The notes below the pieces were generated by a model, which was not told the origin of the DNA, searched no databases, and was given only the letters and a program-made list of their open reading frames with translations. A stretch of DNA of 64,000 nucleotides from Methanobacteriota archaeon (GTDB taxonomy: Archaea; Halobacteriota; Bog-38; Methanoflorentales; Methanoflorentaceae), in NCBI GenBank assembly GCA_963719035.1, contig CAVRAO010000002.1, positions 128,001 through 192,000 on the forward strand, written 5' to 3'. The position numbers were made by a program, and so were the translations under genes. This document shows positions 1 to 64,000 of this stretch, one piece after another. Numbering within the stretch: the first letter of the stretch is position 1; every line of letters starts with the position of its first letter.

Positions 1-98
1 GGGAGAAGCCACACTATCTCGTTCTTTGCAGATTCTATAATGTTTGAACCGACAGCTAACGCGTCTGTGACGCTTTCAATAATAATCTTCTCAGCCAT
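1..98 (-). CDS. Stand-alone TrmB C-terminal (effector) domain protein, 5' part only (runs off window)
   Basis: Manual translation MAEKIIIESVTDALAVGSNIIESAKNEIVWLLP is nearly identical to the N-terminus of the 235..714 protein; TATA-like TTTATAA upstream. Confidence 0.85.
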   Translation of the reverse strand, partial: MAEKIIIESVTDALAVGSNIIESAKNEIVWLL

Positions 99-234
99 AA
101 TCATCGAATTTGTTCTAAACTTATAAAAATTATGACCCTAACAGTCCAAGTAGTAGTCGCCGATTCTTACACCTTAGGAGTACCCAAAAAAATCCCATTT
201 GAGCGTTGTTCTCTCGCGAGCTTCTTTATATGTC

Positions 235-714
235 TTACGGGCCTTGTTCCAATAATTCGCGTATCCGCTCTTGTGCATCAACGCCTTGTGCCCACGCCTG
301 ATCGAAATGTGACAGAAGATACTCGGCGTAAGTAGGGGCCTCGCTCCAGAATGCAACAACCTGATCATCAAGCGAGAGGGCTTCTACGTTTACGTGCATG
401 GAGCTTATGCTTTGCTTCTTATCTCCAACGAGGAAAAACACCCCTTCGTAATGATCGACGTGGCGCAAGTCTTCGCCTATATCTAAGAGTGATTGCGCCA
501 GCTCGGCATACAAAGGTGATATATGGAAAATGCTTCGTATATAGCCCCCATTTTCTATCAGAATTTTTGACTTTTTGGTTATGCCGTATTGGGCAGCGAA
601 GACCACCATCGCGGGGGGGAGAAGCCACACTATTTCGTTCTTTGCAGATTCAATAATGCTTGAACCGACAGCTAACGCGTCCTTAACACTGTTAATAATT
701 GTCCCCTTAGCCAT
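235..714 (-). CDS. Stand-alone TrmB C-terminal effector domain protein (no HTH)
   Basis: Aligns to the C-terminal half of the full-length TrmB proteins in the window (RH.DHY.G, WSE.PTYAEYL...F...W.Q...A..RI.EL). Confidence 0.85.
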   Translation of the reverse strand: MAKGTIINSVKDALAVGSSIIESAKNEIVWLLPPAMVVFAAQYGITKKSKILIENGGYIRSIFHISPLYAELAQSLLDIGEDLRHVDHYEGVFFLVGDKKQSISSMHVNVEALSLDDQVVAFWSEAPTYAEYLLSHFDQAWAQGVDAQERIRELLEQGP

Positions 715-872
715 TACTCACACTAGCGTTCTCGAGTTTATAAAGCTGTGTGACACCGTGTGCTTCGCGTATCAGAATGAGGTTAAAAAAGTATAACATA
801 ATCGTCAGAACGGTCTACCTCGTCGATATTTACGGTGATGTGACCACTACTAAACAATTGCAGTCTTACAAA

Positions 873-1341
873 TCATCCTAGCGAAGGAAATGTTCGATCA
901 GCAACTGGAACTGACTTTGTCCACGCTGCTCTAAAGGAGGAAAAGAGATACGCAGCGTAAATAGGGTCATCAGTCCAATATGCAACGAGTTGGTCATTGA
1001 GCACGAGATCCTCTGTGACAGGGTTTATCGAACTGACGCTCTCTGTCTTATCGCGCATAAAAAAAGCACTTCTTGTGGGTTATTGACAAGGCGTACGTCT
1101 TCACCGACGTCCAAGAGCTCGCGCACTGTGTCAATGTAATAGAATGAGAGACTCGTACTGCCCCCTACGTGACCTCCGCGCTGCACGAGGTGCTGCCTCT
1201 CTTCCTAAGCTATATTGTGAGGCAAAGCTTAAAACGCAAGGTGGGGCGACGTACGCGATTTCAGTCTCTGCAGCTTATAAATATCTGTCCTGCTATCACT
1301 AAAAAGTCATTGACGCTGTCAACAGTCTTCCCAAAAACCAT
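873..1341 (-). pseudogene. Frameshifted stand-alone TrmB effector-domain paralog
   Basis: Pieces MVFGKTVDSVNDFL / AETEIAYVAPP / LVQRGG...RELLDVGEDVR / RDKTESVSSIN...WTDDPIYAAYL fall in different frames. Confidence 0.75.
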
Positions 1342-1452
1342 GGCTTCTAGATTCTCAATCTTTGACGCCTATAAATAAAGATATGCCACAGACGCTTGTT
1401 ATAAGGTACAAATTGACCAGGAAAAAAGCAATGATGCTTATAAACGCCGCCC

Positions 1453-2289
1453 TCAAGCCAGCGAAGGTGGGTGTTGCTGAAGTTCTTTTATTCGTTGTGC
1501 AGCAGGGATTGCCTGTCTCCATAAGACATCGAACGTAGCGCCGAGATATTCCGCATAGGTCGGATCATCACTCCAGAGCACCGCAATGTGTTCATTGAGT
1601 GACATACGCCGTATATCGATGTTAATCGCTGTAAGACAAGTTTTTCGATCAACAACGCCAAACGTGATGCCCCGGTAATGATCGAAATGGCGGAATTCTT
1701 CGCTAATGTCTAGCATTTCTTGCATCAATTCGATTCCTGAATATGAGATGTCTGTTATAGCTCGAGTGCTCCCACCACGCTCAACAAATTTCCTGACTTC
1801 TTCAGTGATGCCGAATAGCGACGCAAAGGTAACGATCTCTTGCGGCACGATCAATAGAAATTCATTTTGCGCCAAGTTTATGAGGGGCAGTGTGACACTA
1901 ACGAGTTCTCCGAGACTTTTGATCAGCTTGAACGTCGTAACCTCATTAGACGGACTAAACCGTTGGTGCGTTGAGAGTTCAGCAAGCTCTTGCTTTCGCG
2001 TTTCCATCTCGCGTAGCTCGGTCTCCTGCTTCTTCAGCACGCTTTCGAGAGCCTGTTCAAGGTCAACCGCTACATAGGACGTGGGAACGCCAAGCGAGGG
2101 ATGTACCATACCTCTCTCTATTAGACTGCTCAGCGTGCGGTGAACGTCCTCGCGATATGTCTTCAGTGATTTCGTGAGCGGTGCGGTCGTCTTTGGGCCG
2201 TATTTAAGCAGGTGGAAATAGAGACGTGCCTCTTTCTCGCTAAGTCCAAACCCCATGAGGCGAGTGATAAACGTCTCCTCAGAATACAT
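1453..2289 (-). CDS. TrmB-family transcriptional regulator
   Basis: N-terminal wHTH FGLSEKEARLYFHLLKYGP...YREDVHRTLSSLIERG, coiled coil, C-terminal effector domain. Confidence 0.9.
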   Translation of the reverse strand: MYSEETFITRLMGFGLSEKEARLYFHLLKYGPKTTAPLTKSLKTYREDVHRTLSSLIERGMVHPSLGVPTSYVAVDLEQALESVLKKQETELREMETRKQELAELSTHQRFSPSNEVTTFKLIKSLGELVSVTLPLINLAQNEFLLIVPQEIVTFASLFGITEEVRKFVERGGSTRAITDISYSGIELMQEMLDISEEFRHFDHYRGITFGVVDRKTCLTAINIDIRRMSLNEHIAVLWSDDPTYAEYLGATFDVLWRQAIPAAQRIKELQQHPPSLA

Positions 2290-2462
2290 AATCGTTCAGC
2301 TTAGCGGCCAGGATATATTTAAATTTCGAGCTTGGTTAACGTCCTTACAGATTTGAGTTGTACTGTTATAACGTTTTGCCTTGCGTTTGGTGAGACCGGC
2401 GGTTTCACTTAAACTACTAGTTAATTATAGCCCTGTCAAGGGTCGCTTGCATCGCCTCCTAG

Positions 2463-3821
2463 CTAGATCCTCGTCAAAGAGGGCTGCAGCGCAGCCGTGT
2501 ATCCTGTTGTAGAAAGCGTCTTATCCGCAGGTTCTAGAGAGGCTTCGTGACGGGGGTCCTGTTGCAGTTGCTGATTTATGTAATCTTCTGCGTTGATTGC
2601 TTTCGTCCAAGTCATTTCAAATGCGCTCGTAAGAAATTCTGCTTGCGCTATGCTGTCGCTCCACAACGCCGCGACATTTTCATCCAGTGAAAGTGCGGTT
2701 TTCTGATCGGCGTAAATGAGGCTTATGCTTCGTTTGCCGTCAGCGATAACCATCGTCATTCCACAGTAGTGGTCTTTGTGTCGCAGTTTTACTCCACAAC
2801 TGGGGTACTCACGGGCCACTAAAGCGTTCATTGGGTAGATATCGAGTACGCCGCGGACGCTTACACCTCGTGCAACAGCACATCGCAATTGATTCTGAAA
2901 GCCGCCCATTGAAATGAGGTTGAATCGAGGATGGGCGATTAGAATAATGGAAGCCTCTGCCGAGTTAATTAGCTGTGATATGGTAGTTACGAGTTCCCCA
3001 ACGGTTTTTACCAGCTTGAACGAGCTATTTGCGTTCTCTCTTCGCCAGAGCGTAACGCTAGCGTCTTCGACAACCTTTTGCTTGACCCTTTGCAAAAAAC
3101 GAAGTTCGTGCTTGTGGGCACGGAGCACGTTGTTGAGCGCCCCGTCAAGTTCGACTGGTATATAACGTGATGAATCTTCTGATGTTTTTGTTGCTACGCC
3201 GATATCAATTAAGCGTGCGCACCTCCGATAAACGTCCTCGCGATACGTTTTCAGAGATCGCGCAAGTTCGCCTGCCCGCTTCGGTCCGTACCTCAGCAAG
3301 TGCACGTACAACTGCGCTTCTTTCTCATTAAGCCCAAACGCGGTCAATAATTGTATGAGGGCCCGATCGTCGTCAATCGCAAGCGTTTCAGGTGGTAGGG
3401 CATCATCTTTGAGACTTAGCGGTATGCCATTCACACGCTCAAGGAGCTCCACCCTTATCTTCTCCATCTCACGAATCTCGCGCTGGCGGGCGAGGAGCAC
3501 GTAGTTGAGCGCTTTGTCTAGATTCACCGCCGAGTAAACGGTGGGGCTCTCTTTCTTCTCGCTCACTATGTTCTTGTTAATAAGGGTTGTAAGCTTTCGA
3601 TAGACGTCCAAACGATACGTTTTCAGAGATCGCGCAAGTTCGCCTGCCCGCTTCGGTCCGTACCTCAGCAAGTGCACGTACAACTGCGCCTCCTTCTCAT
3701 TGAGCCCGAAGTCGTTGAGCGTTTTTATGATCGATTCTGTGCCGTTTGCACGTGGTATTCCGCGGTGAGCGCTCGGAGTGGAAAACACGTTAGGCACAAA
3801 ACCATCTCGTTCACCGTTCAT
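2463..3821 (-). CDS. TrmB-family regulator with two tandem wHTH modules
   Basis: FGLNEKEAQLYVHLLRYGPKRAGELARSLKTYR occurs twice, followed by one effector domain; ATG 3821 preferred over TTG 3854, which overlaps the upstream small ORF. Confidence 0.88.
   Translation of the reverse strand: MNGERDGFVPNVFSTPSAHRGIPRANGTESIIKTLNDFGLNEKEAQLYVHLLRYGPKRAGELARSLKTYRLDVYRKLTTLINKNIVSEKKESPTVYSAVNLDKALNYVLLARQREIREMEKIRVELLERVNGIPLSLKDDALPPETLAIDDDRALIQLLTAFGLNEKEAQLYVHLLRYGPKRAGELARSLKTYREDVYRRCARLIDIGVATKTSEDSSRYIPVELDGALNNVLRAHKHELRFLQRVKQKVVEDASVTLWRRENANSSFKLVKTVGELVTTISQLINSAEASIILIAHPRFNLISMGGFQNQLRCAVARGVSVRGVLDIYPMNALVAREYPSCGVKLRHKDHYCGMTMVIADGKRSISLIYADQKTALSLDENVAALWSDSIAQAEFLTSAFEMTWTKAINAEDYINQQLQQDPRHEASLEPADKTLSTTGYTAALQPSLTRI
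3241..3689 (+). repeat. 77-bp perfect direct repeat (3241-3317 and 3613-3689) inside the double-HTH TrmB gene
   Basis: cgatacgttttcagagatcg...gtacaactgcgc identical in both copies. Confidence 0.9.
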
Positions 3822-3850
3822 CTCTTTCTTACCTACCTTCCGTAGCAGCG

Positions 3851-4030
3851 TCAAGATGACGCATTTTCTGTGCGCGGTGCTTCAATTGTGCTCACTGCTG
3901 TATCGTGTGCGTAGTTTACTGCGTTTGTGAGCCTCTCTGCGCAGCGCCGACAGTTAGGATCACGTCCGGCGCACAGGCATCCGAAGTGAACGCCATAGTA
4001 GCATCCCGCATCACTAGCTAAAACGGTCAT
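3851..4030 (-). CDS. 59-aa Cys/His microprotein, C-x4-H-x2-C-x8-C-x2-C (not in ORF track)
   Basis: MTVLASDAGCYYGVHFGCLCAGRDPNCRRCAERL...; GAGGGG RBS-like sequence; same ligand spacing as 26606..26752. Confidence 0.6.
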   Translation of the reverse strand: MTVLASDAGCYYGVHFGCLCAGRDPNCRRCAERLTNAVNYAHDTAVSTIEAPRTENASS

Positions 4031-4069
4031 AACCCCTCAATTCAAAAAGGGAAAAAGAGGGTATAAGGT

Positions 4070-4097
4070 CGCGTGAGTACAATTATTTGTCACACAT
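4070..4097. promoter_or_regulatory. Imperfect palindrome cgcGTGAgtACAAttatTTGTCACacat next to a minus-strand TATA-like element
   Basis: Related copies at 23248-23272 and 26836-26860, half-site at 747-755. Confidence 0.5.
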
Positions 4098-4191
4098 ATG
4101 GACGCGTAAAAAGAATTCCGATAGGGAATTACGAATTCAAAGACCTAGGACGCTAATGCTAGGGCTTTTCGACTCGATTCGACTGCAGTAC

Positions 4192-5163
4192 CTACTCGTT
4201 TTGAACCAGCTGCGCAACTGCAAATGCTGGGAATACGTTCGAAAGCGCACGTCCGTATTGCTGTGAGAGTAGTCGAAATTCAAGTCCTGCGTTCACGGCG
4301 GCCTTGGCAATGAGAAACTCTCCGAGGCCTGCTCCGATGACCGTGTGTAACTCGTACTCCCGTGCCTGAAACGCCAGTGCTTCTGCAAGCTCGTTGATCT
4401 GCGCGCGTTCCACCTGCCTGGCAACCTCGTGCGTATTTTCCCTGCCAAGTTCGCTTACATCGCAAAGCAGGACTCGCGCAATTCTTTTATAACACGCCTT
4501 AAGATCGCGTGATTGAGAATCAGGTGAGTCGCAGGCGTAATCTGCTTCGTCTATGTTGCCTAGCACGCGGTGCACGTCTGCGGTGATCGAAAACAGTTCC
4601 GTGGAGAGCTTATACTTCTTGCCGCTAAGGTTTACAACGCGTAAAATGGTCGCGATGTTGGTTCTGAGTACGCCCGTATAGATGAGTTCGTACTGTCCCA
4701 ATCGGTCAAAGTCCATAGTTCGGGCGATCGACTTGCCATTCTTTATAGGAATGATGTCGGACGTCGTGCTTCCAACGTCTGTGAATATGCAGTCTTTGAC
4801 GCTCGTTGCGAGAAAGGCGGCAGAGGCCGCCCAATTTGACGCAGCGTATAAATGGGCGTCTTCTTCTGCGATACCTTGGGTTAGCTCTCCGTAAACATTC
4901 AGATAGCACGGCTTAGCAAAGACTGAGTTGACAGCAGCAGCTATAGAACAAATCCCTTCTTTCTTGCTCGTAAAAGCGTCGGCTAACTCTCCTGTAATAA
5001 CGATTCCTACGCGCTCTGGCCGAAACTCATCTTTTACGCGCCGTAACAAGCCTGCGAGGTTGTTCTTCCTCCACAGCGGCAAGTAAAAGCTACTCGCGGT
5101 TCCGCTCGCAGAAGCAACTTTCGTATTCGCTCCACCGATGTCGATTCCGATTGTTTGGGCCAT
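4192..5163 (-). CDS. mfnF: Methanofuran biosynthesis protein MfnF (hydantoinase A-like, H4MPT-linked C1 pathway protein)
   Basis: GIDIGGANTK, TGELADAF..K.EG, AASNW.ASA, DVGSTTSDIIPI, L.YTGVLRT motifs; adjacent to mfnD. Confidence 0.85.
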   Translation of the reverse strand: MAQTIGIDIGGANTKVASASGTASSFYLPLWRKNNLAGLLRRVKDEFRPERVGIVITGELADAFTSKKEGICSIAAAVNSVFAKPCYLNVYGELTQGIAEEDAHLYAASNWAASAAFLATSVKDCIFTDVGSTTSDIIPIKNGKSIARTMDFDRLGQYELIYTGVLRTNIATILRVVNLSGKKYKLSTELFSITADVHRVLGNIDEADYACDSPDSQSRDLKACYKRIARVLLCDVSELGRENTHEVARQVERAQINELAEALAFQAREYELHTVIGAGLGEFLIAKAAVNAGLEFRLLSQQYGRALSNVFPAFAVAQLVQNE

Positions 5164-5169
5164 AGGGTT

Positions 5170-6057
5170 TCAAAGATAGTGATTGCTGCCGCAATTTGTT
5201 CTTAAGAACGTATGTATACCATGTGGTTTTAGGAGAGTTGGCAGTTTCTTTCCTAATCGCGCTTTAAGAATTAGATCTGCCACGTTGCCGATCACCTTGT
5301 CGATGCTTACTATCGCCGTTGTAGGACGCGGATTCACATCGACTATGTTCACGATGCCGTCAGGCTGTAACACGATGTCAACGCCAACGTACCCTTTGCA
5401 TCCTAGCAACTGTGCGGCTCTCGAGGCTTGATCGATAACTCCGCTCCCGTTCGGAACGGAATAAGGAGATGTATTACCCAAATAATGGATAGTCGAATCG
5501 ATGCGAACGTGCTGTTTGTTGATCGATAGAGGCAGTATCGTTCTTCCAACAATGAGGCTCACGCTTATGTGCTCCCCAGAGACAAATTTGGAGACAAGCG
5601 TGTTCTCGTTGATGTCATCTGGTTCGAACGTTTCGACGATGTGAATTCCCTCTGCGCCACAGCCGTCCCGAGGCTTTAAGATGTACGGGCCAGTTGGGGG
5701 ATTTATTTCAGGAACGGTCAGTGATCCACGCAAAAGCACCATAGAGGCGGTGAGTTTGTCTGCCGCTTTCTTAACCGCTTCTGCAGGACACCCGAGATTC
5801 GTTGTGTGTTGTTCAACGAGTGCCGTGAAATCATAAAGGACGTTGTCAGGAGTTATGACGAGTCCTGCATCGCACACTTGTGCAAGACGCTCCACCTGCG
5901 TATAAAACGCGCTTGCATCGCCCTTTTTCGGTAGTGGCATGAGCACTGAATGTCCGCCTTTTTGGAAGCCTGCTTCGAGGGTGCGCAACATCGCGCCCCC
6001 CTCTTCGGCGAGGTGGGGGGTCATTACGCTTGCGTACTCGGCTAGTAGTATGTCCAT
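5170..6057 (-). CDS. mfnD: ATP-grasp tyramine--L-glutamate ligase
   Basis: ILLAEYA...EG.AML, KPRDGCGAEG, GYVGVDIV, VNPRPTT. Confidence 0.8.
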   Translation of the reverse strand: MDILLAEYASVMTPHLAEEGGAMLRTLEAGFQKGGHSVLMPLPKKGDASAFYTQVERLAQVCDAGLVITPDNVLYDFTALVEQHTTNLGCPAEAVKKAADKLTASMVLLRGSLTVPEINPPTGPYILKPRDGCGAEGIHIVETFEPDDINENTLVSKFVSGEHISVSLIVGRTILPLSINKQHVRIDSTIHYLGNTSPYSVPNGSGVIDQASRAAQLLGCKGYVGVDIVLQPDGIVNIVDVNPRPTTAIVSIDKVIGNVADLILKARLGKKLPTLLKPHGIHTFLRTNCGSNHYL

Positions 6058-6076
6058 AGAGAATTCTTCAGGTGCG

Positions 6077-6850
6077 CTATAATGCGCGATTCTTCAGTGT
6101 TGAATGGGCTACTGAGACTAGCTCGCTGAATGTGGCGTCTTTTGGTATCGCGTCGACTTTCACATTGCACGCACGAAGCGCATCGGCTGTGGGAATTCCT
6201 ATCGCGCCGATGAGTTGATACGCTAGTCGTGCGATGAGCCGTTCACGTGTTCCCATTCGGTCAGCGCAGTCAAAGAAAGCCCTTACTGTCATGGCGCTCG
6301 TAAATAATACGCCAGCCACGTCACCCTCGGTCACCTCCTGTATGAAGTCTCGCTGAGGGGGCCCACAGCGCTTTTTAAGCGTGTACAACACGACTTCTTT
6401 AACGACTGCGCCGCCGTTCTGGAGCCCCTCGATCAGTTCAGAGCTGCCATACGCGCTGCGCAAGACCCAGATTTTTTTTCCTGCTACGTTGCTGAGCATA
6501 TGAACGATGCCGCGCGAGCTGTACTCTGACGGCATAAGATCAACGCGAAGCTGCTCTTTAAGCAATGCAGCTCTGGTTGCGGGTCCTATGGCCACGACGC
6601 ATGTCGATTTAGGGATACTCTCAGCCTTGAGTCCAAGCTGCGCGCAACTCAGGGCACCGTTTGCGCTAGTGAGTATAAGGTAGTCCACGTTGCCTTTCGT
6701 TAATTCATCCAGGAAAGTAAACCAAAGTGAGTCGCGTTTAGGCATGATATCGACCATTGTGGCTGCTAAAGCTCTATACCCGAAGGATTCGACGACTTTT
6801 TTTGAATCCTCAAGCTGTTTCTCAGGTCTAATGATCGCTAGCGTTTGCAT
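6077..6850 (-). CDS. hemD: Uroporphyrinogen-III synthase
   Basis: LTSANG, AIGPAT, FTSAMTV, AIGIPTA motifs; hem operon context. Confidence 0.92.
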   Translation of the reverse strand: MQTLAIIRPEKQLEDSKKVVESFGYRALAATMVDIMPKRDSLWFTFLDELTKGNVDYLILTSANGALSCAQLGLKAESIPKSTCVVAIGPATRAALLKEQLRVDLMPSEYSSRGIVHMLSNVAGKKIWVLRSAYGSSELIEGLQNGGAVVKEVVLYTLKKRCGPPQRDFIQEVTEGDVAGVLFTSAMTVRAFFDCADRMGTRERLIARLAYQLIGAIGIPTADALRACNVKVDAIPKDATFSELVSVAHSTLKNRAL

Positions 6851-7598
6851 CTTGCGGTTTTAGTATGTGTGCGAGTTTTACAACGTCACCGACAACTAGC
6901 ACCGCTGGAGCTTCTACGTTGGCTGCTTCAGCTTTGAGTGCTATGTCATCTAAGGTGCTTACAACGACTTTTTGGCGGCTGGTAGTTCCTCGTGCAATGA
7001 TTGCCGCTGGTGTTTGCGCAGGCTTGCCAAAAGCGATTAGTTTCGCCACGTTCTCTGCGAGAGTGCCTACGCCCATCAGAATTACGAGGGTGCCATCAAG
7101 TTGGGCGAGAACGTCCCATTTAAGCTCGTTGCCCGCGGCTTCGTGGCCCGTAATGACGGTAAATGTGGAAGCGTACTTGCGGTGCGTTACCGGGATACCT
7201 GCATACGCAGGAACCGCCACGGCTGATGAAATACCGGGCACAATTTCCACAACGATTCCTTGAGCGACTAACTCTTCGGCCTCCTCCCCACCGCGACCGA
7301 ATACGTAGGGGTCGCCGCCCTTAAGCCGCACTACCCTCTTGCCCTTTTTCGCATATTGAACAAGCAGATCGTTAATCTTCTGTTGCGGAACCTTATGGTG
7401 GTTCGGATCCTTGCCGACATCCATGAGCTGTATTTTTTTGGGAACGAGAGCGATTATTCGCTCATCGACAAGCTTGTCATAGAGCACAATATCCGCGCTT
7501 TTTATAACGTGTTCGGCTTTTCGAGTCAATAGCTCTGGGTCACCGGGCCCTGCCCCAACTAAGAACACCTTCCCTTTTGACGTGTTTTTTGGTTTCAT
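6828..7598 (-). CDS. cobA: Uroporphyrinogen-III C-methyltransferase
   Basis: VFLVGAGPGDPELLT, RLKGGDPYVFGRGGEE, GIPVTHR. Confidence 0.95.
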   Translation of the reverse strand: MKPKNTSKGKVFLVGAGPGDPELLTRKAEHVIKSADIVLYDKLVDERIIALVPKKIQLMDVGKDPNHHKVPQQKINDLLVQYAKKGKRVVRLKGGDPYVFGRGGEEAEELVAQGIVVEIVPGISSAVAVPAYAGIPVTHRKYASTFTVITGHEAAGNELKWDVLAQLDGTLVILMGVGTLAENVAKLIAFGKPAQTPAAIIARGTTSRQKVVVSTLDDIALKAEAANVEAPAVLVVGDVVKLAHILKPQDANASDH

Positions 7599-7601
7599 TT
7601 T

Positions 7602-8504
7602 TCAATCAAGCGCTAAAATCGATGTGATAGCTTCGGCAATCAACGAGTCAGCTCCGTTTTCCTTCACTCGTTGGGCAAATGCTTTTGAGTCTTGTTCGTA
7701 ACTTTCAATAGGCATGCGATCGGTGAGGCGCACTACACGTTGGCCATCGAGGGAGAGCACCTCGGCAACGACGTTAACAAACTTACCTGCAAGGCGCGCT
7801 AAAATGCCAAGGGGGACTAAGCACCCACCCCCTAAAGTCTCCATAATGACTCGCTCAACCATGCCTTCAATGAGGGTTTGCTTGTCATTTATTTTGACGA
7901 CGGCATCGAACTTGTCGATTTCCTGATTCGCCATAACGGCGATGATCCCTTGGTTTGGCGATGGAACGAATGGCAGGCGCTTCTTATTGATCCTGATGCC
8001 AAGACGCTCGAGTCCCGCCTCGGCGAGAATCACCGCGTCAAACTCGCTTGCCCTTAGTTTTCTCATCCGCGTGTCGATATTGCCCCGAATCTGTCTGCGG
8101 TTGTAGAGTGGATAATATCGCGCTAATTGCGCCTGTCGTCGCAAGCTCGAAGTGCCGATAGTGGCTCCTTCACGCAACGGACGCTCGTAGATCAAAACGT
8201 CATACGGGGATGCGCGTGGCATAACGGCACAAATACCGATCTCCTTTGGCCTTTTTGTTGGCACGTCCTTCATGCTATGTACAGCGATGTCGATGTCGCC
8301 CGTAAGCATTCGTTCGTCGATATCTCTTACAAAGGCGCCAATACCAGCCTCTCGGAAGGGCTTGTCGGTAAAATTATCGCCGCTCGTTTGGACGACAACG
8401 AGCTTGCTTTCCACGCCGTTCTTAGCGAGCAAGCTCTTGACCGTCTCAGCTTGAATCAATGCGAGTTTGCTGCCTCTGGTGCCAATACGCAGTATTTTGA
8501 TCAC
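7602..8504 (-). CDS. hemC: Porphobilinogen deaminase
   Basis: RIGTRGSKLAL.Q, AVHSMKDVP, GTSSLRR, RGNIDTR, GGGC. Confidence 0.95.
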   Translation of the reverse strand: MIKILRIGTRGSKLALIQAETVKSLLAKNGVESKLVVVQTSGDNFTDKPFREAGIGAFVRDIDERMLTGDIDIAVHSMKDVPTKRPKEIGICAVMPRASPYDVLIYERPLREGATIGTSSLRRQAQLARYYPLYNRRQIRGNIDTRMRKLRASEFDAVILAEAGLERLGIRINKKRLPFVPSPNQGIIAVMANQEIDKFDAVVKINDKQTLIEGMVERVIMETLGGGCLVPLGILARLAGKFVNVVAEVLSLDGQRVVRLTDRMPIESYEQDSKAFAQRVKENGADSLIAEAITSILALD

Positions 8505-8536
8505 GCTCTATTTGTTGTTCGCTGTCGTTGTTGGGG

Positions 8537-10793
<2,257 letters not shown>

Positions 10794-12047
10794 CTAAACC
10801 TCCTGACGTTTGAATAGTTTGTGTGCTGAGCTCATTAGGTCATAATCGTCGTTAGCGGCTGCATCTCGAAGTGATGCAGTAAGCTCAAAAAGGAGTTTAT
10901 TCACGATTGAACCCGTAAGGTCATCTAAGATCTGCTCGTTCTTATTTAGATTCTCCTCACTTCGTAGACGGTTGTGCGCTTTTTCGAGCTCGCGCACCCG
11001 AAGCTCCTCTGCGTTCTGATATAAGCTCGCTATCAAGCCCATTCACGCGATCTTTCTTGTATTGCCCTTCGAGTAGGTTGAGCTCTTGGTTGATGATCGC
11101 GACCACCTTTCCGATCTCGGAACGTCGCTTCTTAAGGTTATGTTCGGTGATCTTGCGTAAATCGTCGATGTTGTGTAGGTCGACGTTATCGAGCGTGGCT
11201 ACACTCTCTTCAACGTCACGCGGATTGGCGATGTCGATGATGACTAGCGACTGGCCTTTCGCTGTTGCATTGCGTGACTTACTCGGTCACGGGTGAGTAT
11301 GTAGTGCGGCGCTGCTGGTTGCGCTTATTACTAGGTCTGCTTCACACAGGTAATCGTCTATCTTGTCAAATCTGAATCGCAGATGCCCCCAAGCCTTTTA
11401 GCTAGGGTTTGCGCGCGTCGAAAGGTCCGGTTTGAGACAAACATCGCCTTTAGCTCTCGTTCGGCGAGTGCCACCGCTACTAGCGTTCCCAGCTCGCCGG
11501 CTCCGATGCTCAGAATCGCCTTGTCCTCGAGGGAACCCATTACTCGTTCGGCGAGGTCAACTGCTGCTGAGCCAACTGACACTGAGCCGCGATTTATTTG
11601 CGTCTCCGTTCGTACACGCTTTCCGAGCTTTAATCGCCTTGGAATAATGCTAAGCCCAAGTCGGGCCCTAATGTGCCCTCTTTGCTCGCCATTTCGACCG
11701 CCTGCTTTAAGCTGGCCAAGTATCTGGTCCTCGCCTACAATCATAGAATCGAGGCCTGACGCCAGTCGCATCAAGTGCCGGAGTGATTCCCGTGACTCAT
11801 ATCGGCCAATGAGCTCTTGCGGCACAGCGGGGAAGAAGCGCCCTATAAACGAGCTAACGTCGAATTCGTTCGTTACGTTGAGGTAGAGCTCAATCCGATT
11901 GCACGTTTGCACGATGACACATTCACTAACGTCGGCGGCTGCGTGCATTGCCTTCAATGCGTCCTCCACGTTGTCAATGCGGGCGCACTCTAAGTCGTTC
12001 AGGCTTGCCCACTTGTGCGATATCGAAAGGTTGCAGATCCCATTCAC
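10794..12047 (-). CDS. hemA: Glutamyl-tRNA reductase, several frameshifts (possible sequence errors)
   Basis: QTCNRIELY, SGLDSMIVGEDQILGQ, GAGELG, IDIANPRDVE and C-terminal SIVNKLL found across frames. Confidence 0.88.
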
Positions 12048-12709
12048 GTATGAACCCCTTGTGTCGTCGCCTGCTGCATCAATCGTTCGTTTTCCACGAT
12101 CTCAAGTGCCGCTTGTAGTCCCGCGTCGTAGCTACGCGCGAGTTCAGCCCACACACCTTGGTCGTTTATGATTATTTCAAGGATGCGCCTTCGCTCGAGT
12201 TGGCTGCCAATCTTCTTTTTTAAAATGGTGCGCAGTTTATCCTGGAGCGTTACCATAAGAGCAACGTTTTCTATGAGCTCCTCGATACGCAGTCTGAGAA
12301 ATCTAGCTGATGTGGGACTTTTGCCCATCGTCGAAATCCCGACTTGGATATCGTCTTTGTTGATAATCGACGGCACGATAACCTCGCCGATGCCGTCCAC
12401 TTGGTTAACGAGGACGTTCATCGCCTTAGCTTGATCGGCGATAAACGTGTTGAGCGTGCGATTGTTGGTTGCCGGAACGACGATAAAAGCGCCTGTAAGG
12501 TACTTCTTTACATCTTTCAAGTCGTCTACAATCGCGTCGATAAGGCCACTGTCTGCCATTTTCAATAATTCAGCTGTAAAGCTCGTGCTTACAACTGTCG
12601 TTAGCCCGTAGGTGCAAAACATCTTGGCCTTTCTCTCGCCAACGTGTCCACCGCCGAATATGACTATGTTCCTGTTTTTTAGGTCGATAAAAAGGGGTAC
12701 GTGAGCCAT
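12044..12709 (-). CDS. sirC: Precorrin-2 dehydrogenase (siroheme synthase N-terminal domain)
   Basis: PLFIDL, FGGGHVGERKA, ISTMGKSP. Confidence 0.88.
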   Translation of the reverse strand: MAHVPLFIDLKNRNIVIFGGGHVGERKAKMFCTYGLTTVVSTSFTAELLKMADSGLIDAIVDDLKDVKKYLTGAFIVVPATNNRTLNTFIADQAKAMNVLVNQVDGIGEVIVPSIINKDDIQVGISTMGKSPTSARFLRLRIEELIENVALMVTLQDKLRTILKKKIGSQLERRRILEIIINDQGVWAELARSYDAGLQAALEIVENERLMQQATTQGVHT

Positions 12710-13044
12710 AATAACGCTAATTCTAAACTAATGCTTTGCTGAATAATCGCCTCAGGGAGATGATGCAGACCTCATTACGATAGCTTGGCTGATTCAAATT
12801 GCTACGACGTCATCTTGGTATAAATGCTTACCTCCGCCGCTGAGGCGCTAATATCGTCGTTGCTTCTCTTATTGAAGCCAAAAAAGGCAAAATACGCACG
12901 ACGGCCATGTTTGACCGTCTATCCGTTCAAGCTCCTCATGCCTTTTTGCACTGCCGCAGGCAACGGCGAACCTATTTACTAGCATAAGAGGCAAAGGCGC
13001 TCTTCGATGCTTAAGCTGTCTAATTCTGTGTTTCTGCGAACGGG

Positions 13045-13743
13045 TCACAAGTCAATATCGACTTCTTTAAGCGTCCCGTCTTCAGTTTTTAAGATAGCGA
13101 TCAGCTTTATTACGTGTCCGGGTTGAAGGCCAGCTTTGCGCGCCGATTCTGCTGGGAGTACTTTGCTGATGGACTTTTTTGCGAGCCGTTTTACCATCTC
13201 GCTTGGATCAAGAAGCAGTTGCGCTAGTGGATTGAAAGCTCTGCTATCACCAATGGCGCCGAGTGCCTTCACAGCGCCATATCGTATAATTACGTCCTTA
13301 TCGGCGAGGAGCGCAATGAGGGGTTCCACGGCTCGCGTATCACCCATCTCGCCTAGGGCCTCAATCGACCAGTATCTAGCGTTTGAGTCTGGGCCTTCTA
13401 TCACCTGAAGCAACGGCATTACTGTGGGTCGACCGATTTTTACGAGCGCTTCCGCGCAATAGACGTCGATGCCCTCCGACGTTTTGCTAAAAGCTCTGAT
13501 GAGATATGGAATAGCGCGCGTTGATCCGATCTCTCCAAGCGCCCACGCGGCGTTGCGTCTTACCGACCAGTGGTCGTCGTTGAGCGCATCTATAAGGGCA
13601 TCAGTTGCGACTTCGTCTTTGAGCTCGCCGAGCATTTCAGCGACCTGCGAGCGAACATCCTCGTCAGCATCTTTGAGCGCGTTAATTAGCCCGTATGGGC
13701 TTCTCTCTGCCTTGAGCTTTACAATATCGGGTTTCGTTCGCAT
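13045..13743 (-). CDS. HEAT-repeat (PBS lyase-like) protein
   Basis: Repeated LI.AL.D....VR..AA.ALGEIG units. Confidence 0.9.
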   Translation of the reverse strand: MRTKPDIVKLKAERSPYGLINALKDADEDVRSQVAEMLGELKDEVATDALIDALNDDHWSVRRNAAWALGEIGSTRAIPYLIRAFSKTSEGIDVYCAEALVKIGRPTVMPLLQVIEGPDSNARYWSIEALGEMGDTRAVEPLIALLADKDVIIRYGAVKALGAIGDSRAFNPLAQLLLDPSEMVKRLAKKSISKVLPAESARKAGLQPGHVIKLIAILKTEDGTLKEVDIDL

Positions 13744-13775
13744 CAGTATTCACTAGCTGCGATGTGCATGCAAAG

Positions 13776-14723
13776 TTACACACTGTGAATTTTTTCAGTT
13801 GATCCACTTTGGGACAGCACCACGACGCGACTGATGGGAGATCCGGCAGCGACTGTGTACCCCGTTCGTTCGCCAACGTCTCGTGCAAATGACATTACGC
13901 CTTCGTATGACATCATTGCGGCCCGTGACAGTCGTTTTCTGGAAAAACCGAGGTGCATATACGACTTGACTTCAACATAGTCAGGTTCAGCCAGTTCGAT
14001 GAGCTTTGCGTAGCTCGCCTCTCCAAAAGCGTTCACCTCGTTTACAAGCGTAATGCGCAGGGCGGTGCGTGAGGGATGATCGGCGAGTACGTGCAACGAT
14101 TCGAGCAGCTGTCCAAACTTATGCGTTCGTGGCTTGCATATCGAGTAGAAGTGCTCTTCATCAGGGCTGTTCAGCGAGACGTACAGCTGGGTCGGACGGA
14201 CCTGTTCGAGCACTTCGGGATGACTCCCGTTTGACACGACGAAGGTCGTCATATGTTTGTGATGGTAGCGTTCGATGAGCTCGTCGAGGTATGGGTAGAG
14301 CGTTGGTTCGCCGCTGAGCGAAATGGCTACTTGGCTTGGATCGTAAGCCTCCTGTAGCTTTTGCATGTTGGTAGTCGAGGCGCCCTTATAGCCGGAAATA
14401 AGCATTCTCTGCGCCGCTATCGAGCCATCGACGAGTTCCTGCGGCTCGTCAAACCCGAACCTCTCTGTCGTGTCCAGATCTGTAGCTCTCCAGCAGTGCA
14501 GGCACTGTTGATTACAGTGCAGTGTGGGGGTCATTTGGATACAGCGGTGAGCGTGAATGCCGTAAAATTGCTCCTTGTAGCACACGCCCTCATTACGCAA
14601 GGACTTCTTGAGCCACAGACACGGCTTGACAGCCCCCCCGCAGCCTATAGCGTGATAGCCTTGTTTAGTTAGGGTCTCGCGGTATGACAAGGGAACTGAC
14701 GTCTTGGGATTTCTTCGTCGCAT
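13776..14723 (-). CDS. taw1: 4-demethylwyosine synthase (radical SAM)
   Basis: AVKPCLW, CYKEQFYGI..HRCIQMTP, CNQQCLHCWR, AISLSGEPTLYP. Confidence 0.95.
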   Translation of the reverse strand: MRRRNPKTSVPLSYRETLTKQGYHAIGCGGAVKPCLWLKKSLRNEGVCYKEQFYGIHAHRCIQMTPTLHCNQQCLHCWRATDLDTTERFGFDEPQELVDGSIAAQRMLISGYKGASTTNMQKLQEAYDPSQVAISLSGEPTLYPYLDELIERYHHKHMTTFVVSNGSHPEVLEQVRPTQLYVSLNSPDEEHFYSICKPRTHKFGQLLESLHVLADHPSRTALRITLVNEVNAFGEASYAKLIELAEPDYVEVKSYMHLGFSRKRLSRAAMMSYEGVMSFARDVGERTGYTVAAGSPISRVVVLSQSGSTEKIHSV

Positions 14724-14743
14724 GAATGGGTCTCTTTATACCT

Positions 14744-16414
14744 TCACATCGAATCGACTGGTTCAATCCCGAGACAGTTTAGCACGTTTCGCAAAACAAT
14801 CCGTGCGCTCGTCACGAGGGCTAATCGAGCGCGGCTCATCTCGGGTTCAGCAGAGAGCACGGGCATAAATCGATAAAATTGGTTAAATGCCTCTGCAAGC
14901 TCGCGTGCATATGAAGTAAGCATGCTCACACTCAAATTCCTCGTGATATCTTCGATTACTGCGGGAAACTGCGCACACAGTTTAATGACCTTGATCTCGG
15001 ATTCGTCTGTGAGCAGACTCGGGTCGTACTTGTGATCAAACGTAGTCTTTACGAGAATATTACTTGCGCGGGCGTGCGCGTATTGCAAAAATGGCCCCCC
15101 TTGTCGCTCGAAATCAAGGGCTTCGGACCAGTTAAAGACCATAGGTTTATCAGCGGATACCCTGAGCAAGTCATAGCGCGTCGCGCCGATGCCTACGGCT
15201 TGCGCGATCGCGCGTTTCTCTTCTTCGGATAACGTTGGGCGCCGCTTATCGACCTCTTCATACGCTTTCTCTGTTACCTTCTCTAGTACCTCATCTGCGC
15301 TCACGAAGTGACCTCGGCGCGTGCTCATTGAGCCCTCTGGAAGGGAGACAAACTCAAAAAACACAACTTCAGGAGCGCTAATGTTGAGAAGCTCGAGCGC
15401 TTTTCCCACTTGGAGCGCGGTTAGCTTGTGGTCCGCCCCGAGCACGTCGATCATGCGGTTGCATCGTCCTGCCTTCCAGACGTGGTAGGCGATGTCGCGA
15501 GTCGCGTACACCGACGTGCCATCCGAGCGCCGAACGACGAGATCTTTGCCGATGCCAAACGACGAAAGATCGATGTGCATTGATCCGTCACTCTCGGTTA
15601 CACCATAGCTTCGGAGTTCTTCGATGATGCCGTGCAAGTCGTCAAGGAATTCACTCTCCCAGACGAAACGGTCGTGCGAGACGTGAAGGTTTGCAAGTGT
15701 CTGGTTGATGCCTCGCAGACAGAATTCGACTGCGTCTTCGAACAGACAAGCAACATCTTGATCGCCGCCTTCAAAGCGCTGCATGAGCTCCCTTATGTCG
15801 TTGAGCTTCGTAGGGTGGAGTTCTATGTCAGCGTTCGCCTTGATGTAGACATCGGCCGTAGCGTGATCCGATTTTCTCTTGCCATTGAGCTCAAAGTGCA
15901 TAAGGCCCCAGACGACAAGCGCGATCTGTCGGCCCATGTTATTGACATAATACTGAGTCTCGACGCGGTATCCGGCCTGCTTTAGACAACGCGTGAGCGC
16001 ATCGCCGATGACCGAGTTTCGCACGTGGCCGATGTGAAGGGGCCCGTTTGGATTCGCAGAGGTGTGTTCGAGAATCACGATGCTGTCACTGTTGATTCGC
16101 CCGTAGTTCTGATCCTCCTCCAATACGGTGCTGAGCGCGCGATGCAGGTAGTCGGTACTCACAAAGAAATTCACATAGGGTCCTGCAGCCTCAGCTCGCG
16201 CAACCAGAACGTCAGAACTGATGCGTTGTACGATGTTGTGTGCGATCTCGTGAGGCGGGAGCTTAAGGATGGGTGCGAGTTTAAACGTGACGATACTTGT
16301 AAGGTCGGCATAGCCGGGCTTAACGACCAATGCCAGGTCACCGCTTGGGTACTCGCACTTTTCGAGCGCTTCTGTCAGCAGCTTTTCGACGTGCTTGCGA
16401 AAGTTGAGAAACAT
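14744..16414 (-). CDS. argS: Arginine--tRNA ligase
   Basis: EHTSANPNGPLHIGH, MSTRRG, QYAHARA; likely start MFLNF at 16414. Confidence 0.95.
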   Translation of the reverse strand: MFLNFRKHVEKLLTEALEKCEYPSGDLALVVKPGYADLTSIVTFKLAPILKLPPHEIAHNIVQRISSDVLVARAEAAGPYVNFFVSTDYLHRALSTVLEEDQNYGRINSDSIVILEHTSANPNGPLHIGHVRNSVIGDALTRCLKQAGYRVETQYYVNNMGRQIALVVWGLMHFELNGKRKSDHATADVYIKANADIELHPTKLNDIRELMQRFEGGDQDVACLFEDAVEFCLRGINQTLANLHVSHDRFVWESEFLDDLHGIIEELRSYGVTESDGSMHIDLSSFGIGKDLVVRRSDGTSVYATRDIAYHVWKAGRCNRMIDVLGADHKLTALQVGKALELLNISAPEVVFFEFVSLPEGSMSTRRGHFVSADEVLEKVTEKAYEEVDKRRPTLSEEEKRAIAQAVGIGATRYDLLRVSADKPMVFNWSEALDFERQGGPFLQYAHARASNILVKTTFDHKYDPSLLTDESEIKVIKLCAQFPAVIEDITRNLSVSMLTSYARELAEAFNQFYRFMPVLSAEPEMSRARLALVTSARIVLRNVLNCLGIEPVDSM

Positions 16415-16424
16415 TACGGCTCCG

Positions 16425-17657
16425 TCAGCGCTCGTCGATCGCAAAACGCAGGATGGCTGCAATGCCGCCAAATGCTCGCATGAGCTGCTCCCCCTCGTTG
16501 AAGTCTGTTGAGATAAACTCTACCGAGGCTCCCGTGTCTCCTGCCCTGCGGATAAGCTCGTCGACAACATCTTCCTCGTGGGCGCGTTCCATTGCACCCT
16601 CACATTTAGGACACACGCCCGCCCCTTTTATCCCACGGATCGTCTCTTCGAGCGTGAACCCGCACAGCGGGCAACTGTTGGTCACACGCTTGATGCGAAG
16701 CGCCTCTGAGAGGAGTAGCGTATCGACGGCTCCTAGCTGAAGTGCTTTTCGTGCCTGTTTCTCGCCGTAGGTCGCCTTATTTGAATCGTGCACAAGCTCT
16801 TGGAGGAAGCGCCCTACTACGTTCTTTTCGCGTATCAAATCGAGTTCTTGGAGCACCTCGGCGCCGTTTTCCACGAGCTCTGAAAGGCCGAACTCGTCGG
16901 TATAGGACGCGTCAAAAGCCCCGAGAATCTTTTGCTGTAGCTCGTGATGGAGGTACTCGCCGTCGACGAACTCCTCTTTAGTTGGACTTGGACCGCCTAT
17001 GAGCACCCCTTTGAGCTCTGGATGTTGAAGAAACTCGTTGTTGGCGGCCTCACCGATACGCTTGTAGAACTCGTGGATGGCTATGAGGCGCAGCCGTTCA
17101 AAACGACGCTGCGATTGGCCGCCTTTCGTGTGTTTGCCAGGCACTCCGGACGTGAGGTGCTTGACTGGTTCGATGCGTTTGCCGTTAAGGACGCCGACCG
17201 TCGCCTCATTTCGGTCGACAACGACCAGTCCGAACACCTGTTTTTCCTTAAGCATTTCCTTGAGCGGATCAAGGTTGAATGTCGAATCACAGCGGTATTG
17301 GTAAGACTTTATCGGTTCAATGGGCTCTACGACGAGCGTTTCCATCGTTGACTTGTCACCGCCGAGTGCGATCGTTCCCGTAAAAATCACAAGCCCGTTT
17401 GACGGCGGAAAGCGATAGTACTTGAGGCGCGACGTGATCGATGAGAGCGCGCTTTGCACGTTGGTCCGTGTGCTCTTTGATTTGATGTTTGACGCCTGTC
17501 CGTACTCGTCCTTGAGCTGGCTCACTACGTCTGAGATTTGTTTGTCAGGCGGAATATATATTGTGATAAGTTCGGTCGCTTGCCCCTTCTTGCCCTCTAA
17601 GTTCTCGATGACGCGTTTAAACTCGTAGCGCTTCAATGATTCGATTGGGTTGCTCAT
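16425..17657 (-). CDS. prf1: Peptide chain release factor aRF1
   Basis: ASNIKS, YRCDSTF, KGGQSQRRFERL; likely start MSNP at 17657. Confidence 0.96.
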   Translation of the reverse strand: MSNPIESLKRYEFKRVIENLEGKKGQATELITIYIPPDKQISDVVSQLKDEYGQASNIKSKSTRTNVQSALSSITSRLKYYRFPPSNGLVIFTGTIALGGDKSTMETLVVEPIEPIKSYQYRCDSTFNLDPLKEMLKEKQVFGLVVVDRNEATVGVLNGKRIEPVKHLTSGVPGKHTKGGQSQRRFERLRLIAIHEFYKRIGEAANNEFLQHPELKGVLIGGPSPTKEEFVDGEYLHHELQQKILGAFDASYTDEFGLSELVENGAEVLQELDLIREKNVVGRFLQELVHDSNKATYGEKQARKALQLGAVDTLLLSEALRIKRVTNSCPLCGFTLEETIRGIKGAGVCPKCEGAMERAHEEDVVDELIRRAGDTGASVEFISTDFNEGEQLMRAFGGIAAILRFAIDER

Positions 17658-17910
17658 ATTAGTATATCTCCGCCTTGCGACGGACAAAAAGCCAAAAAGG
17701 ACCACGGCCTTGCGGCCAGTCGCTTGACAATGAATATAGTAAGCGCTTCATTAAAAAACTTTTTAGCGCGTTTGTGGGCGAGCGGGGCGAGGTAAGCTAT
17801 ATATGGCTCGCGGGAAAGAAGTATATAATGAATACGAAGCTTTCGTGGCGTTCTTGTAAGTGGGTTTCGCGGCGGCTTCCCATCGTTGCTTGTTATAGGA
17901 GTCAATCTAT

Positions 17911-18141
17911 ATGTGTCTGGCAATTCCTGCCGAAATTGTTAAGGTCGAAGGGAACAAGGGCGTCGTCGATTACGGCGGCTTAGAACAGGAGATAAGCTTG
18001 GATCTCGTCGAGGATGTCCGTCCCGGGGACTATGTACTAATCCACGTCGGTTTCGCCATTGAGAAGCTCAGCAAAGAAGCTGCCCTCCAAACGCTAGCGA
18101 TTTTTAAGGAGTTGGAAGAGCTCGAGCAGGAAAATGCATGA
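17911..18141 (+). CDS. hypC: Hydrogenase maturation chaperone HypC
   Basis: MCLAIPA, GDYVLIHVGFAI. Confidence 0.96.
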   Translation: MCLAIPAEIVKVEGNKGVVDYGGLEQEISLDLVEDVRPGDYVLIHVGFAIEKLSKEAALQTLAIFKELEELEQENA

Positions 18142-18484
18142 GTTTAGTATTGCGTCCGGCATCGTCGACGTTGTGAAGGAAACGGTCGAAAGCCGGCCGG
18201 TGAAACGGCTTATCTCGGTTACCGTCGAAGTGGGGCAGCTCGCGATGGTTAACCCTGAGCAGCTCAAGTTCTCCTTTGAAGTGATCACTGAAGGCGGCCC
18301 CTTTGAGGGCGCCGAGATGAAAGTCGAAACGCTTCCAGCGGTTGCCAAGTGCAAATGCGGCTTTGAGGGCGCGTTGGGCGATGAGGATTACGTCTGTCCC
18401 AAGTGTGGCGGCTTTTACGAGCTGCTTTCTGGCAGGGACATTTGTATCAAGAATCTTGAGGTCGAACTCGAAGACGAGGGCTAG
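18134..18484 (+). CDS. hypA: Hydrogenase nickel metallochaperone HypA
   Basis: MHEFSIA, CKCG...CPKCG. Confidence 0.95.
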   Translation: MHEFSIASGIVDVVKETVESRPVKRLISVTVEVGQLAMVNPEQLKFSFEVITEGGPFEGAEMKVETLPAVAKCKCGFEGALGDEDYVCPKCGGFYELLSGRDICIKNLEVELEDEG

Positions 18485-18503
18485 ACGGTGAGGTGCCTGA
18501 ATC

Positions 18504-19541
18504 ATGCGAACTGAACGTACAACTGTCGATAAGAACGTCAGCCTGCTCCACGGCGCGGGCGGCGAAATGATGAACGCTCTGATCGCCGACGTCTTGACGA
18601 AGATCAAAAACAAGAACGCCGGCGGTATTGGCTTGGAATCGTTAGATGACGGAGCTGCCATTCCGTTAGCGCAAGGTGGATTCCTCATTCTTACTACAGA
18701 CACGCATGTCGTCAAGCCCATCTTCTTTCCCGGAGGGGACATTGGACGGCTCTCTGTTTCCGGAACGGTCAACGATCTTGCGATGATGGGCGCAGCGCCT
18801 CTTGCGCTGACGAGTGCGATCGTTATGGAGGATGGGTTCGCAATCAGTGATTTACGCAAGATCGTGGCGTCAATGGACGAGGCGACCCAGGAGGTCGACA
18901 CGGCGATCGTGACGGGTGACACGAAGGTGGTGGAAAAGGGAGCACTCGATGGGATCATTATTAACACTGCAGGGATCGGCTTTGTTGAAAGTCCGGTGCG
19001 AGATTGTGGACTTGTGCCAGGTAACAAACTCATCGTCACCGGCACGATTGGTGATAATGGGATTGCTGTGCTCGCCAAGCGGGAGGACTTTCACTTTCGG
19101 ACAGAACTCCGCTCAGACGTAGCACCGATCTGGCACACTGTAAAAGCCGCTCTTGACGCGGCTGATTCGACTGCAATAACGGCTATGAAAGACCCCACGC
19201 GAGGTGGCGTCGCGAGTGCGCTTAACGACATGGCACATAAAAGCGGCGTAGAGATCCTCATTGAAGAGGAGCAGTTACCAATCAATCCTTCGATAAGGGC
19301 AGCTGCTGAGATGCTTGGCATCGATGTGCTCGAAGTGGCTAACGAGGGCAAGGCGATCATCGGCGTTGACGCAGGGAGTGCAGAAGCGGTGCTCGCTGCA
19401 CTTAAAAAGACAAAGTATGGGAAGAAAGCCGCGATTATCGGCGAAGTAAATGAAGGTCAAAGAGTTCTGATGAAGACGCAGATCGGCGGAACTCGCTTTG
19501 TTGATGCACCGCTTGGCGATCCAGTGCCCCGCGTGTGTTAA
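18504..19541 (+). CDS. hypE: Hydrogenase maturation protein HypE
   Basis: HGAGG, FFPGGDIG.L...GTVNDL, TGDTKVV, KDPTRGG, C-terminal PRVC. Confidence 0.96.
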   Translation: MRTERTTVDKNVSLLHGAGGEMMNALIADVLTKIKNKNAGGIGLESLDDGAAIPLAQGGFLILTTDTHVVKPIFFPGGDIGRLSVSGTVNDLAMMGAAPLALTSAIVMEDGFAISDLRKIVASMDEATQEVDTAIVTGDTKVVEKGALDGIIINTAGIGFVESPVRDCGLVPGNKLIVTGTIGDNGIAVLAKREDFHFRTELRSDVAPIWHTVKAALDAADSTAITAMKDPTRGGVASALNDMAHKSGVEILIEEEQLPINPSIRAAAEMLGIDVLEVANEGKAIIGVDAGSAEAVLAALKKTKYGKKAAIIGEVNEGQRVLMKTQIGGTRFVDAPLGDPVPRVC

Positions 19542-19587
19542 CTACTAACGTCTTTAAAATAGCTTCTGACGGCTTGCGCACACGCGC

Positions 19588-19696
19588 AGAAAGCTTTAAT
19601 ATCAATCCCCAGCGTAGTAAGCTGTGCTGCGTCAAGCGGCCTTTACGCTTGTGCATGCCCGGGTAGTGTAGCGGCCAATCATGGAGCCCTGTCGAG
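19588..19696 (+). repeat. Copy 1 of an ~108-bp direct repeat: tRNA promoter + leader + 5' half of tRNA-Asp (19657-19696), left att of element 1
   Basis: Matches 25233-25340 with about 5 differences; the match ends exactly after the anticodon loop (ctgtcgag). Confidence 0.92.
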
Positions 19697-19721
19697 AGCC
19701 CCTCCTAATTTTGAGCCCCTT

Positions 19722-20840
19722 TTGACTACACCAGGCATTTGCGGAACTCTTAGTCCTTTTCACTTCGATTTCGTGAGTGATAAGATACGCACCATATATA
19801 CTACCGATTCAGGGAACGGTCACAGTCTTGATTCACTTCAATTGACGTTTTCGCGGGATCAACTTATCAATTACAAGAAATGGCGTATAGAAGGTCTTGA
19901 TCGGAAAAGCAGCAATTGGATGAACAAGGCCGCTGAGATTGTTTGGCACGGCACGCATGGCGTAATCTGTAAGCTAACAATGGACGCGGTGCGTGACGTT
20001 GCTTTAACCAAATACACGTGCGTTTATTCAAAACGTAAAGTGCTATGTTTTGCTAAAGGTCTCCTCAAGTATCTTGCCAAAACCACCTTCGACACTCGCT
20101 TTCAGGCATTTGAACTCTTCTTGGAGATGCCTAAGGTCCTCAAAATTCGTAAGCATGTTACAAGCCGCATTGTGACTAAGGAAGACATTGAAAATGTGCT
20201 AAAAGCGATTGAACAGGCGTTTAGCATCGGGCGTATTGATAACGCTCACTATCTAAACTACAAAGCGATAGTGTTCTTTGGCGCGTTTACGGGTCAGCGA
20301 CCTTTAGCGACAATAGCAAGATTAACTGCGCGACAATTTGAGGAAGCGGTGAAAATGAAGAAACCGGTTGTTGATGTTCTCCCGTGGCAAGATAAGATTC
20401 GCATGCAGCATTATTGCCCTCTCCACCCGCAAGTCGTTGAGGCTGTAGAACCTGCGCTGGAAGTTAGATTCGATGACGAGCGTGTTTTTGAGCAACTGTC
20501 CTTTCAAGAGTGGCTTAAGTACACAGACATCCGGCTATTGCAAGGAGGCGCTCGCATTGTCAATGGAGACCTGAGGAAATTTGCAGAGCAGCAATCCGAC
20601 GTACTGCAGTGGGATCAATCAAATAAGAACTACATACTAACCCACGGTGTCAGCGGGGTCGATTGGCGTTTTTACAAGCATCCGTTGCCTAAGATCGTGT
20701 ATGACGTATATATGCAGTATTGGAAAGAAGTCGAGCTTTCGTGTTTAAAGTGGCCATGCTTGTTCCCGCACAACCGGCAAAAATACCATACATACCGTCA
20801 TCGGCAAAAGCAAACGTTAGCCTGTGGGCTTCTTTCCTAA
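19722..20840 (+). CDS. Archaeal tyrosine recombinase/integrase, apparently intact catalytic set
   Basis: GAFTGQRP (R), DKIR (K), DLRKF (R), ILTHG (H), WRFYKH (Y); adjacent to tRNA half; start codon uncertain. Confidence 0.88.
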   Translation: MTTPGICGTLSPFHFDFVSDKIRTIYTTDSGNGHSLDSLQLTFSRDQLINYKKWRIEGLDRKSSNWMNKAAEIVWHGTHGVICKLTMDAVRDVALTKYTCVYSKRKVLCFAKGLLKYLAKTTFDTRFQAFELFLEMPKVLKIRKHVTSRIVTKEDIENVLKAIEQAFSIGRIDNAHYLNYKAIVFFGAFTGQRPLATIARLTARQFEEAVKMKKPVVDVLPWQDKIRMQHYCPLHPQVVEAVEPALEVRFDDERVFEQLSFQEWLKYTDIRLLQGGARIVNGDLRKFAEQQSDVLQWDQSNKNYILTHGVSGVDWRFYKHPLPKIVYDVYMQYWKEVELSCLKWPCLFPHNRQKYHTYRHRQKQTLACGLLS

Positions 20841-21087
20841 AAATAAAAAGCCCACGGCCTTATCAAAAACGTATGTTGACGACGATATTGCCCCATGAAC
20901 CCACCTGCCTGCTGAGACGATGGTAGTACTTTAAACTTAAAATTTGTGATAGCTTTTAGCAGGCGCCTATTAGCGGTCAATTCTGACCTCCGCCTCGCTG
21001 AGGCAATCGTAAATTCATCGTTACTTTTTGCTCTACTTTTTTTGTTCTGCGAGAATGTGGAGCACAGGCTATCCCTCACTAAGCGCA

Positions 21088-21798
21088 TCAAGAGACGTGT
21101 CCAATCGGGATAATGTAAAGCGGCTGCTGGTCTGGAGGGGTCTCTAACACTTCGCGCACCATCGAGTCATCAAAGGCGCCGATCGGAACCGCTCCCAATC
21201 CCAACGATGTACACTCGAGCAACACGTTTTGCGCTGCGTGACCAGCCTCGAGGTGGACGTAGCGCTCAGCACGTTCACCGTACTTCGTTGCGGCCCGCTC
21301 GTAGACCCCCATAATCACAAGTTTTAACGGTGCTTGTCGTACGGCGTCCTGATTCAAAGCGGCTTTTGTCAGGTTCTCCTGCACATCCGCTGATCTGATT
21401 TTCCCGAGGCTGTGATTTAGGGGGTTGTAATGGTACACTCCTGTTACGTTCACGACATAGACTTCGAGCGGATACAGCGCGCCCGCAGACGGCACCGTTC
21501 TGAATCCTTGAGTGCTCGTGATTCCTTGAGCGGCCCAAACGAGCTGTGAGAGCTCGCTTAGTGAGATGTCAGCGTCAGTGTACTCGCGTACCGACCGCCG
21601 CTGTTGGAACGTTTCCTCTAATGACATGTTTCCTTTCAGGACTGGGTCGGGAAGCTTGATGACGTCGATGACAGCGAGGTCATGTGATACAGGCACAACT
21701 GCATCGTCGCTCTTTTGCGAGCTCAACGCCATCCACCCTATAAGAGCGGAAGCGATCACCGCAATGACCAGCGCAACGGCCAAGATTTTTTTTCGCAT
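21088..21798 (-). CDS. SagB/ThcOx-family nitroreductase-like protein with N-terminal membrane anchor
   Basis: RRSVREY, RTVPSAGALYPLEVY, LEAGHAAQNVLL, IGAFDD. Confidence 0.9.
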   Translation of the reverse strand: MRKKILAVALVIAVIASALIGWMALSSQKSDDAVVPVSHDLAVIDVIKLPDPVLKGNMSLEETFQQRRSVREYTDADISLSELSQLVWAAQGITSTQGFRTVPSAGALYPLEVYVVNVTGVYHYNPLNHSLGKIRSADVQENLTKAALNQDAVRQAPLKLVIMGVYERAATKYGERAERYVHLEAGHAAQNVLLECTSLGLGAVPIGAFDDSMVREVLETPPDQQPLYIIPIGHVS

Positions 21799-21920
21799 CG
21801 ACGTACTCTCACGCTACACGCTTCACTTGAGAATAAGGACCTCCGCATAGTATAGAATTTATGCTTTAGCACGGCTAAGAAGAGGTGCAAAATTAGCACA
21901 AGTTAGCCCGAGTTATCCTA

Positions 21921-22019
21921 AACAGGTATGCAAAGCTGATAGGCAAGAACATTCATCCTCACACATTCTGGCATAAGTTTGCCATCAATAGCGTAAGGCA
22001 CGGATTTGTAATACGCAGA
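21921..22019 (+). pseudogene. Fragment of a XerC/D-like tyrosine recombinase
   Basis: Reads NRYAKLIGKNIHPHTFWHKFAINSVRHG, a decayed HPHxxRHSFA box II. Confidence 0.65.
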
Positions 22020-22044
22020 CCACCTTATGCCATTATGCTCTTCT

Positions 22045-22120
22045 TTCCTGGGAGCTAAGGATGTGCCTGACGACAGAACCAAATTGCCAATTAAGCCCTG
22101 GCACATCCTCCCCCTTTGTC
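22045..22120 (-). repeat. Hairpin-forming dispersed repeat, copy 1 (copy 2 inverted at 31352-31426)
   Basis: GGATGTGCC...GCTTAATTGGCAATTTGG...GGCACATCCTTAGCT shared by both copies. Confidence 0.8.
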
Positions 22121-22293
22121 TAAGCAAAGACTGTGCTGACGAATTTGCGGCTGAATTTCATGAAAGAGCCAATATGTGACGGATAAGGTAGTAAGAGCAG
22201 ATAAAGCTTTTTAACGACGTAAAAAGGAAAAGGAGCGCGAAACGCTCCATATTAGGAACCATTGCCGGCTTCAGTGCAGCTAAGGGTTGTGAC

Positions 22294-22587
22294 TTAAGGA
22301 AGACCCTTAATTATTGCTATTCCTTCTGCTTCTGGAAGCGCCTTCAATGTCTCTAAACTTGCCATTCCGGCGCTCGTTATCGTGAGCACTGCTTTCGCCA
22401 TTGCCTCGTCGCTCGGAGCTTCAACAACTACCACCATATCATATTCCCCAAAGACAAAGTGGATTTGTTTAATCTCTCCGCCGACGGACTTGAATATCTC
22501 TTTAGCGCTTTCTATTCGTTGCGGCATGTCCTTCACTTTCTCAATTCCTGCTTGCGTAAATTTATGAAGCAAGATGTAGCTTGGCAT
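22294..22587 (-). CDS. GYD-domain protein
   Basis: Y..L..FT..G, FGEYDMVVVVEAP, ETLKA. Confidence 0.9.
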   Translation of the reverse strand: MPSYILLHKFTQAGIEKVKDMPQRIESAKEIFKSVGGEIKQIHFVFGEYDMVVVVEAPSDEAMAKAVLTITSAGMASLETLKALPEAEGIAIIKGLP

Positions 22588-22790
22588 TTTGATGTAGCCT
22601 CCATTTTTTTAGTAGTGAGCGTTTTGAGCGATCAGACCATTAGCGTTTGCGCTGTATTGCGCGAGAAATGTGTGCAAGAGCCGCCGTCGGAAGTGATAGA
22701 ACGAGATAAGAGCCAAGAGGTAATCGCTTCTAACTACTTCCACACCGCGCTTCCTAATCGTTTACACCCCATGTTTTACTACACTAATGC

Positions 22791-23048
22791 GTGCGCGACG
22801 ATTGTCTCCAGGTCGATGAGCTCCTATTGCAGCTGGCGGACTACAAGAACGACTACGCGGACGTAGCCGCAGCAAAACTTTTAAAGAAGTGCTCTACCAG
22901 TTGGAAAGCCTATCGATATCTACAGGACCGCGTTCACGATGCCTGGCTGCCTGATAACGCCCGGCAGCAGGTTCGACAGATTATCAAAAAGATACAGGTG
23001 CAGATACACCAGCAGCGCGAATACAGCTGGACGTATCAACAGCCGTGA
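22791..23048 (+). CDS. Hypothetical protein
   Basis: 85-aa ORF with plausible helical composition; no recognised motif. Confidence 0.4.
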   Translation: MRDDCLQVDELLLQLADYKNDYADVAAAKLLKKCSTSWKAYRYLQDRVHDAWLPDNARQQVRQIIKKIQVQIHQQREYSWTYQQP

Positions 23049-23247
23049 GCGTGCAAAATAAAAGTTTTGCTAGTTTGTTAGCCATAAAACTACACGCAAC
23101 AAACTGAGAGGAAGGTTCTTCAAGCAAGTATCAGCGACGAAGGCTAGGGGCACACTAAAAATTTGAGGTAAATACCCTAGTTTGGCCAAGAGTATATAAA
23201 CGGCCCCTTGCCTTCGAACGTGGTTGTTATCATACGATATTTTAATA

Positions 23248-23272
23248 CGCGTGACAAGTTTTTGTCACACAT
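23248..23272. promoter_or_regulatory. Palindrome GTGACAA-gttt-TTGTCAC
   Basis: Perfect 7-bp arms at 23251-23268; flanks cgc...acat shared with the 4070 copy. Confidence 0.55.
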
Positions 23273-23477
23273 CAACGCCCGTGAAAAGTGGGCGCCCCTC
23301 TCGAAGGGTAAAGTCGACATGAAAAACTAAGGTGTAACGCTTTAAAAAATGTCTGGACCGTAGTCGCTTTTTGAAATAACGCCCAGTGTGACGTTATTAT
23401 CGTCGACAGAAAAAACCGATCACGATATTATGAGGCGTGATTCATGTACAAAGTACTGAAAACGTAGGAGGGAACAA

Positions 23478-23639
23478 ATGATTGAGAAGGGACTGATCTT
23501 AACCGGCAGCGATGCGGACGTATTGAGCAGTGCGCTTTCAGAAGTGAAAACGATAGTCTATAAAAAGGCAGGAACTCAATTAGATGATAGCCAAGCGCTC
23601 GATGCGCTCGTTTCGTATTTCCTTAATGCCGAAAGATAG
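23478..23639 (+). CDS. 53-aa hypothetical microprotein
   Basis: MIEKGLILTGSDADVLSSALSEVK...LVSYFLNAER; AGGAGG RBS upstream. Confidence 0.6.
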   Translation: MIEKGLILTGSDADVLSSALSEVKTIVYKKAGTQLDDSQALDALVSYFLNAER

Positions 23640-23654
23640 ACAAAAAGAGAAGTT

Positions 23655-23705
23655 TCACTTGTATTTTAGCCCCTTACGTAAGCGCCTGGTGCTCGGCACG
23701 ATTAT
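23655..23705 (+). repeat. 51-bp dispersed repeat, copy 1 (inverted copy at 32419-32469)
   Basis: 47/51 identity by manual alignment. Confidence 0.85.
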
Positions 23706-23820
23706 TGAGGGGACAGTCGTAAAGCCTGATCGTGGCCAGGAACTGCTCGATCTAAGTTAGATAGCTGGGTCATCTATGGAGTGGCATTACCTAAAAGCAC
23801 GAAGTAAATGGTGACAAAAA

Positions 23821-23997
23821 ATGAACTGTGAAGAAAAACTAAAAATCCTGATGGATGCTTGTGAGAAGGCATTAATGTACGGGTGGGAAGATAACTTCAA
23901 TTGGAGCAAGGATAAACCAGAAGAATTTTGGGATGAAGAAGAAGCGTGGATTGCAATAAAAGAAGCGTTTGTTAAAGTAAAAGGTGACAAAAAATGA
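23821..23997 (+). CDS. 58-aa virus-like hypothetical protein
   Basis: MNCEEKLKILMDACEKAL...KVKGDKK; GGTGA RBS; ATGA overlap with next gene. Confidence 0.7.
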   Translation: MNCEEKLKILMDACEKALMYGWEDNFNWSKDKPEEFWDEEEAWIAIKEAFVKVKGDKK

Positions 23998-24263
23998 GTG
24001 ACACAGATAAAGAAGTCCTTAAAAAAGTATTAGAACTTTGTGAGAAAGGAATCGATCAGGCGAGAAAAGATGCAACAAATTCTGTTGGTACTGCCGAATC
24101 TTATGCGAATGGTCAAGCCGTTGCATATATGACAGTCGTTGAACTAATCATGCGTATGAAGCAAGAAGTCACTCTAGATTATAAAGAGGCGTGGGATTCT
24201 CTAGTAAACACGAAGAGCATCAAATCGATAAAAGAAGAATGGAGTGAAGGCGACAAAAAATAA
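23994..24263 (+). CDS. 89-aa virus-like hypothetical protein
   Basis: GGTGA RBS, AT-rich, ends in GDKK like the upstream gene. Confidence 0.7.
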   Translation: MSDTDKEVLKKVLELCEKGIDQARKDATNSVGTAESYANGQAVAYMTVVELIMRMKQEVTLDYKEAWDSLVNTKSIKSIKEEWSEGDKK

Positions 24264-24501
24264 TAAGTGCAGCAATAACGAAAACAACGATAGCAATTAC
24301 CACAACGAAGGCGGCGGCATTCGTTTTTATAGTCAATCCTATCCTGCGTACCAGCCTCCCTGCCGATTTATGGTATTTGGACTTAAGCAGAGAGCTGGCC
24401 CCGCATTGTTGTACAGCTAGCGCCTAGAGCAATAACGCCGTGTAGCCGCTTATTCTTCATAAATCCGTTATTCGTTTGCTGCTTGGCCACACGTGCTGAC
24501 C

Positions 24502-24523
24502 GGGGCCTAATACAGGCTCTGAC
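24502..24523 (+). repeat. att-like site GGGGCC-TAATACA-GGCTCTGAC
   Basis: 13/15 arm match to the tRNA-Asp anticodon arm, 7-nt spacer. Confidence 0.7.
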
Positions 24524-24620
24524 TAACTCTTTAATAAACCAGCTGCCTCCACTAGTTAAAAAACGAGTTCGGCGTCCCTGCCAAAACGAATTAATAGCAG
24601 GTCAATTCTGGATACTGACT

Positions 24621-25013
24621 ATGGATAGTGAGGGGTCAAGAAGGAAATTCGAAAATATCGGCGATTACATCGCTACGTTTCCTAAGAATGTTCAGCACAC
24701 GCTCAGGGAGCTGAGGAGTGCAATCAAAGAATCGGCGCCTGAAGCTGAAGAAACCATTAGTTATGGAATGCCCACCTTCAAGCTCAATGGTAACTTAGTA
24801 CATTTTGCCGCCTATGAGAAGCATATCGGGTTCTATCCAACCCCTTCCGCCATTCTTGCTTTCAAGGAGAAATTATCCATTTATAAGCAATCAAAAGGAG
24901 CGGTTCAATTTCCAATCGATGGGCCGATTCCGTTAGATATTGTAAGGGAGATGGTCAGGTTCAGAGTAAAAGAAAATCTGACAAAAGGTGCAAGAAGGAG
25001 AAAAAAGGACTGA
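24621..25013 (+). CDS. DUF1801/YdhG-like protein
   Basis: DYIATFP, APEAEETISYGMPTF, HIGFYP, SKGAVQFP; likely start MDSEG. Confidence 0.9.
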   Translation: MDSEGSRRKFENIGDYIATFPKNVQHTLRELRSAIKESAPEAEETISYGMPTFKLNGNLVHFAAYEKHIGFYPTPSAILAFKEKLSIYKQSKGAVQFPIDGPIPLDIVREMVRFRVKENLTKGARRRKKD

Positions 25014-25094
25014 GACTGAGCTGACTTGTTCAAAAACGCTACTTTTATCCTCCGCTGCACTTTAACTAGAACTAACTAAACAAGAGGTGGAATA

Positions 25095-25232
25095 ATGACA
25101 GAAGACGATAAGAACGAAATCATAAAGTGCACTGTCTCGTGCCCCGAGTGTGGTGCTGAGATGGTCTGCACGCACGAAGACCCAAAACACGAAGAGAAGC
25201 ACAGGTGTGAAAAAGGCCACGTGTGGACCTGA
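25095..25232 (+). CDS. 45-aa CPxCG-type zinc-finger microprotein
   Basis: MTEDDKNEIIKCTVSCPECGAEMVCTH...HRCEKGHVWT; GAGGTG RBS. Confidence 0.65.
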   Translation: MTEDDKNEIIKCTVSCPECGAEMVCTHEDPKHEEKHRCEKGHVWT

Positions 25233-25300
25233 AGAAAGCTTTAATATCAATACACAGCTAGTAAGCTGTGCTGCGTCAAGCGGCCATTACGCTTGTGCAT
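25233..25300 (+). promoter_or_regulatory. tRNA promoter (BRE/TATA gaaagctttaatat) and hairpin leader
   Basis: Duplicated at 19588-19656. Confidence 0.75.
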
Positions 25301-25373
25301 GCCCGGGTAGTGTAGCGGCCTATCATGGAGCCCTGTCGAGGCTCCGACTCGGGTTCAAATCCCGACTCGGGCG
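25301..25373 (+). tRNA. tRNA-Asp(GUC), no intron, CCA not encoded
   Basis: Acceptor stem GCCCGGG/CTCGGGC, anticodon arm GAGCC-CTGTCGA-GGCTC, GTTCAAATC T-loop, T-tract downstream. Confidence 0.96.
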
Positions 25374-25754
25374 CTCCTTTTTTGTAATAGAGTAATCTGC
25401 AGTGTTATTTGCTGCTAGGAATTCTAAACTGCGCTTTTCTATGTCGCTATCCTTCTTATTGCCCTTTATTTCTCGTGGTTCGCCTTTAGCGTCGCGTATA
25501 TCCAAAGCTAACCTTAAAGCGCCTATCGTTTCGTCAGCACGCCTTATAATCTCGTCTTTACCCTCTAACACCGCACGCAGCCGTATTATTTCAGTATTAT
25601 CCTGCTTATCAAGTGCGACAATACGACCTTCGACATAAGCAGTTAAAGCTTCAATCGTTAGGGCCGAACGGGTTACGTTATTGCTGTTCGCTCGTTCAAT
25701 AACGGCTTTTAACAGCTCGGCAGGTAATGTAATAGACATACGGGATAGCGTCAT
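25323..25754 (-). CDS. CopG/ribbon-helix-helix + coiled-coil protein reading antisense into the tRNA 3' half
   Basis: RMSITLPAELLKAVIERA....VTRSAL..EAL..Y. Confidence 0.75.
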   Translation of the reverse strand: MTLSRMSITLPAELLKAVIERANSNNVTRSALTIEALTAYVEGRIVALDKQDNTEIIRLRAVLEGKDEIIRRADETIGALRLALDIRDAKGEPREIKGNKKDSDIEKRSLEFLAANNTADYSITKKERPSRDLNPSRSLDRAP

Positions 25755-26085
25755 ACGTTCCGTATGATAATACCTTATTTAGTATTAAGCTGCCGATATC
25801 ATCGCACTCGTTCGTGTTTCTAGAAAATGTCACAAGAACTGATGGCATCAAAAAACCGGTTAAAAGTAGGTACCTGTATAGTTTTTTATAATCATAGCCG
25901 AACGGGCCGCGTGTGCGTGTTTAAACCTCGATATAACCGCCTGTTTGAAGCGATGGAATGGGCAACAGGTAACGCCGCGACTTAATCTTAATAATAGAAA
26001 AAAATCGATAAAATCCTTCTTAACTCGCGTATTGGTCCCGTCGCCTAAATATAAACCGATAGAATTCGGCGCGTGCCCTATCTGC

Positions 26086-26223
26086 TTAATCCTTACATTG
26101 CGGGCATACGTTACTCGTCGTTGATACAAACTCCCAGCAATATATGCACCTATAGATGCGCTTCCAGGGTACGCCGGACGTCGTGTCCATGCGTCCCCAT
26201 TTCGGACGCGTTTTATATGCCAC
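26086..26223 (-). CDS. Zinc-ribbon microprotein (CIYC...CPQC)
   Basis: GTG 26223 or ATG 26190 start; YRCIYCWEFVSTTSNVCPQCKD. Confidence 0.5.
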   Translation of the reverse strand: MAYKTRPKWGRMDTTSGVPWKRIYRCIYCWEFVSTTSNVCPQCKD

Positions 26224-26297
26224 CGCTGCTATATTATCGCCCGCTCTCGTCGAGTTCGTTCAATAATCGCGCGTGTAGCCGCATACTTAGATATCAG

Positions 26298-26414
26298 TTA
26301 TGTCGTTTGCATTATTCTGCGCGAGCGGCGGTAATACTGACAATAAGGGACTAAATCATTATCGCCACGCAGTTTACAATCAGCGTATTTCTCGCACTGT
26401 CGGCAGTCCATCAT
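26298..26414 (-). CDS. 38-aa Cys-rich microprotein
   Basis: MMDCRQCEKYADCKLRGDNDLVPYCQYY...; GGCGTGA RBS-like sequence. Confidence 0.5.
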   Translation of the reverse strand: MMDCRQCEKYADCKLRGDNDLVPYCQYYRRSRRIMQTT

Positions 26415-26438
26415 TTTATTCACGCCTTTTCTAGCAGC

Positions 26439-26567
26439 TTACCTATGTAACCGGACACCCTTATGATAGCGCAGAATCGCTAGAATAATATCATCTGGAT
26501 TATCGGCGTTGATCGTGAGAGAACCGACCTTTATCGGAATTTTTTCCTTCGTCGTTTTATCGTTCAT
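26439..26567 (-). CDS. 42-aa hypothetical microprotein
   Basis: MNDKTTKEKIPIKVGSLTINADNPDDIILAILRYH...; co-oriented with neighbours. Confidence 0.45.
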   Translation of the reverse strand: MNDKTTKEKIPIKVGSLTINADNPDDIILAILRYHKGVRLHR

Positions 26568-26605
26568 ATCTATACACCATCTTAGCGCAATGCCCCCACC
26601 CTACC

Positions 26606-26752
26606 CTATAATTGTATTCTGACGATTTCTCCAAAAGCGTCAGCTGTACATTTGACACATGTGGCGGCGTCCGCCTCTCCATAGGCGCATTCAGAATGGA
26701 GATCGCGTAGGCAGATGTTGCTCTTCACAGTTTCAGTTAATAGTTCTTTCAT
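26606..26752 (-). CDS. 48-aa Cys/His microprotein, C-x4-H-x2-C-x9-C-x2-C
   Basis: MKELLTETVKSNICLRDLHSECAYGEADAATCVKCTADAF...; GGGGAG RBS. Confidence 0.6.
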   Translation of the reverse strand: MKELLTETVKSNICLRDLHSECAYGEADAATCVKCTADAFGEIVRIQL

Positions 26753-26835
26753 TTTGTTTGACTCCCCTTTTGGTATTTTGATAGCAAGGACCTCCCTACT
26801 ACCAATAGCACCGACGACACGTCACTATGTAACCC

Positions 26836-26860
26836 CGCGTGACAACAACTGAGTGTCACG
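26836..26860. promoter_or_regulatory. Palindrome CGTGACA-N9-TGTCACG
   Basis: Perfect 7-bp arms upstream of the microprotein run. Confidence 0.55.
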
Positions 26861-27008
26861 GTATCGACATATGCTCGCAGCTTACGCAGTAGGTCATAGT
26901 CAATAATAGGAAAAGAAGAGTCAATTACCTACCCGGCGGGCGTATCGTGAAAGTACTAACCTGGCGGGTATCTTTCTGTACGAGAGCAATAGTAATGCAG
27001 CGTGATGA

Positions 27009-27422
27009 TTACGTTACGTGTTTGCGTTCCTTTACCGCTTTCGGTAGGTCAAGATATAGCTCAAACGCTTGGTATCGCGCATCAAACCGCGTCTTTGATA
27101 AGTAGCGGAAAAACGCCTTTGCGAAGTTTATTACCTTTCGCTTCGCGTAAATGTCGCTATATTTATCCAGAACGTAATTACGAAGCTCGTTTGCGGTTAT
27201 CCTGCTAATTTCGCCCTTTGTATAGCGCCATAGAATATCTGCGGCCTTATTTAGCCAATTAATCGTTTTTCGCTAAGTCCTGCGATACGAAGGTTATATA
27301 ATCTTTTAACTCGCTTCTCGAAAATGTCAGGTTAAGCTTATCTAGTCTGTCGCTATCGCATACGCTAGAATTAGATTGCTTTATTGAATTTTAACCATTA
27401 ATAGCGTTTAATCGCCTAAATA
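27009..27422 (-). pseudogene. Truncated, frameshifted paralog of the 19722 integrase
   Basis: LDKLNLTFSRSEL / INWLNKAADILW / YAKRKVINFAKAFFRYLSKTRFDARYQAFELYLDLPKAVKERKHVT* aligns with the intact copy; catalytic domain absent. Confidence 0.88.
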
Positions 27423-27470
27423 AGCCCTGTCGAGGCTTCTGATTTTGTTCAGAGCAGACTCTTAGGAAGC

Positions 27471-28307
27471 CTAAACCTGTGGAGGGCCTCGCTCAAGCAG
27501 CTCTTGTATCCGTTGTTCTGCAGGGATTGACTGCTGCCACAACAGTTCGAAGGTGGAGGCGAGGTATTGAGCATACGTTGGGTCATCACTCCAGAGCACG
27601 CTTACCAGTTCTCTAAGCGAGGCGCGTTTTAAGTCGGCGGCATTAATCACGCTCATACCAATTTTTCCATCAAAAACGCAGAACAATAGCCCTGAGTACG
27701 TGTTAAAATGACGTACTTCCATTCCAGCGTCTAAGTGCTCTCGGATTAGCTCAATAAACGGATAAGTGACGTCAGTTATAAATCGTATCCTCCCCCCCCG
27801 GTCTATAAACTTCTTATCGTCCTCAACAAAAAACAAGGATGAAAACACCGTCAGTATAGGGGGGACAACTGCGAACCAGTCCTTTTCAGCTGAGGCCAGG
27901 GCAGATAGCGTTACAGTCACCACTTCTTTCATGCTCTTGAGAATTTTGTACGAGGCAATCTCACCGGCGGGCCGAAACCGCTGTTGCTCTGAGAGCTCTT
28001 GTAGCTCCTGCTTTCGCACCTCCATCTCGCGTATTTCGCTTTCGTGCCTTTTGAGCGCAGCGTCAAGAGCGGTTTCGAGGTCTACTGCTGTGTAAACCGT
28101 TGGTGTATCGAGTGAGGGCCGCACCATACCTTTCTCGATGAGGCCGGTAAGCGTCCGGTGCACGTCCTCCCGATATGTTTTAAGAGACTTGGCGAGAGGG
28201 GAAGGGGTTTTTGGGCCGTACCTAAGCAGATGTAAGTAAAGCTGAGCCTCTTTTTCACTGAGCCCAAATTGAGTTAAACGACGGATGAACTCATCGTCCT
28301 CAGTCAT
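27471..28307 (-). CDS. TrmB-family transcriptional regulator
   Basis: Close paralog of 1453..2289. Confidence 0.9.
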   Translation of the reverse strand: MTEDDEFIRRLTQFGLSEKEAQLYLHLLRYGPKTPSPLAKSLKTYREDVHRTLTGLIEKGMVRPSLDTPTVYTAVDLETALDAALKRHESEIREMEVRKQELQELSEQQRFRPAGEIASYKILKSMKEVVTVTLSALASAEKDWFAVVPPILTVFSSLFFVEDDKKFIDRGGRIRFITDVTYPFIELIREHLDAGMEVRHFNTYSGLLFCVFDGKIGMSVINAADLKRASLRELVSVLWSDDPTYAQYLASTFELLWQQSIPAEQRIQELLERGPPQV

Positions 28308-28531
28308 GCGCTGCCCGGAAGGTACGTGAACTAAGCAGTAAATAAAGATTGGGTTCTGAGGTTCTGGTTAATAATAGGTGAAGTTAGGCGTTGAAAATGT
28401 GGTTTGTGAAATGGTTGGCGCGTGCCCTTCACGTTAGCTATTCATAAAAGTTGCAAAAGGGGAACCCTTAAGCCGCTAAGGTATATACACCTTTACTACA
28501 TAGGTGCTCGCAGAGCACGCACTCATCTGTT

Positions 28532-29017
28532 ATGCCCCACGGATTCATAATTAACGGCGTAAAAGACGCACTTGCAGCCGCCTTAGGGATACTTGAGTCA
28601 CAACAAAAAGAGGTCGCGTGGCTTGTGCCACCTTCGGTTCATTCCCTCGCAACGACCCTTGGCTTCCTTGAAGCAATGAGGGCATTTGTCAAGCGCGGCG
28701 GAGTGTCACGAGGAATAGTTGCCGTGTCGCGCGAGAACGTTGACGAGATACGAATGAGCGTAGAGAGTGGCGAGGACATTCGCCATAGTGACGCGGTGCA
28801 CGAAGTCTTCATGTATGTAGGAGACAAGCAGAAGAGCGTTAGCGCGCTAAACATTGGAGTTGTGGAATTCAGGCTCGATACTCCGGTCGCTGCCTTTTGG
28901 AGTGAAGACCCCACATATATAGAGTACCTGCTCGCTGCCTTCGAGACTGTATGGGCACAGGCAATACCTGCTCAGGAGCGGATAGAGCAGTTAGAAAAAG
29001 AAAAAAAGCAGCGCTAA
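28532..29017 (+). CDS. Stand-alone TrmB effector-domain protein (no HTH)
   Basis: Paralog of 235..714 (IIN.VKDALA, VGDK..S.S, AFWSEDPTY.EYLL). Confidence 0.87.
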   Translation: MPHGFIINGVKDALAAALGILESQQKEVAWLVPPSVHSLATTLGFLEAMRAFVKRGGVSRGIVAVSRENVDEIRMSVESGEDIRHSDAVHEVFMYVGDKQKSVSALNIGVVEFRLDTPVAAFWSEDPTYIEYLLAAFETVWAQAIPAQERIEQLEKEKKQR

Positions 29018-29413
29018 ACGTCATGTGCCTTTAAAGGCTCAGCTTTGTTTTTAGTCGCCGGCTGTTCTCTTGGCTCATTTAACCACACACAGAAGGCAAC
29101 GTTGTCAAGCGCCTAGAACGAGTCGCTGCTTGAACTTGAGCTGCTCGAACTCGACGACAAGTTACTGCTGCTACTGCGATATGCAGAAATTACACTTCGC
29201 ATAGTTTTATGACTTAAACAGTCAATTATAGGGCATCAAAAACATAACCGAAGTTGGAATAGCTACGTAAAAGCAAAAAAGCCATTATTTACGAAATAAG
29301 GGGACATGAAGGGGATCCTGTTTTCATTATTCGATTCGACCCCGGAATACATCGTACGTCAGATGTAATCGCCGTTGGACAGATCAACCCGAGCAGCAGT
29401 TTCTACTTTTAGA

Positions 29414-29435
29414 ATCGGAGCCTCGCAAAGGCTCT
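29414..29435 (+). repeat. att-like site ATCGGAGCC-TCGCAAA-GGCTCT
   Basis: 13/15 arm match, 7-nt spacer, intergenic. Confidence 0.65.
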
Positions 29436-29691
29436 CGCTTCTGGTCTCTGTGAGAACGCGCAAGAAAGTTTTGTGTCACGTTTTGGAAGACTACCTAGCT
29501 AGCAGCAGCGAAGCTCGCGCATAGCGCGACTGCTCGCGCAAGCAAGCAAACGATGAGCTCAAAGTCTGAACTTCAGTGTCTTTTTTGCCGTGCTGCGCGG
29601 CATCTGAGCGCCATGAGTGTGCCGAACGGGTTCTTCAAAAGATTTCAGCAAAAACTTTTTCACTTCATCGTGAGCGTACTCCTAGTACGGT

Positions 29692-30555
29692 ATGACGAGC
29701 GATGATGAGTTTACCCTACGACTCACCGAGTTCGCATTGAGCCAGAAGGAAGCCCGGGTCTATTTTCAGTTGCTCAAATATGGGCCGCAGCCTGCAGCTG
29801 TCGTTGCAAAGCGTCTGGAGACGTATCGTGAGGACGTGCATCGAACATTGAGGCAGCTTGTTAAGAAGGGCATCGCGTGCCAATCACTGAGCAAACCAGC
29901 AGTACACGCGGCGATGCCCCTTGAAGACGCGCTTGATGCGGCCCTGAGACAAAAAACCAGAGAACTGCGGTACAAAGAGGATGTGAAGCAAGAGCTCATC
30001 AGGCTTGCGCCGCGCGTGAGTCCCTTGCCGCTGGAAGAGTATTGCAGTTATCGGGTGGTGACTGGCTGCAATGAGTGCATCGCGGCTAGCTTGGTGCAGG
30101 CCGAAGCGGCGGTGCACGATATTTTAACGATCGGTCACCCTGCTGCGCTGGCATACTCATACAAACAAGGATTTTTCAAGACGTTTCTAGACGCAGTGGA
30201 GCACGGGGTGGAGATGCGCTTCATCCTCGACGTATCCAGTCAAGCACTTGACGCGGTTCGCGCTGCTATCGAAGGAGGGATCGACGTGCGGCATTATGAG
30301 CAGTACCGAGGGATAATGTTCACGCTCGTTGACTCTAAGGAGAGTTTCACGGTTGTGGCGTTTGATCCGCGTTACAGTCCTAAGGACACTAAGCATACCG
30401 CATTTTTGTGCGACAACCCTAAGTACGCGCACAGACTTGCAACCCAGTTTGAGCTGGTCTGGAGACAATCGATCGACGGAACGCAGCGGGCACAAGATTT
30501 GAGGAGCGAAACTCCAGACCCCGCCTCTGACCGGTCCAGCGCGTCCACGTTGTAA
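29692..30555 (+). CDS. TrmB-family transcriptional regulator
   Basis: LSQKEARVYFQLLKYGP...TYREDVHRTL; RHYEQYRGI. Confidence 0.9.
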   Translation: MTSDDEFTLRLTEFALSQKEARVYFQLLKYGPQPAAVVAKRLETYREDVHRTLRQLVKKGIACQSLSKPAVHAAMPLEDALDAALRQKTRELRYKEDVKQELIRLAPRVSPLPLEEYCSYRVVTGCNECIAASLVQAEAAVHDILTIGHPAALAYSYKQGFFKTFLDAVEHGVEMRFILDVSSQALDAVRAAIEGGIDVRHYEQYRGIMFTLVDSKESFTVVAFDPRYSPKDTKHTAFLCDNPKYAHRLATQFELVWRQSIDGTQRAQDLRSETPDPASDRSSASTL

Positions 30556-30745
30556 AAAGTGCTTGCACGCAGCAGCAAACGTCGGCTTTAAACCGTCCGC
30601 TTGAGAACAATAGGGTTATGTGGTGTAAGAAGTGGCAATCGCCTCACAGATTAGGTTTTCAACAGGACGTTTCCCTAATACCGCAAATAGACATTATACA
30701 CGTGCTCAGGCAGCGGATGCCAATAGTTGCCACATAGGTTCTTAC

Positions 30746-30767
30746 GTCGGAGCCTGTGTTAGGCTCC
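30746..30767 (+). repeat. att-like site GTCGGAGCC-TGTGTTA-GGCTCC
   Basis: 15/15 arm match to the reverse complement of the tRNA-Asp anticodon arm, different spacer. Confidence 0.8.
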
Positions 30768-31045
30768 GGCTATCGTACAGAAGAAATAAATGAAGCTCGG
30801 CTATGTGTAATTCGAGCGCTTTAAAGCACGGGCGCGGTTATATTCAGTCCCATGTTTGACAGGGCCGTCTGCAGGCTGAATCATACTATAAAATTAACTT
30901 AAAAAGAAGAGAAACAAGCGGCCTCATATGCTATTGTTCACCTTACCTTAGCATGCTTTGTTCGATTGCAGTGCTGCCGCGTAGGGTCGAACGCGAAAAA
31001 GAAGAGGAACGGTTAAGCTAACACGTGTGCTGCTTGCATAAGCGT

Positions 31046-31345
31046 ATGCAATTTCGACTGGTAGTTATCGGACTCATCGTGTTGGTTATAATCGGGTTCG
31101 TAGTTTTTGTTGCAGGTTCAGTTGTCATAGGCGTAGATATGGCTATATATCCGGCGTGGATGTGGATCATTTCCCTCGTTGTCATCATTTTCCTTACCGC
31201 CATTATCGCCGTGCTACTGGTAGGATGGCAGGATTCCCATTACGACGAGGACGCGCCTGACGAAGAACGCTACTATCGGGACCGCCGCCGCTGCGTTGCA
31301 TGTAACAGCTCTATATTAGGCAATATGCTATCCTACTTGTGCTAG
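31046..31345 (+). CDS. Small two-TM membrane protein
   Basis: Two long hydrophobic stretches and an acidic tail; C-terminus possibly truncated. Confidence 0.55.
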   Translation: MQFRLVVIGLIVLVIIGFVVFVAGSVVIGVDMAIYPAWMWIISLVVIIFLTAIIAVLLVGWQDSHYDEDAPDEERYYRDRRRCVACNSSILGNMLSYLC

Positions 31346-31351
31346 TTTTTG

Positions 31352-31426
31352 GACAATCAGGGGATGTGCCTGAGCTTAATTGGCAATTTGGAGACTATTG
31401 TCAGGTATATCCTTAGCTTTCGGGAA
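31352..31426 (+). repeat. Hairpin-forming dispersed repeat, copy 2
   Basis: GGGATGTGCCTGA pairs with TCAGGTATATCCT (13 bp including G-U). Confidence 0.8.
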
Positions 31427-31734
31427 GCAAAACATAGGGTCGTAATGCGCTGCAGTAATATGAGGGTTGATCAAATGCCAATTGACATCAGTTGAGCCCA
31501 TCACGCGGAAACCCACACTTTTACCGCAGCCCCTTACGCCTGCTTTGTATCTCTCAATTCTTAAAATGTAAATTTAAGGAGCAAAGAGCTGACGCTATTT
31601 GATAAAATAACGCTTTAAAGGCAATGTTCTCTTATTAACTACAGGTGTGTGCTGGACGGTAGCTGGACAGTATAAACTACATACCATCCACACGTGCTTT
31701 TTGATAGAAAAAAGAAAAGGGGGCAAAGCCCCTA

Positions 31735-32250
31735 CTATGCCTTCACTACGACGGTGTGCGCTGCGCGGTCTCCAGTCCGCTGTCTCTTATCTGACGTCCA
31801 AATAAGAATTGCACCGAGCAAGAACGGAATAATGAACGGTATTGCGTCGATGATCAGCAGTAAGGAACGCACGAGTGCATCGACATAGCCAATCTTTGAA
31901 CCATCCTCTTTGACCACTTTAATCTTAAGGGCCATCATGCCTACCGTCTGTCCATACGCTCCCAAGAGGAGCGTGAAATAGATGAGCACGATGAGTGATG
32001 ATATGACGCTGCCAAGTCCTGCGAGCGAATTCGCTGTGGTGGATACGTAAAAGCTTCCATTAGTAAAATTCGCGCTATTAAAGACGGGCGTTTGCAACGG
32101 ATTGGCGAAAACTGACGCAATAATGCCCGCAATAATGACATCGATAAGAAGAGCTACGAATCTGACACCGACGCTACGGTACTGCAGCGGTGCTGGAGTC
32201 ATTTCTGGAGCTGCGGCCATTTCAGGCGTTGGGGTCATTTCATTTGCCAT
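31735..32250 (-). CDS. RDD-family membrane protein
   Basis: RFVALLID, GQTVGM....IKVV, RQRTGDRAAHTVVV. Confidence 0.92.
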   Translation of the reverse strand: MANEMTPTPEMAAAPEMTPAPLQYRSVGVRFVALLIDVIIAGIIASVFANPLQTPVFNSANFTNGSFYVSTTANSLAGLGSVISSLIVLIYFTLLLGAYGQTVGMMALKIKVVKEDGSKIGYVDALVRSLLLIIDAIPFIIPFLLGAILIWTSDKRQRTGDRAAHTVVVKA

Positions 32251-32418
32251 TCGTTCACCTCCTTGTGGCTTTGTTGCCTAATTGTGTGTTTGGTAGGTAA
32301 AAACCTATGGATGGGATACGGTACCTGAACGAGTGTCCGTTCTTTTCAAATTTTGATAACGAAGAGAAGGGCACCGCGGAGCTAGGCTTTGCGACTATCT
32401 GTGCCCCCTTGCCTTTCG

Positions 32419-32469
32419 ATAATCGTACCTAGCACCAGGCGCTTACGTAGGGGGCTAAAATACGAGTGA
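32419..32469 (-). repeat. 51-bp dispersed repeat, copy 2
   Basis: Reverse complement of 23655-23705. Confidence 0.85.
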
Positions 32470-32610
32470 CGTAGTCCTTTTTCCTACCCAACATTCACAG
32501 CGCTTCTGAAGCACGAAACGAGCTCATCGAGTGCCTGCGCATCCCCAGGCTAGCTTTATGCTCGAGAAGTACTGTAAGAAACAGGTTACGGAAGCTGAGG
32601 AACATATGAA

Positions 32611-33114
32611 ATGAGTATCCTTGTAAATGTAACAATAAGCATAATTGTTCTGGTAGTAGCATACATCATAGCTTCTCTTTACTATCCTATGCTGGCAGGA
32701 GGCGCAGCATATGGTCGTACTCCGAGGAAGATTGTAGCTGAGGCTCTTAAACTGGCAGACCTTAAAAAAGATGAAGTCTTCTACGACCTTGGATGTGGGA
32801 CAGGAGAAGCCCTTATAGAAGCCTCAAAGTTATGCGATCATGTGAAGGGAGTTAAGATAGGGCCTATTCGATGGTTTATAGCCAAGCTTAGAGCAAGAAA
32901 AGCCAAAGTCATTCTAGGAAACCTTTTCAAGCAAGACATTTCTGACGCTGATGTTATATTCATATTCCAGTACCAAGGAAGGATAAACAACAGAATCGTG
33001 ATGAAAATAAAGGCTGAAACACGAAGCGAAACAAGGATCATAAGTTATTTGCACCCAATAGAAGATATGAAGTTCGTCAAAAGCCAAAACGAGATTTTCA
33101 TTTACAAGACATGA
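32611..33114 (+). CDS. Membrane-anchored class I SAM-dependent methyltransferase
   Basis: FYDLGCGTG, ISDADVIF; N-terminal TM helix. Confidence 0.88.
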   Translation: MSILVNVTISIIVLVVAYIIASLYYPMLAGGAAYGRTPRKIVAEALKLADLKKDEVFYDLGCGTGEALIEASKLCDHVKGVKIGPIRWFIAKLRARKAKVILGNLFKQDISDADVIFIFQYQGRINNRIVMKIKAETRSETRIISYLHPIEDMKFVKSQNEIFIYKT

Positions 33115-33192
33115 AAGGATCTGTCAACTCTTTAACAAGGCGTCTGCTGCCACCGGAGGGCATCTGTTGTTTCTGCTACGGTAGGGGCGTTG

Positions 33193-33214
33193 GTCGTAGC
33201 CTGTATTAGGCTCC
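33193..33214 (+). repeat. att-like site GTCGTAGCC-TGTATTA-GGCTCC
   Basis: 14/15 arm match; spacer identical to the 24502 site (inverted); degenerate second copy at 33257-33277. Confidence 0.78.
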
Positions 33215-33389
33215 GGTTGCTGTGTTGAATTAGTTCGTCAGAGCGTTCAGAAATAGGTCGGAGCTCAATAGGCCTCCACTGACGTGGAATTTTGCAAATA
33301 GTCTGAAAGAAAAAACATAATGTAAACTAAATTACGAGATTATTCTGATGCACAAAAAAATGAAAGAAAATACATTAAATTGTGGTAAA

Positions 33390-34143
33390 ATGCAAGAAAC
33401 AGACCTCTATCTTACCATATTCCAACGGAAGTCCGTTAGAAAGTACGATTTAGACCCCTTCGATGAAGATACATTAAAGGAGCTCAGAGAGCATCTTCAA
33501 ACTTTAAAACCGTTGCATAAGGACATTAAAATTGAATTTAAGATTTTATCTCCCGATGCTGTTATAAGAAGGACGATGAGAAAAGCACCGCACTATATAG
33601 CTGTTTTTGCAGAGGTAAAAGAGGGGTATCTAAGCAACATAGGGTTCATGCTACAGCAGATGGATCTATTATTTTCTGCTAACGGATTGGGTAGTTGCTG
33701 GCAGGGGATCCCTACTCTCAAAAAAGAAGGTTTGGCAAGTTCACGTCTGAAATTTATCATGTTAATGTACCTTTGGAAAGCCCCAGGAAACATTACACCG
33801 AACAAAAACTTCCCAATTCAAAAGAAAATCGCTCCAGGAAATAAGTGACATTAAAGGTGCAGATGATTTACTGGAAACAGCTCGTCTTGCTCCTTCTGCA
33901 CGTAATGCACAGGGGTGGTTTTTCACTGGTGATAAAGATTTAATTCATGCATATTACCGTAAACCAAGCTTCATTGCGGGACTTTTAACCAAAAAATATC
34001 CTCCCATGGATGTGGGAATCAGTCTTTATCACTTGAAACTTGGTGCAGAACATTTTGGCAAGGAAACTGAGGTTATATTTGATAATCCGGATGGCAATAC
34101 TCTCAATGATTATGAGTATGTTGCCAGTTTGCGCTTAACATAA
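33390..34143 (+). pseudogene. Nitroreductase-family protein, frameshift near 33770
   Basis: IFQRKSVRKY, GLGSCWQG, then FGKPQETLHR...ARLAPSARNAQGWFF in a shifted frame to TAA 34143. Confidence 0.8.
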
Positions 34144-34343
34144 TCAAATGCCCCATTTGTTCTCCGGTGGTTTCTACCAATCTTTCGGCTCCGGTCAATG
34201 TCTCGAATTTGGACGAAAAAACGTCCTGATGTGAGTCAGTCAGAGTCCCCACCAGGAAAGTAATTCTCACTGTAGTTTTCCGGCCGATTTTGAAGCGAAA
34301 ATCTCCGAATACGTTTTTCTAAGTTGAATACCGATAATCGTGC

Positions 34344-35054
34344 ATGGACCTGCCAGGGATCCTTTCCTGTAGAGTGGAGCGCCTGAAGTTCAAAGCGACC
34401 AACCTCGACCTCGGTCTGGCGCTCATCGCCACCTTCCTCCTGCCCATCGCCTGCTGGCTGCTGCTGGATTGGGGCGGAGCCCTCCTGCCTCTAATCCTGT
34501 ACTATGGGGTGTTCTGCGTGGCCATCGTGCTCTGGCGCAAGAAGAGCCTCGACTATGTTAGACCGGTCAGTTGGTCCTTCAAGCTCTTCATTGGGCTGTT
34601 GGCTCTCCAGATCTTCATCCAGACGATCGCCTACCTGACCATCATACCCGTCAACGATCCCTTGGAGGGGGTCCTGCTCACACTGCTCATCTGGGTCCCC
34701 ATCAACGCGGCCATGGAACAGCTGCTTTGGGTCTACATATTCGATGCCTTCGAGACGCGCTGGACGGAAAGGCGAAAGCGCTTCATAGGAGGGGTGATCG
34801 GGATGTTGATGGCGGTAATATTCGTAGGCCTTATACACGTCCTGTTCTGGAGTAAGTTCCTGCCTTCCTTCGAATCCATCACGCCTTGGTCTCAGATCTT
34901 CCTCATCGCCCAGTTCCTGATCACGCCCGGTTACCTGCTCCTTTACCGCAGGACCGGCTCGATGTGGCCGGTATTCGCCATCCACATCATCGCCGATGCG
35001 GTGCTAGTGTTGGGCGCGATGTATTCCATCTGGCCAGCCCTTTGGACCTTGTAA
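34344..35054 (+). CDS. CPBP/Abi-family intramembrane protease-like protein
   Basis: Multi-TM; NAAMEQLLW, GLIH, RTGSMWP.FAIHIIAD. Confidence 0.75.
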   Translation: MDLPGILSCRVERLKFKATNLDLGLALIATFLLPIACWLLLDWGGALLPLILYYGVFCVAIVLWRKKSLDYVRPVSWSFKLFIGLLALQIFIQTIAYLTIIPVNDPLEGVLLTLLIWVPINAAMEQLLWVYIFDAFETRWTERRKRFIGGVIGMLMAVIFVGLIHVLFWSKFLPSFESITPWSQIFLIAQFLITPGYLLLYRRTGSMWPVFAIHIIADAVLVLGAMYSIWPALWTL

Positions 35055-35564
35055 GGCGATCAGAAGATGGGGCTCTGGCGGAGCATGTCCATGTCGGTGA
35101 CGTAGCGAGCTGCCTCTCCACGATGAGGTCTTGCCTGCCCTTCAGCTGCAGCAGGACCGCCTGAGGAAGCTCTGGGATTCATTCTATAAGTTGCTTAAAT
35201 CTCACTTCTGCCCAATACTGCATATAAACATCATAGACGTTTTCAGGCAACGGATGTTTATAATGCTTCCAATCGATTCCACTCACTCCGTGCGTCATAA
35301 TATACGCTCGGTTTGAATGATCTCACTGAATACCGTCGCCATATTGTTCGTATCTTAGCGACTTTTAGCAGTTACAAAGCTTTATCGTAGTTCGTAGTGA
35401 TTTACTATGGCTGCTAAGCATGCCACAGCCGACACGGCATGCTGCGAGTTCATAAGCTATTCATTTTTGTGTAGGGCTTCCCTACGGGTGATCCCCGTAG
35501 CCTGTCGCGCTTGCGCTGAGGCGGGCATGCAATTCTCAAAAAGAGATAAGGAGGCGAAGCTAAG

Positions 35565-35918
35565 ATGGTGACATTTGTAGCGATTTCAAGGCATAACGCC
35601 GAAGTGTGTGCGTTCCACGAAGAGAAATCTGCAAAGACAATGATGGACTGGCTGAAGAAGGCTGGGGAGCTCGAAGCGAAACACGGAGTGAAAGTAGTTG
35701 CCGCTGCGAACGTGATTCAAGAGCATTTGTCAGTTCAGGTGCTCGAAGCTCCGACTTTTGAGGCGTTCCAAGCGTATTCAAAAGAACCGGAAATGATGGC
35801 CATGATGAATTGGAACATGATTGAAATCAAATCGGCAATGACGAACGAAGAAGTTGCCCAAATGATGCAGCAGATGATGAGGCCTGATGACCTGCATTTT
35901 TCTTTTTTAAGTCAATAA
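35565..35918 (+). CDS. DUF3303-like dimeric alpha/beta barrel protein
   Basis: H..E.C motif, GVKVV......EH....VLEAP..EA; GGAGG RBS. Confidence 0.65.
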   Translation: MVTFVAISRHNAEVCAFHEEKSAKTMMDWLKKAGELEAKHGVKVVAAANVIQEHLSVQVLEAPTFEAFQAYSKEPEMMAMMNWNMIEIKSAMTNEEVAQMMQQMMRPDDLHFSFLSQ

Positions 35919-36067
35919 GAAACGGCGTTCACTACCACCGCCGCACCAACATCAAGAGAGCGAGCAAATAGATTGGAATCCATTGCTACCCCCCAAAATC
36001 TATGATGAGCGGCAGTGGATAAACATCAAGTCAAGAAAGTACACGCCCTATTTCTGGCCCAAAAAAT

Positions 36068-36550
36068 TTAATCTGCGTTCTTCGCGCCTACTATCTTCAC
36101 CTCTTTCCCCGGCCGGTCCATAGCGCCAGTCTTCACTTTGCCCATCTTCTCCACCACATCCATCCCCTCAACAACTTTGCCGAAGACCGGATGAGCTTTG
36201 TCCAGGTAGTTGTTGTTTACCAGGTTGATGAAGAACTGGCTGCCGCCCGTGTTCGGACCGGCGTTGGCCATGGCAATGGTCCCCCGATCGTTGCGGTTGT
36301 GATCAGTGAACTCATCCTTGATAGCGTAACCCGGTCCACCCCGGCCAGTGCCCGTGGGGTCCCCGCCCTGGATCATGAAGCCGTCGATGATGCGGTGGAA
36401 GACGGTGCCGTCGTAGAATCCCTTCTCCACCAGCTTTCGGAAGTTGCCCGCGGTAATGGGCATATCATCAAAAAGCTCCAGGGTGATGTCCCCCATGCTG
36501 GTGTTCAATAATATCTTGGTCCTGCCTGTATGCGAAGTACTTTCTGCCAT
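36068..36550 (-). CDS. Cyclophilin-type peptidyl-prolyl isomerase
   Basis: FYDGTVFHRIIDGFMIQGGDPTGTG, AMANAGPNTGGSQFFI. Confidence 0.95.
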   Translation of the reverse strand: MAESTSHTGRTKILLNTSMGDITLELFDDMPITAGNFRKLVEKGFYDGTVFHRIIDGFMIQGGDPTGTGRGGPGYAIKDEFTDHNRNDRGTIAMANAGPNTGGSQFFINLVNNNYLDKAHPVFGKVVEGMDVVEKMGKVKTGAMDRPGKEVKIVGAKNAD

Positions 36551-36721
36551 GTCCTCATCCCTCAATGATGTATCTTGGATTCTCTATTTCTGGTTGATGC
36601 ATCGTCATTCGGATTGTCTATATAAAAAACTAAGGGACGACTGCAGGATAGAATACAAGCCTTTAAGCTATTGCATTATAGTAATGTCTAGCATTACAAT
36701 ATTGTAAAGGCTGGTAAAACT

Positions 36722-36826
36722 ATGGTCACTGTTGAAGATAAAACAACTATTACTGTCTCTAAGGACACAAAAGAATGGTTAATAATGCTCAAGCTCGACA
36801 TACAAGCAGCCAAGTATTTCAAATAG
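36722..36826 (+). CDS. Short RHH-like protein or fragment
   Basis: MVTVEDKTTITVSKDTKEWLIMLK resembles the beta-strand/helix start of archaeal RHH antitoxins. Confidence 0.4.
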   Translation: MVTVEDKTTITVSKDTKEWLIMLKLDIQAAKYFK

Positions 36827-36888
36827 ACATCAAGCATGCGCTCTGGCAGCGGATTCTGGCATTACTTCTCAGACTCTTAACGCCCTCA

Positions 36889-36910
36889 GTCGCAGCCTAA
36901 AGGAGGCTTC
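36889..36910 (+). repeat. att-like site GTCGCAGCC-TAAAGGA-GGCTTC
   Basis: 13/15 arm match, 7-nt spacer, intergenic. Confidence 0.65.
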
Positions 36911-36991
36911 TGCTGTCACTAGGTCAACTTAGGTTGCCTAGGTAAAAGAATAAAAAAACCGGCTTTGTGACCGGTGTCAAGGATTTTCTGT

Positions 36992-37447
36992 CTACCAGAC
37001 TTCGGGGAAGGACATTTCCGTGTAAAGATCCTCGAGCCGGGCTTTATGGCCCCTCTCCATACTTGCCAGCTGGGAGAAGAGGAGCTCCTGTTCGGCATCG
37101 ATGGAAAGCGTGGCAAGCTGCGTGTACATCTGCATTGCCTGCAGTTCTTTCTTTATCGCGATCACGAGACCTTCGAGCGGTTTTAAGTCATCAGTCAGTT
37201 TCGGAGTTGGCAGGTTGTCGCCGACCTTGTAGTCTTTCGTTGCCGTGAAGTTGAGGTTGGCGGTGTCCTTCGTGAGGACGTTCTCGAGGAACTCCCGGTG
37301 TTTCTTCTCTTCACCTGCAAGTTCTTCAAAAAGTTTCTTTAGCGCCGAGTCATGTGCCCTTTCGGAGACGCCCTTATAGTATGAATAGGCCTCTACTTCG
37401 CCGTCGATTGCGTCGGAAATTATCTTCTTTGCTCCTTCTGCATCCAT
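36992..37447 (-). CDS. Rubrerythrin/ferritin-like diiron protein
   Basis: AI..E.EAY.YY, LAGEEKKH, AIKKE..A..MY, LASMERGH. Confidence 0.9.
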   Translation of the reverse strand: MDAEGAKKIISDAIDGEVEAYSYYKGVSERAHDSALKKLFEELAGEEKKHREFLENVLTKDTANLNFTATKDYKVGDNLPTPKLTDDLKPLEGLVIAIKKELQAMQMYTQLATLSIDAEQELLFSQLASMERGHKARLEDLYTEMSFPEVW

Positions 37448-37669
37448 GGTTATAACATCCCTCTATTTTTTTTAACGCTTTTTAGTATTGCCGATTACCG
37501 TATTTAAGTCCATTGACTGGTCAGGAAATGAGTTGCCACGCCAGCGAGCATTAGAAGCAACTGCCGAAATATTTAGGCTGAGAGTAGGAGGAGTTAATAA
37601 TAAAAAATATAATATCTGAGCAAAATACGGCTCTAGTCAAAAACGATTAGCAATTAACCGCAGTTATGC

Positions 37670-37942
37670 TTAGATCATCATAAATTCCGAATAGGTATTG
37701 TCTCGGTCTTGGCACGCCGCTTTAACATCCTTAACGATTGCCATTCGCGGTCCTTCTCGCAACTTTTCGATGAAAGATGCGAGATCGGCTTCATCGCCTG
37801 ATGCTATAACCTTCACTGAGCCATCAGCTTGGTTTTGTACAAAGCCGGTAATGTGGAAATGGTCAGCATATCTTTTGGTAAATAGACGGTAACCCACTGC
37901 TTGCACATAGCCTAACACTAAAATTTCTACAGTTTTGTGCAT
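37670..37942 (-). CDS. acyP: Acylphosphatase
   Basis: G.VQAVGYR, GFVQNQADGSV. Confidence 0.9.
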   Translation of the reverse strand: MHKTVEILVLGYVQAVGYRLFTKRYADHFHITGFVQNQADGSVKVIASGDEADLASFIEKLREGPRMAIVKDVKAACQDRDNTYSEFMMI

Positions 37943-38011
37943 ATAAACAGATAAATAAGCAATTTAATTAATGCTTTGCTCAATAGTGACCTACACTAGT
38001 GAGGCTTCAAG

Positions 38012-38698
38012 ATGTCACGAGCCGTTGTTTTGTTGTCAGCAGGCTTAGATTCTGTTGTATCGTTCAAGATAGCCCATGACACGTTTGATGAAATCATGTG
38101 TTTGACGTTTGATTACGTGCAGAAAGCGCTCCGTATAGAAATCGAATACGCTGCCAAAATTTGCGCGATGTACCGGGTCAACCATCAGATCATTAAACTA
38201 CCGTGGTACGCGAGTTTTGTCGGTGCTCTTACTAATCAAACTACACCTCCACGCGTGAGCGCCTATGCGCTAAACGATCTTGCGGTGATGCGTGAAACAG
38301 CAAGGGCGGTTTGGGTACCTGCACGCAACGCAGTCTTCCTTTCTATAGCAGCTGCTTTTTGCGAGAATTATGGTTTTAACACTGTTGTCGTCGGATTTAA
38401 CAAAGAAGAGGCAATGACCTTCCCCGATAACTCAACCGATTTTGTAGCTTCCTTCAACGAAGCATTAAAATATGCGACCCTAGATAAAGTCGAGGTGTTT
38501 GCGCCACTCATAGAATACGACAAAACTGAGATCGCCGCACTAGGATTGCGCATCGGAGCGCCCCTTGAATGGTCGTGGTCTTGCTACGCTGCTGAGGGCG
38601 CCCCATGTGGCATTTGCGAATCGTGTCTTCGCAGACGGCGAGCATTCCAGGCGATTTGCAAGGATGACCCTTTGTTAAAAAGGCTAAGAAGCCGGTGA
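38012..38698 (+). CDS. queC: 7-cyano-7-deazaguanine synthase
   Basis: LLSAGLDS, VWVPARN, FPDNS, SCY....PCGICESC. Confidence 0.93.
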   Translation: MSRAVVLLSAGLDSVVSFKIAHDTFDEIMCLTFDYVQKALRIEIEYAAKICAMYRVNHQIIKLPWYASFVGALTNQTTPPRVSAYALNDLAVMRETARAVWVPARNAVFLSIAAAFCENYGFNTVVVGFNKEEAMTFPDNSTDFVASFNEALKYATLDKVEVFAPLIEYDKTEIAALGLRIGAPLEWSWSCYAAEGAPCGICESCLRRRRAFQAICKDDPLLKRLRSR

Positions 38699-38711
38699 TC
38701 AGAACCGAAAA

Positions 38712-39452
38712 ATGGCTGCTAAAGCAAACGTTAACGAAGTATTTAACTCTATACAAGGGGAAGGGCCCTACGCAGGAACCCGCCAAGTTTTTGTTAGATT
38801 TCAGGGATGCCCACTAAGTTGCGTCTACTGCGATTCAACGAGTGCGAAGCCCTTTCAAAGCCCCAATGAAGTTATATGTAATTCTACGCGTGCGTTTCGT
38901 AACCCAGTTTCAACAAAGGATCTCGCTGGACTCGTCGAAAGCCTGTGGACTCCTTCAACGCAACATTTAAGCCTGACAGGCGGTGAACCGTTGTTGTATG
39001 CCAAGTTCATCGTAGAACTTGCACAAGCAATCTGCGTACCGCTGTACCTTGAGACTAATGCGATGTTTTCACGCGACGCCCAACAGCTCAAGAACGTGGT
39101 GCATATTGTTGCGTGTGACATCAAGCTGCCAGAGCATAGGGCCACTGCCACGTACGATTTGTTGCTAAATGAGGAGCTGCGCACCGTTAAATGTTTTAGC
39201 GACTCTCCAGCTTACGTTTTTGCTAAAGTGGTGGTGCTTAAGGAGACGTCGAGCGAAATGATTGAGCTCGTGGCTCAACGCCTCGCGACAATTGACAACA
39301 ATCTACTGCTTGTGCTCCAGCCCGTCACGCCTATTTCCCAAACTGCCCAACCAGATAACAGTCAGCTCTTGCGGCTCATGGATAGTGCTGCTGCGCATTT
39401 AAGTCAGGTAAGGGTCATACCGCAGATGCATGTGCAGTTAGGGATTGCGTGA
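38712..39452 (+). CDS. queE: 7-carboxy-7-deazaguanine synthase (radical SAM)
   Basis: EVFNSIQGEG, CPLSCVYCD, LTGGEP, RVIPQMH. Confidence 0.93.
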   Translation: MAAKANVNEVFNSIQGEGPYAGTRQVFVRFQGCPLSCVYCDSTSAKPFQSPNEVICNSTRAFRNPVSTKDLAGLVESLWTPSTQHLSLTGGEPLLYAKFIVELAQAICVPLYLETNAMFSRDAQQLKNVVHIVACDIKLPEHRATATYDLLLNEELRTVKCFSDSPAYVFAKVVVLKETSSEMIELVAQRLATIDNNLLLVLQPVTPISQTAQPDNSQLLRLMDSAAAHLSQVRVIPQMHVQLGIA

Positions 39453-40461
39453 ATGCATGAGTGGTTACAGCAGAGATTATTGGGATTATCCGCGCGAAAT
39501 AAACGGCGCTAATGGGGAGTCGCCCACACTTGAGTTTGCTACTGCGGTACGCGCTCTAGATCGACTTAGCGAAAAAGTGAGACGTTTTTATCAATCGGGG
39601 GACTTTGAAGAAGTCGTTCTAAACGCGCACCAGATCAAAGAATTGTACCAGCTGTGCCTACGAGATGAATACAGAAGGCAAGGACGCAATACGTTCCGCC
39701 CAGAATTACGTGCGCATATTGAAAGGAATTTAGATTCGTTGGACTACTGGTGGGAAGCAGGTGTTGTCGCTTTTCAGAAGATAAAGATTGGCCCCGAAAT
39801 TGCTAAGACGGCCTTGACGCTCTCAGAGGAGATGCGTGATTATCTGATGAGTTACGGCGGATACCGCGGCGACGATATGCTACGTGCATCACAGGCCACT
39901 AGCAATCGCGCATCATATGAAGCCCAATTAAGAAAAAAAACAGTCGTTCCGCTTTCTTCCTATCCAGTCAGCAAAGGTGGATTGAAAATCGAGGATGAGG
40001 GGCTTTTATATCTAGGTAGACCGAGTATCGTAGGTTGTACGCTGGCGTACAAGTGGATTTTGCTGCTCGTGGTAGCCCTTCTCTTTGGGTCTTTTTTTGT
40101 GAACAGCATTCCTGAAATCAGTTTGATCGCGGCGCTTTTTAGGGGGCTATCAGTCTTGCTTTTTCTCTTTGTTGTTGGAAGAACCGGCATAGCTGTTTAT
40201 TCAGAACGATATGCAATTACAGATCAAGACGTATACATTGAAAAAGGCCTGTTTTTCAAGAGCACTGCGACAATACCACTAATTCGAATCGCGGCTCAAA
40301 TGATACAACAGAGCTTTTTAGGTAAGCTTTTAAAGACGGGAAATCTTATCATTAAGACACACAGTGGACACGTAATGGCATTCAAAGGGATCTATGATCC
40401 TGGAGAGGTATTTGAACTAGTGGCCGAGCTGCGCAAAAGCAACGCGGTTCATCAAGACTGA
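39445..40461 (+). CDS. Membrane protein with C-terminal bacterial PH domain
   Basis: Two TM helices then Y.ITD..VYIEKGLF...QSFLGKLL..GNL.I.T. Confidence 0.75.
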   Translation: MRECMSGYSRDYWDYPREINGANGESPTLEFATAVRALDRLSEKVRRFYQSGDFEEVVLNAHQIKELYQLCLRDEYRRQGRNTFRPELRAHIERNLDSLDYWWEAGVVAFQKIKIGPEIAKTALTLSEEMRDYLMSYGGYRGDDMLRASQATSNRASYEAQLRKKTVVPLSSYPVSKGGLKIEDEGLLYLGRPSIVGCTLAYKWILLLVVALLFGSFFVNSIPEISLIAALFRGLSVLLFLFVVGRTGIAVYSERYAITDQDVYIEKGLFFKSTATIPLIRIAAQMIQQSFLGKLLKTGNLIIKTHSGHVMAFKGIYDPGEVFELVAELRKSNAVHQD

Positions 40462-41405
40462 TCGAACCGCGAAGCTGCCTCAATGAGCTCACGTACCTTT
40501 TTGACACGATATGCGAATAATCGAAATCCTATTCGCTCAGCGATCGTAAAACGGAGATTGCCTCCAGCAGCGTGTGGGTGTCCTCCTCCGCCAAACAACA
40601 TAGCAATTTGATTACTTACCGGAGCAACCGTTCTTACGGAAAAAATGCCATTAGCTCGCAATACTAACTCTGTTCTTGAATTATATCTCTGCCTCAACTT
40701 CGCAGCGACATCACTCGTGTAACCATCACTTATCGTGACCGCAGTATGATTAAAAAGAGCAGAAGTGCGCAACGCGTTGTTTATGGACGTATTTTTCTGA
40801 GCTGTTTGCACAGCATACAAGTGCTCGATCTCGGGATCTGTGAAAATTCCTTGCGCCAGCTTCGAAGCAACCTTCTCTCTCACCGCATAATCACTTACCA
40901 CGGTCGACAGCACTTCTGAGCGGTGGTCTTTGTTAATCCAGAGGTCCCTATCCCTCCCTATTGCTGCAATTTCTTGGGCGATCGGATCGCTTTTTAGCAG
41001 ATCCTGATACACTATCTCGCACCCGCATAAATCGCGATTGACACTCAAATAATCGATAGTGTTCGTAACATCCTCTAAAGTCTGAGTGTCCCATATGTGA
41101 TGATCCCGCCACTCAACATCCCATCCATTGCGCTTTAGCGTTGCAACGGACTCGACAGCGTTCTGTCTACCGCCAAGATCAGACATGCATAGCGTGAGGC
41201 TCCTAGTTCTTGGGACTTGAGTAAAGAGGTCTAAATATGTGCCGTAATCTTGCACAGAAGAAAAAACTGTCAGCACATTTCCATATTTTCTTCTAAAAAT
41301 AGCATCACAACAAACAGCATCTAAATCAGTATGCGTCAAGTGAATTATATTTCCATTAAATCTGTTCAACCTGCCAAGAACCCCTTTGCCGGCGTTTCTG
41401 CGCAT
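40452..41405 (-). CDS. DHH-family phosphoesterase
   Basis: THTDLDA, WRDHH, GGGGHPHAAG. Confidence 0.9.
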   Translation of the reverse strand: MRRNAGKGVLGRLNRFNGNIIHLTHTDLDAVCCDAIFRRKYGNVLTVFSSVQDYGTYLDLFTQVPRTRSLTLCMSDLGGRQNAVESVATLKRNGWDVEWRDHHIWDTQTLEDVTNTIDYLSVNRDLCGCEIVYQDLLKSDPIAQEIAAIGRDRDLWINKDHRSEVLSTVVSDYAVREKVASKLAQGIFTDPEIEHLYAVQTAQKNTSINNALRTSALFNHTAVTISDGYTSDVAAKLRQRYNSRTELVLRANGIFSVRTVAPVSNQIAMLFGGGGHPHAAGGNLRFTIAERIGFRLFAYRVKKVRELIEAASRFDQS

Positions 41406-41486
41406 CTTGCTTAAGCTCCAATCTTTCCCCGAGCATCCGTAGATGGGTCGAACGACGTCAAACTCATTTTAGCGCTTCTCATCTTG

Positions 41487-42743
41487 TTATCTGCTTGGGA
41501 ATACAGCGTACCCTTGATTACGCCTCCTGATGAGCGGTTCTGCGAGATGCCGTCTCGCTGATGGCGTGACTTCATATGCCCCGAGCATAACACCCCTTCT
41601 TTCGGACGTTTGGCTTGTGTGTCGCGCTCTCTTAACAGTTTTGCACTTGTCGCATCTAAATCCCTGTTCACGCCCGAGCGACTTCATGCTCTTATTACAA
41701 CAAATAGGATTTGCTTTTTTGTATTGATCGCTCAGGTTTACAATTTGTAGCTTCTCCAAGTGAAGGCAGTTATTCACGTAGCTTCCTTGCACGATCACGG
41801 CATCATCAAAGCGTAATTTGCGAACTGTTGCCCTGAATTGTTTAGTCGGCTCGAACGCAGCGCACAACAATGTACCACTATTATCTTTTACTTCGAAGAA
41901 CGTATGGCCGCCAGTTATTGTATGTGGTTCGCTTATGACTGTTGCAGTCACGATGTACGAGCAGCCTTGTTGCAAGTCTCGAATTTGAGCGTTTCGAACG
42001 TGCGCATCTGTTCCTTGATTAGTCTTGTAAAGCGTTAGATGCTCAAATGGTTCTGAAATAATTTTGCTATGCGCTTTTAGCATTTGAAAAGGATCCTCTC
42101 CCCTAATCCCATATAATATCGGATCGGAAGAGTGAGGAGCGAAGATTATCTCTTTATTTTTTCGATCAACAGTATCCCACGTGTACGGGTAAGTGGACAA
42201 ATCCGCGCGCCTTACCGAGCCTGCGTTTATGTATCGTTTTTTTGCAAAGTTGGCCTCAAAACGATACGCGATAAGCTCAAAAGTCGATTCCTCACCAAGT
42301 GTTGCACCTATTGCCGCAAGTGCCCCGATCAAACCTCGTCCGTTCTTAAATGATAAAAAATCTAACCCATGTTTCTCGATAAGTTCGGTTGCCTCACTTA
42401 TACATAGTTCGGCGTGCATGGCATCGTTCGCGAAGGACTGTATATCTGATGGAACTGTTTCATTGTCAAAAAATACAGCTCCTGGATGCGTGCCCTCGTC
42501 CTCGAGATGCGCCATTCGTTCAATGTGCTTGCGCACGATATCCAAGACGTCATACGACTGTTCAATTGAGATACATATAGAAGCATTTCCCCTCGTCTTG
42601 AATCGTATTGTCGGATTAAGTCGTATCAAGCGAAGCTCTATGTTTTCGTCCAATTCTTGCTGAAGTGCTTTTTTTAAGATAGTCCCCAAATAAGTCGTAC
42701 ACATTCCGCGCGGTGAATCGGTATCATCAATGCCAATAAGCAT
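41487..42743 (-). CDS. tiaS: tRNA(Ile2) agmatinylcytidine synthase
   Basis: IGIDDTDS..GMCTTY, LIRLNP...KTRGN, TNQGTD, AAFEPTK.FR. Confidence 0.95.
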   Translation of the reverse strand: MLIGIDDTDSPRGMCTTYLGTILKKALQQELDENIELRLIRLNPTIRFKTRGNASICISIEQSYDVLDIVRKHIERMAHLEDEGTHPGAVFFDNETVPSDIQSFANDAMHAELCISEATELIEKHGLDFLSFKNGRGLIGALAAIGATLGEESTFELIAYRFEANFAKKRYINAGSVRRADLSTYPYTWDTVDRKNKEIIFAPHSSDPILYGIRGEDPFQMLKAHSKIISEPFEHLTLYKTNQGTDAHVRNAQIRDLQQGCSYIVTATVISEPHTITGGHTFFEVKDNSGTLLCAAFEPTKQFRATVRKLRFDDAVIVQGSYVNNCLHLEKLQIVNLSDQYKKANPICCNKSMKSLGREQGFRCDKCKTVKRARHTSQTSERRGVMLGAYEVTPSARRHLAEPLIRRRNQGYAVFPSR

Positions 42744-42860
42744 GCTAGTGAGGGCGCCTCATTTTTTTATCGATAGAAGTATATAAATAGCTTTTTGAAC
42801 ATATAATGCGAGGTAGAATAGCCTGCGCGCTCAAATGGCTTAAAAAGGAGAGCGACAGTA

Positions 42861-43802
42861 ATGCGCCAAGACCTGTTGGTGGATCAAACCACAGAAGTGT
42901 TACATACGGCTGGATTCGTCACATCGAAGAGATGTGATGTTCGATCCAGGTGTTTCGATATCACCGCCAGAAGGGGCTCAATTCTGCTTTTCCTAAAAAT
43001 GCTTTCAAATATCGATGGGTTAAGCGAAGACACCGCTCTAGAACTCAAGAAGCTAGCCGAGTACTTCTTTGCATCACCGTTGTTAATTGGCGAAAAAGCT
43101 CGAAATCACGAACTCCAGGCAGGCGCCGTCTATGCGCGGTATGGAATTCCTGCAGTTAACGTCGATACGCTTTCAGATTTTTTTGTCGATGAGCTGCCGC
43201 CACTCATCTATGCTGCTCCCGGAGGGCTTTACGTTAAACTAGATGGACGGGCGCTCAACGCTGCTCGCACTGACATGAATCTCTCTTTGGGTGCAATAGC
43301 CTCGCAACTAGGGGTTTCAAGAAGAAGCATTCGCAAATACGAAGAGGGAATGGATGCTAAGGTTGAAATAGCTGTTAGACTTGAGGCAGTTCTCGACGCG
43401 CCGTTTGCTGTGCCGATAAGTCTTCTTACTCGACATGTTTTTAATCCGGAATCAGCAAAACCTGAAACGTTGCCACCCATCGAACGAAAGGCCATATCAC
43501 TGCTTGTTGACTTAGGCTTTACTGTGTTGCCCATGTTTCAAGCCCCATTTGATATGTTGTCACAAACTAAAGAGGACACCCTCCTCACCGGAATCAGCAA
43601 AAATGCGAGCTTAATGGCAAAAAGGGCTGAACTGATGAGCAGCATATCGCGGGTCGTTTCAGCTCATTCATTGTACATAACCGACGAAGAGCCCAAGTCT
43701 CTCCGAATTTTTGACACCGTTATCGTGCGCATGCAAGAGCTAAAAGACTTGGATAGCTCGACCGAGCTGGTACACCTCGTGCGAGAAAGATCTGAAGAGT
43801 AG
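42861..43802 (+). CDS. Conserved archaeal Cro/C1-type HTH regulator (thermosome/tiaS neighbour)
   Basis: [30 protein letters not shown]. Confidence 0.88.
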
Positions 43803-43914
43803 TCGCGCTTCAGGTTGGCCCTTATTTTCGACACAACGCTTTTATAGAACTTTATGCATAGTTAAGTCCGAACCTGTACACGTTGAAACTAATTACAGTA
43901 TTTGGAGGGAAAAA

Positions 43915-45606
43915 ATGGCAGGACAACTGGGTGGACAAATTGGACAACTGGGTGGACAACCCATACTTATTCTGAAGGAAGGCAGTCAGAGGACTAGAGG
44001 AAAAGAAGCCCAAGGCATGAATATTACCGCAGCTAAGGCGGTTGCTTCTGCAGTAAGAACAACGCTAGGTCCCAAAGGAATGGACAAGATGTTGGTTGAT
44101 ACGCTGGGCGACGTTGTCATTACGAACGACGGGGTTACGATTCTGAAGGAGATGGACATCGAACACCCTGCAGCAAAGATGATAGTCGAGGTAGCTCGTA
44201 CCCAAGACGATGAGGTTGGAGATGGGACTACAACGGCCGTAATCCTTACTGGCGAACTGCTCCGAAAAGCCGAAAACCTTTTGGAACAAGATGTGCACCC
44301 AACCGTCATAGCATCTGGATTCAGACTTGCAGCAGTAAAAGCGCGCGAGATCCTTGACGATGTGGCAATCTCTGTCTCACCTGAAGATGAGGGGCTTTTG
44401 ACAAAAGTCGCAATTACGGCGATGACCGGCAAGGGCGCTGAAGCATCTAAGGAAAAGCTCGCAAGCTTGTGCGTAAAAGCGGTCAAAGCTGTCGTCGAAA
44501 TTGAAAATGGGAAGAACACTTTTGACATCGACAACATCAAGATTGAAAAGAAAGTCGGCGGCAGCATCGACTCATCCGAACTCGTTGAAGGTATGATCAT
44601 AGATAAGGAACGTGTCTCCACTGGAATGCCAAAACGCGTGACAAAAGCAAAGATTGCTTTGATAAATGGTGCGATCGAGCTGAAGGACACCGAGGTTGAC
44701 GCTGAAATATCCATTACGTCGCCTGACCAGCTGCAGGCATTCCTCAGTCAAGAGGAAGAGATGATTAAGGGCATGGTTGACAAGATCAAGAGCAAGGGTG
44801 CTAACGTCGTATTCTGTCAAAAGGGGATTGACGACTTAGCTCAACACTACCTTTCAAAAGCTGGGATCCTCGCAGCAAGGCGCGTTAAGAAGAGCGATAT
44901 GGAGAAACTCGCTAGAGCTACGGATGCAAAAGTCGCCTCGAGCGTAGACGAACTTGAAAAAGACGACCTCGGTCGCGCAGGACTTGTTGAAGAGCGCAAA
45001 GTCGGCGGCGATGAAATGATTTTTGTTGAGAAGTGCGAAAATCCGAAAGCAGTGTCGATCATGCTTCACGGTGGTACCGAACACGTCGTTGATGACATAG
45101 AGAGAGCAGTCACAGATGCGTTGCGAGTAGTCGGTGTCACGATCGAGGACGAAAAGCTTGTAGCCGGCGGCGGTGCAACGGAAGTCGAACTTGCGCTAAA
45201 ACTTCGAGACTATGCGTCTACAGTTGGTGGCCGCGAGCAACTCGCCATTAACGCGTTTGCAGATGCGTTAGAAGTCATTCCAAAGACACTTGCAGAAAAC
45301 GCCGGTCTTGATACAATAGACACGCTCGTTGAGCTAAGATCAAAACACGAGCAAGGCAAAAAGACTGCCGGATTGAACGTTTTCACCGGCGAAGCGATAG
45401 ATATGGTCAAGGCAGGAGTTGTTGAGCCACTTCGGATAAAGACACAAGCAGTCGGTTCAGCGTCAGAATCCGCGATAATGATTCTGCGAATTGATGACGT
45501 TATAGCAGCGAGCAAGCTTTCAGCACCACCAATGCCTGAAGGTGGCATGGGTGGCATGGGCGGAATGGGCGGAATGGGTGGTATGGGCGGCATGCCGCCA
45601 ATGTAA
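43915..45606 (+). CDS. thsA: Thermosome (group II chaperonin) subunit
   Basis: [20 protein letters not shown] tail. Confidence 0.96.
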
Positions 45607-45717
45607 AAGCGGTACTCCCGCTTTTCTTTTTTTTACAACAGCCCGGAGTTAACCAAGCTTGACGTGCTACGTAGCTTTAAATAGTTGAGAAGATAGAGAA
45701 AAATATAGGAGTTTGAA

Positions 45718-46041
45718 ATGATCGCAGTTACAGAAATTGCAGCAAAAGAGTTAAAAGACCTACTAGTAAAAGAAGGCAAGTCCGAGTATGGTTTGAGGAT
45801 ATCATACGGCGGAATGGGCTGCGGAGGACCGCAGTATACAATGTCTCTTGACGAAAACCCCACGACAGGAGAAGATGTACAAGAGTCAAACGGGGTTAAA
45901 ATGTACGTTGAAAAGAATGTAGAAGACGCACTAGATGGCGCAGAAATCGATTTTGTGGACGACCCAGTATTCGGTAAGGGATTTACTATTAAACATCCGA
46001 GCCTTACAGGATGCGGCTCGTGCGGCGGCGGTTGTGGCTAG
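45718..46041 (+). CDS. HesB/IscA-family Fe-S assembly protein
   Basis: GMGCGGPQY, GAEIDFV, GCGSCGGGC. Confidence 0.88.
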   Translation: MIAVTEIAAKELKDLLVKEGKSEYGLRISYGGMGCGGPQYTMSLDENPTTGEDVQESNGVKMYVEKNVEDALDGAEIDFVDDPVFGKGFTIKHPSLTGCGSCGGGCG

Positions 46042-46215
46042 TTAAACTCCCCCATCCCTCTTTTTCCTTTTTACTTTTTTTCTTATCATTCAACCCGCGC
46101 AGGCGGCAAGCTATTTTTACAGTTCTTTTTGAGCCTTGATCTATTCAGCGTAAAACATCGCTACCACTCAGCGATAGAAAAACTAAAGTTGGCGAACGAC
46201 TAACTGAATAGCTAT

Positions 46216-47211
46216 ATGATAGGCATGATCCTCTGCGGCGGGTATGGTAAACGACTTAAACCTTATACCGAAGATATTCCGAAGCCACTCATAGACATCA
46301 CGGACGATTACACAATTCTAGACCGACAGCTCTATGACATGGCTAACAGTGATATCGAGAGCGTCATACTGCTCACCGGTTACTTAAGTGAGAAGATCGA
46401 GGAGCGCTATGGCGATCGATATCGTGGCATGAGGATTCAGTACTCCGTAGAAGACAAACCGTTAGGTACGCTTAATGCAATAAAACTCGGAATAAATTTG
46501 ATAGACGACAAGGAGACCGTGTTGATCCGTAACGGAGACGTTGTTTCCGACATCAATCTTAAGAAGATGATAAAAAAGTACGAGGCCAGCGATTTCAAAG
46601 CTATGATGTTTGTAACGAAAATGCGCAGCCCCTACGGGATTGTTGAGCTGGGCGAAGATCATATACGTTCTTTTAAGGAAAAGCCGCTTCTGGAGTATTA
46701 CATTAATGGAGGAATTTACCTCCTCGACTCAGATGTCCCGTTCAGCGATTTTGAAACGGGGGAAATCGAGAAAACCGTGTTTCCTGTCCTAGCTGATACT
46801 AACCAACTCGGATACTACAAGGAAAATACGTTTTGGATGTCAATCGATACAACGAAAGATCTTGAAGAGATTAAAAAAGAATACGCGAACAGGACTGACA
46901 AACCGTGGGGGTATGAAAAGGTACTCATCAGCACAGAGAATTATCTCACTACAGAGATATATATAAAGGAAGGTTACACGACTTCGTATCATTATCACAA
47001 AGAAAAGGACGAATCACTTTTCATGCTTGAAGGCTCGTGCTACGTGCAATTTGAACATAAAAAAGAAGCCTTCGGAAGAAATGATACTATTCATATCCCA
47101 AGTGGAACTATACACAAAATTGTGGCGACGGAAAATTCTCTGATGCACAGTATTTCTACACCATTTGTTGACGACATCGTACGAGTAGAAGACTATTATC
47201 CTGGACGGTAG
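46216..47211 (+). CDS. Sugar-phosphate nucleotidyltransferase with C-terminal cupin
   Basis: [16 protein letters not shown]; KPWG..., SYHYH..KDE, H in cupin. Confidence 0.9.
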
Positions 47212-47344
47212 TCAACAAAGCGTTACCTATGCGTGCTTGTCTGATTTAAACAGAAGGGATGTTTGGACCCCTCCCTAGAATTGAATTGCCTAAAAATAAG
47301 CAGCATGCACTTATTAGTTCTATAAAATTTCTCTACAACTTTTT

Positions 47345-48093
47345 ATGAAGGTTGGATTTAGTGCACTTGCGTTGTTTGACGTTTCTTTTGACAAGATCGT
47401 GCAAAGGGCTTCCATAGACGGGTTTGATGTTGTCGAAGTGCTTTGCGAGGGGCCGTACCTTCCACGTTTCGCTTTAAAAGATATCGCCCAGTTTGAGATT
47501 TTGTCCCAATATGACATTGAGCTGACCATTCTTCTCCTACTGTTGATCTCAATCCTGCTAGCGTAAACGTTGGAATCCGTGAAGAGACTATGAAACAACT
47601 CAATGAGACAGTAGATCTTGCAGCTTCAATAGACGCTTCAACTGTAACTACACACCCGGGTTATGTCAAGAGAATAAATGAAAGACTCACGAAGCAATCA
47701 CTTGAATTAGCGCTGAAAAGCCTGGAAAACTGGGCACAATACGCCGAAGATGTTGGTGTAGAACCCTCTATTGAGAACATGCCATGTAACTCGAAATACT
47801 TCTGCACTGATGTGGCCCAACACAAGTTGTTCGTCGAAACTTGCGGGACCTCAGCAACGATCGACGTCGGGCACGCACATACAAACGATGCCATAAGGGA
47901 GTTTTTGCAAGCGGATTTTCACGTAGCGTACTTCCATGTGAGCGATAATGATGGCCGGCGAGACCAACATCTTCCTATCGGTAAGGGAACGATCGATTGG
48001 GATCAGCTTCGTGGGATAACTAAAGCGATACTTGAATTAAACGATTATGAAGCGGTGAAGGAAAGTCGTGATGCGCTGACCGGTGTAAGCTAA
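47345..48093 (+). CDS. Sugar phosphate isomerase/epimerase (TIM barrel), frameshift near 47530
   Basis: TIH/SP..DLNPAS split across frames; HPG, IENMP, DVGHA, HVSDNDG..DQHL. Confidence 0.8.
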
Positions 48094-48168
48094 AGCGTTG
48101 AATTCAGCAACGCTCATCAGAAAAAACACGGAAAATACGTCTTTTCGATTTAAGGAGTATACAATTAC

Positions 48169-48708
48169 TTAACGCAGCATAGAATCACGACAATTAAGAT
48201 GATGTCGTGTTATTTCAAGCACGTTGCGCCAGTGTTGCCCCTTCCAAAATACCTTTTTGCAACTGTTGCATTTATAATAATCACCGTGCTTTTTAATGAA
48301 TTTCTCAATGTCGACACCCTTTGCACGAAGCTTCGCAATCTCCTGCGATTGTAGGACCTCTGAAATCGAGGCTGAATTAAGCATGCCATTGCAGATACTG
48401 CATCGAACAGCTTCTGGTTGTTCAGGGAATACCAAACTAAATTCATCTCGCACCTGGTTCAATTGATGGAGCACATTGCCATCGTCAACAAGGAGTGTCG
48501 GTATGCTATACTTCTCCATTGCTCGCATATGGAGCTGTGCATCCCTGGTCAGCAATGTTCGCCGTTCAAGCCCGGAAATCTCGAGCATATAGGTGTCCTC
48601 TGCTGCATTCGACAAACCGAAAAATGAATTCGCACTCAGAGTATCGTACCCTAAAATTCTGAGCCAGGAAGAAAGCCTACCTAGCATTCGATCAGCTAAA
48701 AACTTCAT
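48169..48708 (-). CDS. Mut7-C RNase (PIN) domain protein
   Basis: FLADRMLGRL..WLRILGYDT, RCSICNG, C..C.KVFW.G.HW. Confidence 0.92.
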   Translation of the reverse strand: MKFLADRMLGRLSSWLRILGYDTLSANSFFGLSNAAEDTYMLEISGLERRTLLTRDAQLHMRAMEKYSIPTLLVDDGNVLHQLNQVRDEFSLVFPEQPEAVRCSICNGMLNSASISEVLQSQEIAKLRAKGVDIEKFIKKHGDYYKCNSCKKVFWKGQHWRNVLEITRHHLNCRDSMLR

Positions 48709-48727
48709 AGATGTCCATTATCTTGAA

Positions 48728-49510
48728 CTATTTACCATCAATTGAGTTTTTAGACAGATATGCCTCCCACAGCGCTCGTTTTCGCTTGAAAGTTGAATAG
48801 CTCACACCAAGTTCTTCCGCAAAATCCTTTGAGGTCTTTCTGGTAGCCTTGGGCGTCGAAAGCCACTTCAAGAACTTGTCGCGATCGAAGTTGATCTTTA
48901 CATCATGCTCTGTTAAAAGTCGAAGCAAAACCCGCGCACCTTGAATCTTCCTTTTGTCTATGCCAACACGTTTTCCGATTTCAGCATCACTTGGGTAGCC
49001 TTCATAAAAAAAATCGGGGTTGCCGGATGTCATTATACTTTGATACTCACGTCCGATCTGAAGCAGCTGCTTTGGCGTAACCTTGATATGACTGCTCTCA
49101 AGGAGGGGGGCCATCTTATCTAACTGATTATCAACCTCGGGTTGGTAATCAGACTCGTATCGCCGTGACCTTCGAGAGATCGAATCCAGTTTATTTTCAG
49201 GGATAGTTATTGGAGGAAATCTATTTAAAAAACGGTTTTTTGAGGGTTCTACCACCAATCCTTCTTTTGCTAGTTGTTGAAGTATGCCTATAACACTCTC
49301 GGGGTAGATACCGAGAGATTCGCTATAGCTCACAATATCATCAATGGGAACTCCTTTCAATCTGCTAGAAGGACTTAGCGAGTTAATAACATGCATAATA
49401 GTCTTTCGAGCTTGAAGTAACTCTGAACCTTGTATCAGATTTGCTGTATTGCTCAACTGAAAAAACCCCGTATCGGCTCTTAAAACATTCTGAGCCCCTC
49501 TTACCAACAA
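48728..49510 (-). CDS. Hypothetical protein with several HTH-like segments (start uncertain)
   Basis: wHTH-like LQQLAKEGLVVEP, DAEIGKRVGID and DFAEELGVSYSTF. Confidence 0.6.
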   Translation of the reverse strand: MLVRGAQNVLRADTGFFQLSNTANLIQGSELLQARKTIMHVINSLSPSSRLKGVPIDDIVSYSESLGIYPESVIGILQQLAKEGLVVEPSKNRFLNRFPPITIPENKLDSISRRSRRYESDYQPEVDNQLDKMAPLLESSHIKVTPKQLLQIGREYQSIMTSGNPDFFYEGYPSDAEIGKRVGIDKRKIQGARVLLRLLTEHDVKINFDRDKFLKWLSTPKATRKTSKDFAEELGVSYSTFKRKRALWEAYLSKNSIDGK

Positions 49511-49923
49511 ATAGTAAGGCGTCGCAGCATTTATATTTTTTTAGACGCTAGTAATCTCAAGCGACTAGAGTGTTTAAAACAGATATCAGAGCTGTAAAGC
49601 TCTGAGCGCACTGCTACTTCGATAATCACTGGATCTACCCCTAGCCACACAAACGAGACCGTGACGCCACGCAGCGACTGGAGTCATGAGAGCAGCGCAA
49701 AACCGCAAAATTTACAGAGAGAGGCGTGTGAGTAATTACAGGTCTAAAGTGTAATAAATAGATACAACAGAAGACGAAACAAGCCTACAAACGGGAAATA
49801 GCACTTTTTAAGTGCTCCAGCTATGTGGTACGCATCACTAGCATACAATTTATATAAACAGTGTAACCTTTACGCTGATTAGCAATCATTATAATTCTTG
49901 CTTATTGCGCCAAACAGGGATAT

Positions 49924-50388
49924 TTGATGGAAGACGAACTGATGAGAATAGGGGTTTCAATACCTTCACGACTCCTTTCTGCATTTGATCAAGTCATTAA
50001 CAAGAGGGGCTACTCTTCACGATCAGAGGCAATTAGAGATGCAATTAGGGGTTATCTGCTAGATTATGAGTCGTTGGGTCAAACAGAAGGAGAACAGATT
50101 GGCGTAATTACACTAGTTTATAATCATGAGCAGCGAGGCCTTATTTCGCTTTTAACTGACATCCAACACGAAAATGCTAGCATCATTACATCGACCATTC
50201 ATATCCATTTAGATGCAATTAATTGTCTCGAGATCGATGTAGTTCGCGGGAGCGCGGCAGAAATTAGCGGGTTTGCTGAACGAATGAAGGTTCAAAGCGG
50301 AGTTTTTCAAGTGCGGACGTTTGTTATTCCCGCGCTCAGCCTTGAAAGTTCAGACCAATGTAAGAACAACAGTGTTAATGTTGGTTAA
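49924..50388 (+). CDS. nikR: Nickel-responsive regulator
   Basis: RIGVS, GYSSRSEAIRDAIR, QH, HIHLD..CLE. Confidence 0.94.
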   Translation: MMEDELMRIGVSIPSRLLSAFDQVINKRGYSSRSEAIRDAIRGYLLDYESLGQTEGEQIGVITLVYNHEQRGLISLLTDIQHENASIITSTIHIHLDAINCLEIDVVRGSAAEISGFAERMKVQSGVFQVRTFVIPALSLESSDQCKNNSVNVG

Positions 50389-50612
50389 CCAAAGACGCCC
50401 CCGATTCACGAGTTAGCCAACATAGAACGTTAAAAAGCGGATCGAAAGCCATTTAGACTTCTTAGGATGGACGAAAATACTCGACTTATTGGTGGACCAA
50501 GGATAAATTACCGTCTGAGAGATATTCACCTCGCCCGTCAAAACTGACCTTTAGAAATGGGAGCAAACCGCAGATTAAGGCCGCGTCAAAACTAAACCCA
50601 AGTGAAGCAACA

Positions 50613-53600
50613 ATGTCATATTCTCAGCAAGATTCCAACTTCGTCGCCATGGAAAAAAACATCCTTAAAGACTGGGATGATAACAACATCATAGCAAAGA
50701 GTTTAAGCGCAAACAAGGGAGCAGAACTGTTTAGATTTATTGAAGGGCCGCCAACCGCGAACGGATCTCCTGGCGTTCACCACGTTTACGCTCGAGTCGT
50801 AAAAGATCTCTTTCTTCGTTATAAAACGATGCGAGGCTATTATGTCCCCCGTATTAGCGGTTGGGATTGCCACGGACTTCCAGTTGAGATTTCTGTCGAG
50901 AAGGAACTTGAGTTTCAGAATAAAGCAAGCATAGAGACCTATGGGGTTGAACAGTTCAACAACGTCTGCCGAAGCTCTGTATTTAGCCACATCGATGAGT
51001 GGGCAGAAATGACCAAGCGAGTGGGTTTCTTGATTGATCTGACCACGCCGTATACTACGATGGACCCACACTATATCGAATCAGTTTGGTGGTCCCTTAA
51101 ACGCCTGTGGGAGCGAGATCTTATCTATGAGGGTCATAATGTCGTTCCGTTTTGTCCCCGTTGCGGGACTGCATTAAGCAGTCACGAAGTAGCCCAAGGT
51201 TACGCTATCGTAAACGAGGAGGCCGCTTTTGTGAAGTTTCCTCTTTCCGACCAAAGCAAAACCTTTTTTTTAGCCTGGACAACAACCCCTTGGACCCTCC
51301 TTTCGAATGTAGCACTTGCAGTTAATCCCGACATTCCTTATGTCAAGGTAAAAGTCAGGGACCAGTTTCTCGTTTTTGCTAAAGATTTACTGGACACAGT
51401 ATTACGTGACGAGCAACATTTTGAGGTGGCAACGGAGTGTCTTGGAAGAGAACTCAACGGAAAACGATATCAGTCCTTGTTTACTGATGGCGAGTTTAGC
51501 GTTGTGATTGCAGATTTCGTCAGTACCAGTGAGGGCACTGGCATCGTACATATCGCTCCGGCGTTCGGTGAGGATGACTTCAACGTAGCAAAGGTTGAAG
51601 GCCTCCCCCTCGTCCAACTCGTTAAACCCGATGGACGGTTTGAGGATCATGTCGATTTGGTAGGTGGACTCTTCTTCATTGAAGCTAACGCCGTTATTAG
51701 GGAAGATCTTGCAGCCCGAGGCTTGCTATTTAAAAGCGAGATGTACGAACACAGCTATCCGTTCTGTTGGCGTTGCGAGACTCCACTTATGTACTACGCT
51801 CGGAAGGCGTGGTTTATCCGGATGAGTTCCTTGCGTGATGTGCTGATCCGAAATAACGAACTGGTTCAATGGCATCCAAAAGCGCTGAAACACGGACGCT
51901 TCGGCAACTTTATCGAAAATGTACGTGACTGGGCGCTGAGTCGAGAGCGCTATTGGGGAACGCCGTTACCCATTTGGAAATGTCCCAACGGCCACCTTTT
52001 GTTTGTCGGAAGCATTAATGAGCTAAATCAGCGAATGGATTCTGAAGCCTTTCTTAGTGATGTCCATAAACCATATATTGACCGCGTTGTTTTTCGTTGC
52101 GACGAATGCGGAAAGGAAATGCACCGTATCCCTGACGTGATTGACTGCTGGTATGACTCGGGTTGCGCACCCTTCGCATCGCTTCACTATCCTTTTGAGC
52201 ACAGCGACGAGTGCAAGGTACCGGTGGACTTTATAGCAGAAGGCGTCGATCAGACGCGCGGTTGGTTCTACAGCTTGCACGCAATAGCGAGTGCAGTATT
52301 CGGGTCAAATGCTTATAACAACGTAATAAGCCTCGGTCACATCGTAGACGAACATGGTCGCAAAATGTCAAAAAGCAAAGGTAACACTGTTGATCCGTGG
52401 CAAATTCTGAATAGCGAGGGAGCCGACAGCCTGCGTTGGTATCTTTTCAGCGCCGGGAATCCGGGGACTGCAAAGAAATTCTATAAAGAAGCAATCGTCG
52501 AGTCTCAGCGTAAGACGATCTCTACGCTTTGGAATGTACTCTCCTTTTTCACGACGTATGCTGAGATAGACAAGTTCGATGCGGGGTGGAACCTCGCTGA
52601 TGAACAGAGAAACCTTATCGACCGGTGGCTGCTTTCACGTTTAAACGGCTTGATTTCGAACGTAGTCGTGCACATGGATAGGTACGACTACTACGGGGCT
52701 ACTATCGAGATCGACTTATTTATCGAAGAGCTGAGCAACTGGTTTGTCAGGACGTCTAGGAGACGTTTCTGGAAGAATGAACGGGATGCGGACAAAGTCT
52801 CTGCTTATATCTCGCTTTTCGAGACTTTGTGGACTTTAAGCAAATTAATTGCTCCCTTTACGCCATTTATTTCAGAGCATATGTTCAAAACCCTTTCGCG
52901 CTTTGCTCAAGGAGCCAAAGATAGCGTTCACTTAGAGTCATACCCCAACGTTACAGTCAATCGAGTGATTCCTGAAGCAGAACAAGAGATGGCTTATACC
53001 ATGCAAATCGTCGAAGCAGGAAGAGCTGCTCGATCGTCCGCAAACATCAAAACACGACAGCCGCTCAAAGAAATGATCTGCATTGGACCTGAACTCAAGC
53101 GCAATGAGCTTAAAGCAATCGTGAAGAATGAGCTCAATCTAAAGGCTATCAATTTTAAAAAAGACGAAAAGGATCTCATTGAGTACGATGTTGGACTGAA
53201 TTTCGCAAAAGTCGGACCGAAATATAAAGATTTGGCCCCCAAAATCAAACAAGCTCTCAGCAACTTAGCGCCGGATGAGGTCTTAGAAAAACTGGATGAT
53301 AGCATCGAATTAGAGGTTGCCAAAAAAACAATTATTTTGTCAAAGGAAGATGTAACAATCTCGAAAAAAACAAAACCAGGCCTAATAAAAAGTGAGAACC
53401 GAGGCCTTAGCGTCTTTTTAAACACAGAATTGACAGTCGAACTTCGCCGAGAATTGCTCGTTCGAGAGATAATCAGGAGAATACAGGTCATGCGCAAAGA
53501 GCTGGATTTAGCGTATACCGCTCGAATTAAGGTCGGTTACCGTTGCTCGAGTGAAGTCTCACAGGCCATTCAAACTTTTAAATCGTATGTCAAAGATGAG

Positions 53601-53702
53601 ACGCTTTCAACGTCTATTGAAGAAGGGGAAGTTGCAAACGCTCAGCTTAGCAAAGAGTGGGTGATCGACGGCCATAAAGTCGCAATTTCACTTGCAAGAT
53701 AG
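50613..53702 (+). CDS. ileS: Isoleucine--tRNA ligase
   Basis: EGPPTANG, GWDCHGLP, WTTTPWTL, DQTRGWF, KMSKS. Confidence 0.97.
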   Translation: MSYSQQDSNFVAMEKNILKDWDDNNIIAKSLSANKGAELFRFIEGPPTANGSPGVHHVYARVVKDLFLRYKTMRGYYVPRISGWDCHGLPVEISVEKELEFQNKASIETYGVEQFNNVCRSSVFSHIDEWAEMTKRVGFLIDLTTPYTTMDPHYIESVWWSLKRLWERDLIYEGHNVVPFCPRCGTALSSHEVAQGYAIVNEEAAFVKFPLSDQSKTFFLAWTTTPWTLLSNVALAVNPDIPYVKVKVRDQFLVFAKDLLDTVLRDEQHFEVATECLGRELNGKRYQSLFTDGEFSVVIADFVSTSEGTGIVHIAPAFGEDDFNVAKVEGLPLVQLVKPDGRFEDHVDLVGGLFFIEANAVIREDLAARGLLFKSEMYEHSYPFCWRCETPLMYYARKAWFIRMSSLRDVLIRNNELVQWHPKALKHGRFGNFIENVRDWALSRERYWGTPLPIWKCPNGHLLFVGSINELNQRMDSEAFLSDVHKPYIDRVVFRCDECGKEMHRIPDVIDCWYDSGCAPFASLHYPFEHSDECKVPVDFIAEGVDQTRGWFYSLHAIASAVFGSNAYNNVISLGHIVDEHGRKMSKSKGNTVDPWQILNSEGADSLRWYLFSAGNPGTAKKFYKEAIVESQRKTISTLWNVLSFFTTYAEIDKFDAGWNLADEQRNLIDRWLLSRLNGLISNVVVHMDRYDYYGATIEIDLFIEELSNWFVRTSRRRFWKNERDADKVSAYISLFETLWTLSKLIAPFTPFISEHMFKTLSRFAQGAKDSVHLESYPNVTVNRVIPEAEQEMAYTMQIVEAGRAARSSANIKTRQPLKEMICIGPELKRNELKAIVKNELNLKAINFKKDEKDLIEYDVGLNFAKVGPKYKDLAPKIKQALSNLAPDEVLEKLDDSIELEVAKKTIILSKEDVTISKKTKPGLIKSENRGLSVFLNTELTVELRRELLVREIIRRIQVMRKELDLAYTARIKVGYRCSSEVSQAIQTFKSYVKDETLSTSIEEGEVANAQLSKEWVIDGHKVAISLAR

Positions 53703-53705
53703 CAT

Positions 53706-54353
53706 ATGGACCTGAGAAAGTGGGATATTATCTATCAACAGATAGTACGTGATTTTGGATTTGACACCGCTAAAGATGAACGTTCAGCTCTGATCTTATC
53801 CTCCTTGTTGACCTTAAAAGGATGTTTCGAGGAGACACAAAGCAAACTCCGCCATATCATCAGGGAACGCGAAGTTCTTGTTTGCGGCAAAGCGCCAACC
53901 TTAGTTGGAGATATTAAAAACGGCAAAATTGAGACGCGGGAGACGATCATTGCAGCAGATGGTGCTACCTCAGTGCTGTTGGCGCAAGGAGTCATCCCCC
54001 ATATAATTGTATCCGATCTAGACGGAAGCATCAACGATCTGAAGCGAGCAAATGCGATGTGTGCGATCATGGTTATTCACGCACACGGAGACAACATCGA
54101 CGCTATTAAAACACATGTCCCGTCACTAAGCGCCGTGCTTGGGACGACGCAGGCAAAACCACTGAACAACGTACTCAATATAGGTGGTTTCACAGATGGA
54201 GATAGGGCGGTTTTTTTGGCGAAAGAGTTTGGGGCCCGCACAGTTAGTGCGATCGGATTTGATTTTTCCGATAACAACGTCAGCCCCACAAAGAAGAAAA
54301 AGCTGCTGTGGGCAAAACGGTTGCTTGAGGGAGCTGATGTAAACTTTAAATGA
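53706..54353 (+). CDS. mptE: 6-hydroxymethyl-7,8-dihydropterin pyrophosphokinase
   Basis: AADGA, DLDG, HAHGDN, GGFTDGDRA, K.KKL.WA. Confidence 0.9.
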   Translation: MDLRKWDIIYQQIVRDFGFDTAKDERSALILSSLLTLKGCFEETQSKLRHIIREREVLVCGKAPTLVGDIKNGKIETRETIIAADGATSVLLAQGVIPHIIVSDLDGSINDLKRANAMCAIMVIHAHGDNIDAIKTHVPSLSAVLGTTQAKPLNNVLNIGGFTDGDRAVFLAKEFGARTVSAIGFDFSDNNVSPTKKKKLLWAKRLLEGADVNFK

Positions 54354-55531
54354 GCTTGTCAATCGCTCTTGCTGGTAAGCCAAATACTGGCAAATCAACC
54401 TTTTTTAAAGCTGCAACACTTGTAAATGTTGAGATAGCAAACTATCCTTTTACGACTATAAGCGCTAATCGAGGAACGTCTTATGTGCGTGTGCCTTGCC
54501 CGTGCAGACAGCTCAACGCCCGGTGTGGTCACTGCGTGGATGGGGTGCGATTTGTCCCTATCGAGCTCGTTGATGTTGCGGGCTTGGTACCCGAGGCTCA
54601 CAAAGGGCGTGGACTCGGGAATACTTTCCTCGACAACCTCCGTCAGTCGGAGGCGATCATAAACGTGATTGACGCCTCAGGTGGTACTGACTTAGAGGGC
54701 AACGTTCTCGGCGCGCCCTCGCACGATCCGTTGGAGGACATCACATTACTCGAAAGTGAGATATCGTTGTGGATGACTGGCATCATCGAAAAGAATTGGC
54801 AAAGACTTGCAAAGAAAGCGCAGCTTGAGCACAACATCGCGAACGTGATCGCTATTCAGCTAGCAGGACTCAACATAGGGGCACGTCAAATCAAAAACGC
54901 AATGCAAAAGCTAGGACTTTTCGACACGCCACCAGAAAGCTGGGAGCGCGAGGATCTAATTAATTTATCACAACTAATTAGAAAGATCGCAAAACCCATT
55001 GTGATAGCAGCAAATAAAAAAGATGTCGCGTCGTCAGACAACCTTTCGCGTATTGCTGACGCATATGAAGATGTCGTGGCAACAAGTGGCGAAGCTGAAC
55101 TTGCACTTCGACTTGCTCAACAGAAGGGACTTATAGGTTACGTTCCAGGTGATACGCATTTCACGATAGTCACATCGCTTAATCAGCAACAAAAAACAGC
55201 GCTTGAGCGCTTACAAAAGTTTGTTAGTGGGGAGGGCACTGGGGTCCAAAAGTGTCTTAACACGACGGTGTTCGACGTGCTTAGGTACATCGTTGTGTAT
55301 CCAGTCGAAGACGAACACAAATGGTCAGATAAGCGAGGAAGAGTTTTACCAGACGCATTGTTAATAAAAGCAGGCGGGACTGCGAAAGACCTCGCGTTCA
55401 AAGTCCATTCTGATATCGGAAGCGGTTTTATATACGCTTTAGACGCACGCACGAAAAAGCGACTTGGTGAGCACCATGAATTAAAAAATGGCGATATAAT
55501 CAAGATAGTCTCGACTTCACGTGCCAAGTAG
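54350..55531 (+). CDS. ychF: YchF-type OBG-family NTPase with TGS domain
   Basis: GKPNTGKST, NYPFTT, DVAGL, ANKKD. Confidence 0.93.
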   Translation: MSLSIALAGKPNTGKSTFFKAATLVNVEIANYPFTTISANRGTSYVRVPCPCRQLNARCGHCVDGVRFVPIELVDVAGLVPEAHKGRGLGNTFLDNLRQSEAIINVIDASGGTDLEGNVLGAPSHDPLEDITLLESEISLWMTGIIEKNWQRLAKKAQLEHNIANVIAIQLAGLNIGARQIKNAMQKLGLFDTPPESWEREDLINLSQLIRKIAKPIVIAANKKDVASSDNLSRIADAYEDVVATSGEAELALRLAQQKGLIGYVPGDTHFTIVTSLNQQQKTALERLQKFVSGEGTGVQKCLNTTVFDVLRYIVVYPVEDEHKWSDKRGRVLPDALLIKAGGTAKDLAFKVHSDIGSGFIYALDARTKKRLGEHHELKNGDIIKIVSTSRAK

Positions 55532-55583
55532 GAAAGATATATGTTCTATAATCTTCTTTTGTAAATAGCTTCCAATCGGAGCA

Positions 55584-55628
55584 CGATTTGGATCCTAAGG
55601 GATGTGGCATGAAATGCTGAACCGATCA
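55584..55628 (+). promoter_or_regulatory. Candidate eL15 ribosomal-protein leader RNA
   Basis: Two short hairpins (ATCC/GGAT, GCAT/ATGC) enclosed by gatttgg/ccgatc just before the RBS. Confidence 0.4.
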
Positions 55629-55642
55629 CTAGAGGATGAAAA

Positions 55643-56224
55643 ATGAAATCGATGTATGGATTCATACGGGATGCATGGAAAAGGCCCGAACGCAGTTACG
55701 TTAAAAGCCTCATGTGGCAGCGACTGCAAACGTGGCGGCGCGAACCGTCAGTTGTTCGCATCGAACGGCCAACGCGACTTGATCGAGCAAGAAATCTAGG
55801 ATATAAAGCGAAACAAGGTGTCATTACCGCTCGAGTTAGAACATGGCGCGGGGGTAGAAGGAAACAGCGCCCACGTGGAGGCCGCCGAACAAAGCATCTC
55901 GGAGTGAATAGGCTGACCGCCCGAAAAAGCTCACAGCGCATTGCAGAGGAACGTGCTTCGCGTAAATTCCCAAACTTAGAGGTGTTAAACTCTTACTGGG
56001 TAGGACAAGACGGTAAATCGAAGTGGTATGAAATCATACTTGTTGATCCAAACCACCCCCGTATCCTTAGCGACCGAAGTTTTAACTGGATGGCGTCTTC
56101 ACCGAGGCGTGCTTTGCGAGGCAAAACTAGTGCAGGTCAAAAAGGCCGCGGTCTAAGGAAAAAAGGTCGAGGCGCCGAAAAAACGGGGCCCTCTCTTAGC
56201 GCTCACGGACGAAGGGGAACGTAA
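55643..56224 (+). CDS. rpl15e: 50S ribosomal protein L15e
   Basis: [27 protein letters not shown]. Confidence 0.97.
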
Positions 56225-56260
56225 GCCCTTTCCTACACGTTGATCTGCTTCTTATCGTGA

Positions 56261-56731
56261 ATGGCAACGACTCACCGCGTCCGGCGAAAAAAAACAATAC
56301 ACAGCATAGCCGTTAACGTTTTTGTCCATGCCACTGAGGATGAGAGCAAGGTTCTTGCAGGGCTCCGCTTGATCGTGCCAGAAAATGTACGAATCGACCG
56401 CCAACCAGTCACAGGTCACTTCGGAAACGCTATAGTTATTCTTACGGCCCGAACAGAACAAGCTCAAGCGATACGCCTAATTATTGACGCGATTAGGAAT
56501 AAGCTTCCCAAACGTGACTTAATACGGTTGCAGGGGCAAATTCCTCAACTTCTCAGCGAAAGATGCACACTCGTTATGAAATTCGACAAACAGGCAGCTG
56601 TAAGTAGGGTCCTAGAGCTAGGGAAAGATGACCCAATAGTTGTTCGAGCAAAGATAGCGGCATACCCAGCTTGTCTAGGAACAGCAGCCGAGATTGCGCG
56701 CGATGTCTTGAACAATGCATGCATATGTTGA
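56261..56731 (+). CDS. DUF54-family RNA-binding protein
   Basis: HATEDESKV, GHFGN.I, FDKQAA; superoperon position. Confidence 0.88.
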   Translation: MATTHRVRRKKTIHSIAVNVFVHATEDESKVLAGLRLIVPENVRIDRQPVTGHFGNAIVILTARTEQAQAIRLIIDAIRNKLPKRDLIRLQGQIPQLLSERCTLVMKFDKQAAVSRVLELGKDDPIVVRAKIAAYPACLGTAAEIARDVLNNACIC

Positions 56732-57371
56732 TATAGGCGTTCACGCCTTTCCCGAAGGGGCAGATACGCCAAAAAGGCTCAACCTCGCAGCTTACCGTCT
56801 CGGCTTTTCTCAAATCGTATTAACAGCCCATTCGCCGTATTGGTCGCAGTTTCCAGATTCGAGTTTACCCTCGGGAGTGGAAATTGTCGCGACTACAGTT
56901 CGCGATTTACGTAAGAAAATTGCTTTTTTTAGAGATATATCGACAATCTTAAGCGTGCACGGCGGAGATGAGCAGATTAACAGGGCAGCGTGCAAGGACG
57001 ATCGAGTCGATGTTCTTATGCACCCCGAAAGAGGGAAATACAGCGGCATAAACCAAGTAACGGCAAAACTCGCCGAGAAAAACGAGGTCGCGCTAGGGTT
57101 GAACTTGGATTATTTTTGGAAAACAGAAGAACTGCAGAGATCTCGCTTGCTTGCGTTCCAGCGCAGAAACGTCTCTTTGTGCCAGAAGTTTGGAGTGCAG
57201 GTCATTATTACAAGCGATGCGTATTCACACTTGGATTTGCGAGCTCCGCGTCAACTTAAAGCACTTGCAGGGCTTTTGCTTTTAAGTGATTGGGAAGCAG
57301 ACATCGCTTTGTCTATAGCACCACTAAGCATTATAAAACGCAGAGGGCAGAAAAAAGAGGCGAACTTATGA
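56715..57371 (+). CDS. rnp3: RNase P protein Rpp30
   Basis: VHGGD..INRAAC...VDVL.HP, DLRAPR. Confidence 0.92.
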   Translation: MHAYVDIGVHAFPEGADTPKRLNLAAYRLGFSQIVLTAHSPYWSQFPDSSLPSGVEIVATTVRDLRKKIAFFRDISTILSVHGGDEQINRAACKDDRVDVLMHPERGKYSGINQVTAKLAEKNEVALGLNLDYFWKTEELQRSRLLAFQRRNVSLCQKFGVQVIITSDAYSHLDLRAPRQLKALAGLLLLSDWEADIALSIAPLSIIKRRGQKKEANL

Positions 57372-57871
57372 AGCCACTTTCACCTACTTTGCGAGATAAC
57401 TATCGCTACATTGCCTTCAGGCTGAGCTTTGAAGAACCGATAAGCGCTAGGGATCTGCAAACAGAGATAGCAAGAACCGCAAAAAGCCTTTTTGGAGATG
57501 TTGGCGTGAGCAAGCTGAACGTCAGAGTCGTCGCGTTTGACGGAACACAAGGACTTGTACGATGTAACATCCGACACGTTCCAGAATTACAAGCGGTATT
57601 AGCAAGCATAGGCAAAATCAAGAGCAATCGGGTATGCGTGACGACTATAGGCACTTCAGGAACGATAAAGGCTGCTATAGAAAAGTATTTACAAATTGAA
57701 GAGAAAACACGTCGTAATATATCTTCTTATGTGACAGTGCCTGTATCCGGGAAAGCAGTAAGGATATGCGGCGAGGAAATTGACATAGTTCCAGAAGATA
57801 GGAAAACTGTTGATCGCGCTGATGTCCAATTTATAGGCATAACGATCGACGATAACGAGAGGTTGATATAA
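57368..57871 (+). CDS. rnp2: RNase P protein Pop5/Rpp14
   Basis: PTLR...RYIAF, LFGD.G, GTSGTIK. Confidence 0.9.
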   Translation: MKPLSPTLRDNYRYIAFRLSFEEPISARDLQTEIARTAKSLFGDVGVSKLNVRVVAFDGTQGLVRCNIRHVPELQAVLASIGKIKSNRVCVTTIGTSGTIKAAIEKYLQIEEKTRRNISSYVTVPVSGKAVRICGEEIDIVPEDRKTVDRADVQFIGITIDDNERLI

Positions 57872-58608
57872 TGCAGATGGCACCACAAATGGGGTACGAT
57901 AGAGCGATCACCGTTTTTTCCCCAGACGGTAGGCTATTTCAAGTAGAATATGCGCGCGAAGCTGTGAAACGGGGTACCACGTCTGTTGGAATAAAAGCAA
58001 AGGATGGCGTGGCCCTGCTCGTGGATAAACGTATCTCAAGTAGGCTCCTTGAGCCCCAATCCACCGAGAAGATCTTCCAGGTAGATGATCATATTGGCGC
58101 CGTGACGTCTGGCCTCGTGGCTGATGCTCGCGCATTGGTCGACCGTGCTCGAGTCGATGCGCAGATAAATCGTGTCGTGTATAATGAACCTATTGGCATT
58201 GAAACACTTGCGAAAAAAATTGCTGACCACAAACAAACATTCACACAGTACGGCGGTGTCAGACCCTATGGAACCGCATTACTTATAGGTGGTATCGATG
58301 ATTCGGGCCCGCGTCTTTTTGAAACAGACCCGAGCGGTGCCCTTTTGATGGTCAAGGCCACTGGAATCGGCTCAGGAAGAAACGCGGTTATGGAGTTTCT
58401 CGAAGAGAAGTACAACGAAGACGTTGATATTGATAACGCCATAAGACTCGGGCTTGAAGCGCTCTACAAGGCAACTGAAGGTAAACTCACAGTCGACACC
58501 ATCGAAATCGCTGCAATAAACGCGAAAGATAACCGTTTCCAGAAGCTAGGGACGGATGAGCTCGAAGCGTACGTAAAGAGCGTACTTGATTCGATGCCAA
58601 AAGAGTGA
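57871..58608 (+). CDS. psmA: Proteasome alpha subunit
   Basis: YDRAITVFSPDGRLFQVEYA. Confidence 0.97.
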   Translation: MQMAPQMGYDRAITVFSPDGRLFQVEYAREAVKRGTTSVGIKAKDGVALLVDKRISSRLLEPQSTEKIFQVDDHIGAVTSGLVADARALVDRARVDAQINRVVYNEPIGIETLAKKIADHKQTFTQYGGVRPYGTALLIGGIDDSGPRLFETDPSGALLMVKATGIGSGRNAVMEFLEEKYNEDVDIDNAIRLGLEALYKATEGKLTVDTIEIAAINAKDNRFQKLGTDELEAYVKSVLDSMPKE

Positions 58609-58663
58609 TGATCTCAGGTTTTTGATGCCTTTTTGAGCGAACGGCACTGAGAGGAGTACGCAG

Positions 58664-59374
58664 ATGGTATCTCTCGATAAAGCAGTTGTCGCTCGATTTG
58701 CGAGAGGAGGGGAACACTTTGAAGTGCTTGTTGACCCCGAAAATGCGTTATCAATGCGAGAAGGTCGTGATATTGACATGGATGCTGTTCTAGCGATTGA
58801 AGAGATTTTTAAGGACGCATCTAAAGGTGAAAAAGCGTCTGATGACGGCCTCAAAAACGTGTTTGGCACGACAGAGCCCTCAGCAATTGCCAAACGCATA
58901 ATTATTGAAGGAGAGCTGCATCTTACCGCACAACAGAGGCACAAGATCCAAGAGCACAAACGGAAGGAGCTAATAGCCACTATCGCTGCGAATGCGATAA
59001 ATCCCCAAACGGGCCTGCCTCATCCACCACAGCGAATAGAAAAGGCCATTGAAGAAGCAAAAGTGAACGTAGACCCATTTAAAAGCGTCGACGAACTAGT
59101 AAATATTGCGTTAAAAGCAATCCGGCCACTCATACCTATAAGGTTTGAGGAGGTAGATGTCGCTGTCAAGATACCCGCCAACTATGCTGCAAAATCACAA
59201 GGGGCTATTCAACGATTTGGCAAAGTCATTAGACAGGAGTGGCAGCAGGACGGTGCGTGGATCGGTGTGGTCCGGTTTCCTGCAGGACTCCAAAACGATT
59301 TCTATGAGCTTGTGAATCGATTATCTAGAGGAGAAGCCGAAACGCGAATCATTACCCGGCAAGGACAAAAATGA
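58664..59374 (+). CDS. Ribosome maturation factor SBDS/Sdo1
   Basis: FEVLVDP, IFKDASKG, INPQT..PHPP.RI. Confidence 0.95.
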   Translation: MVSLDKAVVARFARGGEHFEVLVDPENALSMREGRDIDMDAVLAIEEIFKDASKGEKASDDGLKNVFGTTEPSAIAKRIIIEGELHLTAQQRHKIQEHKRKELIATIAANAINPQTGLPHPPQRIEKAIEEAKVNVDPFKSVDELVNIALKAIRPLIPIRFEEVDVAVKIPANYAAKSQGAIQRFGKVIRQEWQQDGAWIGVVRFPAGLQNDFYELVNRLSRGEAETRIITRQGQK

Positions 59375-60063
59375 GGAAAAAAGAAAAAGTCGACAAGACG
59401 ATCGTCGTTCCAGGAGACCTACTTTCTGATGATGCCGACAAAGCTGCGGAAGGAACCTACACCGAAAATGGGAAAGTTTATTCATTGATATTCGGGCTAG
59501 CAGATGATAGGGAGAAAATACGCGTAATCCCTCTTTCTGGAAAATACCTACCAACGGTTGGGGACATAGTTATTGGGATGGTATCAGACATCAGCTTTTC
59601 AAATTGGAAAGTAAACATCAACTCACCCTACGAGGCACTTATGCATATCTCAGAATACCCGCGCCGTATTGAATCAAGCGAGATGGCGAAGATTATGCGT
59701 GTGGGTGACCTTGCGATCTTTAAGGTGGTAGATGTAGATCAGTCAATGAAAATAGAGCTTGCGCCTCGAGAAGGCCAATTGCGCGTATTGCGAAGCGGCA
59801 GGGTGGTCGAGGTATCATATACAAAAGTCCCGCGGGTTATTGGACGAGCAGGATCAATGGTAAGCTTACTCAAGGATAAACTCGACGTCAATATTTTTGT
59901 TGGAAAAAATGGCCGGATTTGGATCAATGGAAAAGCAGAAGACGAAGAGCTAGCTATAAAAGCGATTAAACGGATTGAGCAAGAGGCCCATACGTCCGGA
60001 CTTACAGATAGGATAACTAAATTTCTAGAGGAAGAAAAGCATGGAATTTATGAAGAACGGTAA
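59371..60063 (+). CDS. rrp4: Exosome RNA-binding subunit Rrp4
   Basis: VVPGD, Y.P.VGD.VIG, PRVIG..GSM, GKNGRIW. Confidence 0.95.
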
Positions 60064-60751
60064 GAGAATAGACGATCGTCTTCCTAACGAGTTGCGTCCA
60101 GTCAAATTTGAAGTCGGCGTGCTCGAACGGGCTGATGGTTCATGTTACGTCGAACACGGTGGGAATAAGGTGATTGCCGCCGTTTACGGGCCGAGGGCAG
60201 TGCACCCAAGGCACTTGCAGGAAGCGAATCGCGCAATAATCAGGTACCGCTATAACATGGCATCTTTTTCGGTGGAAGAGCGAAAAAGACCAGGTCCAGA
60301 CCGAAGGAGTGTAGAAATCTCAAAAGTGAGCAGAGAAGCGATAGATCCAGTCATAATCAAAGAGTTCTATCCAAGGTCTACAATTGACATCTTCGTAGAG
60401 ATTCTACAGGCGGATGCTGGCACACGATCAGCTGGGATAAACGCGGCATCCGTCGCGTTAGCCGATGCAGGAGTACCGATGCGTGGTCTTATATCCTCGT
60501 GCGCTGTGGGCAAAGTAGATGACACTGTTGTTCTAGATCTCGTTAAGGAGGAGGACAATTACGGTCAAGCAGACATGCCAATCGCTATGGACGTGCGGAC
60601 AGGAGAAGTCACGCTTCTCCAAATGGATGGTCATCTAACATTGGAAGAATTTGAACAAGCGTTAGAACTAGCGAAAACCGGGTGTGCGCGCATAGCCGAA
60701 ATGCAAAGAGAGGCCCTAATTCAAAAATACCGAGGAGAAGAAAATGAATGA
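60041..60751 (+). CDS. rrp41: Exosome subunit Rrp41
   Basis: ADGSCY, VYGPR, PDRRS.EIS, ADAGTR. Confidence 0.95.
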
Positions 60752-61529
60752 CGTTATTGCCGAGATAAGAAAAGATTACATTTACGGGCTTGCTAAAAGA
60801 AGTGAACGAGCAGACGGGCGCGCGTTCGATGAATATCGTCCAATTCAGGTCGAGGTTGGATTCATAGACAAAGCTGAAGGATCGGCAAGAGTTAGGATAG
60901 GAAACACGCAGGTGCTCGTCGGCGTCAAGCTGCAACCTGGTGAGCCTTTTGCCGACTCGCCTGAGACTGGCGTTATAATTACCAACGTTGAGCTCGTGCC
61001 GCTAGCTTCTCCGTCCTTTGAACCTGGTCCGCCTAATGAAAAGGCGATAGAGCTTGCGCGCGTGGTAGATCGCGGCGTTCGTGAATCGGGCGCTATTGAC
61101 TTATCTCAATTGACCTTGCCAGACGGTAAAGTATGGCTCATTTTTATTGACGTGCACGTCTTAGACTACGATGGAAACCTTATAGATGCCTCGGCATTAG
61201 GGGCACTTGCAGCGCTTATAAATGCAAAAATGCCGTCTGAGCGATACGGCTACGGGCCCGATGCAGCGCTTCCAATCAAAGAATATCCGATTGCCGTGAC
61301 CGCCGTTGACCTTGACGGTGAGATTATGCTAGATCCATCTTTGGATGAAGAAACCATCGCATCTTCTCGACTAACAGTCATATCCGGCCTACAGGGAACT
61401 TTAGCAGGAATGCAAAAAAGCGGAACAGGCACACTTTCGGTAGATGAGATAGTTCGTGTCGTAAAGTTAGCAAGCAGTAAAGCGATGCAGATCAGAGATG
61501 ATCTTTTTGGTGGTTCTACGAATGGCTAA
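60744..61529 (+). CDS. rrp42: Exosome subunit Rrp42
   Basis: R.DGR..DEYR, FEPGPP, DGNLIDA. Confidence 0.95.
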
Positions 61530-61836
61530 AAAGAGCGCTCACAAGAAGGGAAGGAAGACTCGTTCTGCAGGCCGCTTCGGCCCGAGATATGGTCGTAAGA
61601 TCCGCAAGCGAATTGCCGATGTGGAATCGGTGATGAACCAAGCGCATAAGTGTCCAGCGTGTGGGCGGAAGGCGGTTTCCCGAAAAGGAACGGGTATATG
61701 GACGTGCGCTAAATGCGACGCAACGTTTGCAGGCGGCGCTTATGTACCTGAGACCGCTGTTGGAAAAACAGTCGCCCGCTCTATTCGCCGTGCGAGCGAG
61801 GAACAAGAACAGCTTTTAACGAGATCCGTGAGGTGA
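61522..61836 (+). CDS. rpl37ae: 50S ribosomal protein L37Ae
   Basis: [24 protein letters not shown]. Confidence 0.96.
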
Positions 61837-61840
61837 TTTC

Positions 61841-61978
61841 ACGGTTTATAAATGTATACGCTGTAAGCGCGAGGTCGAAGTAGAATCTGAATACGGCGGT
61901 ATCAGGTGTCCCTACTGCGGTCATCGCATATTGATAAAAGAGCGGCCCACGATCATAAAAAAGGTGAAGGTGCTGTAG
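61841..61978 (+). CDS. rpoP: RNA polymerase subunit P (Rpo12), apparent ACG start
   Basis: VYKCIRCK...[16 protein letters not shown]; GAGGTGA RBS precedes ACG. Confidence 0.92.
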
Positions 61979-62082
61979 AAAAACGCCCTTACAAGGCTCG
62001 CAATAGATCTTCGTAAAACAGGAAACGAGCAGTACTGTGAATAACATACAGAATCACAAAACAGTGAGTTCAACTGTACCTC

Positions 62083-62322
62083 ATGGAAGCAAACAGTATT
62101 GATTATCTGTACCGATCAATCACGCCTGAGCTAAAGACTATTGGTATAGCCGGAGGACGGGCGTCGGTAAGAGTCCACAAAACCACTAAGAGGCTAGTTA
62201 TCAACATTAAAGCCTCTGACATCACTTCGTGCCGAGCTGCAACTAATTCTTGGCTGAGGCTAGCGCTCATTGCTACTGATGTGGACGAACTTGTTGCCGA
62301 TACGTTAGAACAGAGCCCATAA
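62083..62322 (+). CDS. pcc1: KEOPS subunit Pcc1
   Basis: YRSI.PE, I.ASD....RAA.NSWLRL. Confidence 0.85.
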   Translation: MEANSIDYLYRSITPELKTIGIAGGRASVRVHKTTKRLVINIKASDITSCRAATNSWLRLALIATDVDELVADTLEQSP

Positions 62323-62372
62323 CTATTCCTTTAAATTGGATTACTGAATGATATACTTAGGAGAAAGCTTAA

Positions 62373-62738
62373 ATGAGTGCCGAATTACCACCGCAAATAC
62401 AAAATCAAGTTGCACAATTGCAGCAACTTCAACAGCAAGCACAAGCGCTTGCCGTTCAACGAAGTCAACTCGAGCTCTCGTTAAACGAGGCTAACCAAAC
62501 TCTAGCAGAGCTTGACAAGCTTGACGAAAAAGCGGTAATCTTCAAGACCGTTGGAACGATCCTCGTTCGCTCGAACAAGGACCAAGTTAAAGAGGAACTC
62601 GCCGAAAAAAAAGAAACGTTTGACGTGCGTTTGAAAAGCCTCCAAAGGCAGGAAGAGCGCGTCCAAACGCGTTTCCAACAGCTACAACAGCAGCTACAAA
62701 AAGCACTCGGCGGTGGAACGGTACCACAAGGCTCGTAA
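62373..62738 (+). CDS. pfdB: Prefoldin beta subunit
   Basis: LPPQ.Q..., K.VG.ILV, coiled coils. Confidence 0.95.
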   Translation: MSAELPPQIQNQVAQLQQLQQQAQALAVQRSQLELSLNEANQTLAELDKLDEKAVIFKTVGTILVRSNKDQVKEELAEKKETFDVRLKSLQRQEERVQTRFQQLQQQLQKALGGGTVPQGS

Positions 62739-62769
62739 TGCAGCAATTTGTCTTAAAGGAGAAGCTATC

Positions 62770-63327
62770 TCACGTTGGCTTTGAATAGACTTCCTCTTCT
62801 TCTTTTTGTACAAATTTTTCCGGTCTAGCAACTCCAGCGTCACTCGATTCGCTTAATATCACGACGACGTCAGCGAGATTCTTTAGTGCAGTCGAGAAGC
62901 CAGGCTCTGCCCCGAAAATTATAGTCTCTTTACCGTGCTCCATCGCTTTCGACAGGACCGGCTTAAAATCAGCATCACGAGTGACTATCGCGATAATATC
63001 GATATTAGGGTTAAATATAAGCTCAGTAGCTTCAACTGCAAGTCGAACATCTACGTCGCTTGAGCTGACTACTGGTTCCAATCCTTGGTTCTCGATTGCT
63101 TCTACAAGTTTCTCAGACGCATACTGATTAAGGTAGACTCTACCTACTTTGATGTCGCCAAATTCCTTCAAGGTGTTTCGTATTTCCTCAAGGTCAATCT
63201 GAAATTCCTTGCGCAGCATATTAGGCCCATCAACCAGCAGTCCAATACCCTTATGGGCTTTTTCCCTCCTGCTGATTATCGTCCGAATCTTGTATATATC
63301 TTTTATATGTGGAATATGTCGGGGCAT
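62770..63327 (-). CDS. NYN-domain protein (TIGR00288 type)
   Basis: VDGPNMLRKEF, DVDV, TRDADF. Confidence 0.92.
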   Translation of the reverse strand: MPRHIPHIKDIYKIRTIISRREKAHKGIGLLVDGPNMLRKEFQIDLEEIRNTLKEFGDIKVGRVYLNQYASEKLVEAIENQGLEPVVSSSDVDVRLAVEATELIFNPNIDIIAIVTRDADFKPVLSKAMEHGKETIIFGAEPGFSTALKNLADVVVILSESSDAGVARPEKFVQKEEEEVYSKPT

Positions 63328-63427
63328 AAGGACAAAAACTCCTGCTATTGCAAAAATGGTAACATATAAAATGAATTTACAGCGGCGTATTATATATCTT
63401 TTTCTTTATGCGTTCAAAATGACCGTT

Positions 63428-64000
63428 TTAAACAAGATTAAAAGCCCTACAGGTGTTTTTAATGATTATGGAGGCCGTATCTTCAAAGGTCATATCCCAT
63501 ATCCGCGATATGGCAACGACCGCATCTCCGACCAACGCAGGTTCGTTCCGACCACGATGAGCTGCTTGATATGGGCTATCGGTTTCCACTAAGATTGCTT
63601 CTCGCGGAGCACCCTCCACAAGCTTCTGGTGGTGTGGCGATTTACAAACCCGAGTTGGAATTGAAATATAGTGTCCGCAGCCAACTATAGCATTAAGCAA
63701 CTCGGTGTTGCCACCGTAGCAATGATATACTGCTTGGTCAACCCGGTGTGCGAGCTTAAAAACGCGTTCTTCAGCATCTCGACTGTGGATCACAAGCGGC
63801 AGGTTGAGCTCCTCGCTTAGTCGAATAAATATGCGAAACGTATCCTCTTGCTCCGCTCGTTGATGTTCCTCCGTAGCGTGATAAAAGTCTAATCCCACTT
63901 CACCAATCGCTATTGCAGAATCGGCATTTTGTCGAATGAATTCTTCGACGTGTTTTTTTTCGTCTAAGTTTAGCGGGCTTAACCCATACGCTGCATAAAT
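63428..64000 (-). CDS. TatD-family hydrolase, 5' end outside window
   Basis: AIGEVGLDF, LPLVIHSR, HCY, ETDSPY, RNEP. Confidence 0.92.
   Translation of the reverse strand: MYAAYGLSPLNLDEKKHVEEFIRQNADSAIAIGEVGLDFYHATEEHQRAEQEDTFRIFIRLSEELNLPLVIHSRDAEERVFKLAHRVDQAVYHCYGGNTELLNAIVGCGHYISIPTRVCKSPHHQKLVEGAPREAILVETDSPYQAAHRGRNEPALVGDAVVAISRIWDMTFEDTASIIIKNTCRAFNLV

Follow-up and report, generated by a model that had tools for sequence, protein, structure and literature searches.

The analysed window comprises 64,000 nt from a Methanobacteriota archaeon of the family Methanoflorentaceae (GCA_963719035.1, contig CAVRAO010000002.1, positions 128,001-192,000). The host is a peat archaeon. The sole tRNA gene of the window is a tRNA-Asp(GTC) on the forward strand (25301-25374; ARAGORN), which scores 54.5 bits in Rfam, is the only tRNA-Asp found in the genome, and is 100% identical in sequence throughout the genus. 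As the original prediction stated, this full gene lies between two junctions at which parts of the same tRNA recur. The conserved left chromosomal flank is a hypE-like gene (18504-19541, forward strand) in which Pfam detects AIRS and AIRS_C domains, and 21 of 24 genomes of the family preserve its synteny with tRNA-Asp. On the right, a gene for a TrmB-family regulator (27471-28307, reverse strand; PF01978) is the probable chromosomal flank in the genus, and fragments of its homologues adjoin the tRNA-Asp sites of two relatives (G009 and G021).

The left junction is defined by a direct repeat (19588-19696 and 25233-25340; 109/108 nt, 95% identical, five positions differing) that comprises 69 nt upstream of tRNA-Asp, including a TATA-like promoter and leader, together with tRNA positions 1-40, and that stops at ...CTGTCGAG, within the anticodon loop. 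Its left copy (19588-19696, forward strand) carries a displaced chromosomal promoter-like box (AAAGCTTTAATATC), the leader and tRNA positions 1-40 (19657-19696), and is not scored as a tRNA by Rfam. The other copy (25233-25340, forward strand) supplies the promoter-like box, leader and 5' half that precede the working gene's 3' half, and forms the right end of an inserted integrative element of 5,644 bp that replaces the 5' half (element 1; 19697-25340, forward strand). This element is delimited by the repeat, the sister genus has an empty site, and its GC content is 0.43-0.51 compared to 0.54-0.55 in the hyp flank; the composition profile falls across both elements of the locus, as in foreign DNA. 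As first proposed, the stranded promoter and 5' half end at 19696 and are followed directly by an intact integrase gene on the forward strand (integrase 1). Its open frame (19722-20840, 372 codons) begins with TTG at 19722, 26 nt past the repeat, though the start is probably GTG at 19773, judging from an aligned column that reads ATG or GTG in four of six relatives. The predicted gene thus spans 19773-20840, and the protein measures 355-372 codons depending on which start is taken. Element 1 also carries cargo genes for a nitroreductase-family protein (21088-21798, reverse strand; PF00881, E 7e-37), a GYD-domain protein (22294-22587, reverse strand; PF08734, E 9e-28) and a DUF1801 protein (24483-25013, forward strand; PF08818, E 1e-15). 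A Cys-rich ORF of 45 codons (25095-25232, forward strand), with no match in Pfam or PHROG, ends exactly where the element-borne promoter copy starts. Neither an excised circle nor an empty-site joint was found.

The right junction (27423-27470, forward strand) consists of an exact 15-nt core (27423-27437) followed by a decayed, displaced chromosomal 3' half, in which 33 nt beyond the core can still be aligned to the 3' half of tRNA-Asp. Exact copies of the core, AGCCCTGTCGAGGCT, stand at 25329 and 27423 and nowhere else in the window, and two matches to it arose in none of 100 shuffles. Sequence comparison places a second, decayed element of about 2.1 kb between the working tRNA and this junction (element 2; 25341-27422, forward strand), which replaced the 3' half and whose own 3' half (25341-25374) completes the working gene. 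Left of the right core lies the remnant of a second integrase on the reverse strand (integrase 2; about 26991-27340), recognised by homology, of which only the N-terminal domain is left, with a frameshift, stops and a truncation; it is read in two frames and breaks off past ...KERKHVT. The remnant is 53% identical to residues 61-152 of integrase 1, and 69% identical to the integrases at the equivalent tRNA-Asp position in two relatives, G023 and G019. The core, the decayed 3' half and the homologous reverse-strand remnant had all been noted from the sequence beforehand, although the extent then given to the remnant (27009-27422) is superseded by the present limits.

Integrase 1 itself has no sequence match in Pfam, NCBIfam or PDB, and none to the tyrosine recombinase profile PF00589 even at E 10. 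Its assignment comes from its relatives: among 17 family members, 13 match phrog_216 and 12 match phrog_1, both annotated as integrase, and six match PF00589, one of them above the curated cut-off. The same genome encodes a 41%-identical paralogue whose score for PF00589 is 27.9 bits (cut-off 27.1). Five residues (R193, K225, R285, H308 and Y318) are invariant across the 17 sequences and are putatively the catalytic set of such enzymes (Arg, Lys, Arg, His/Trp and the Tyr nucleophile). In the ESM Atlas, the ten best named feature neighbours are all PF00589 clusters, which serves as a lead only. These proteins probably form a divergent archaeal family of tyrosine recombinases, the fold and catalytic roles being predicted from homology and residue pattern. 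The family has 637 database matches with E values of 1e-5 or below. All of the 120 best listed lack a precomputed Pfam domain, and many bear just the name 'hypothetical'; the matches define an abundant integrase family mostly missed by standard profiles.

Comparison with relatives provides both empty and occupied versions of the site. In the three sister-genus genomes inspected (G002, G003 and G004), one intact tRNA-Asp comes directly after hypE, the arrangement expected of an empty site, and in five of six sister-genus genomes hypE is accompanied by just one short tRNA match, a second copy being absent. Two or more copies of the promoter-plus-5'-half repeat are present in 8 of 17 other genomes of the genus, compared to 0 of 6 in the sister genus. 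Seven genomes of the genus have the left arrangement (5' half, core, integrase), and their integrases share 64-100% identity with that of the window; the spacing from core to residue 35 is 128-129 nt in six of the seven and 146 nt in a decayed remnant in G010. The right arrangement (opposite-strand integrase, core, displaced 3' half) is present at tRNA-Asp in G023 and G019, whose right junctions have the arm sequence GCCTAAATA|AGCCCTGTCGA in common with the window. The integrase has one internal stop in each, and no intact integrase of the right-hand type was found at tRNA-Asp among these relatives. In G019, a complete genome, tRNA-Asp is occupied on both sides with the same layout as in the window. 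As for a possible assembly artefact, two single-contig relatives repeat the layout seen here, and contigs of two public runs from two studies span the junction of 5' half and integrase. The D-loop reads cctatc in all other fetched copies, whether displaced 5' halves or working tRNAs of relatives, so that relatives agree with the middle copy and the ccaatc of the left copy is a change private to this dead sequence.

These observations very probably reflect two strikes in the anticodon loop of a single-copy tRNA-Asp between hypE and a trmB-like gene, by integrases of one divergent archaeal tyrosine-recombinase family. In the older event, element 2 would have entered with a tRNA 3' half and, across the core, an integrase gene reading away from it, giving the order working tRNA, element 2, opposite-strand integrase, core and displaced chromosomal 3' half; decay of that half and of the integrase would have followed. 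In the younger event, the 5.6-kb element 1, in which the core separates a TATA-like promoter, leader and 5' half from the directly adjoining integrase, would have stranded the chromosomal promoter and 5' half beside hypE and placed its own copy before the 3' half of element 2. The working tRNA-Asp is probably assembled from element-supplied parts, its 5' half being attributed by position to element 1 and its 3' half to element 2. The original prediction that both halves could be element-derived agrees with this topology, on which the attribution rests because the tRNA is identical across the genus; sequence cannot show the origin of either half. For both elements, sequence identity ends within the 8-nt block CTGTCGAG, and strand exchange is therefore placed in or at the 7-nt anticodon loop. 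The two stem arms flanking this loop are an inverted repeat. Integrase dimers may bind the symmetric arms, with the asymmetric loop setting the direction of recombination. Each element lineage would then need the gene-restoring tRNA half for its own polarity, and a lineage replacing the 5' half would need to bring a promoter too.

It is unlikely that integrase 1 is instead a 'suicidal' integrase of the SSV/pTN3 kind, with its site inside the gene and the gene split on integration, the 372-codon frame being the C-terminal part. Conservation of the protein begins only at about residue 39, even though no stop interrupts the frame upstream across the tRNA half (giving 425 codons) and an ORF at the other end of element 1 (25150-25395) is in the matching frame. 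The conserved N-terminus is preceded in relatives by a sense 5' half, an antisense 3' half or a whole tRNA; because relatives differ upstream of the same N-terminus, the site does not lie inside conserved coding sequence. Use of a tRNA 5' half and splitting upon integration are both described for pTN3-like integrases (PMC8371274, PMC5495485). Here, however, a T-rich tract follows the core in all six junctions of the left arrangement, a start codon (ATG or GTG) occupies one aligned column in four of six, and the would-be N-terminal part overlaps another ORF and includes the TATA-like box. An attachment site within the integrase ORF was accordingly set aside as a candidate: the conserved protein starts downstream, site orientation and distance vary in relatives, and the open upstream frame has no conserved start.

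Slimmer still is the chance that one composite element of 7.7 kb (19697-27422), with inward-facing integrases at its ends and its own complete tRNA-Asp, entered the anticodon loop in a single insertion, the flanking chromosomal halves being two pieces of one target. The ages of the two sides differ, the left having a 95% repeat and an intact integrase and the right a barely recognisable 3' half and a broken one. The integrases are just 53% identical, each nearest to those of its own arrangement, and relatives show the two arrangements apart, or 18 kb apart with different cargo. These points stand against the presence of the core at both outer ends, the inward direction of both integrase genes and the fact that excision between the outer cores would yield such a unit. 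It is highly improbable that the left copy arose by local duplication, inversion or misassembly independent of integration and that the right 15-mer matches by chance: metagenome-assembled genomes can in general collapse or duplicate repeats, but this repeat ends sharply in the anticodon loop, its copies carry the five differences, the same junction recurs in seven genomes (two single-contig) and is bridged by contigs of two other runs, two core matches never arose in the 100 shuffles, and the right junction aligns to intact junctions in relatives.

The two-strike reading of tRNA-Asp gains context from the wider integrase family. In a survey of 74 integrase starts, with tRNA halves called by BLAST against 45 tRNAs, the upstream sequence was an antisense 3' half in 24, a sense 5' half in 10, a sense whole tRNA in 10 and a sense 3' half in 4, with nothing recognisable in 11. 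On a tree of 63 integrases, obtained by a quick search with SH-aLRT support only, the tRNA-Asp integrases of all three arrangements fall in one clade, and the 5'-half arrangement requires at least four changes. At tRNA-His, protein identities of 89.6% and 83.0% link two pairs of integrases in which one member stands behind a 5' half and the other behind an antisense 3' half, and DNA identity of 88% extends over 1,024 nt from exactly the core to the integrase 3' end. The proposal that one family reads the core in both directions thus finds stronger evidence at tRNA-His than in the tRNA-Asp arrangements from which it came, while mirror-image use, first regarded as unusual, turns out to be recurrent within the family. 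Only the integrase-side arm is conserved between elements of related integrases. This arm and the integrase gene are the only conserved module, near-identical modules join the loop in both orientations, and the enzymes of the family have no fixed polarity. More tentatively, the module may be indifferent to polarity, given that modules 83-90% identical are wired either way and that at least four flips are required among 63 integrases. If so, the enzyme would need a symmetric stem and one arm only, and opposite-polarity sites would arise easily, perhaps via antiparallel synapsis now and then, with subsequent capture of the adjacent tRNA half and promoter. The single-copy essential tRNA genes (Asp and His) of these archaea would then be continually overwritten by mobile DNA from both ends, promoter included.

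Integrative elements almost universally replace the 3' part of tRNA genes, which is usually explained by retention of the host promoter. 'Reversed target gene orientation' of tRNA-gene islands was reportedly noted by Zhao and Williams in 2002 (cited in PMC6563490). In the terms of the Islander database, the locus has an intact tRNA (25301-25374) with a 5' fragment (19657-19696) upstream on the same strand, an integrase gene (integrase 1) within the interval, and an unoccupied site in G002, G003 and G004. Displacement of a 5' fragment is rare but catalogued, being listed in Islander for 159 of 3,919 islands; like element 1, these have an anticodon-centred crossover, a 5' fragment displaced upstream and a gene restored by the island (PMC4383910). 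In contrast to them, a homologous integrase here occupies the same tRNA gene from the 3' side as well, the piece borne by the element begins at a TATA-like box, and the arrangement switches repeatedly within one integrase clade. No description of such repeated switching, or of two-sided occupation by one integrase clade, was found in literature searches. The pTN3/TKV4-like elements of Thermococcales are likewise archaeal, with a tRNA 5' half as attachment site (41 bp, tRNA-Leu) and a rebuilt tRNA cut off from its original promoter (PMC8371274, PMC5495485); a 2021 review calls their integrases unique in archaea for use of the 5' half. Compared by description, those integrases split on integration whereas the gene here is whole, the repeat here is 109/108 nt with a promoter-like box, and sister integrases here use the 3' half. 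At tRNA anticodon stem-loops, SSV1/lambda-type sites are described as having an overlap equal to the 7-nt loop and palindromic stem flanks (PMC8371274), which fits the CTGTCGAG block. However, the SSV1 integrase is split on integration, unlike integrase 1, and lambda-type sites combine two distinct arms, while comparison of related elements here shows conservation of the integrase-side arm only.

What looks novel is the use of one gene from two sides by a single family, the frequent switching of sides and the divergent archaeal integrase family itself. A natural family that replaces both the 5' and 3' parts of the same gene with closely related enzymes, the 5'-part replacement carrying a minimal promoter-like box, provides attachment sites in matched pairs, with which one can test what determines the direction taken by a tyrosine integrase at a symmetric stem-loop, as well as a way to test how sites of new polarity evolve. 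On this reading, mobile-element DNA can make up the whole of an essential single-copy tRNA gene and its promoter, which bears on the evolution of archaeal tRNA genes and promoters. Tandem arrays at one tRNA gene are described in archaea and bacteria as products of serial site re-use in which older units decay (PMC6563490, PMC8371274). Arrays of integrated elements are also present here, in G019 and G002; unlike those known, they grow on either side of the working tRNA, which remains central.

The only tRNA gene of the window is tRNA-Asp(GTC) at 25301-25374 (Rfam, 54.5 bits), and ARAGORN detects no second tRNA-Asp in the 2.19-Mb genome. Its 5' half is contained in a direct repeat of 109 and 108 nt (95% identical), located at 19588-19696 and 25233-25340. 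The repeat starts a few bases 5' of AAAGCTTTAATATC, which we take from its consensus to be a putative archaeal BRE/TATA box, continues through a hairpin-containing leader of ~45 nt and tRNA positions 1-40, and ends with CTGTCGAG within the anticodon loop. The left copy lies 47 nt beyond the hypE stop codon, and 26 nt past it begins an open frame (19722-20840) encoding integrase 1, the intact integrase of the left element (element 1). At the right junction, the border of a decayed element (element 2), there is a second copy of the core, the anticodon-loop attachment stretch AGCCCTGTCGAGGCT (27423-27437). It is followed by 33 nt that can be aligned with the tRNA 3' half and preceded, on the minus strand, by an integrase remnant (26991-27340) that comprises the N-terminal domain only, is broken into two frames with stops and ends after KERKHVT. 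Two matches of AGCCCTGTCGAGGCT were obtained in none of 100 shuffles. Allowing up to two mismatches, no core copies were found in the window past the known two, a weak result given that 4 of 100 shuffles likewise gave two matches. GC content is 0.43-0.47 across most of 20-28 kb, compared with 0.54-0.55 in the hyp genes. These features bear out the original observation of a 5'-half repeat with an integrase on the left, and a core, decayed 3' half and integrase remnant on the right.

The left junction recurs in related genomes. When 24 Methanoflorentaceae genomes were searched with the hypE end and the repeat, the promoter-plus-5'-half segment was present in duplicate or triplicate in 8 of the 17 other genomes of the genus and in none of the six from the sister genus. 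As anticipated for an empty site, hypE is directly followed by one intact tRNA-Asp in the three sister-genus genomes inspected. The D-loop difference proposed as a marker of copy origin proved to be a private change in the dead left copy (ccaatc), since every other copy reads cctatc. A related strain in two public runs carries different changes, at 19676 and 19677, and contigs of these runs bridge the left junction. The excision joints 19696>25341 and 25340>27438 are absent from contigs of four runs over 18800-28300, which is uninformative on rare forms.

Seven genomes have a 5' half joined to the core and an integrase in this way, the integrases being 64-100% identical to integrase 1. The distance from the core end to integrase residue 35 is 128-129 nt in six of them and 146 nt in a decayed remnant (G010). 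An alignment of six of these junctions shows the core succeeded by a motif ending in CTCC and a T-rich tract; in four of the six, ATG or GTG occupies the alignment column of GTG 19773. Judging from these shared features, the integrase most likely starts ~77 nt past the core, and its gene would not be split by integration. The spacing is equal where a whole tRNA precedes the integrase, which raised the idea that the integrase-side arm (the DNA between core and integrase gene) is a decayed 3' half; this was not supported, ungapped identity being no better than in shuffles (504 to 1,697 of 2,000 as good, for six sequences).

The right junction can be aligned with junctions in two other genomes, G023 and the complete genome G019, all having GCCTAAATA joined to AGCCCTGTCGA. 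The latter junctions still possess a 3' half, either of 46 nt (96%) or partly deleted. With the integrases of G023 and G019, which contain one internal stop each, the window's remnant shares 69% identity, versus 53% with integrase 1. In G019, tRNA-Asp has right-type junctions 18 and 40 kb away on its right and stacked left-type elements between it and hypE, so that the two-sided layout of the window is repeated at larger scale. In a third arrangement (G011, G020, G021 and G023), the whole tRNA-Asp is followed by a same-strand integrase; in G023, a perfect copy of the 3' half lies 14 kb beyond. G020 also carries an inverted tRNA-Asp 3' half (C5:70009-70051, minus strand) beside an integrase pseudogene (70283-71011), 7.7 kb from the working gene, a layout that suggests an inversion at this site.

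Directly right of the locus lie three TrmB-family paralogues that are 25-39% identical to one another (27471-28307, minus strand; 28532-29017 and 29692-30555, plus strand). TrmB homologue fragments also adjoin the tRNA-Asp sites of G009 and G021. The right-flank gene of the sister genus was rejected as a right border because its orthologue is 267 kb away in the window genome; the trmB-like gene is regarded, on weaker evidence, as the right flank for the window's genus. Genes at 31738-34140 have counterparts (85-91% identical) in G018 (locus L041), located within its tRNA-Asp elements or alongside them. Together with the distant orthologue, these counterparts suggest that mobile DNA may reach well past 27.4 kb.

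Integrase 1 itself has no Pfam or NCBIfam match (NCBIfam returned no families for the three proteins searched), and a PDB sequence search yielded one irrelevant match (E 0.47). Its affiliation is clearer from an alignment of 17 family members, 41-81% identical to integrase 1. The integrase families phrog_216 and phrog_1 are matched by 13 and 12 of the 17 respectively, PF00589 is matched by six, and a same-genome paralogue of integrase 1 scores 27.9 bits against the PF00589 cut-off of 27.1. R193, K225, R285, H308 and Y318 are invariant in the alignment and would fit the tyrosine-recombinase pattern. PF00589 is likewise present in all ten best named ESM Atlas neighbours. A public protein collection contains 637 relatives with E-values of at most 1e-5, named 'integrase' or 'hypothetical' at source; no precomputed Pfam domain is present among the best 120 listed. 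By record labels, family hosts are peat and sediment MAGs (Methanomicrobia, Euryarchaeota, Halobacteriota), as well as Methanoregula, Methanoculleus and Archaeoglobi. Free viral forms were sought in IMG/VR with the family alignment, and none of the 32 pattern matches was confirmed. PHROGs gave no families for nine cargo proteins.

Both orientations recur in this integrase family. Sequence upstream of 74 non-redundant integrase N-termini was compared by BLAST with 45 tRNAs. An antisense 3' half stands upstream in 24 cases, a sense 5' half in ten (seven Asp, two His and one doubtful Val), a sense whole tRNA in ten, a sense 3' half in four and an antisense whole tRNA in two; 13 have partial matches (ten antisense, three sense) and 11 no recognisable tRNA piece. 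A quick maximum-likelihood tree (short search, SH-aLRT support only) was built from those integrases that have 250 or more aligned residues, 63 in all. In it, all three tRNA-Asp arrangements fall within one 12-row clade (support 87), nested in an 18-row clade (support 99); the smaller clade also includes one tRNA-His integrase. At least four changes are needed to account for the 5'-half arrangement on this tree. The reading that two elements used the gene from both sides is supported, with the qualification that mirror-image use keeps recurring in the family and is not peculiar to this locus.

The most telling result of the comparison is provided by pairs of opposite polarity at tRNA-His. The integrase of G003 follows a sense 5' half and that of G002 an antisense 3' half, and the two are 89.6% identical; for another pair of this kind, G018 and G019, the value is 83.0%. 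The two 5'-half integrases are further apart, at 74.8% identity with each other. The G003 and G002 loci (L111 and L115) have 88% DNA identity over 1,024 nt, exactly from the core to the integrase 3' end. Their junctions read TGGCC-CTGTGGA-G and TGGCC-TCCACAG-G, each followed by TCTCTTTTTT, so that one integrase-side arm is joined to the loop either way round. Only this ~1-kb block is conserved; the cargo and the far arm, on the opposite side of the core, are unrelated, and far-arm comparison of the opposite-polarity elements gave chance-level matches only. Arm plus integrase seems to be an exchangeable cassette. The far end of the G018 element, 14 kb off, carries 33 nt of upstream sequence and the 5' half before the working tRNA-His.

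In each of the two window elements, the match to the tRNA breaks off inside CTGTCGAG, and in a variant found in relatives it begins at the same block, placing the exchange at the anticodon loop. From tyrosine-recombinase biology as set out in a 2021 review (PMC8371274), the two arms of the stem would provide the inverted binding sites of the core, and the 7-nt loop, being asymmetric, would be the overlap that sets direction. Loop polarity relative to the integrase-side arm would then decide whether an element has to carry the 5' or the 3' half. Any 5'-half carrier would also require a promoter, which agrees with the TATA-like box standing at the start of the repeat. Element 2, with its broken integrase and decayed 3' half, is probably the older, and element 1, with its intact integrase and 95% identical repeat, the younger. 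Speculatively, polarity might switch by way of a transitional element that has a complete tRNA gene; alternatively, the symmetric stem might on rare occasions permit antiparallel synapsis, after which the neighbouring half and promoter would be captured.

Islander records a displaced 5' fragment in 159 of 3,919 islands (PMC4383910), and Krupovic and colleagues describe 5'-region recombination as 'considerably less frequent' (PMC6563490). The 2021 review presents pTN3-like integrases as unique in archaea for 5'-half use (PMC8371274); their genes are split on integration, with a common stretch of 41 bp (PMC8371274; PMC5495485). Taken by itself, the left element thus has a layout that is rare yet already catalogued. 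The literature searched, in which most subscription papers, key ones included, are missing, contains no description of this integrase family, of one family using a single gene from both sides, or of the ease of polarity switching seen in the tRNA-His pairs.

Lone C-terminal fragments of the integrase family (approximately residues 270-340) occur in the window at 35188-35349 (minus strand) and in at least 15 other places of the genome, such as C8:149107-149268 and C2:459731-459892. They have ragged 5' ends and 3' ends at the natural gene end. For 15 of them, the 1.5 kb upstream was scanned with a sensitive family profile, which detected further C-terminal fragments but nothing of the N-terminal or central regions. 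In relatives, intact integrases are followed by a series of such fragments that share their strand; N-terminal-only remnants are rare. A second intact family integrase (C2:16704-18029, outside the window; 41% identical) is preceded by a complete tRNA-Val(CAC) in the same orientation. Displaced 3' halves, of tRNA-Val as well as tRNA-His, are also numerous in this genome, which is hence heavily colonised by the family. In G002, about ten family integrase genes or remnants lie on one strand across 60 kb (C1:2665143-2726035) downstream of a tRNA-Gly and tRNA-His pair, apparently an exceptionally long array of elements stacked in tandem at a single tRNA gene.

Follow-up and report, generated by a model that had tools for sequence, protein, structure and literature searches.

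SSV-type integrases are puzzling because integration destroys their own gene. To our knowledge, the growth and reshuffling of islands built by them are poorly understood, and nearly all that is known comes from hyperthermophiles. In the pdif modules of Acinetobacter plasmids and other Xer-exploiting elements, short mimics of dif bound gene modules; the recombinase-binding arms are conserved, the central spacer is variable, the modules occur in different contexts, and the enzyme is the host XerC/D. Lambda-like integrases have secondary attachment sites, which as a rule occur sporadically, are degenerate and lack conservation. SSV-type systems (SSV1, pTN3, pT26-2; "gene capture" at tRNA genes) are described as having attP within the int ORF, an Int(N)/Int(C) split, a crossover at the anticodon loop, whose stem supplies the inverted repeats, and accumulating int pseudogene pieces (PMC8371274, PMC7253208), and for SSV1 Int the overlap is given as the anticodon loop (PMC8371274).

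The locus described here shares these SSV-type features. It differs in that module junctions are marked by minimal stem mimics of 22 bp, each class with its private spacer, located away from any tRNA sequence, and in that its host, an archaeon of sediment or peat, is mesophilic and not hyperthermophilic. The sites exist, are kept as whole 22-mers genus-wide, and are exact points at which homology stops. They consist of 6-bp inverted arms (GGAGCC and GGCTCCGAC), identical to the tRNA-Asp anticodon stem, around a 7-nt spacer with recurring alternative sequences (A, TAATACA; B, CTATTGA; and others). We find it fairly probable that they are core-type recombination sites of a tyrosine recombinase, and blocks of genes have been joined and swapped exactly at them, most likely by the island's self-splitting integrase. 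As with pdif, short sequences that mimic a chromosomal recombination site bound the gene modules; in contrast to pdif, they are modelled on a tRNA anticodon arm, and an element-borne SSV-type integrase is the presumed enzyme. The resemblance to a primary attB core (arms and 7-bp overlap) is shared with lambda-like secondary sites, whereas exact arms, cross-species spacer classes and multiplied sites are not. Integrons likewise combine a tyrosine recombinase with short sites repeated between blocks of few genes, and both have arrays of uniform orientation and a cassette-like reassortment. However, the sites here are simple 22-bp palindromes rather than attC (55-141 bp, R''/L''-L'/R', extrahelical bases), genes lie on both strands within the island, and no IntI, attC, attI or Pc was identified at the locus; "integron-like", the term used in an earlier note on this DNA, holds by analogy only. 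A limited search of the full-text literature found no description of such sites.

In the window, the whole 64-kb stretch of DNA that was analysed, ARAGORN and Rfam detected tRNA-Asp(GTC) as the sole tRNA. It carries a 5.6-kb element with an SSV-type ("suicidal") tyrosine integrase:

19588..19696, + strand: attL, a copy of the first 42 nt of tRNA-Asp (up to a point in the anticodon loop) together with the 67 nt upstream of them
19697..20840, + strand: Int(C), the main part of an attP-in-ORF tyrosine integrase, with the frame open back through attL (425 aa)
21088..21798, − strand: nitroreductase-family gene, cargo of the element (Pfam PF00881, E = 7e-37)
24502..24523, − strand: class A site, GGGGCC-TAATACA-GGCTCTGAC when read on the + strand, inside the element
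25150..25340, + strand: Int(N), the N-terminal piece of int, which shares its frame with Int(C) and continues into the 5' half of tRNA-Asp
25301..25374, + strand: tRNA-Asp(GTC) (ARAGORN, Rfam), anticodon arm GGAGCC-CTGTCGA-GGCTCCGAC, the attB core

The direct repeat of 109 nt (19588-19696 versus 25233-25340) is 95% identical, and beyond its last mismatch the interval open to crossover is ATCATGGAGCCCTGTCGAG, which maps to the anticodon stem and loop of tRNA-Asp. The attP lies within the int ORF, as the int reading frame continues without a stop through attL and matches that of the ORF which ends at attR. Full-length homologues (425-443 aa) encode ...PGSVAAYHGALS..., the translated tRNA-Asp 5' half, and residues 61-95 of one of them (P0011) match 25234-25338 at 77%. 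With Int(N) and Int(C) at opposite ends of the element, and a direct repeat of a partial tRNA gene bounding it, the integrase works like an SSV-type enzyme; its sequence does not place it in that family. In contrast to the SSV-type integrases, the protein had no match in Pfam or NCBIfam (including the Phage_integrase and IntI profiles), a profile search of PDB sequences returned spurious matches only, and kinship to the SSV1, pTN3 or pT26-2 integrases was not found in these three collections. A PHROG "integrase" match (E = 1e-5) was obtained for one homologue only. The predicted fold is that of a tyrosine recombinase: the AlphaFold model (pLDDT 77.9; low confidence at residues 299-320) had XerA, Cre, lambda Int and Tn1549 Int as top Foldseek matches, with a probability of 1.00 and a TM of only 0.26-0.46, and IntI (2a3v) ranked 32 among the generic recombinase matches. 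Candidate catalytic residues R193, R285 and Y330 are invariant and H308 is nearly so (at least 90%), the catalytic roles being our own assignment. No other recombinase was detected among 20 island ORFs scanned.

We searched both strands for GTCGGAGCC-N7-GGCTCC with up to two mismatches. The window yielded seven matches representing six sites, because the one at 30746 matches on both strands: 24502 (−), 25327 (−, the tRNA-Asp arm), 29414, 30746, 33193 and 36889. The recurrence of the arms claimed in the earlier note was thus borne out at exact positions, as were its siting of the copies between cargo genes (5/5 non-tRNA sites lie between ORFs) and its observation that housekeeping blocks hold no comparably good copy (there was no further match in the rest of the 64 kb). 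Its hand estimate was about 0.1 chance matches per 64 kb; in 100 dinucleotide shuffles the mean was 0.07 per shuffle, and none reached seven. The same pattern gave 15 matches at 13 sites in the 2.19-Mb assembly, six of these sites within the 12.4 kb from 24502 to 36910. The 13 sites are clustered in islands. This clustering, the low number and the heterogeneous flanks led us to reject a REP/MITE-type repeat. A tRNA gene, pseudogene or att scar was also rejected, as ARAGORN and Rfam detect the true tRNA only, A and B flanks have no tRNA similarity, and the A spacer lacks U33. When the arms of 31 genome tRNAs were scanned, 21 matched only themselves, and those of tRNA-Asp gave five extra sites (about 0.19 expected by our own estimate). 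Conservation was limited to the 22 bp, extended in some copies by ~17 bp to one side; the profiled copies were chosen by motif, so that conservation within the 22-mer is partly circular.

The GGAGCC-N7-GGCTCC architecture, inverted arms around a spacer the size of a 6-8-bp overlap, is present in all classes, and the class B consensus (GGAGCC-CTATTGA-GGCTCCGAC) is two transitions away from the tRNA-Asp loop. The stems are perfect (6-7 bp, loops of 5-7 nt) and the sites co-oriented in arrays, as they could be if, like integron attC, IS200/IS605 or REP/RAYT sequences, they acted as folded single-stranded hairpins for an enzyme other than the SSV-type integrase. We regard this as highly improbable: no gene for such an enzyme was present among the 20 island ORFs scanned, there are 4-21 copies per genome rather than hundreds, and the arms equal the stems of tRNAs targeted by the integrases. 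Stem variants are also non-compensatory, which, together with constant arms and class-specific spacers, fits recognition of DNA by a protein and not an RNA fold.

Class A sites (at most one mismatch) were found in 10/17 other genomes of the genus and in 0/23 outside it (reversed-pattern control, 0). The arms with any spacer were present in 17/18 genus genomes, in a few recurring spacer classes, and the reversed control gave 0 in 18/18. Across 185,579 species genomes, 12 stretches contained the exact 22-mer, and every one came from this archaeal group. The same sites are found in other islands (C2:424070, C8:5414) and in arrays of the complete relative G010, so that the strict tRNA anchoring initially proposed is not supported. 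In the sister genus, 6/6 genomes carry the int family, yet almost no mimics, which counts against recombination cores.

The island to the right of tRNA-Asp comprises:

26991..27272, − strand: remnant of a different int, 53% identical over aa 61-152
27471-28307 and 29692-30555: TrmB-family genes
29414..29435, + strand: variant site, spacer TCGCAAA (other strand AGAGCC-TTTGCGA-GGCTCCGAT)
30615..30725, − strand: int 3' tail (aa 318-351), abutting the 30746 site
30746..30767, + strand: class A site, spacer TGTGTTA (TAACACA in the int sense), 15/15 in the arms
30768..33192, no strand: 2.4-kb block between two co-oriented A sites, with ORF 31025-31345, an RDD-family gene (31735-32250, −) and a methyltransferase-like gene (32611-33114)
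33193..33214, + strand: class A site, spacer TGTATTA, joining the methyltransferase block to the site-B/nitroreductase module
33257..33278, + strand: degenerate class B site with a 1-nt indel, positional homologue of the recurrent class B
33348..35054, + strand: cargo, a TM1586-type nitroreductase (33348-33848) and a CAAX-protease-like gene (34344-35054)
35188..35349, − strand: long int 3' tail (aa 289-342, 65%), without a site
36814..36858, − strand: short int 3' tail (aa 319-333; nhmmer E = 1e-7)
36889..36910, + strand: diverged site, spacer TAAAGGA, between cyclophilin and rubrerythrin genes, the rightmost int-related relic

These positions do not support the single array that had been suggested. 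The 24502 site lies in the int element across the tRNA, ~100 nt upstream of the first ATG of a DUF1801 gene, and the 29414 and 36889 sites carry other spacers, because of which they would not recombine with A sites under a 7-bp-overlap rule. The 29414 site, between ORF 28532-29017 and the TrmB-like gene at 29692-30555, has a near-identical copy in another genome (G013), and no int tail was detected beside it. The 33348..35054 cargo is 91% identical to DNA adjoining an intact int at another locus (L067). A leftover int 3' tail follows many sites, and there are dozens of these tails per genome, in contrast to the SSV-type systems.

The 6-N7-6 palindromes are intergenic, two TrmB-family genes lie in the island, and in G000 as in G010 site B precedes the start of the nitroreductase gene by ~70 nt. 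They might be operators of a dimeric transcription factor, e.g., of one of the TrmB-like regulators that are numerous in these islands, their likeness to a tRNA stem being incidental. This is very unlikely, as operators rarely need class-conserved spacers, most A sites precede a dead int tail rather than a gene or promoter, the site is the exact point of homology loss, and two arm families match the stems of two int-target tRNAs.

Colinear homology between loci stopped at the site in 12/12 locus pairs, between −9 and +33. It spans −873 to +23 (91%) between L006 and L016, and −3 to +621 (93%), on one side only, between L112 and the 33193 site of the window, for which L010 and L003 show homology only on the opposite side. 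Flank clusters reassort, with L0 found next to R0 or R1, L1 next to R2 or R4, and L5 next to R0 or R4. In G010, tRNA-Asp is followed by 64 nt and then by the A-B-nitroreductase module, which corresponds to 33185-33848 here, 7.8 kb from tRNA-Asp. Among metagenome contigs, which represent mixed strains at 90% likeness, we found the joints 30725->33193 and 25354->33186; one contig lacks the 2.4-kb block, 30725 being joined to 33193 via a class-b linker. The synteny comparison proposed in the earlier note thus places breakpoints at the sites (G010 and the contig lacking the block) and, with the ends of homology and the reassorting flanks, supports their being recombination junctions. Several metagenome joints end away from sites and an RDD duplication (93% identical) does not have its ends at sites, both of which count against core sites as the explanation.

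If the sites are recombination cores, the SSV-type integrases here would bind the 6-bp arms, and the 7-bp spacer would be the overlap for strand exchange. Exchange would need matching overlaps; consequently, class A sites, with their private spacer TAATACA, would recombine with each other and not with the tRNA. Blocks of one to three genes without int could then be inserted, deleted and re-joined with the tRNA untouched, and the process may still be active. What connects the sites with the 19722 integrase is the identity of the arms: they are shared with the integrase's own tRNA target, and its crossover falls in the same stem and loop, which suggests that this enzyme may act on them. The mixing of spacer classes in arrays (in the window and in G010) counts against recombination cores, since most neighbouring sites would be incompatible, and such cores give no reason to expect the int 3' tail so often found next to a site.

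These last two features speak for fossil junctions, i.e., inactive leftovers of a few ancient events with no present-day cassette system, arising for example from an extinct int lineage with attP in the 3' part of the gene, and then copied passively with the int tail through homologous recombination and island duplication. The same int-tail module lies on one side in 18/38 class A copies, the tails have decayed (stops and frameshifts), and many rearrangements do not use the sites. We nevertheless consider fossil junctions rather unlikely. Across species the 22-mer is nearly intact while adjacent tails decay and flanks are about 80-93% identical or unrelated; both flanks reassort, not just the tail-distal side; and 0/53 sites have the int(N) half expected from a C-terminally split int. 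Mimics of other tRNAs also bear on the matter. For tRNA-His, a third int target, no His-arm mimic was found in 18 genomes, which counts against core-type sites. A parallel family mimics the arms of tRNA-Val, which SSV-type ints adjoin, and this counts in favour of core-type sites; Asp- and Val-type arms match the respective target stems 15/15, and the Val-arm family has no int tails, which speaks against fossil junctions.

Less probably than recombination cores in general, and in our judgement a doubtful proposition, the system could be an archaeal counterpart of integrons, in which SSV-type integrases use 22-bp mimics with private overlaps as dedicated cassette sites and the attached tail is possibly functional. 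The tRNA would stay intact while cargo is captured, stacked and exchanged. Upon cassette insertion, the int 3' tail may repair the int gene by supplying a new C-terminus, or alternatively it may act against incoming elements as an antisense or immunity determinant. Conserved stem-mimic sites with alternative overlaps would, if true, offer a simple and testable way of moving blocks without int, and would extend the principle of a chromosomal-site mimic flanking gene modules (dif/pdif, attC) to archaea and tRNA anticodon arms. The 22-mers with swapped spacers are concrete biochemical substrates, and the sites a marker for cassette boundaries in uncultured methanogen-related archaea.

Two details of the earlier note stood in part. 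It had reported that the sites contain no GTTRRRY; strictly, 30746 has GTTAGGC, although attC architecture is absent. Of its decayed copies, the one at 33257 can be retained if a 1-nt indel is allowed, whereas 23715 and 32384 were rejected, having 6-7/15 mismatches, a level met near 15-47% of 2000 random window positions. Both belong to another repeat.

We scanned the window with the pattern GTCGGAGCC-N7-GGCTCC, allowing two or fewer mismatches. Seven matches were obtained, corresponding to six sites, each where the earlier note had placed it. The mean number of matches over 100 shuffles was 0.07, and no shuffle yielded more than one. Across the whole 2.19-Mb assembly (in which the window is C2:128001-192000), there were 15 matches at 13 sites, six of which lie within this 12.4-kb stretch. 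One of the six is the anticodon arm of tRNA-Asp(GTC) (25301-25374), the sole tRNA of the window. The other five are all intergenic relative to ORFs, in agreement with the suggested placement between genes. Operators of a transcription factor, another way to read such intergenic sites, are highly improbable.

When the arms of all 31 tRNAs of the assembly were scanned alike, 21 matched themselves only and those of tRNA-Asp matched five extra sites, with a few extra singletons consistent with the ~6 chance matches that we expected in total. An artefact of chance or composition was ruled out by this control together with the shuffles and reversed-pattern controls. Pseudogenes of tRNAs and att scars were likewise ruled out: the flanks carry no tRNA-like sequence beyond the 22 bp of the core, and the sites are therefore not attL or attR scars. 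A search for known RNA families in 19000-38000 found only the tRNA. Among three weaker matches that had been put forward as decayed copies, that at 33257 is real, being a degenerate member of a second site class (B), and those at 23715 and 32384 are no better than background and part of another repeat. This ~350-nt repeat (23363-23719, inverted at 32384-32543) contains both, and further copies are present on contigs C12, C8, and C11 (74-81% identity).

The common form of the site, read in the sense of the integrase gene, was GGAGCC-TAATACA-GGCTCCGAC (class A). Its copies in the assembly and the recurring spacers were as follows.

Class A sites and recurring spacers
Class A in the window: 24502, 30746 (spacer TAACACA), 33193
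Class A elsewhere in the assembly: C2:424070, C8:5414
Class A elsewhere, more degenerate: C8:150900, C8:186309
Spacer of the tRNA: CTGTCGA
Spacer of class A: TAATACA
Spacer of class B: CTATTGA, two transitions away from the tRNA loop
Other recurring spacers: CTATAGA/G, TGGTGGA-like, TGYATCA

With one or no mismatch, class A was detected in 10 of the 17 other genomes of the genus (up to six copies) and in none of 23 genomes outside it, these genomes being metagenome-assembled and the relatives not independent samples; the reversed pattern was absent from every genome. The arms with any spacer were present in 17 of 18 genus genomes (reversed control zero in all). A search of 185,579 species genomes for the exact 22-mer gave 12 stretches, every one within this archaeal group. 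The site at 29414 (spacer TTTGCGA) has a near twin in another relative (G013). The arms are constant, an appearance to which selection of the copies by motif contributes within the 22-mer, while the spacers vary by class, and variants in the stem are non-compensatory. Judged from these sequences, the variation is the opposite of that under an RNA-fold constraint and is as expected of a putative DNA core that a protein recognises and whose overlap is separate. An enzyme acting on single-stranded DNA and specific for a hairpin is, if anything, a shade less probable than an operator.

The genes for aRF1, TiaS, and HypE adjoin the island, so the host genome is archaeal. A 109-nt direct repeat (19588-19696 and 25233-25340, 95% identical), which duplicates the promoter region of tRNA-Asp together with the 5' half of the gene as far as the anticodon loop, bounds a 5.6-kb element containing the integrase gene. 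The following features belong to it.

19697/19722-20840: integrase ORF, beginning directly after attL
about 25150-25340: Int(N), the piece separated from Int(C) by integration
~25100-25232, + strand: small zinc-ribbon-like ORF (...CPECG...C..H...), ending just before attR

The ORF is named 'integrase' in some source annotations only, and searches against Pfam and NCBIfam gave no match. The top structural matches of its AlphaFold model (pLDDT 77.9) were all tyrosine recombinases, namely XerA, Cre, lambda Int, and Tn1549 Int, with probability 1.00 and low TM (0.26-0.46); no sequence link from the protein to solved structures was found. The reading frame of this ORF continues without a stop through attL, in phase with the ORF ending at attR; full-length homologues (425-443 aa) carry '...PGSVAAYHGALS...', the translated 5' half of the tRNA, and their residues 61-95 match 25234-25338. 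The attP site thus lies within the integrase gene, which integration split. According to PMC7253208, SSV-type 'suicidal' integrases are defined by just such a gene, split at an internal attP. From the position of the last mismatch between attL and attR, the crossover must fall within ATCATGGAGCCCTGTCGAG, which comprises the loop and the 5' strand of the anticodon stem; for SSV1 Int, PMC8371274 describes the anticodon loop as the overlap region and the stem as the source of the inverted repeats. The element has the SSV-type architecture, and the sequence searches did not place its integrase in that family. Because the att repeat is 109 nt long, the conserved residues encoded by the tRNA are retained in the frame of Int(C) (window 19563-19722), which is open for 425 aa. 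The split removes only the first ~60, poorly conserved residues, and the 'suicide' may consequently be incomplete at this locus. Contigs C8 and C2 begin with sequence 99-100% identical to the nitroreductase region at 20984-21798, a repeat at which the assembly breaks.

We compared the surroundings of 38 distinct class A copies, three pairs of which (L023, L038) are near-duplicates, leaving about 35 independent. Left and right flanks of 80 nt clustered independently: L0 occurs with R0 or R1, L1 with R2 or R4, each of L2, L5, and L6 has two distinct partners on the right, and R0 has at least 15 on the left. In all 12 pairs of loci compared, colinear homology ended at a position from -9 to +33 relative to the site.

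Extent of colinear homology relative to the site in pairs of loci
L006 and L016: -873 to +23, 91%
L014 and C8:5414: -845 to +33, 90%
L011 and L038: -252 to +20, 96%
L112 and window 33193: -3 to +621, 93%

Two further metagenome loci (L010, L003) are homologous to window 33193 on the side opposite from L112 only. A class A site is also one edge of the difference between the window and the complete relative (G010), a synteny breakpoint of the kind that the cassette proposal predicted. There, 64 nt separate tRNA-Asp from a downstream A-spacer-B-nitroreductase module homologous to window 33185-33848, and about 7.8 kb (roughly 25397-33192) is accordingly extra in the window. Metagenome contigs were read for joints over the stretch, leaving aside its parts with low contig depth. 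In one contig, 30 letters of class-b linker connect 30725 with 33193, so that the 2.4-kb block between the two class A sites is missing; another joins 25354 to 33186, as in G010. These joints carry little weight, since the contigs were placed at 90% likeness and come from mixed strains. An inversion between 24502 and 33193 was rejected, with no joint at either place in the metagenome contigs. Joints away from the sites were found as well (29179 to 31066, 23705 to 31033, and the opposite-strand 24342/32401, which falls in another repeat), and a 93% RDD duplication (31706-32312 = C11:104075-104660) ends away from them, indicating that other processes also reshuffle the island. Fossil junctions that spread passively are an unlikely explanation for the sites.

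Among the 38 class A copies, 18 have a linker of one of two kinds behind the site, and the final integrase codons (HPLPEHVYDVYM...stop) come after it. Sites of other classes are likewise tailed in a co-oriented array of the complete relative (A, TGATGGA, CTATAGA, and CTATAGG within 5 kb). Profile homology to the integrase starts 14-26 nt past the site, at about codon 312-319, and no ORF entered the site from upstream in nine translated loci; with no ORF through the site and homology only at that distance, we rejected the site as part of a coding integrase variant. A C-terminally split suicidal integrase was rejected as well (Int(N)-like coding upstream in 0 of 53 sites), and a by-eye likeness to integrase codons 299-307 (9 of 22 identical) was dropped as not significant. 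At the equivalent codons, intact integrases lack a site. Most tails (about 24 of the 29 anchored in the assembly) are longer (aa ~275-340) and lack a site; in several relatives, these often form a co-oriented series right behind an intact integrase. In L038, the first tail starts 23 nt past the integrase stop and differs in its C-terminal motif (HPLPDHVY versus SPRPEPVY). The association of site and tail fits neither a C-terminally split integrase nor simple decay. The class-a linker, right after the site, contains another small palindrome, which in several copies reads ACGTA-AGAACC-TACGT (e.g., window 30720-30745, reverse complement).

The integrase family was detected in all 23 other genomes of the archaeal family, the more complete of which gave 20-48 matches each, and in none of 17 genomes from other families of the phylum. 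The assembly has more than 35 integrase fragments scattered in islands, mostly the last 40-65 codons (e.g., window 35188-35349, 30615-30725, 36814-36858). This SSV-type integrase load is unusually heavy for mesophilic archaea. Apparently full-length ORFs reading through att were seen in L033, L035, L036, L062, L091, and L100; their contexts are chromosomal (hypE upstream), suggestive of elements in tandem or of long att duplications preserving an intact integrase. Badel 2020 (PMC7253208) states that insertion in tandem of one and the same (identical) suicidal-integrase element, which would reconstitute an intact gene, has not been observed. L033, a 5682-nt contig with a 'full-length' integrase, was rejected as a free circular form: it begins with hypE and is therefore chromosomal. 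Terminal repeats, sought in 79 metagenome loci, were absent, and IMG/VR held no contig with an exact class A site.

We consider the sites probably to be core-type sites used by this integrase family, with the spacer as an overlap that sets compatibility. The comparisons show directly that the sites exist, are conserved, and behave as junctions, and from these results we infer the enzyme, the part played by the spacer, and activity at present. The overlap would fix which sites can pair, which would let blocks without an integrase be joined or removed while the tRNA takes no part. Integrons and pdif modules work in a similar way, yet the present system is a member of neither. Gene capture by SSV-type integrases and crossovers in anticodon loops are already known, reportedly from work by She and colleagues in 2001 and 2004. 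A limited full-text literature search, with papers on archaeal integrons outside its scope, turned up no account of gene blocks bounded by conserved mimics of an anticodon arm that have alternative spacers.

Arms of tRNA-Val (GTCGCC/GGCGGAGRT) have non-tRNA copies in the assembly at C8:381729 and C11:86713, and in the complete relative at C1:1264028 and 1266907, downstream of tRNA-Val at 1262684. These sites recur genus-wide with spacers TATATCA, TACATCA, TGTATCA, and others; their flanks are mostly unrelated, with a few common flanks again in differing combinations. SSV-type integrases adjoin tRNA-Val, and Val-type integrase tails were looked for beside these sites and not found. The class A spacer of the Asp family is TGTATTA when read on the anchor tRNA's strand, one base off the Val-family TGTATCA. 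A third integrase target is tRNA-His, with att fragments beside five of 20 integrases examined. Its mimics were absent from 18 genomes, so that mimic sites do not extend to every integrase target. The sister genus has the integrase family and at most two candidate mimics in five genomes; together with the result for tRNA-His, this indicates that mimic sites are not a general property of these integrases. Many paralogous genes for TrmB-family regulators are present in the window (27471-28307, 29692-30555, 1481-2250) and in other islands on C12, C8, and C2.
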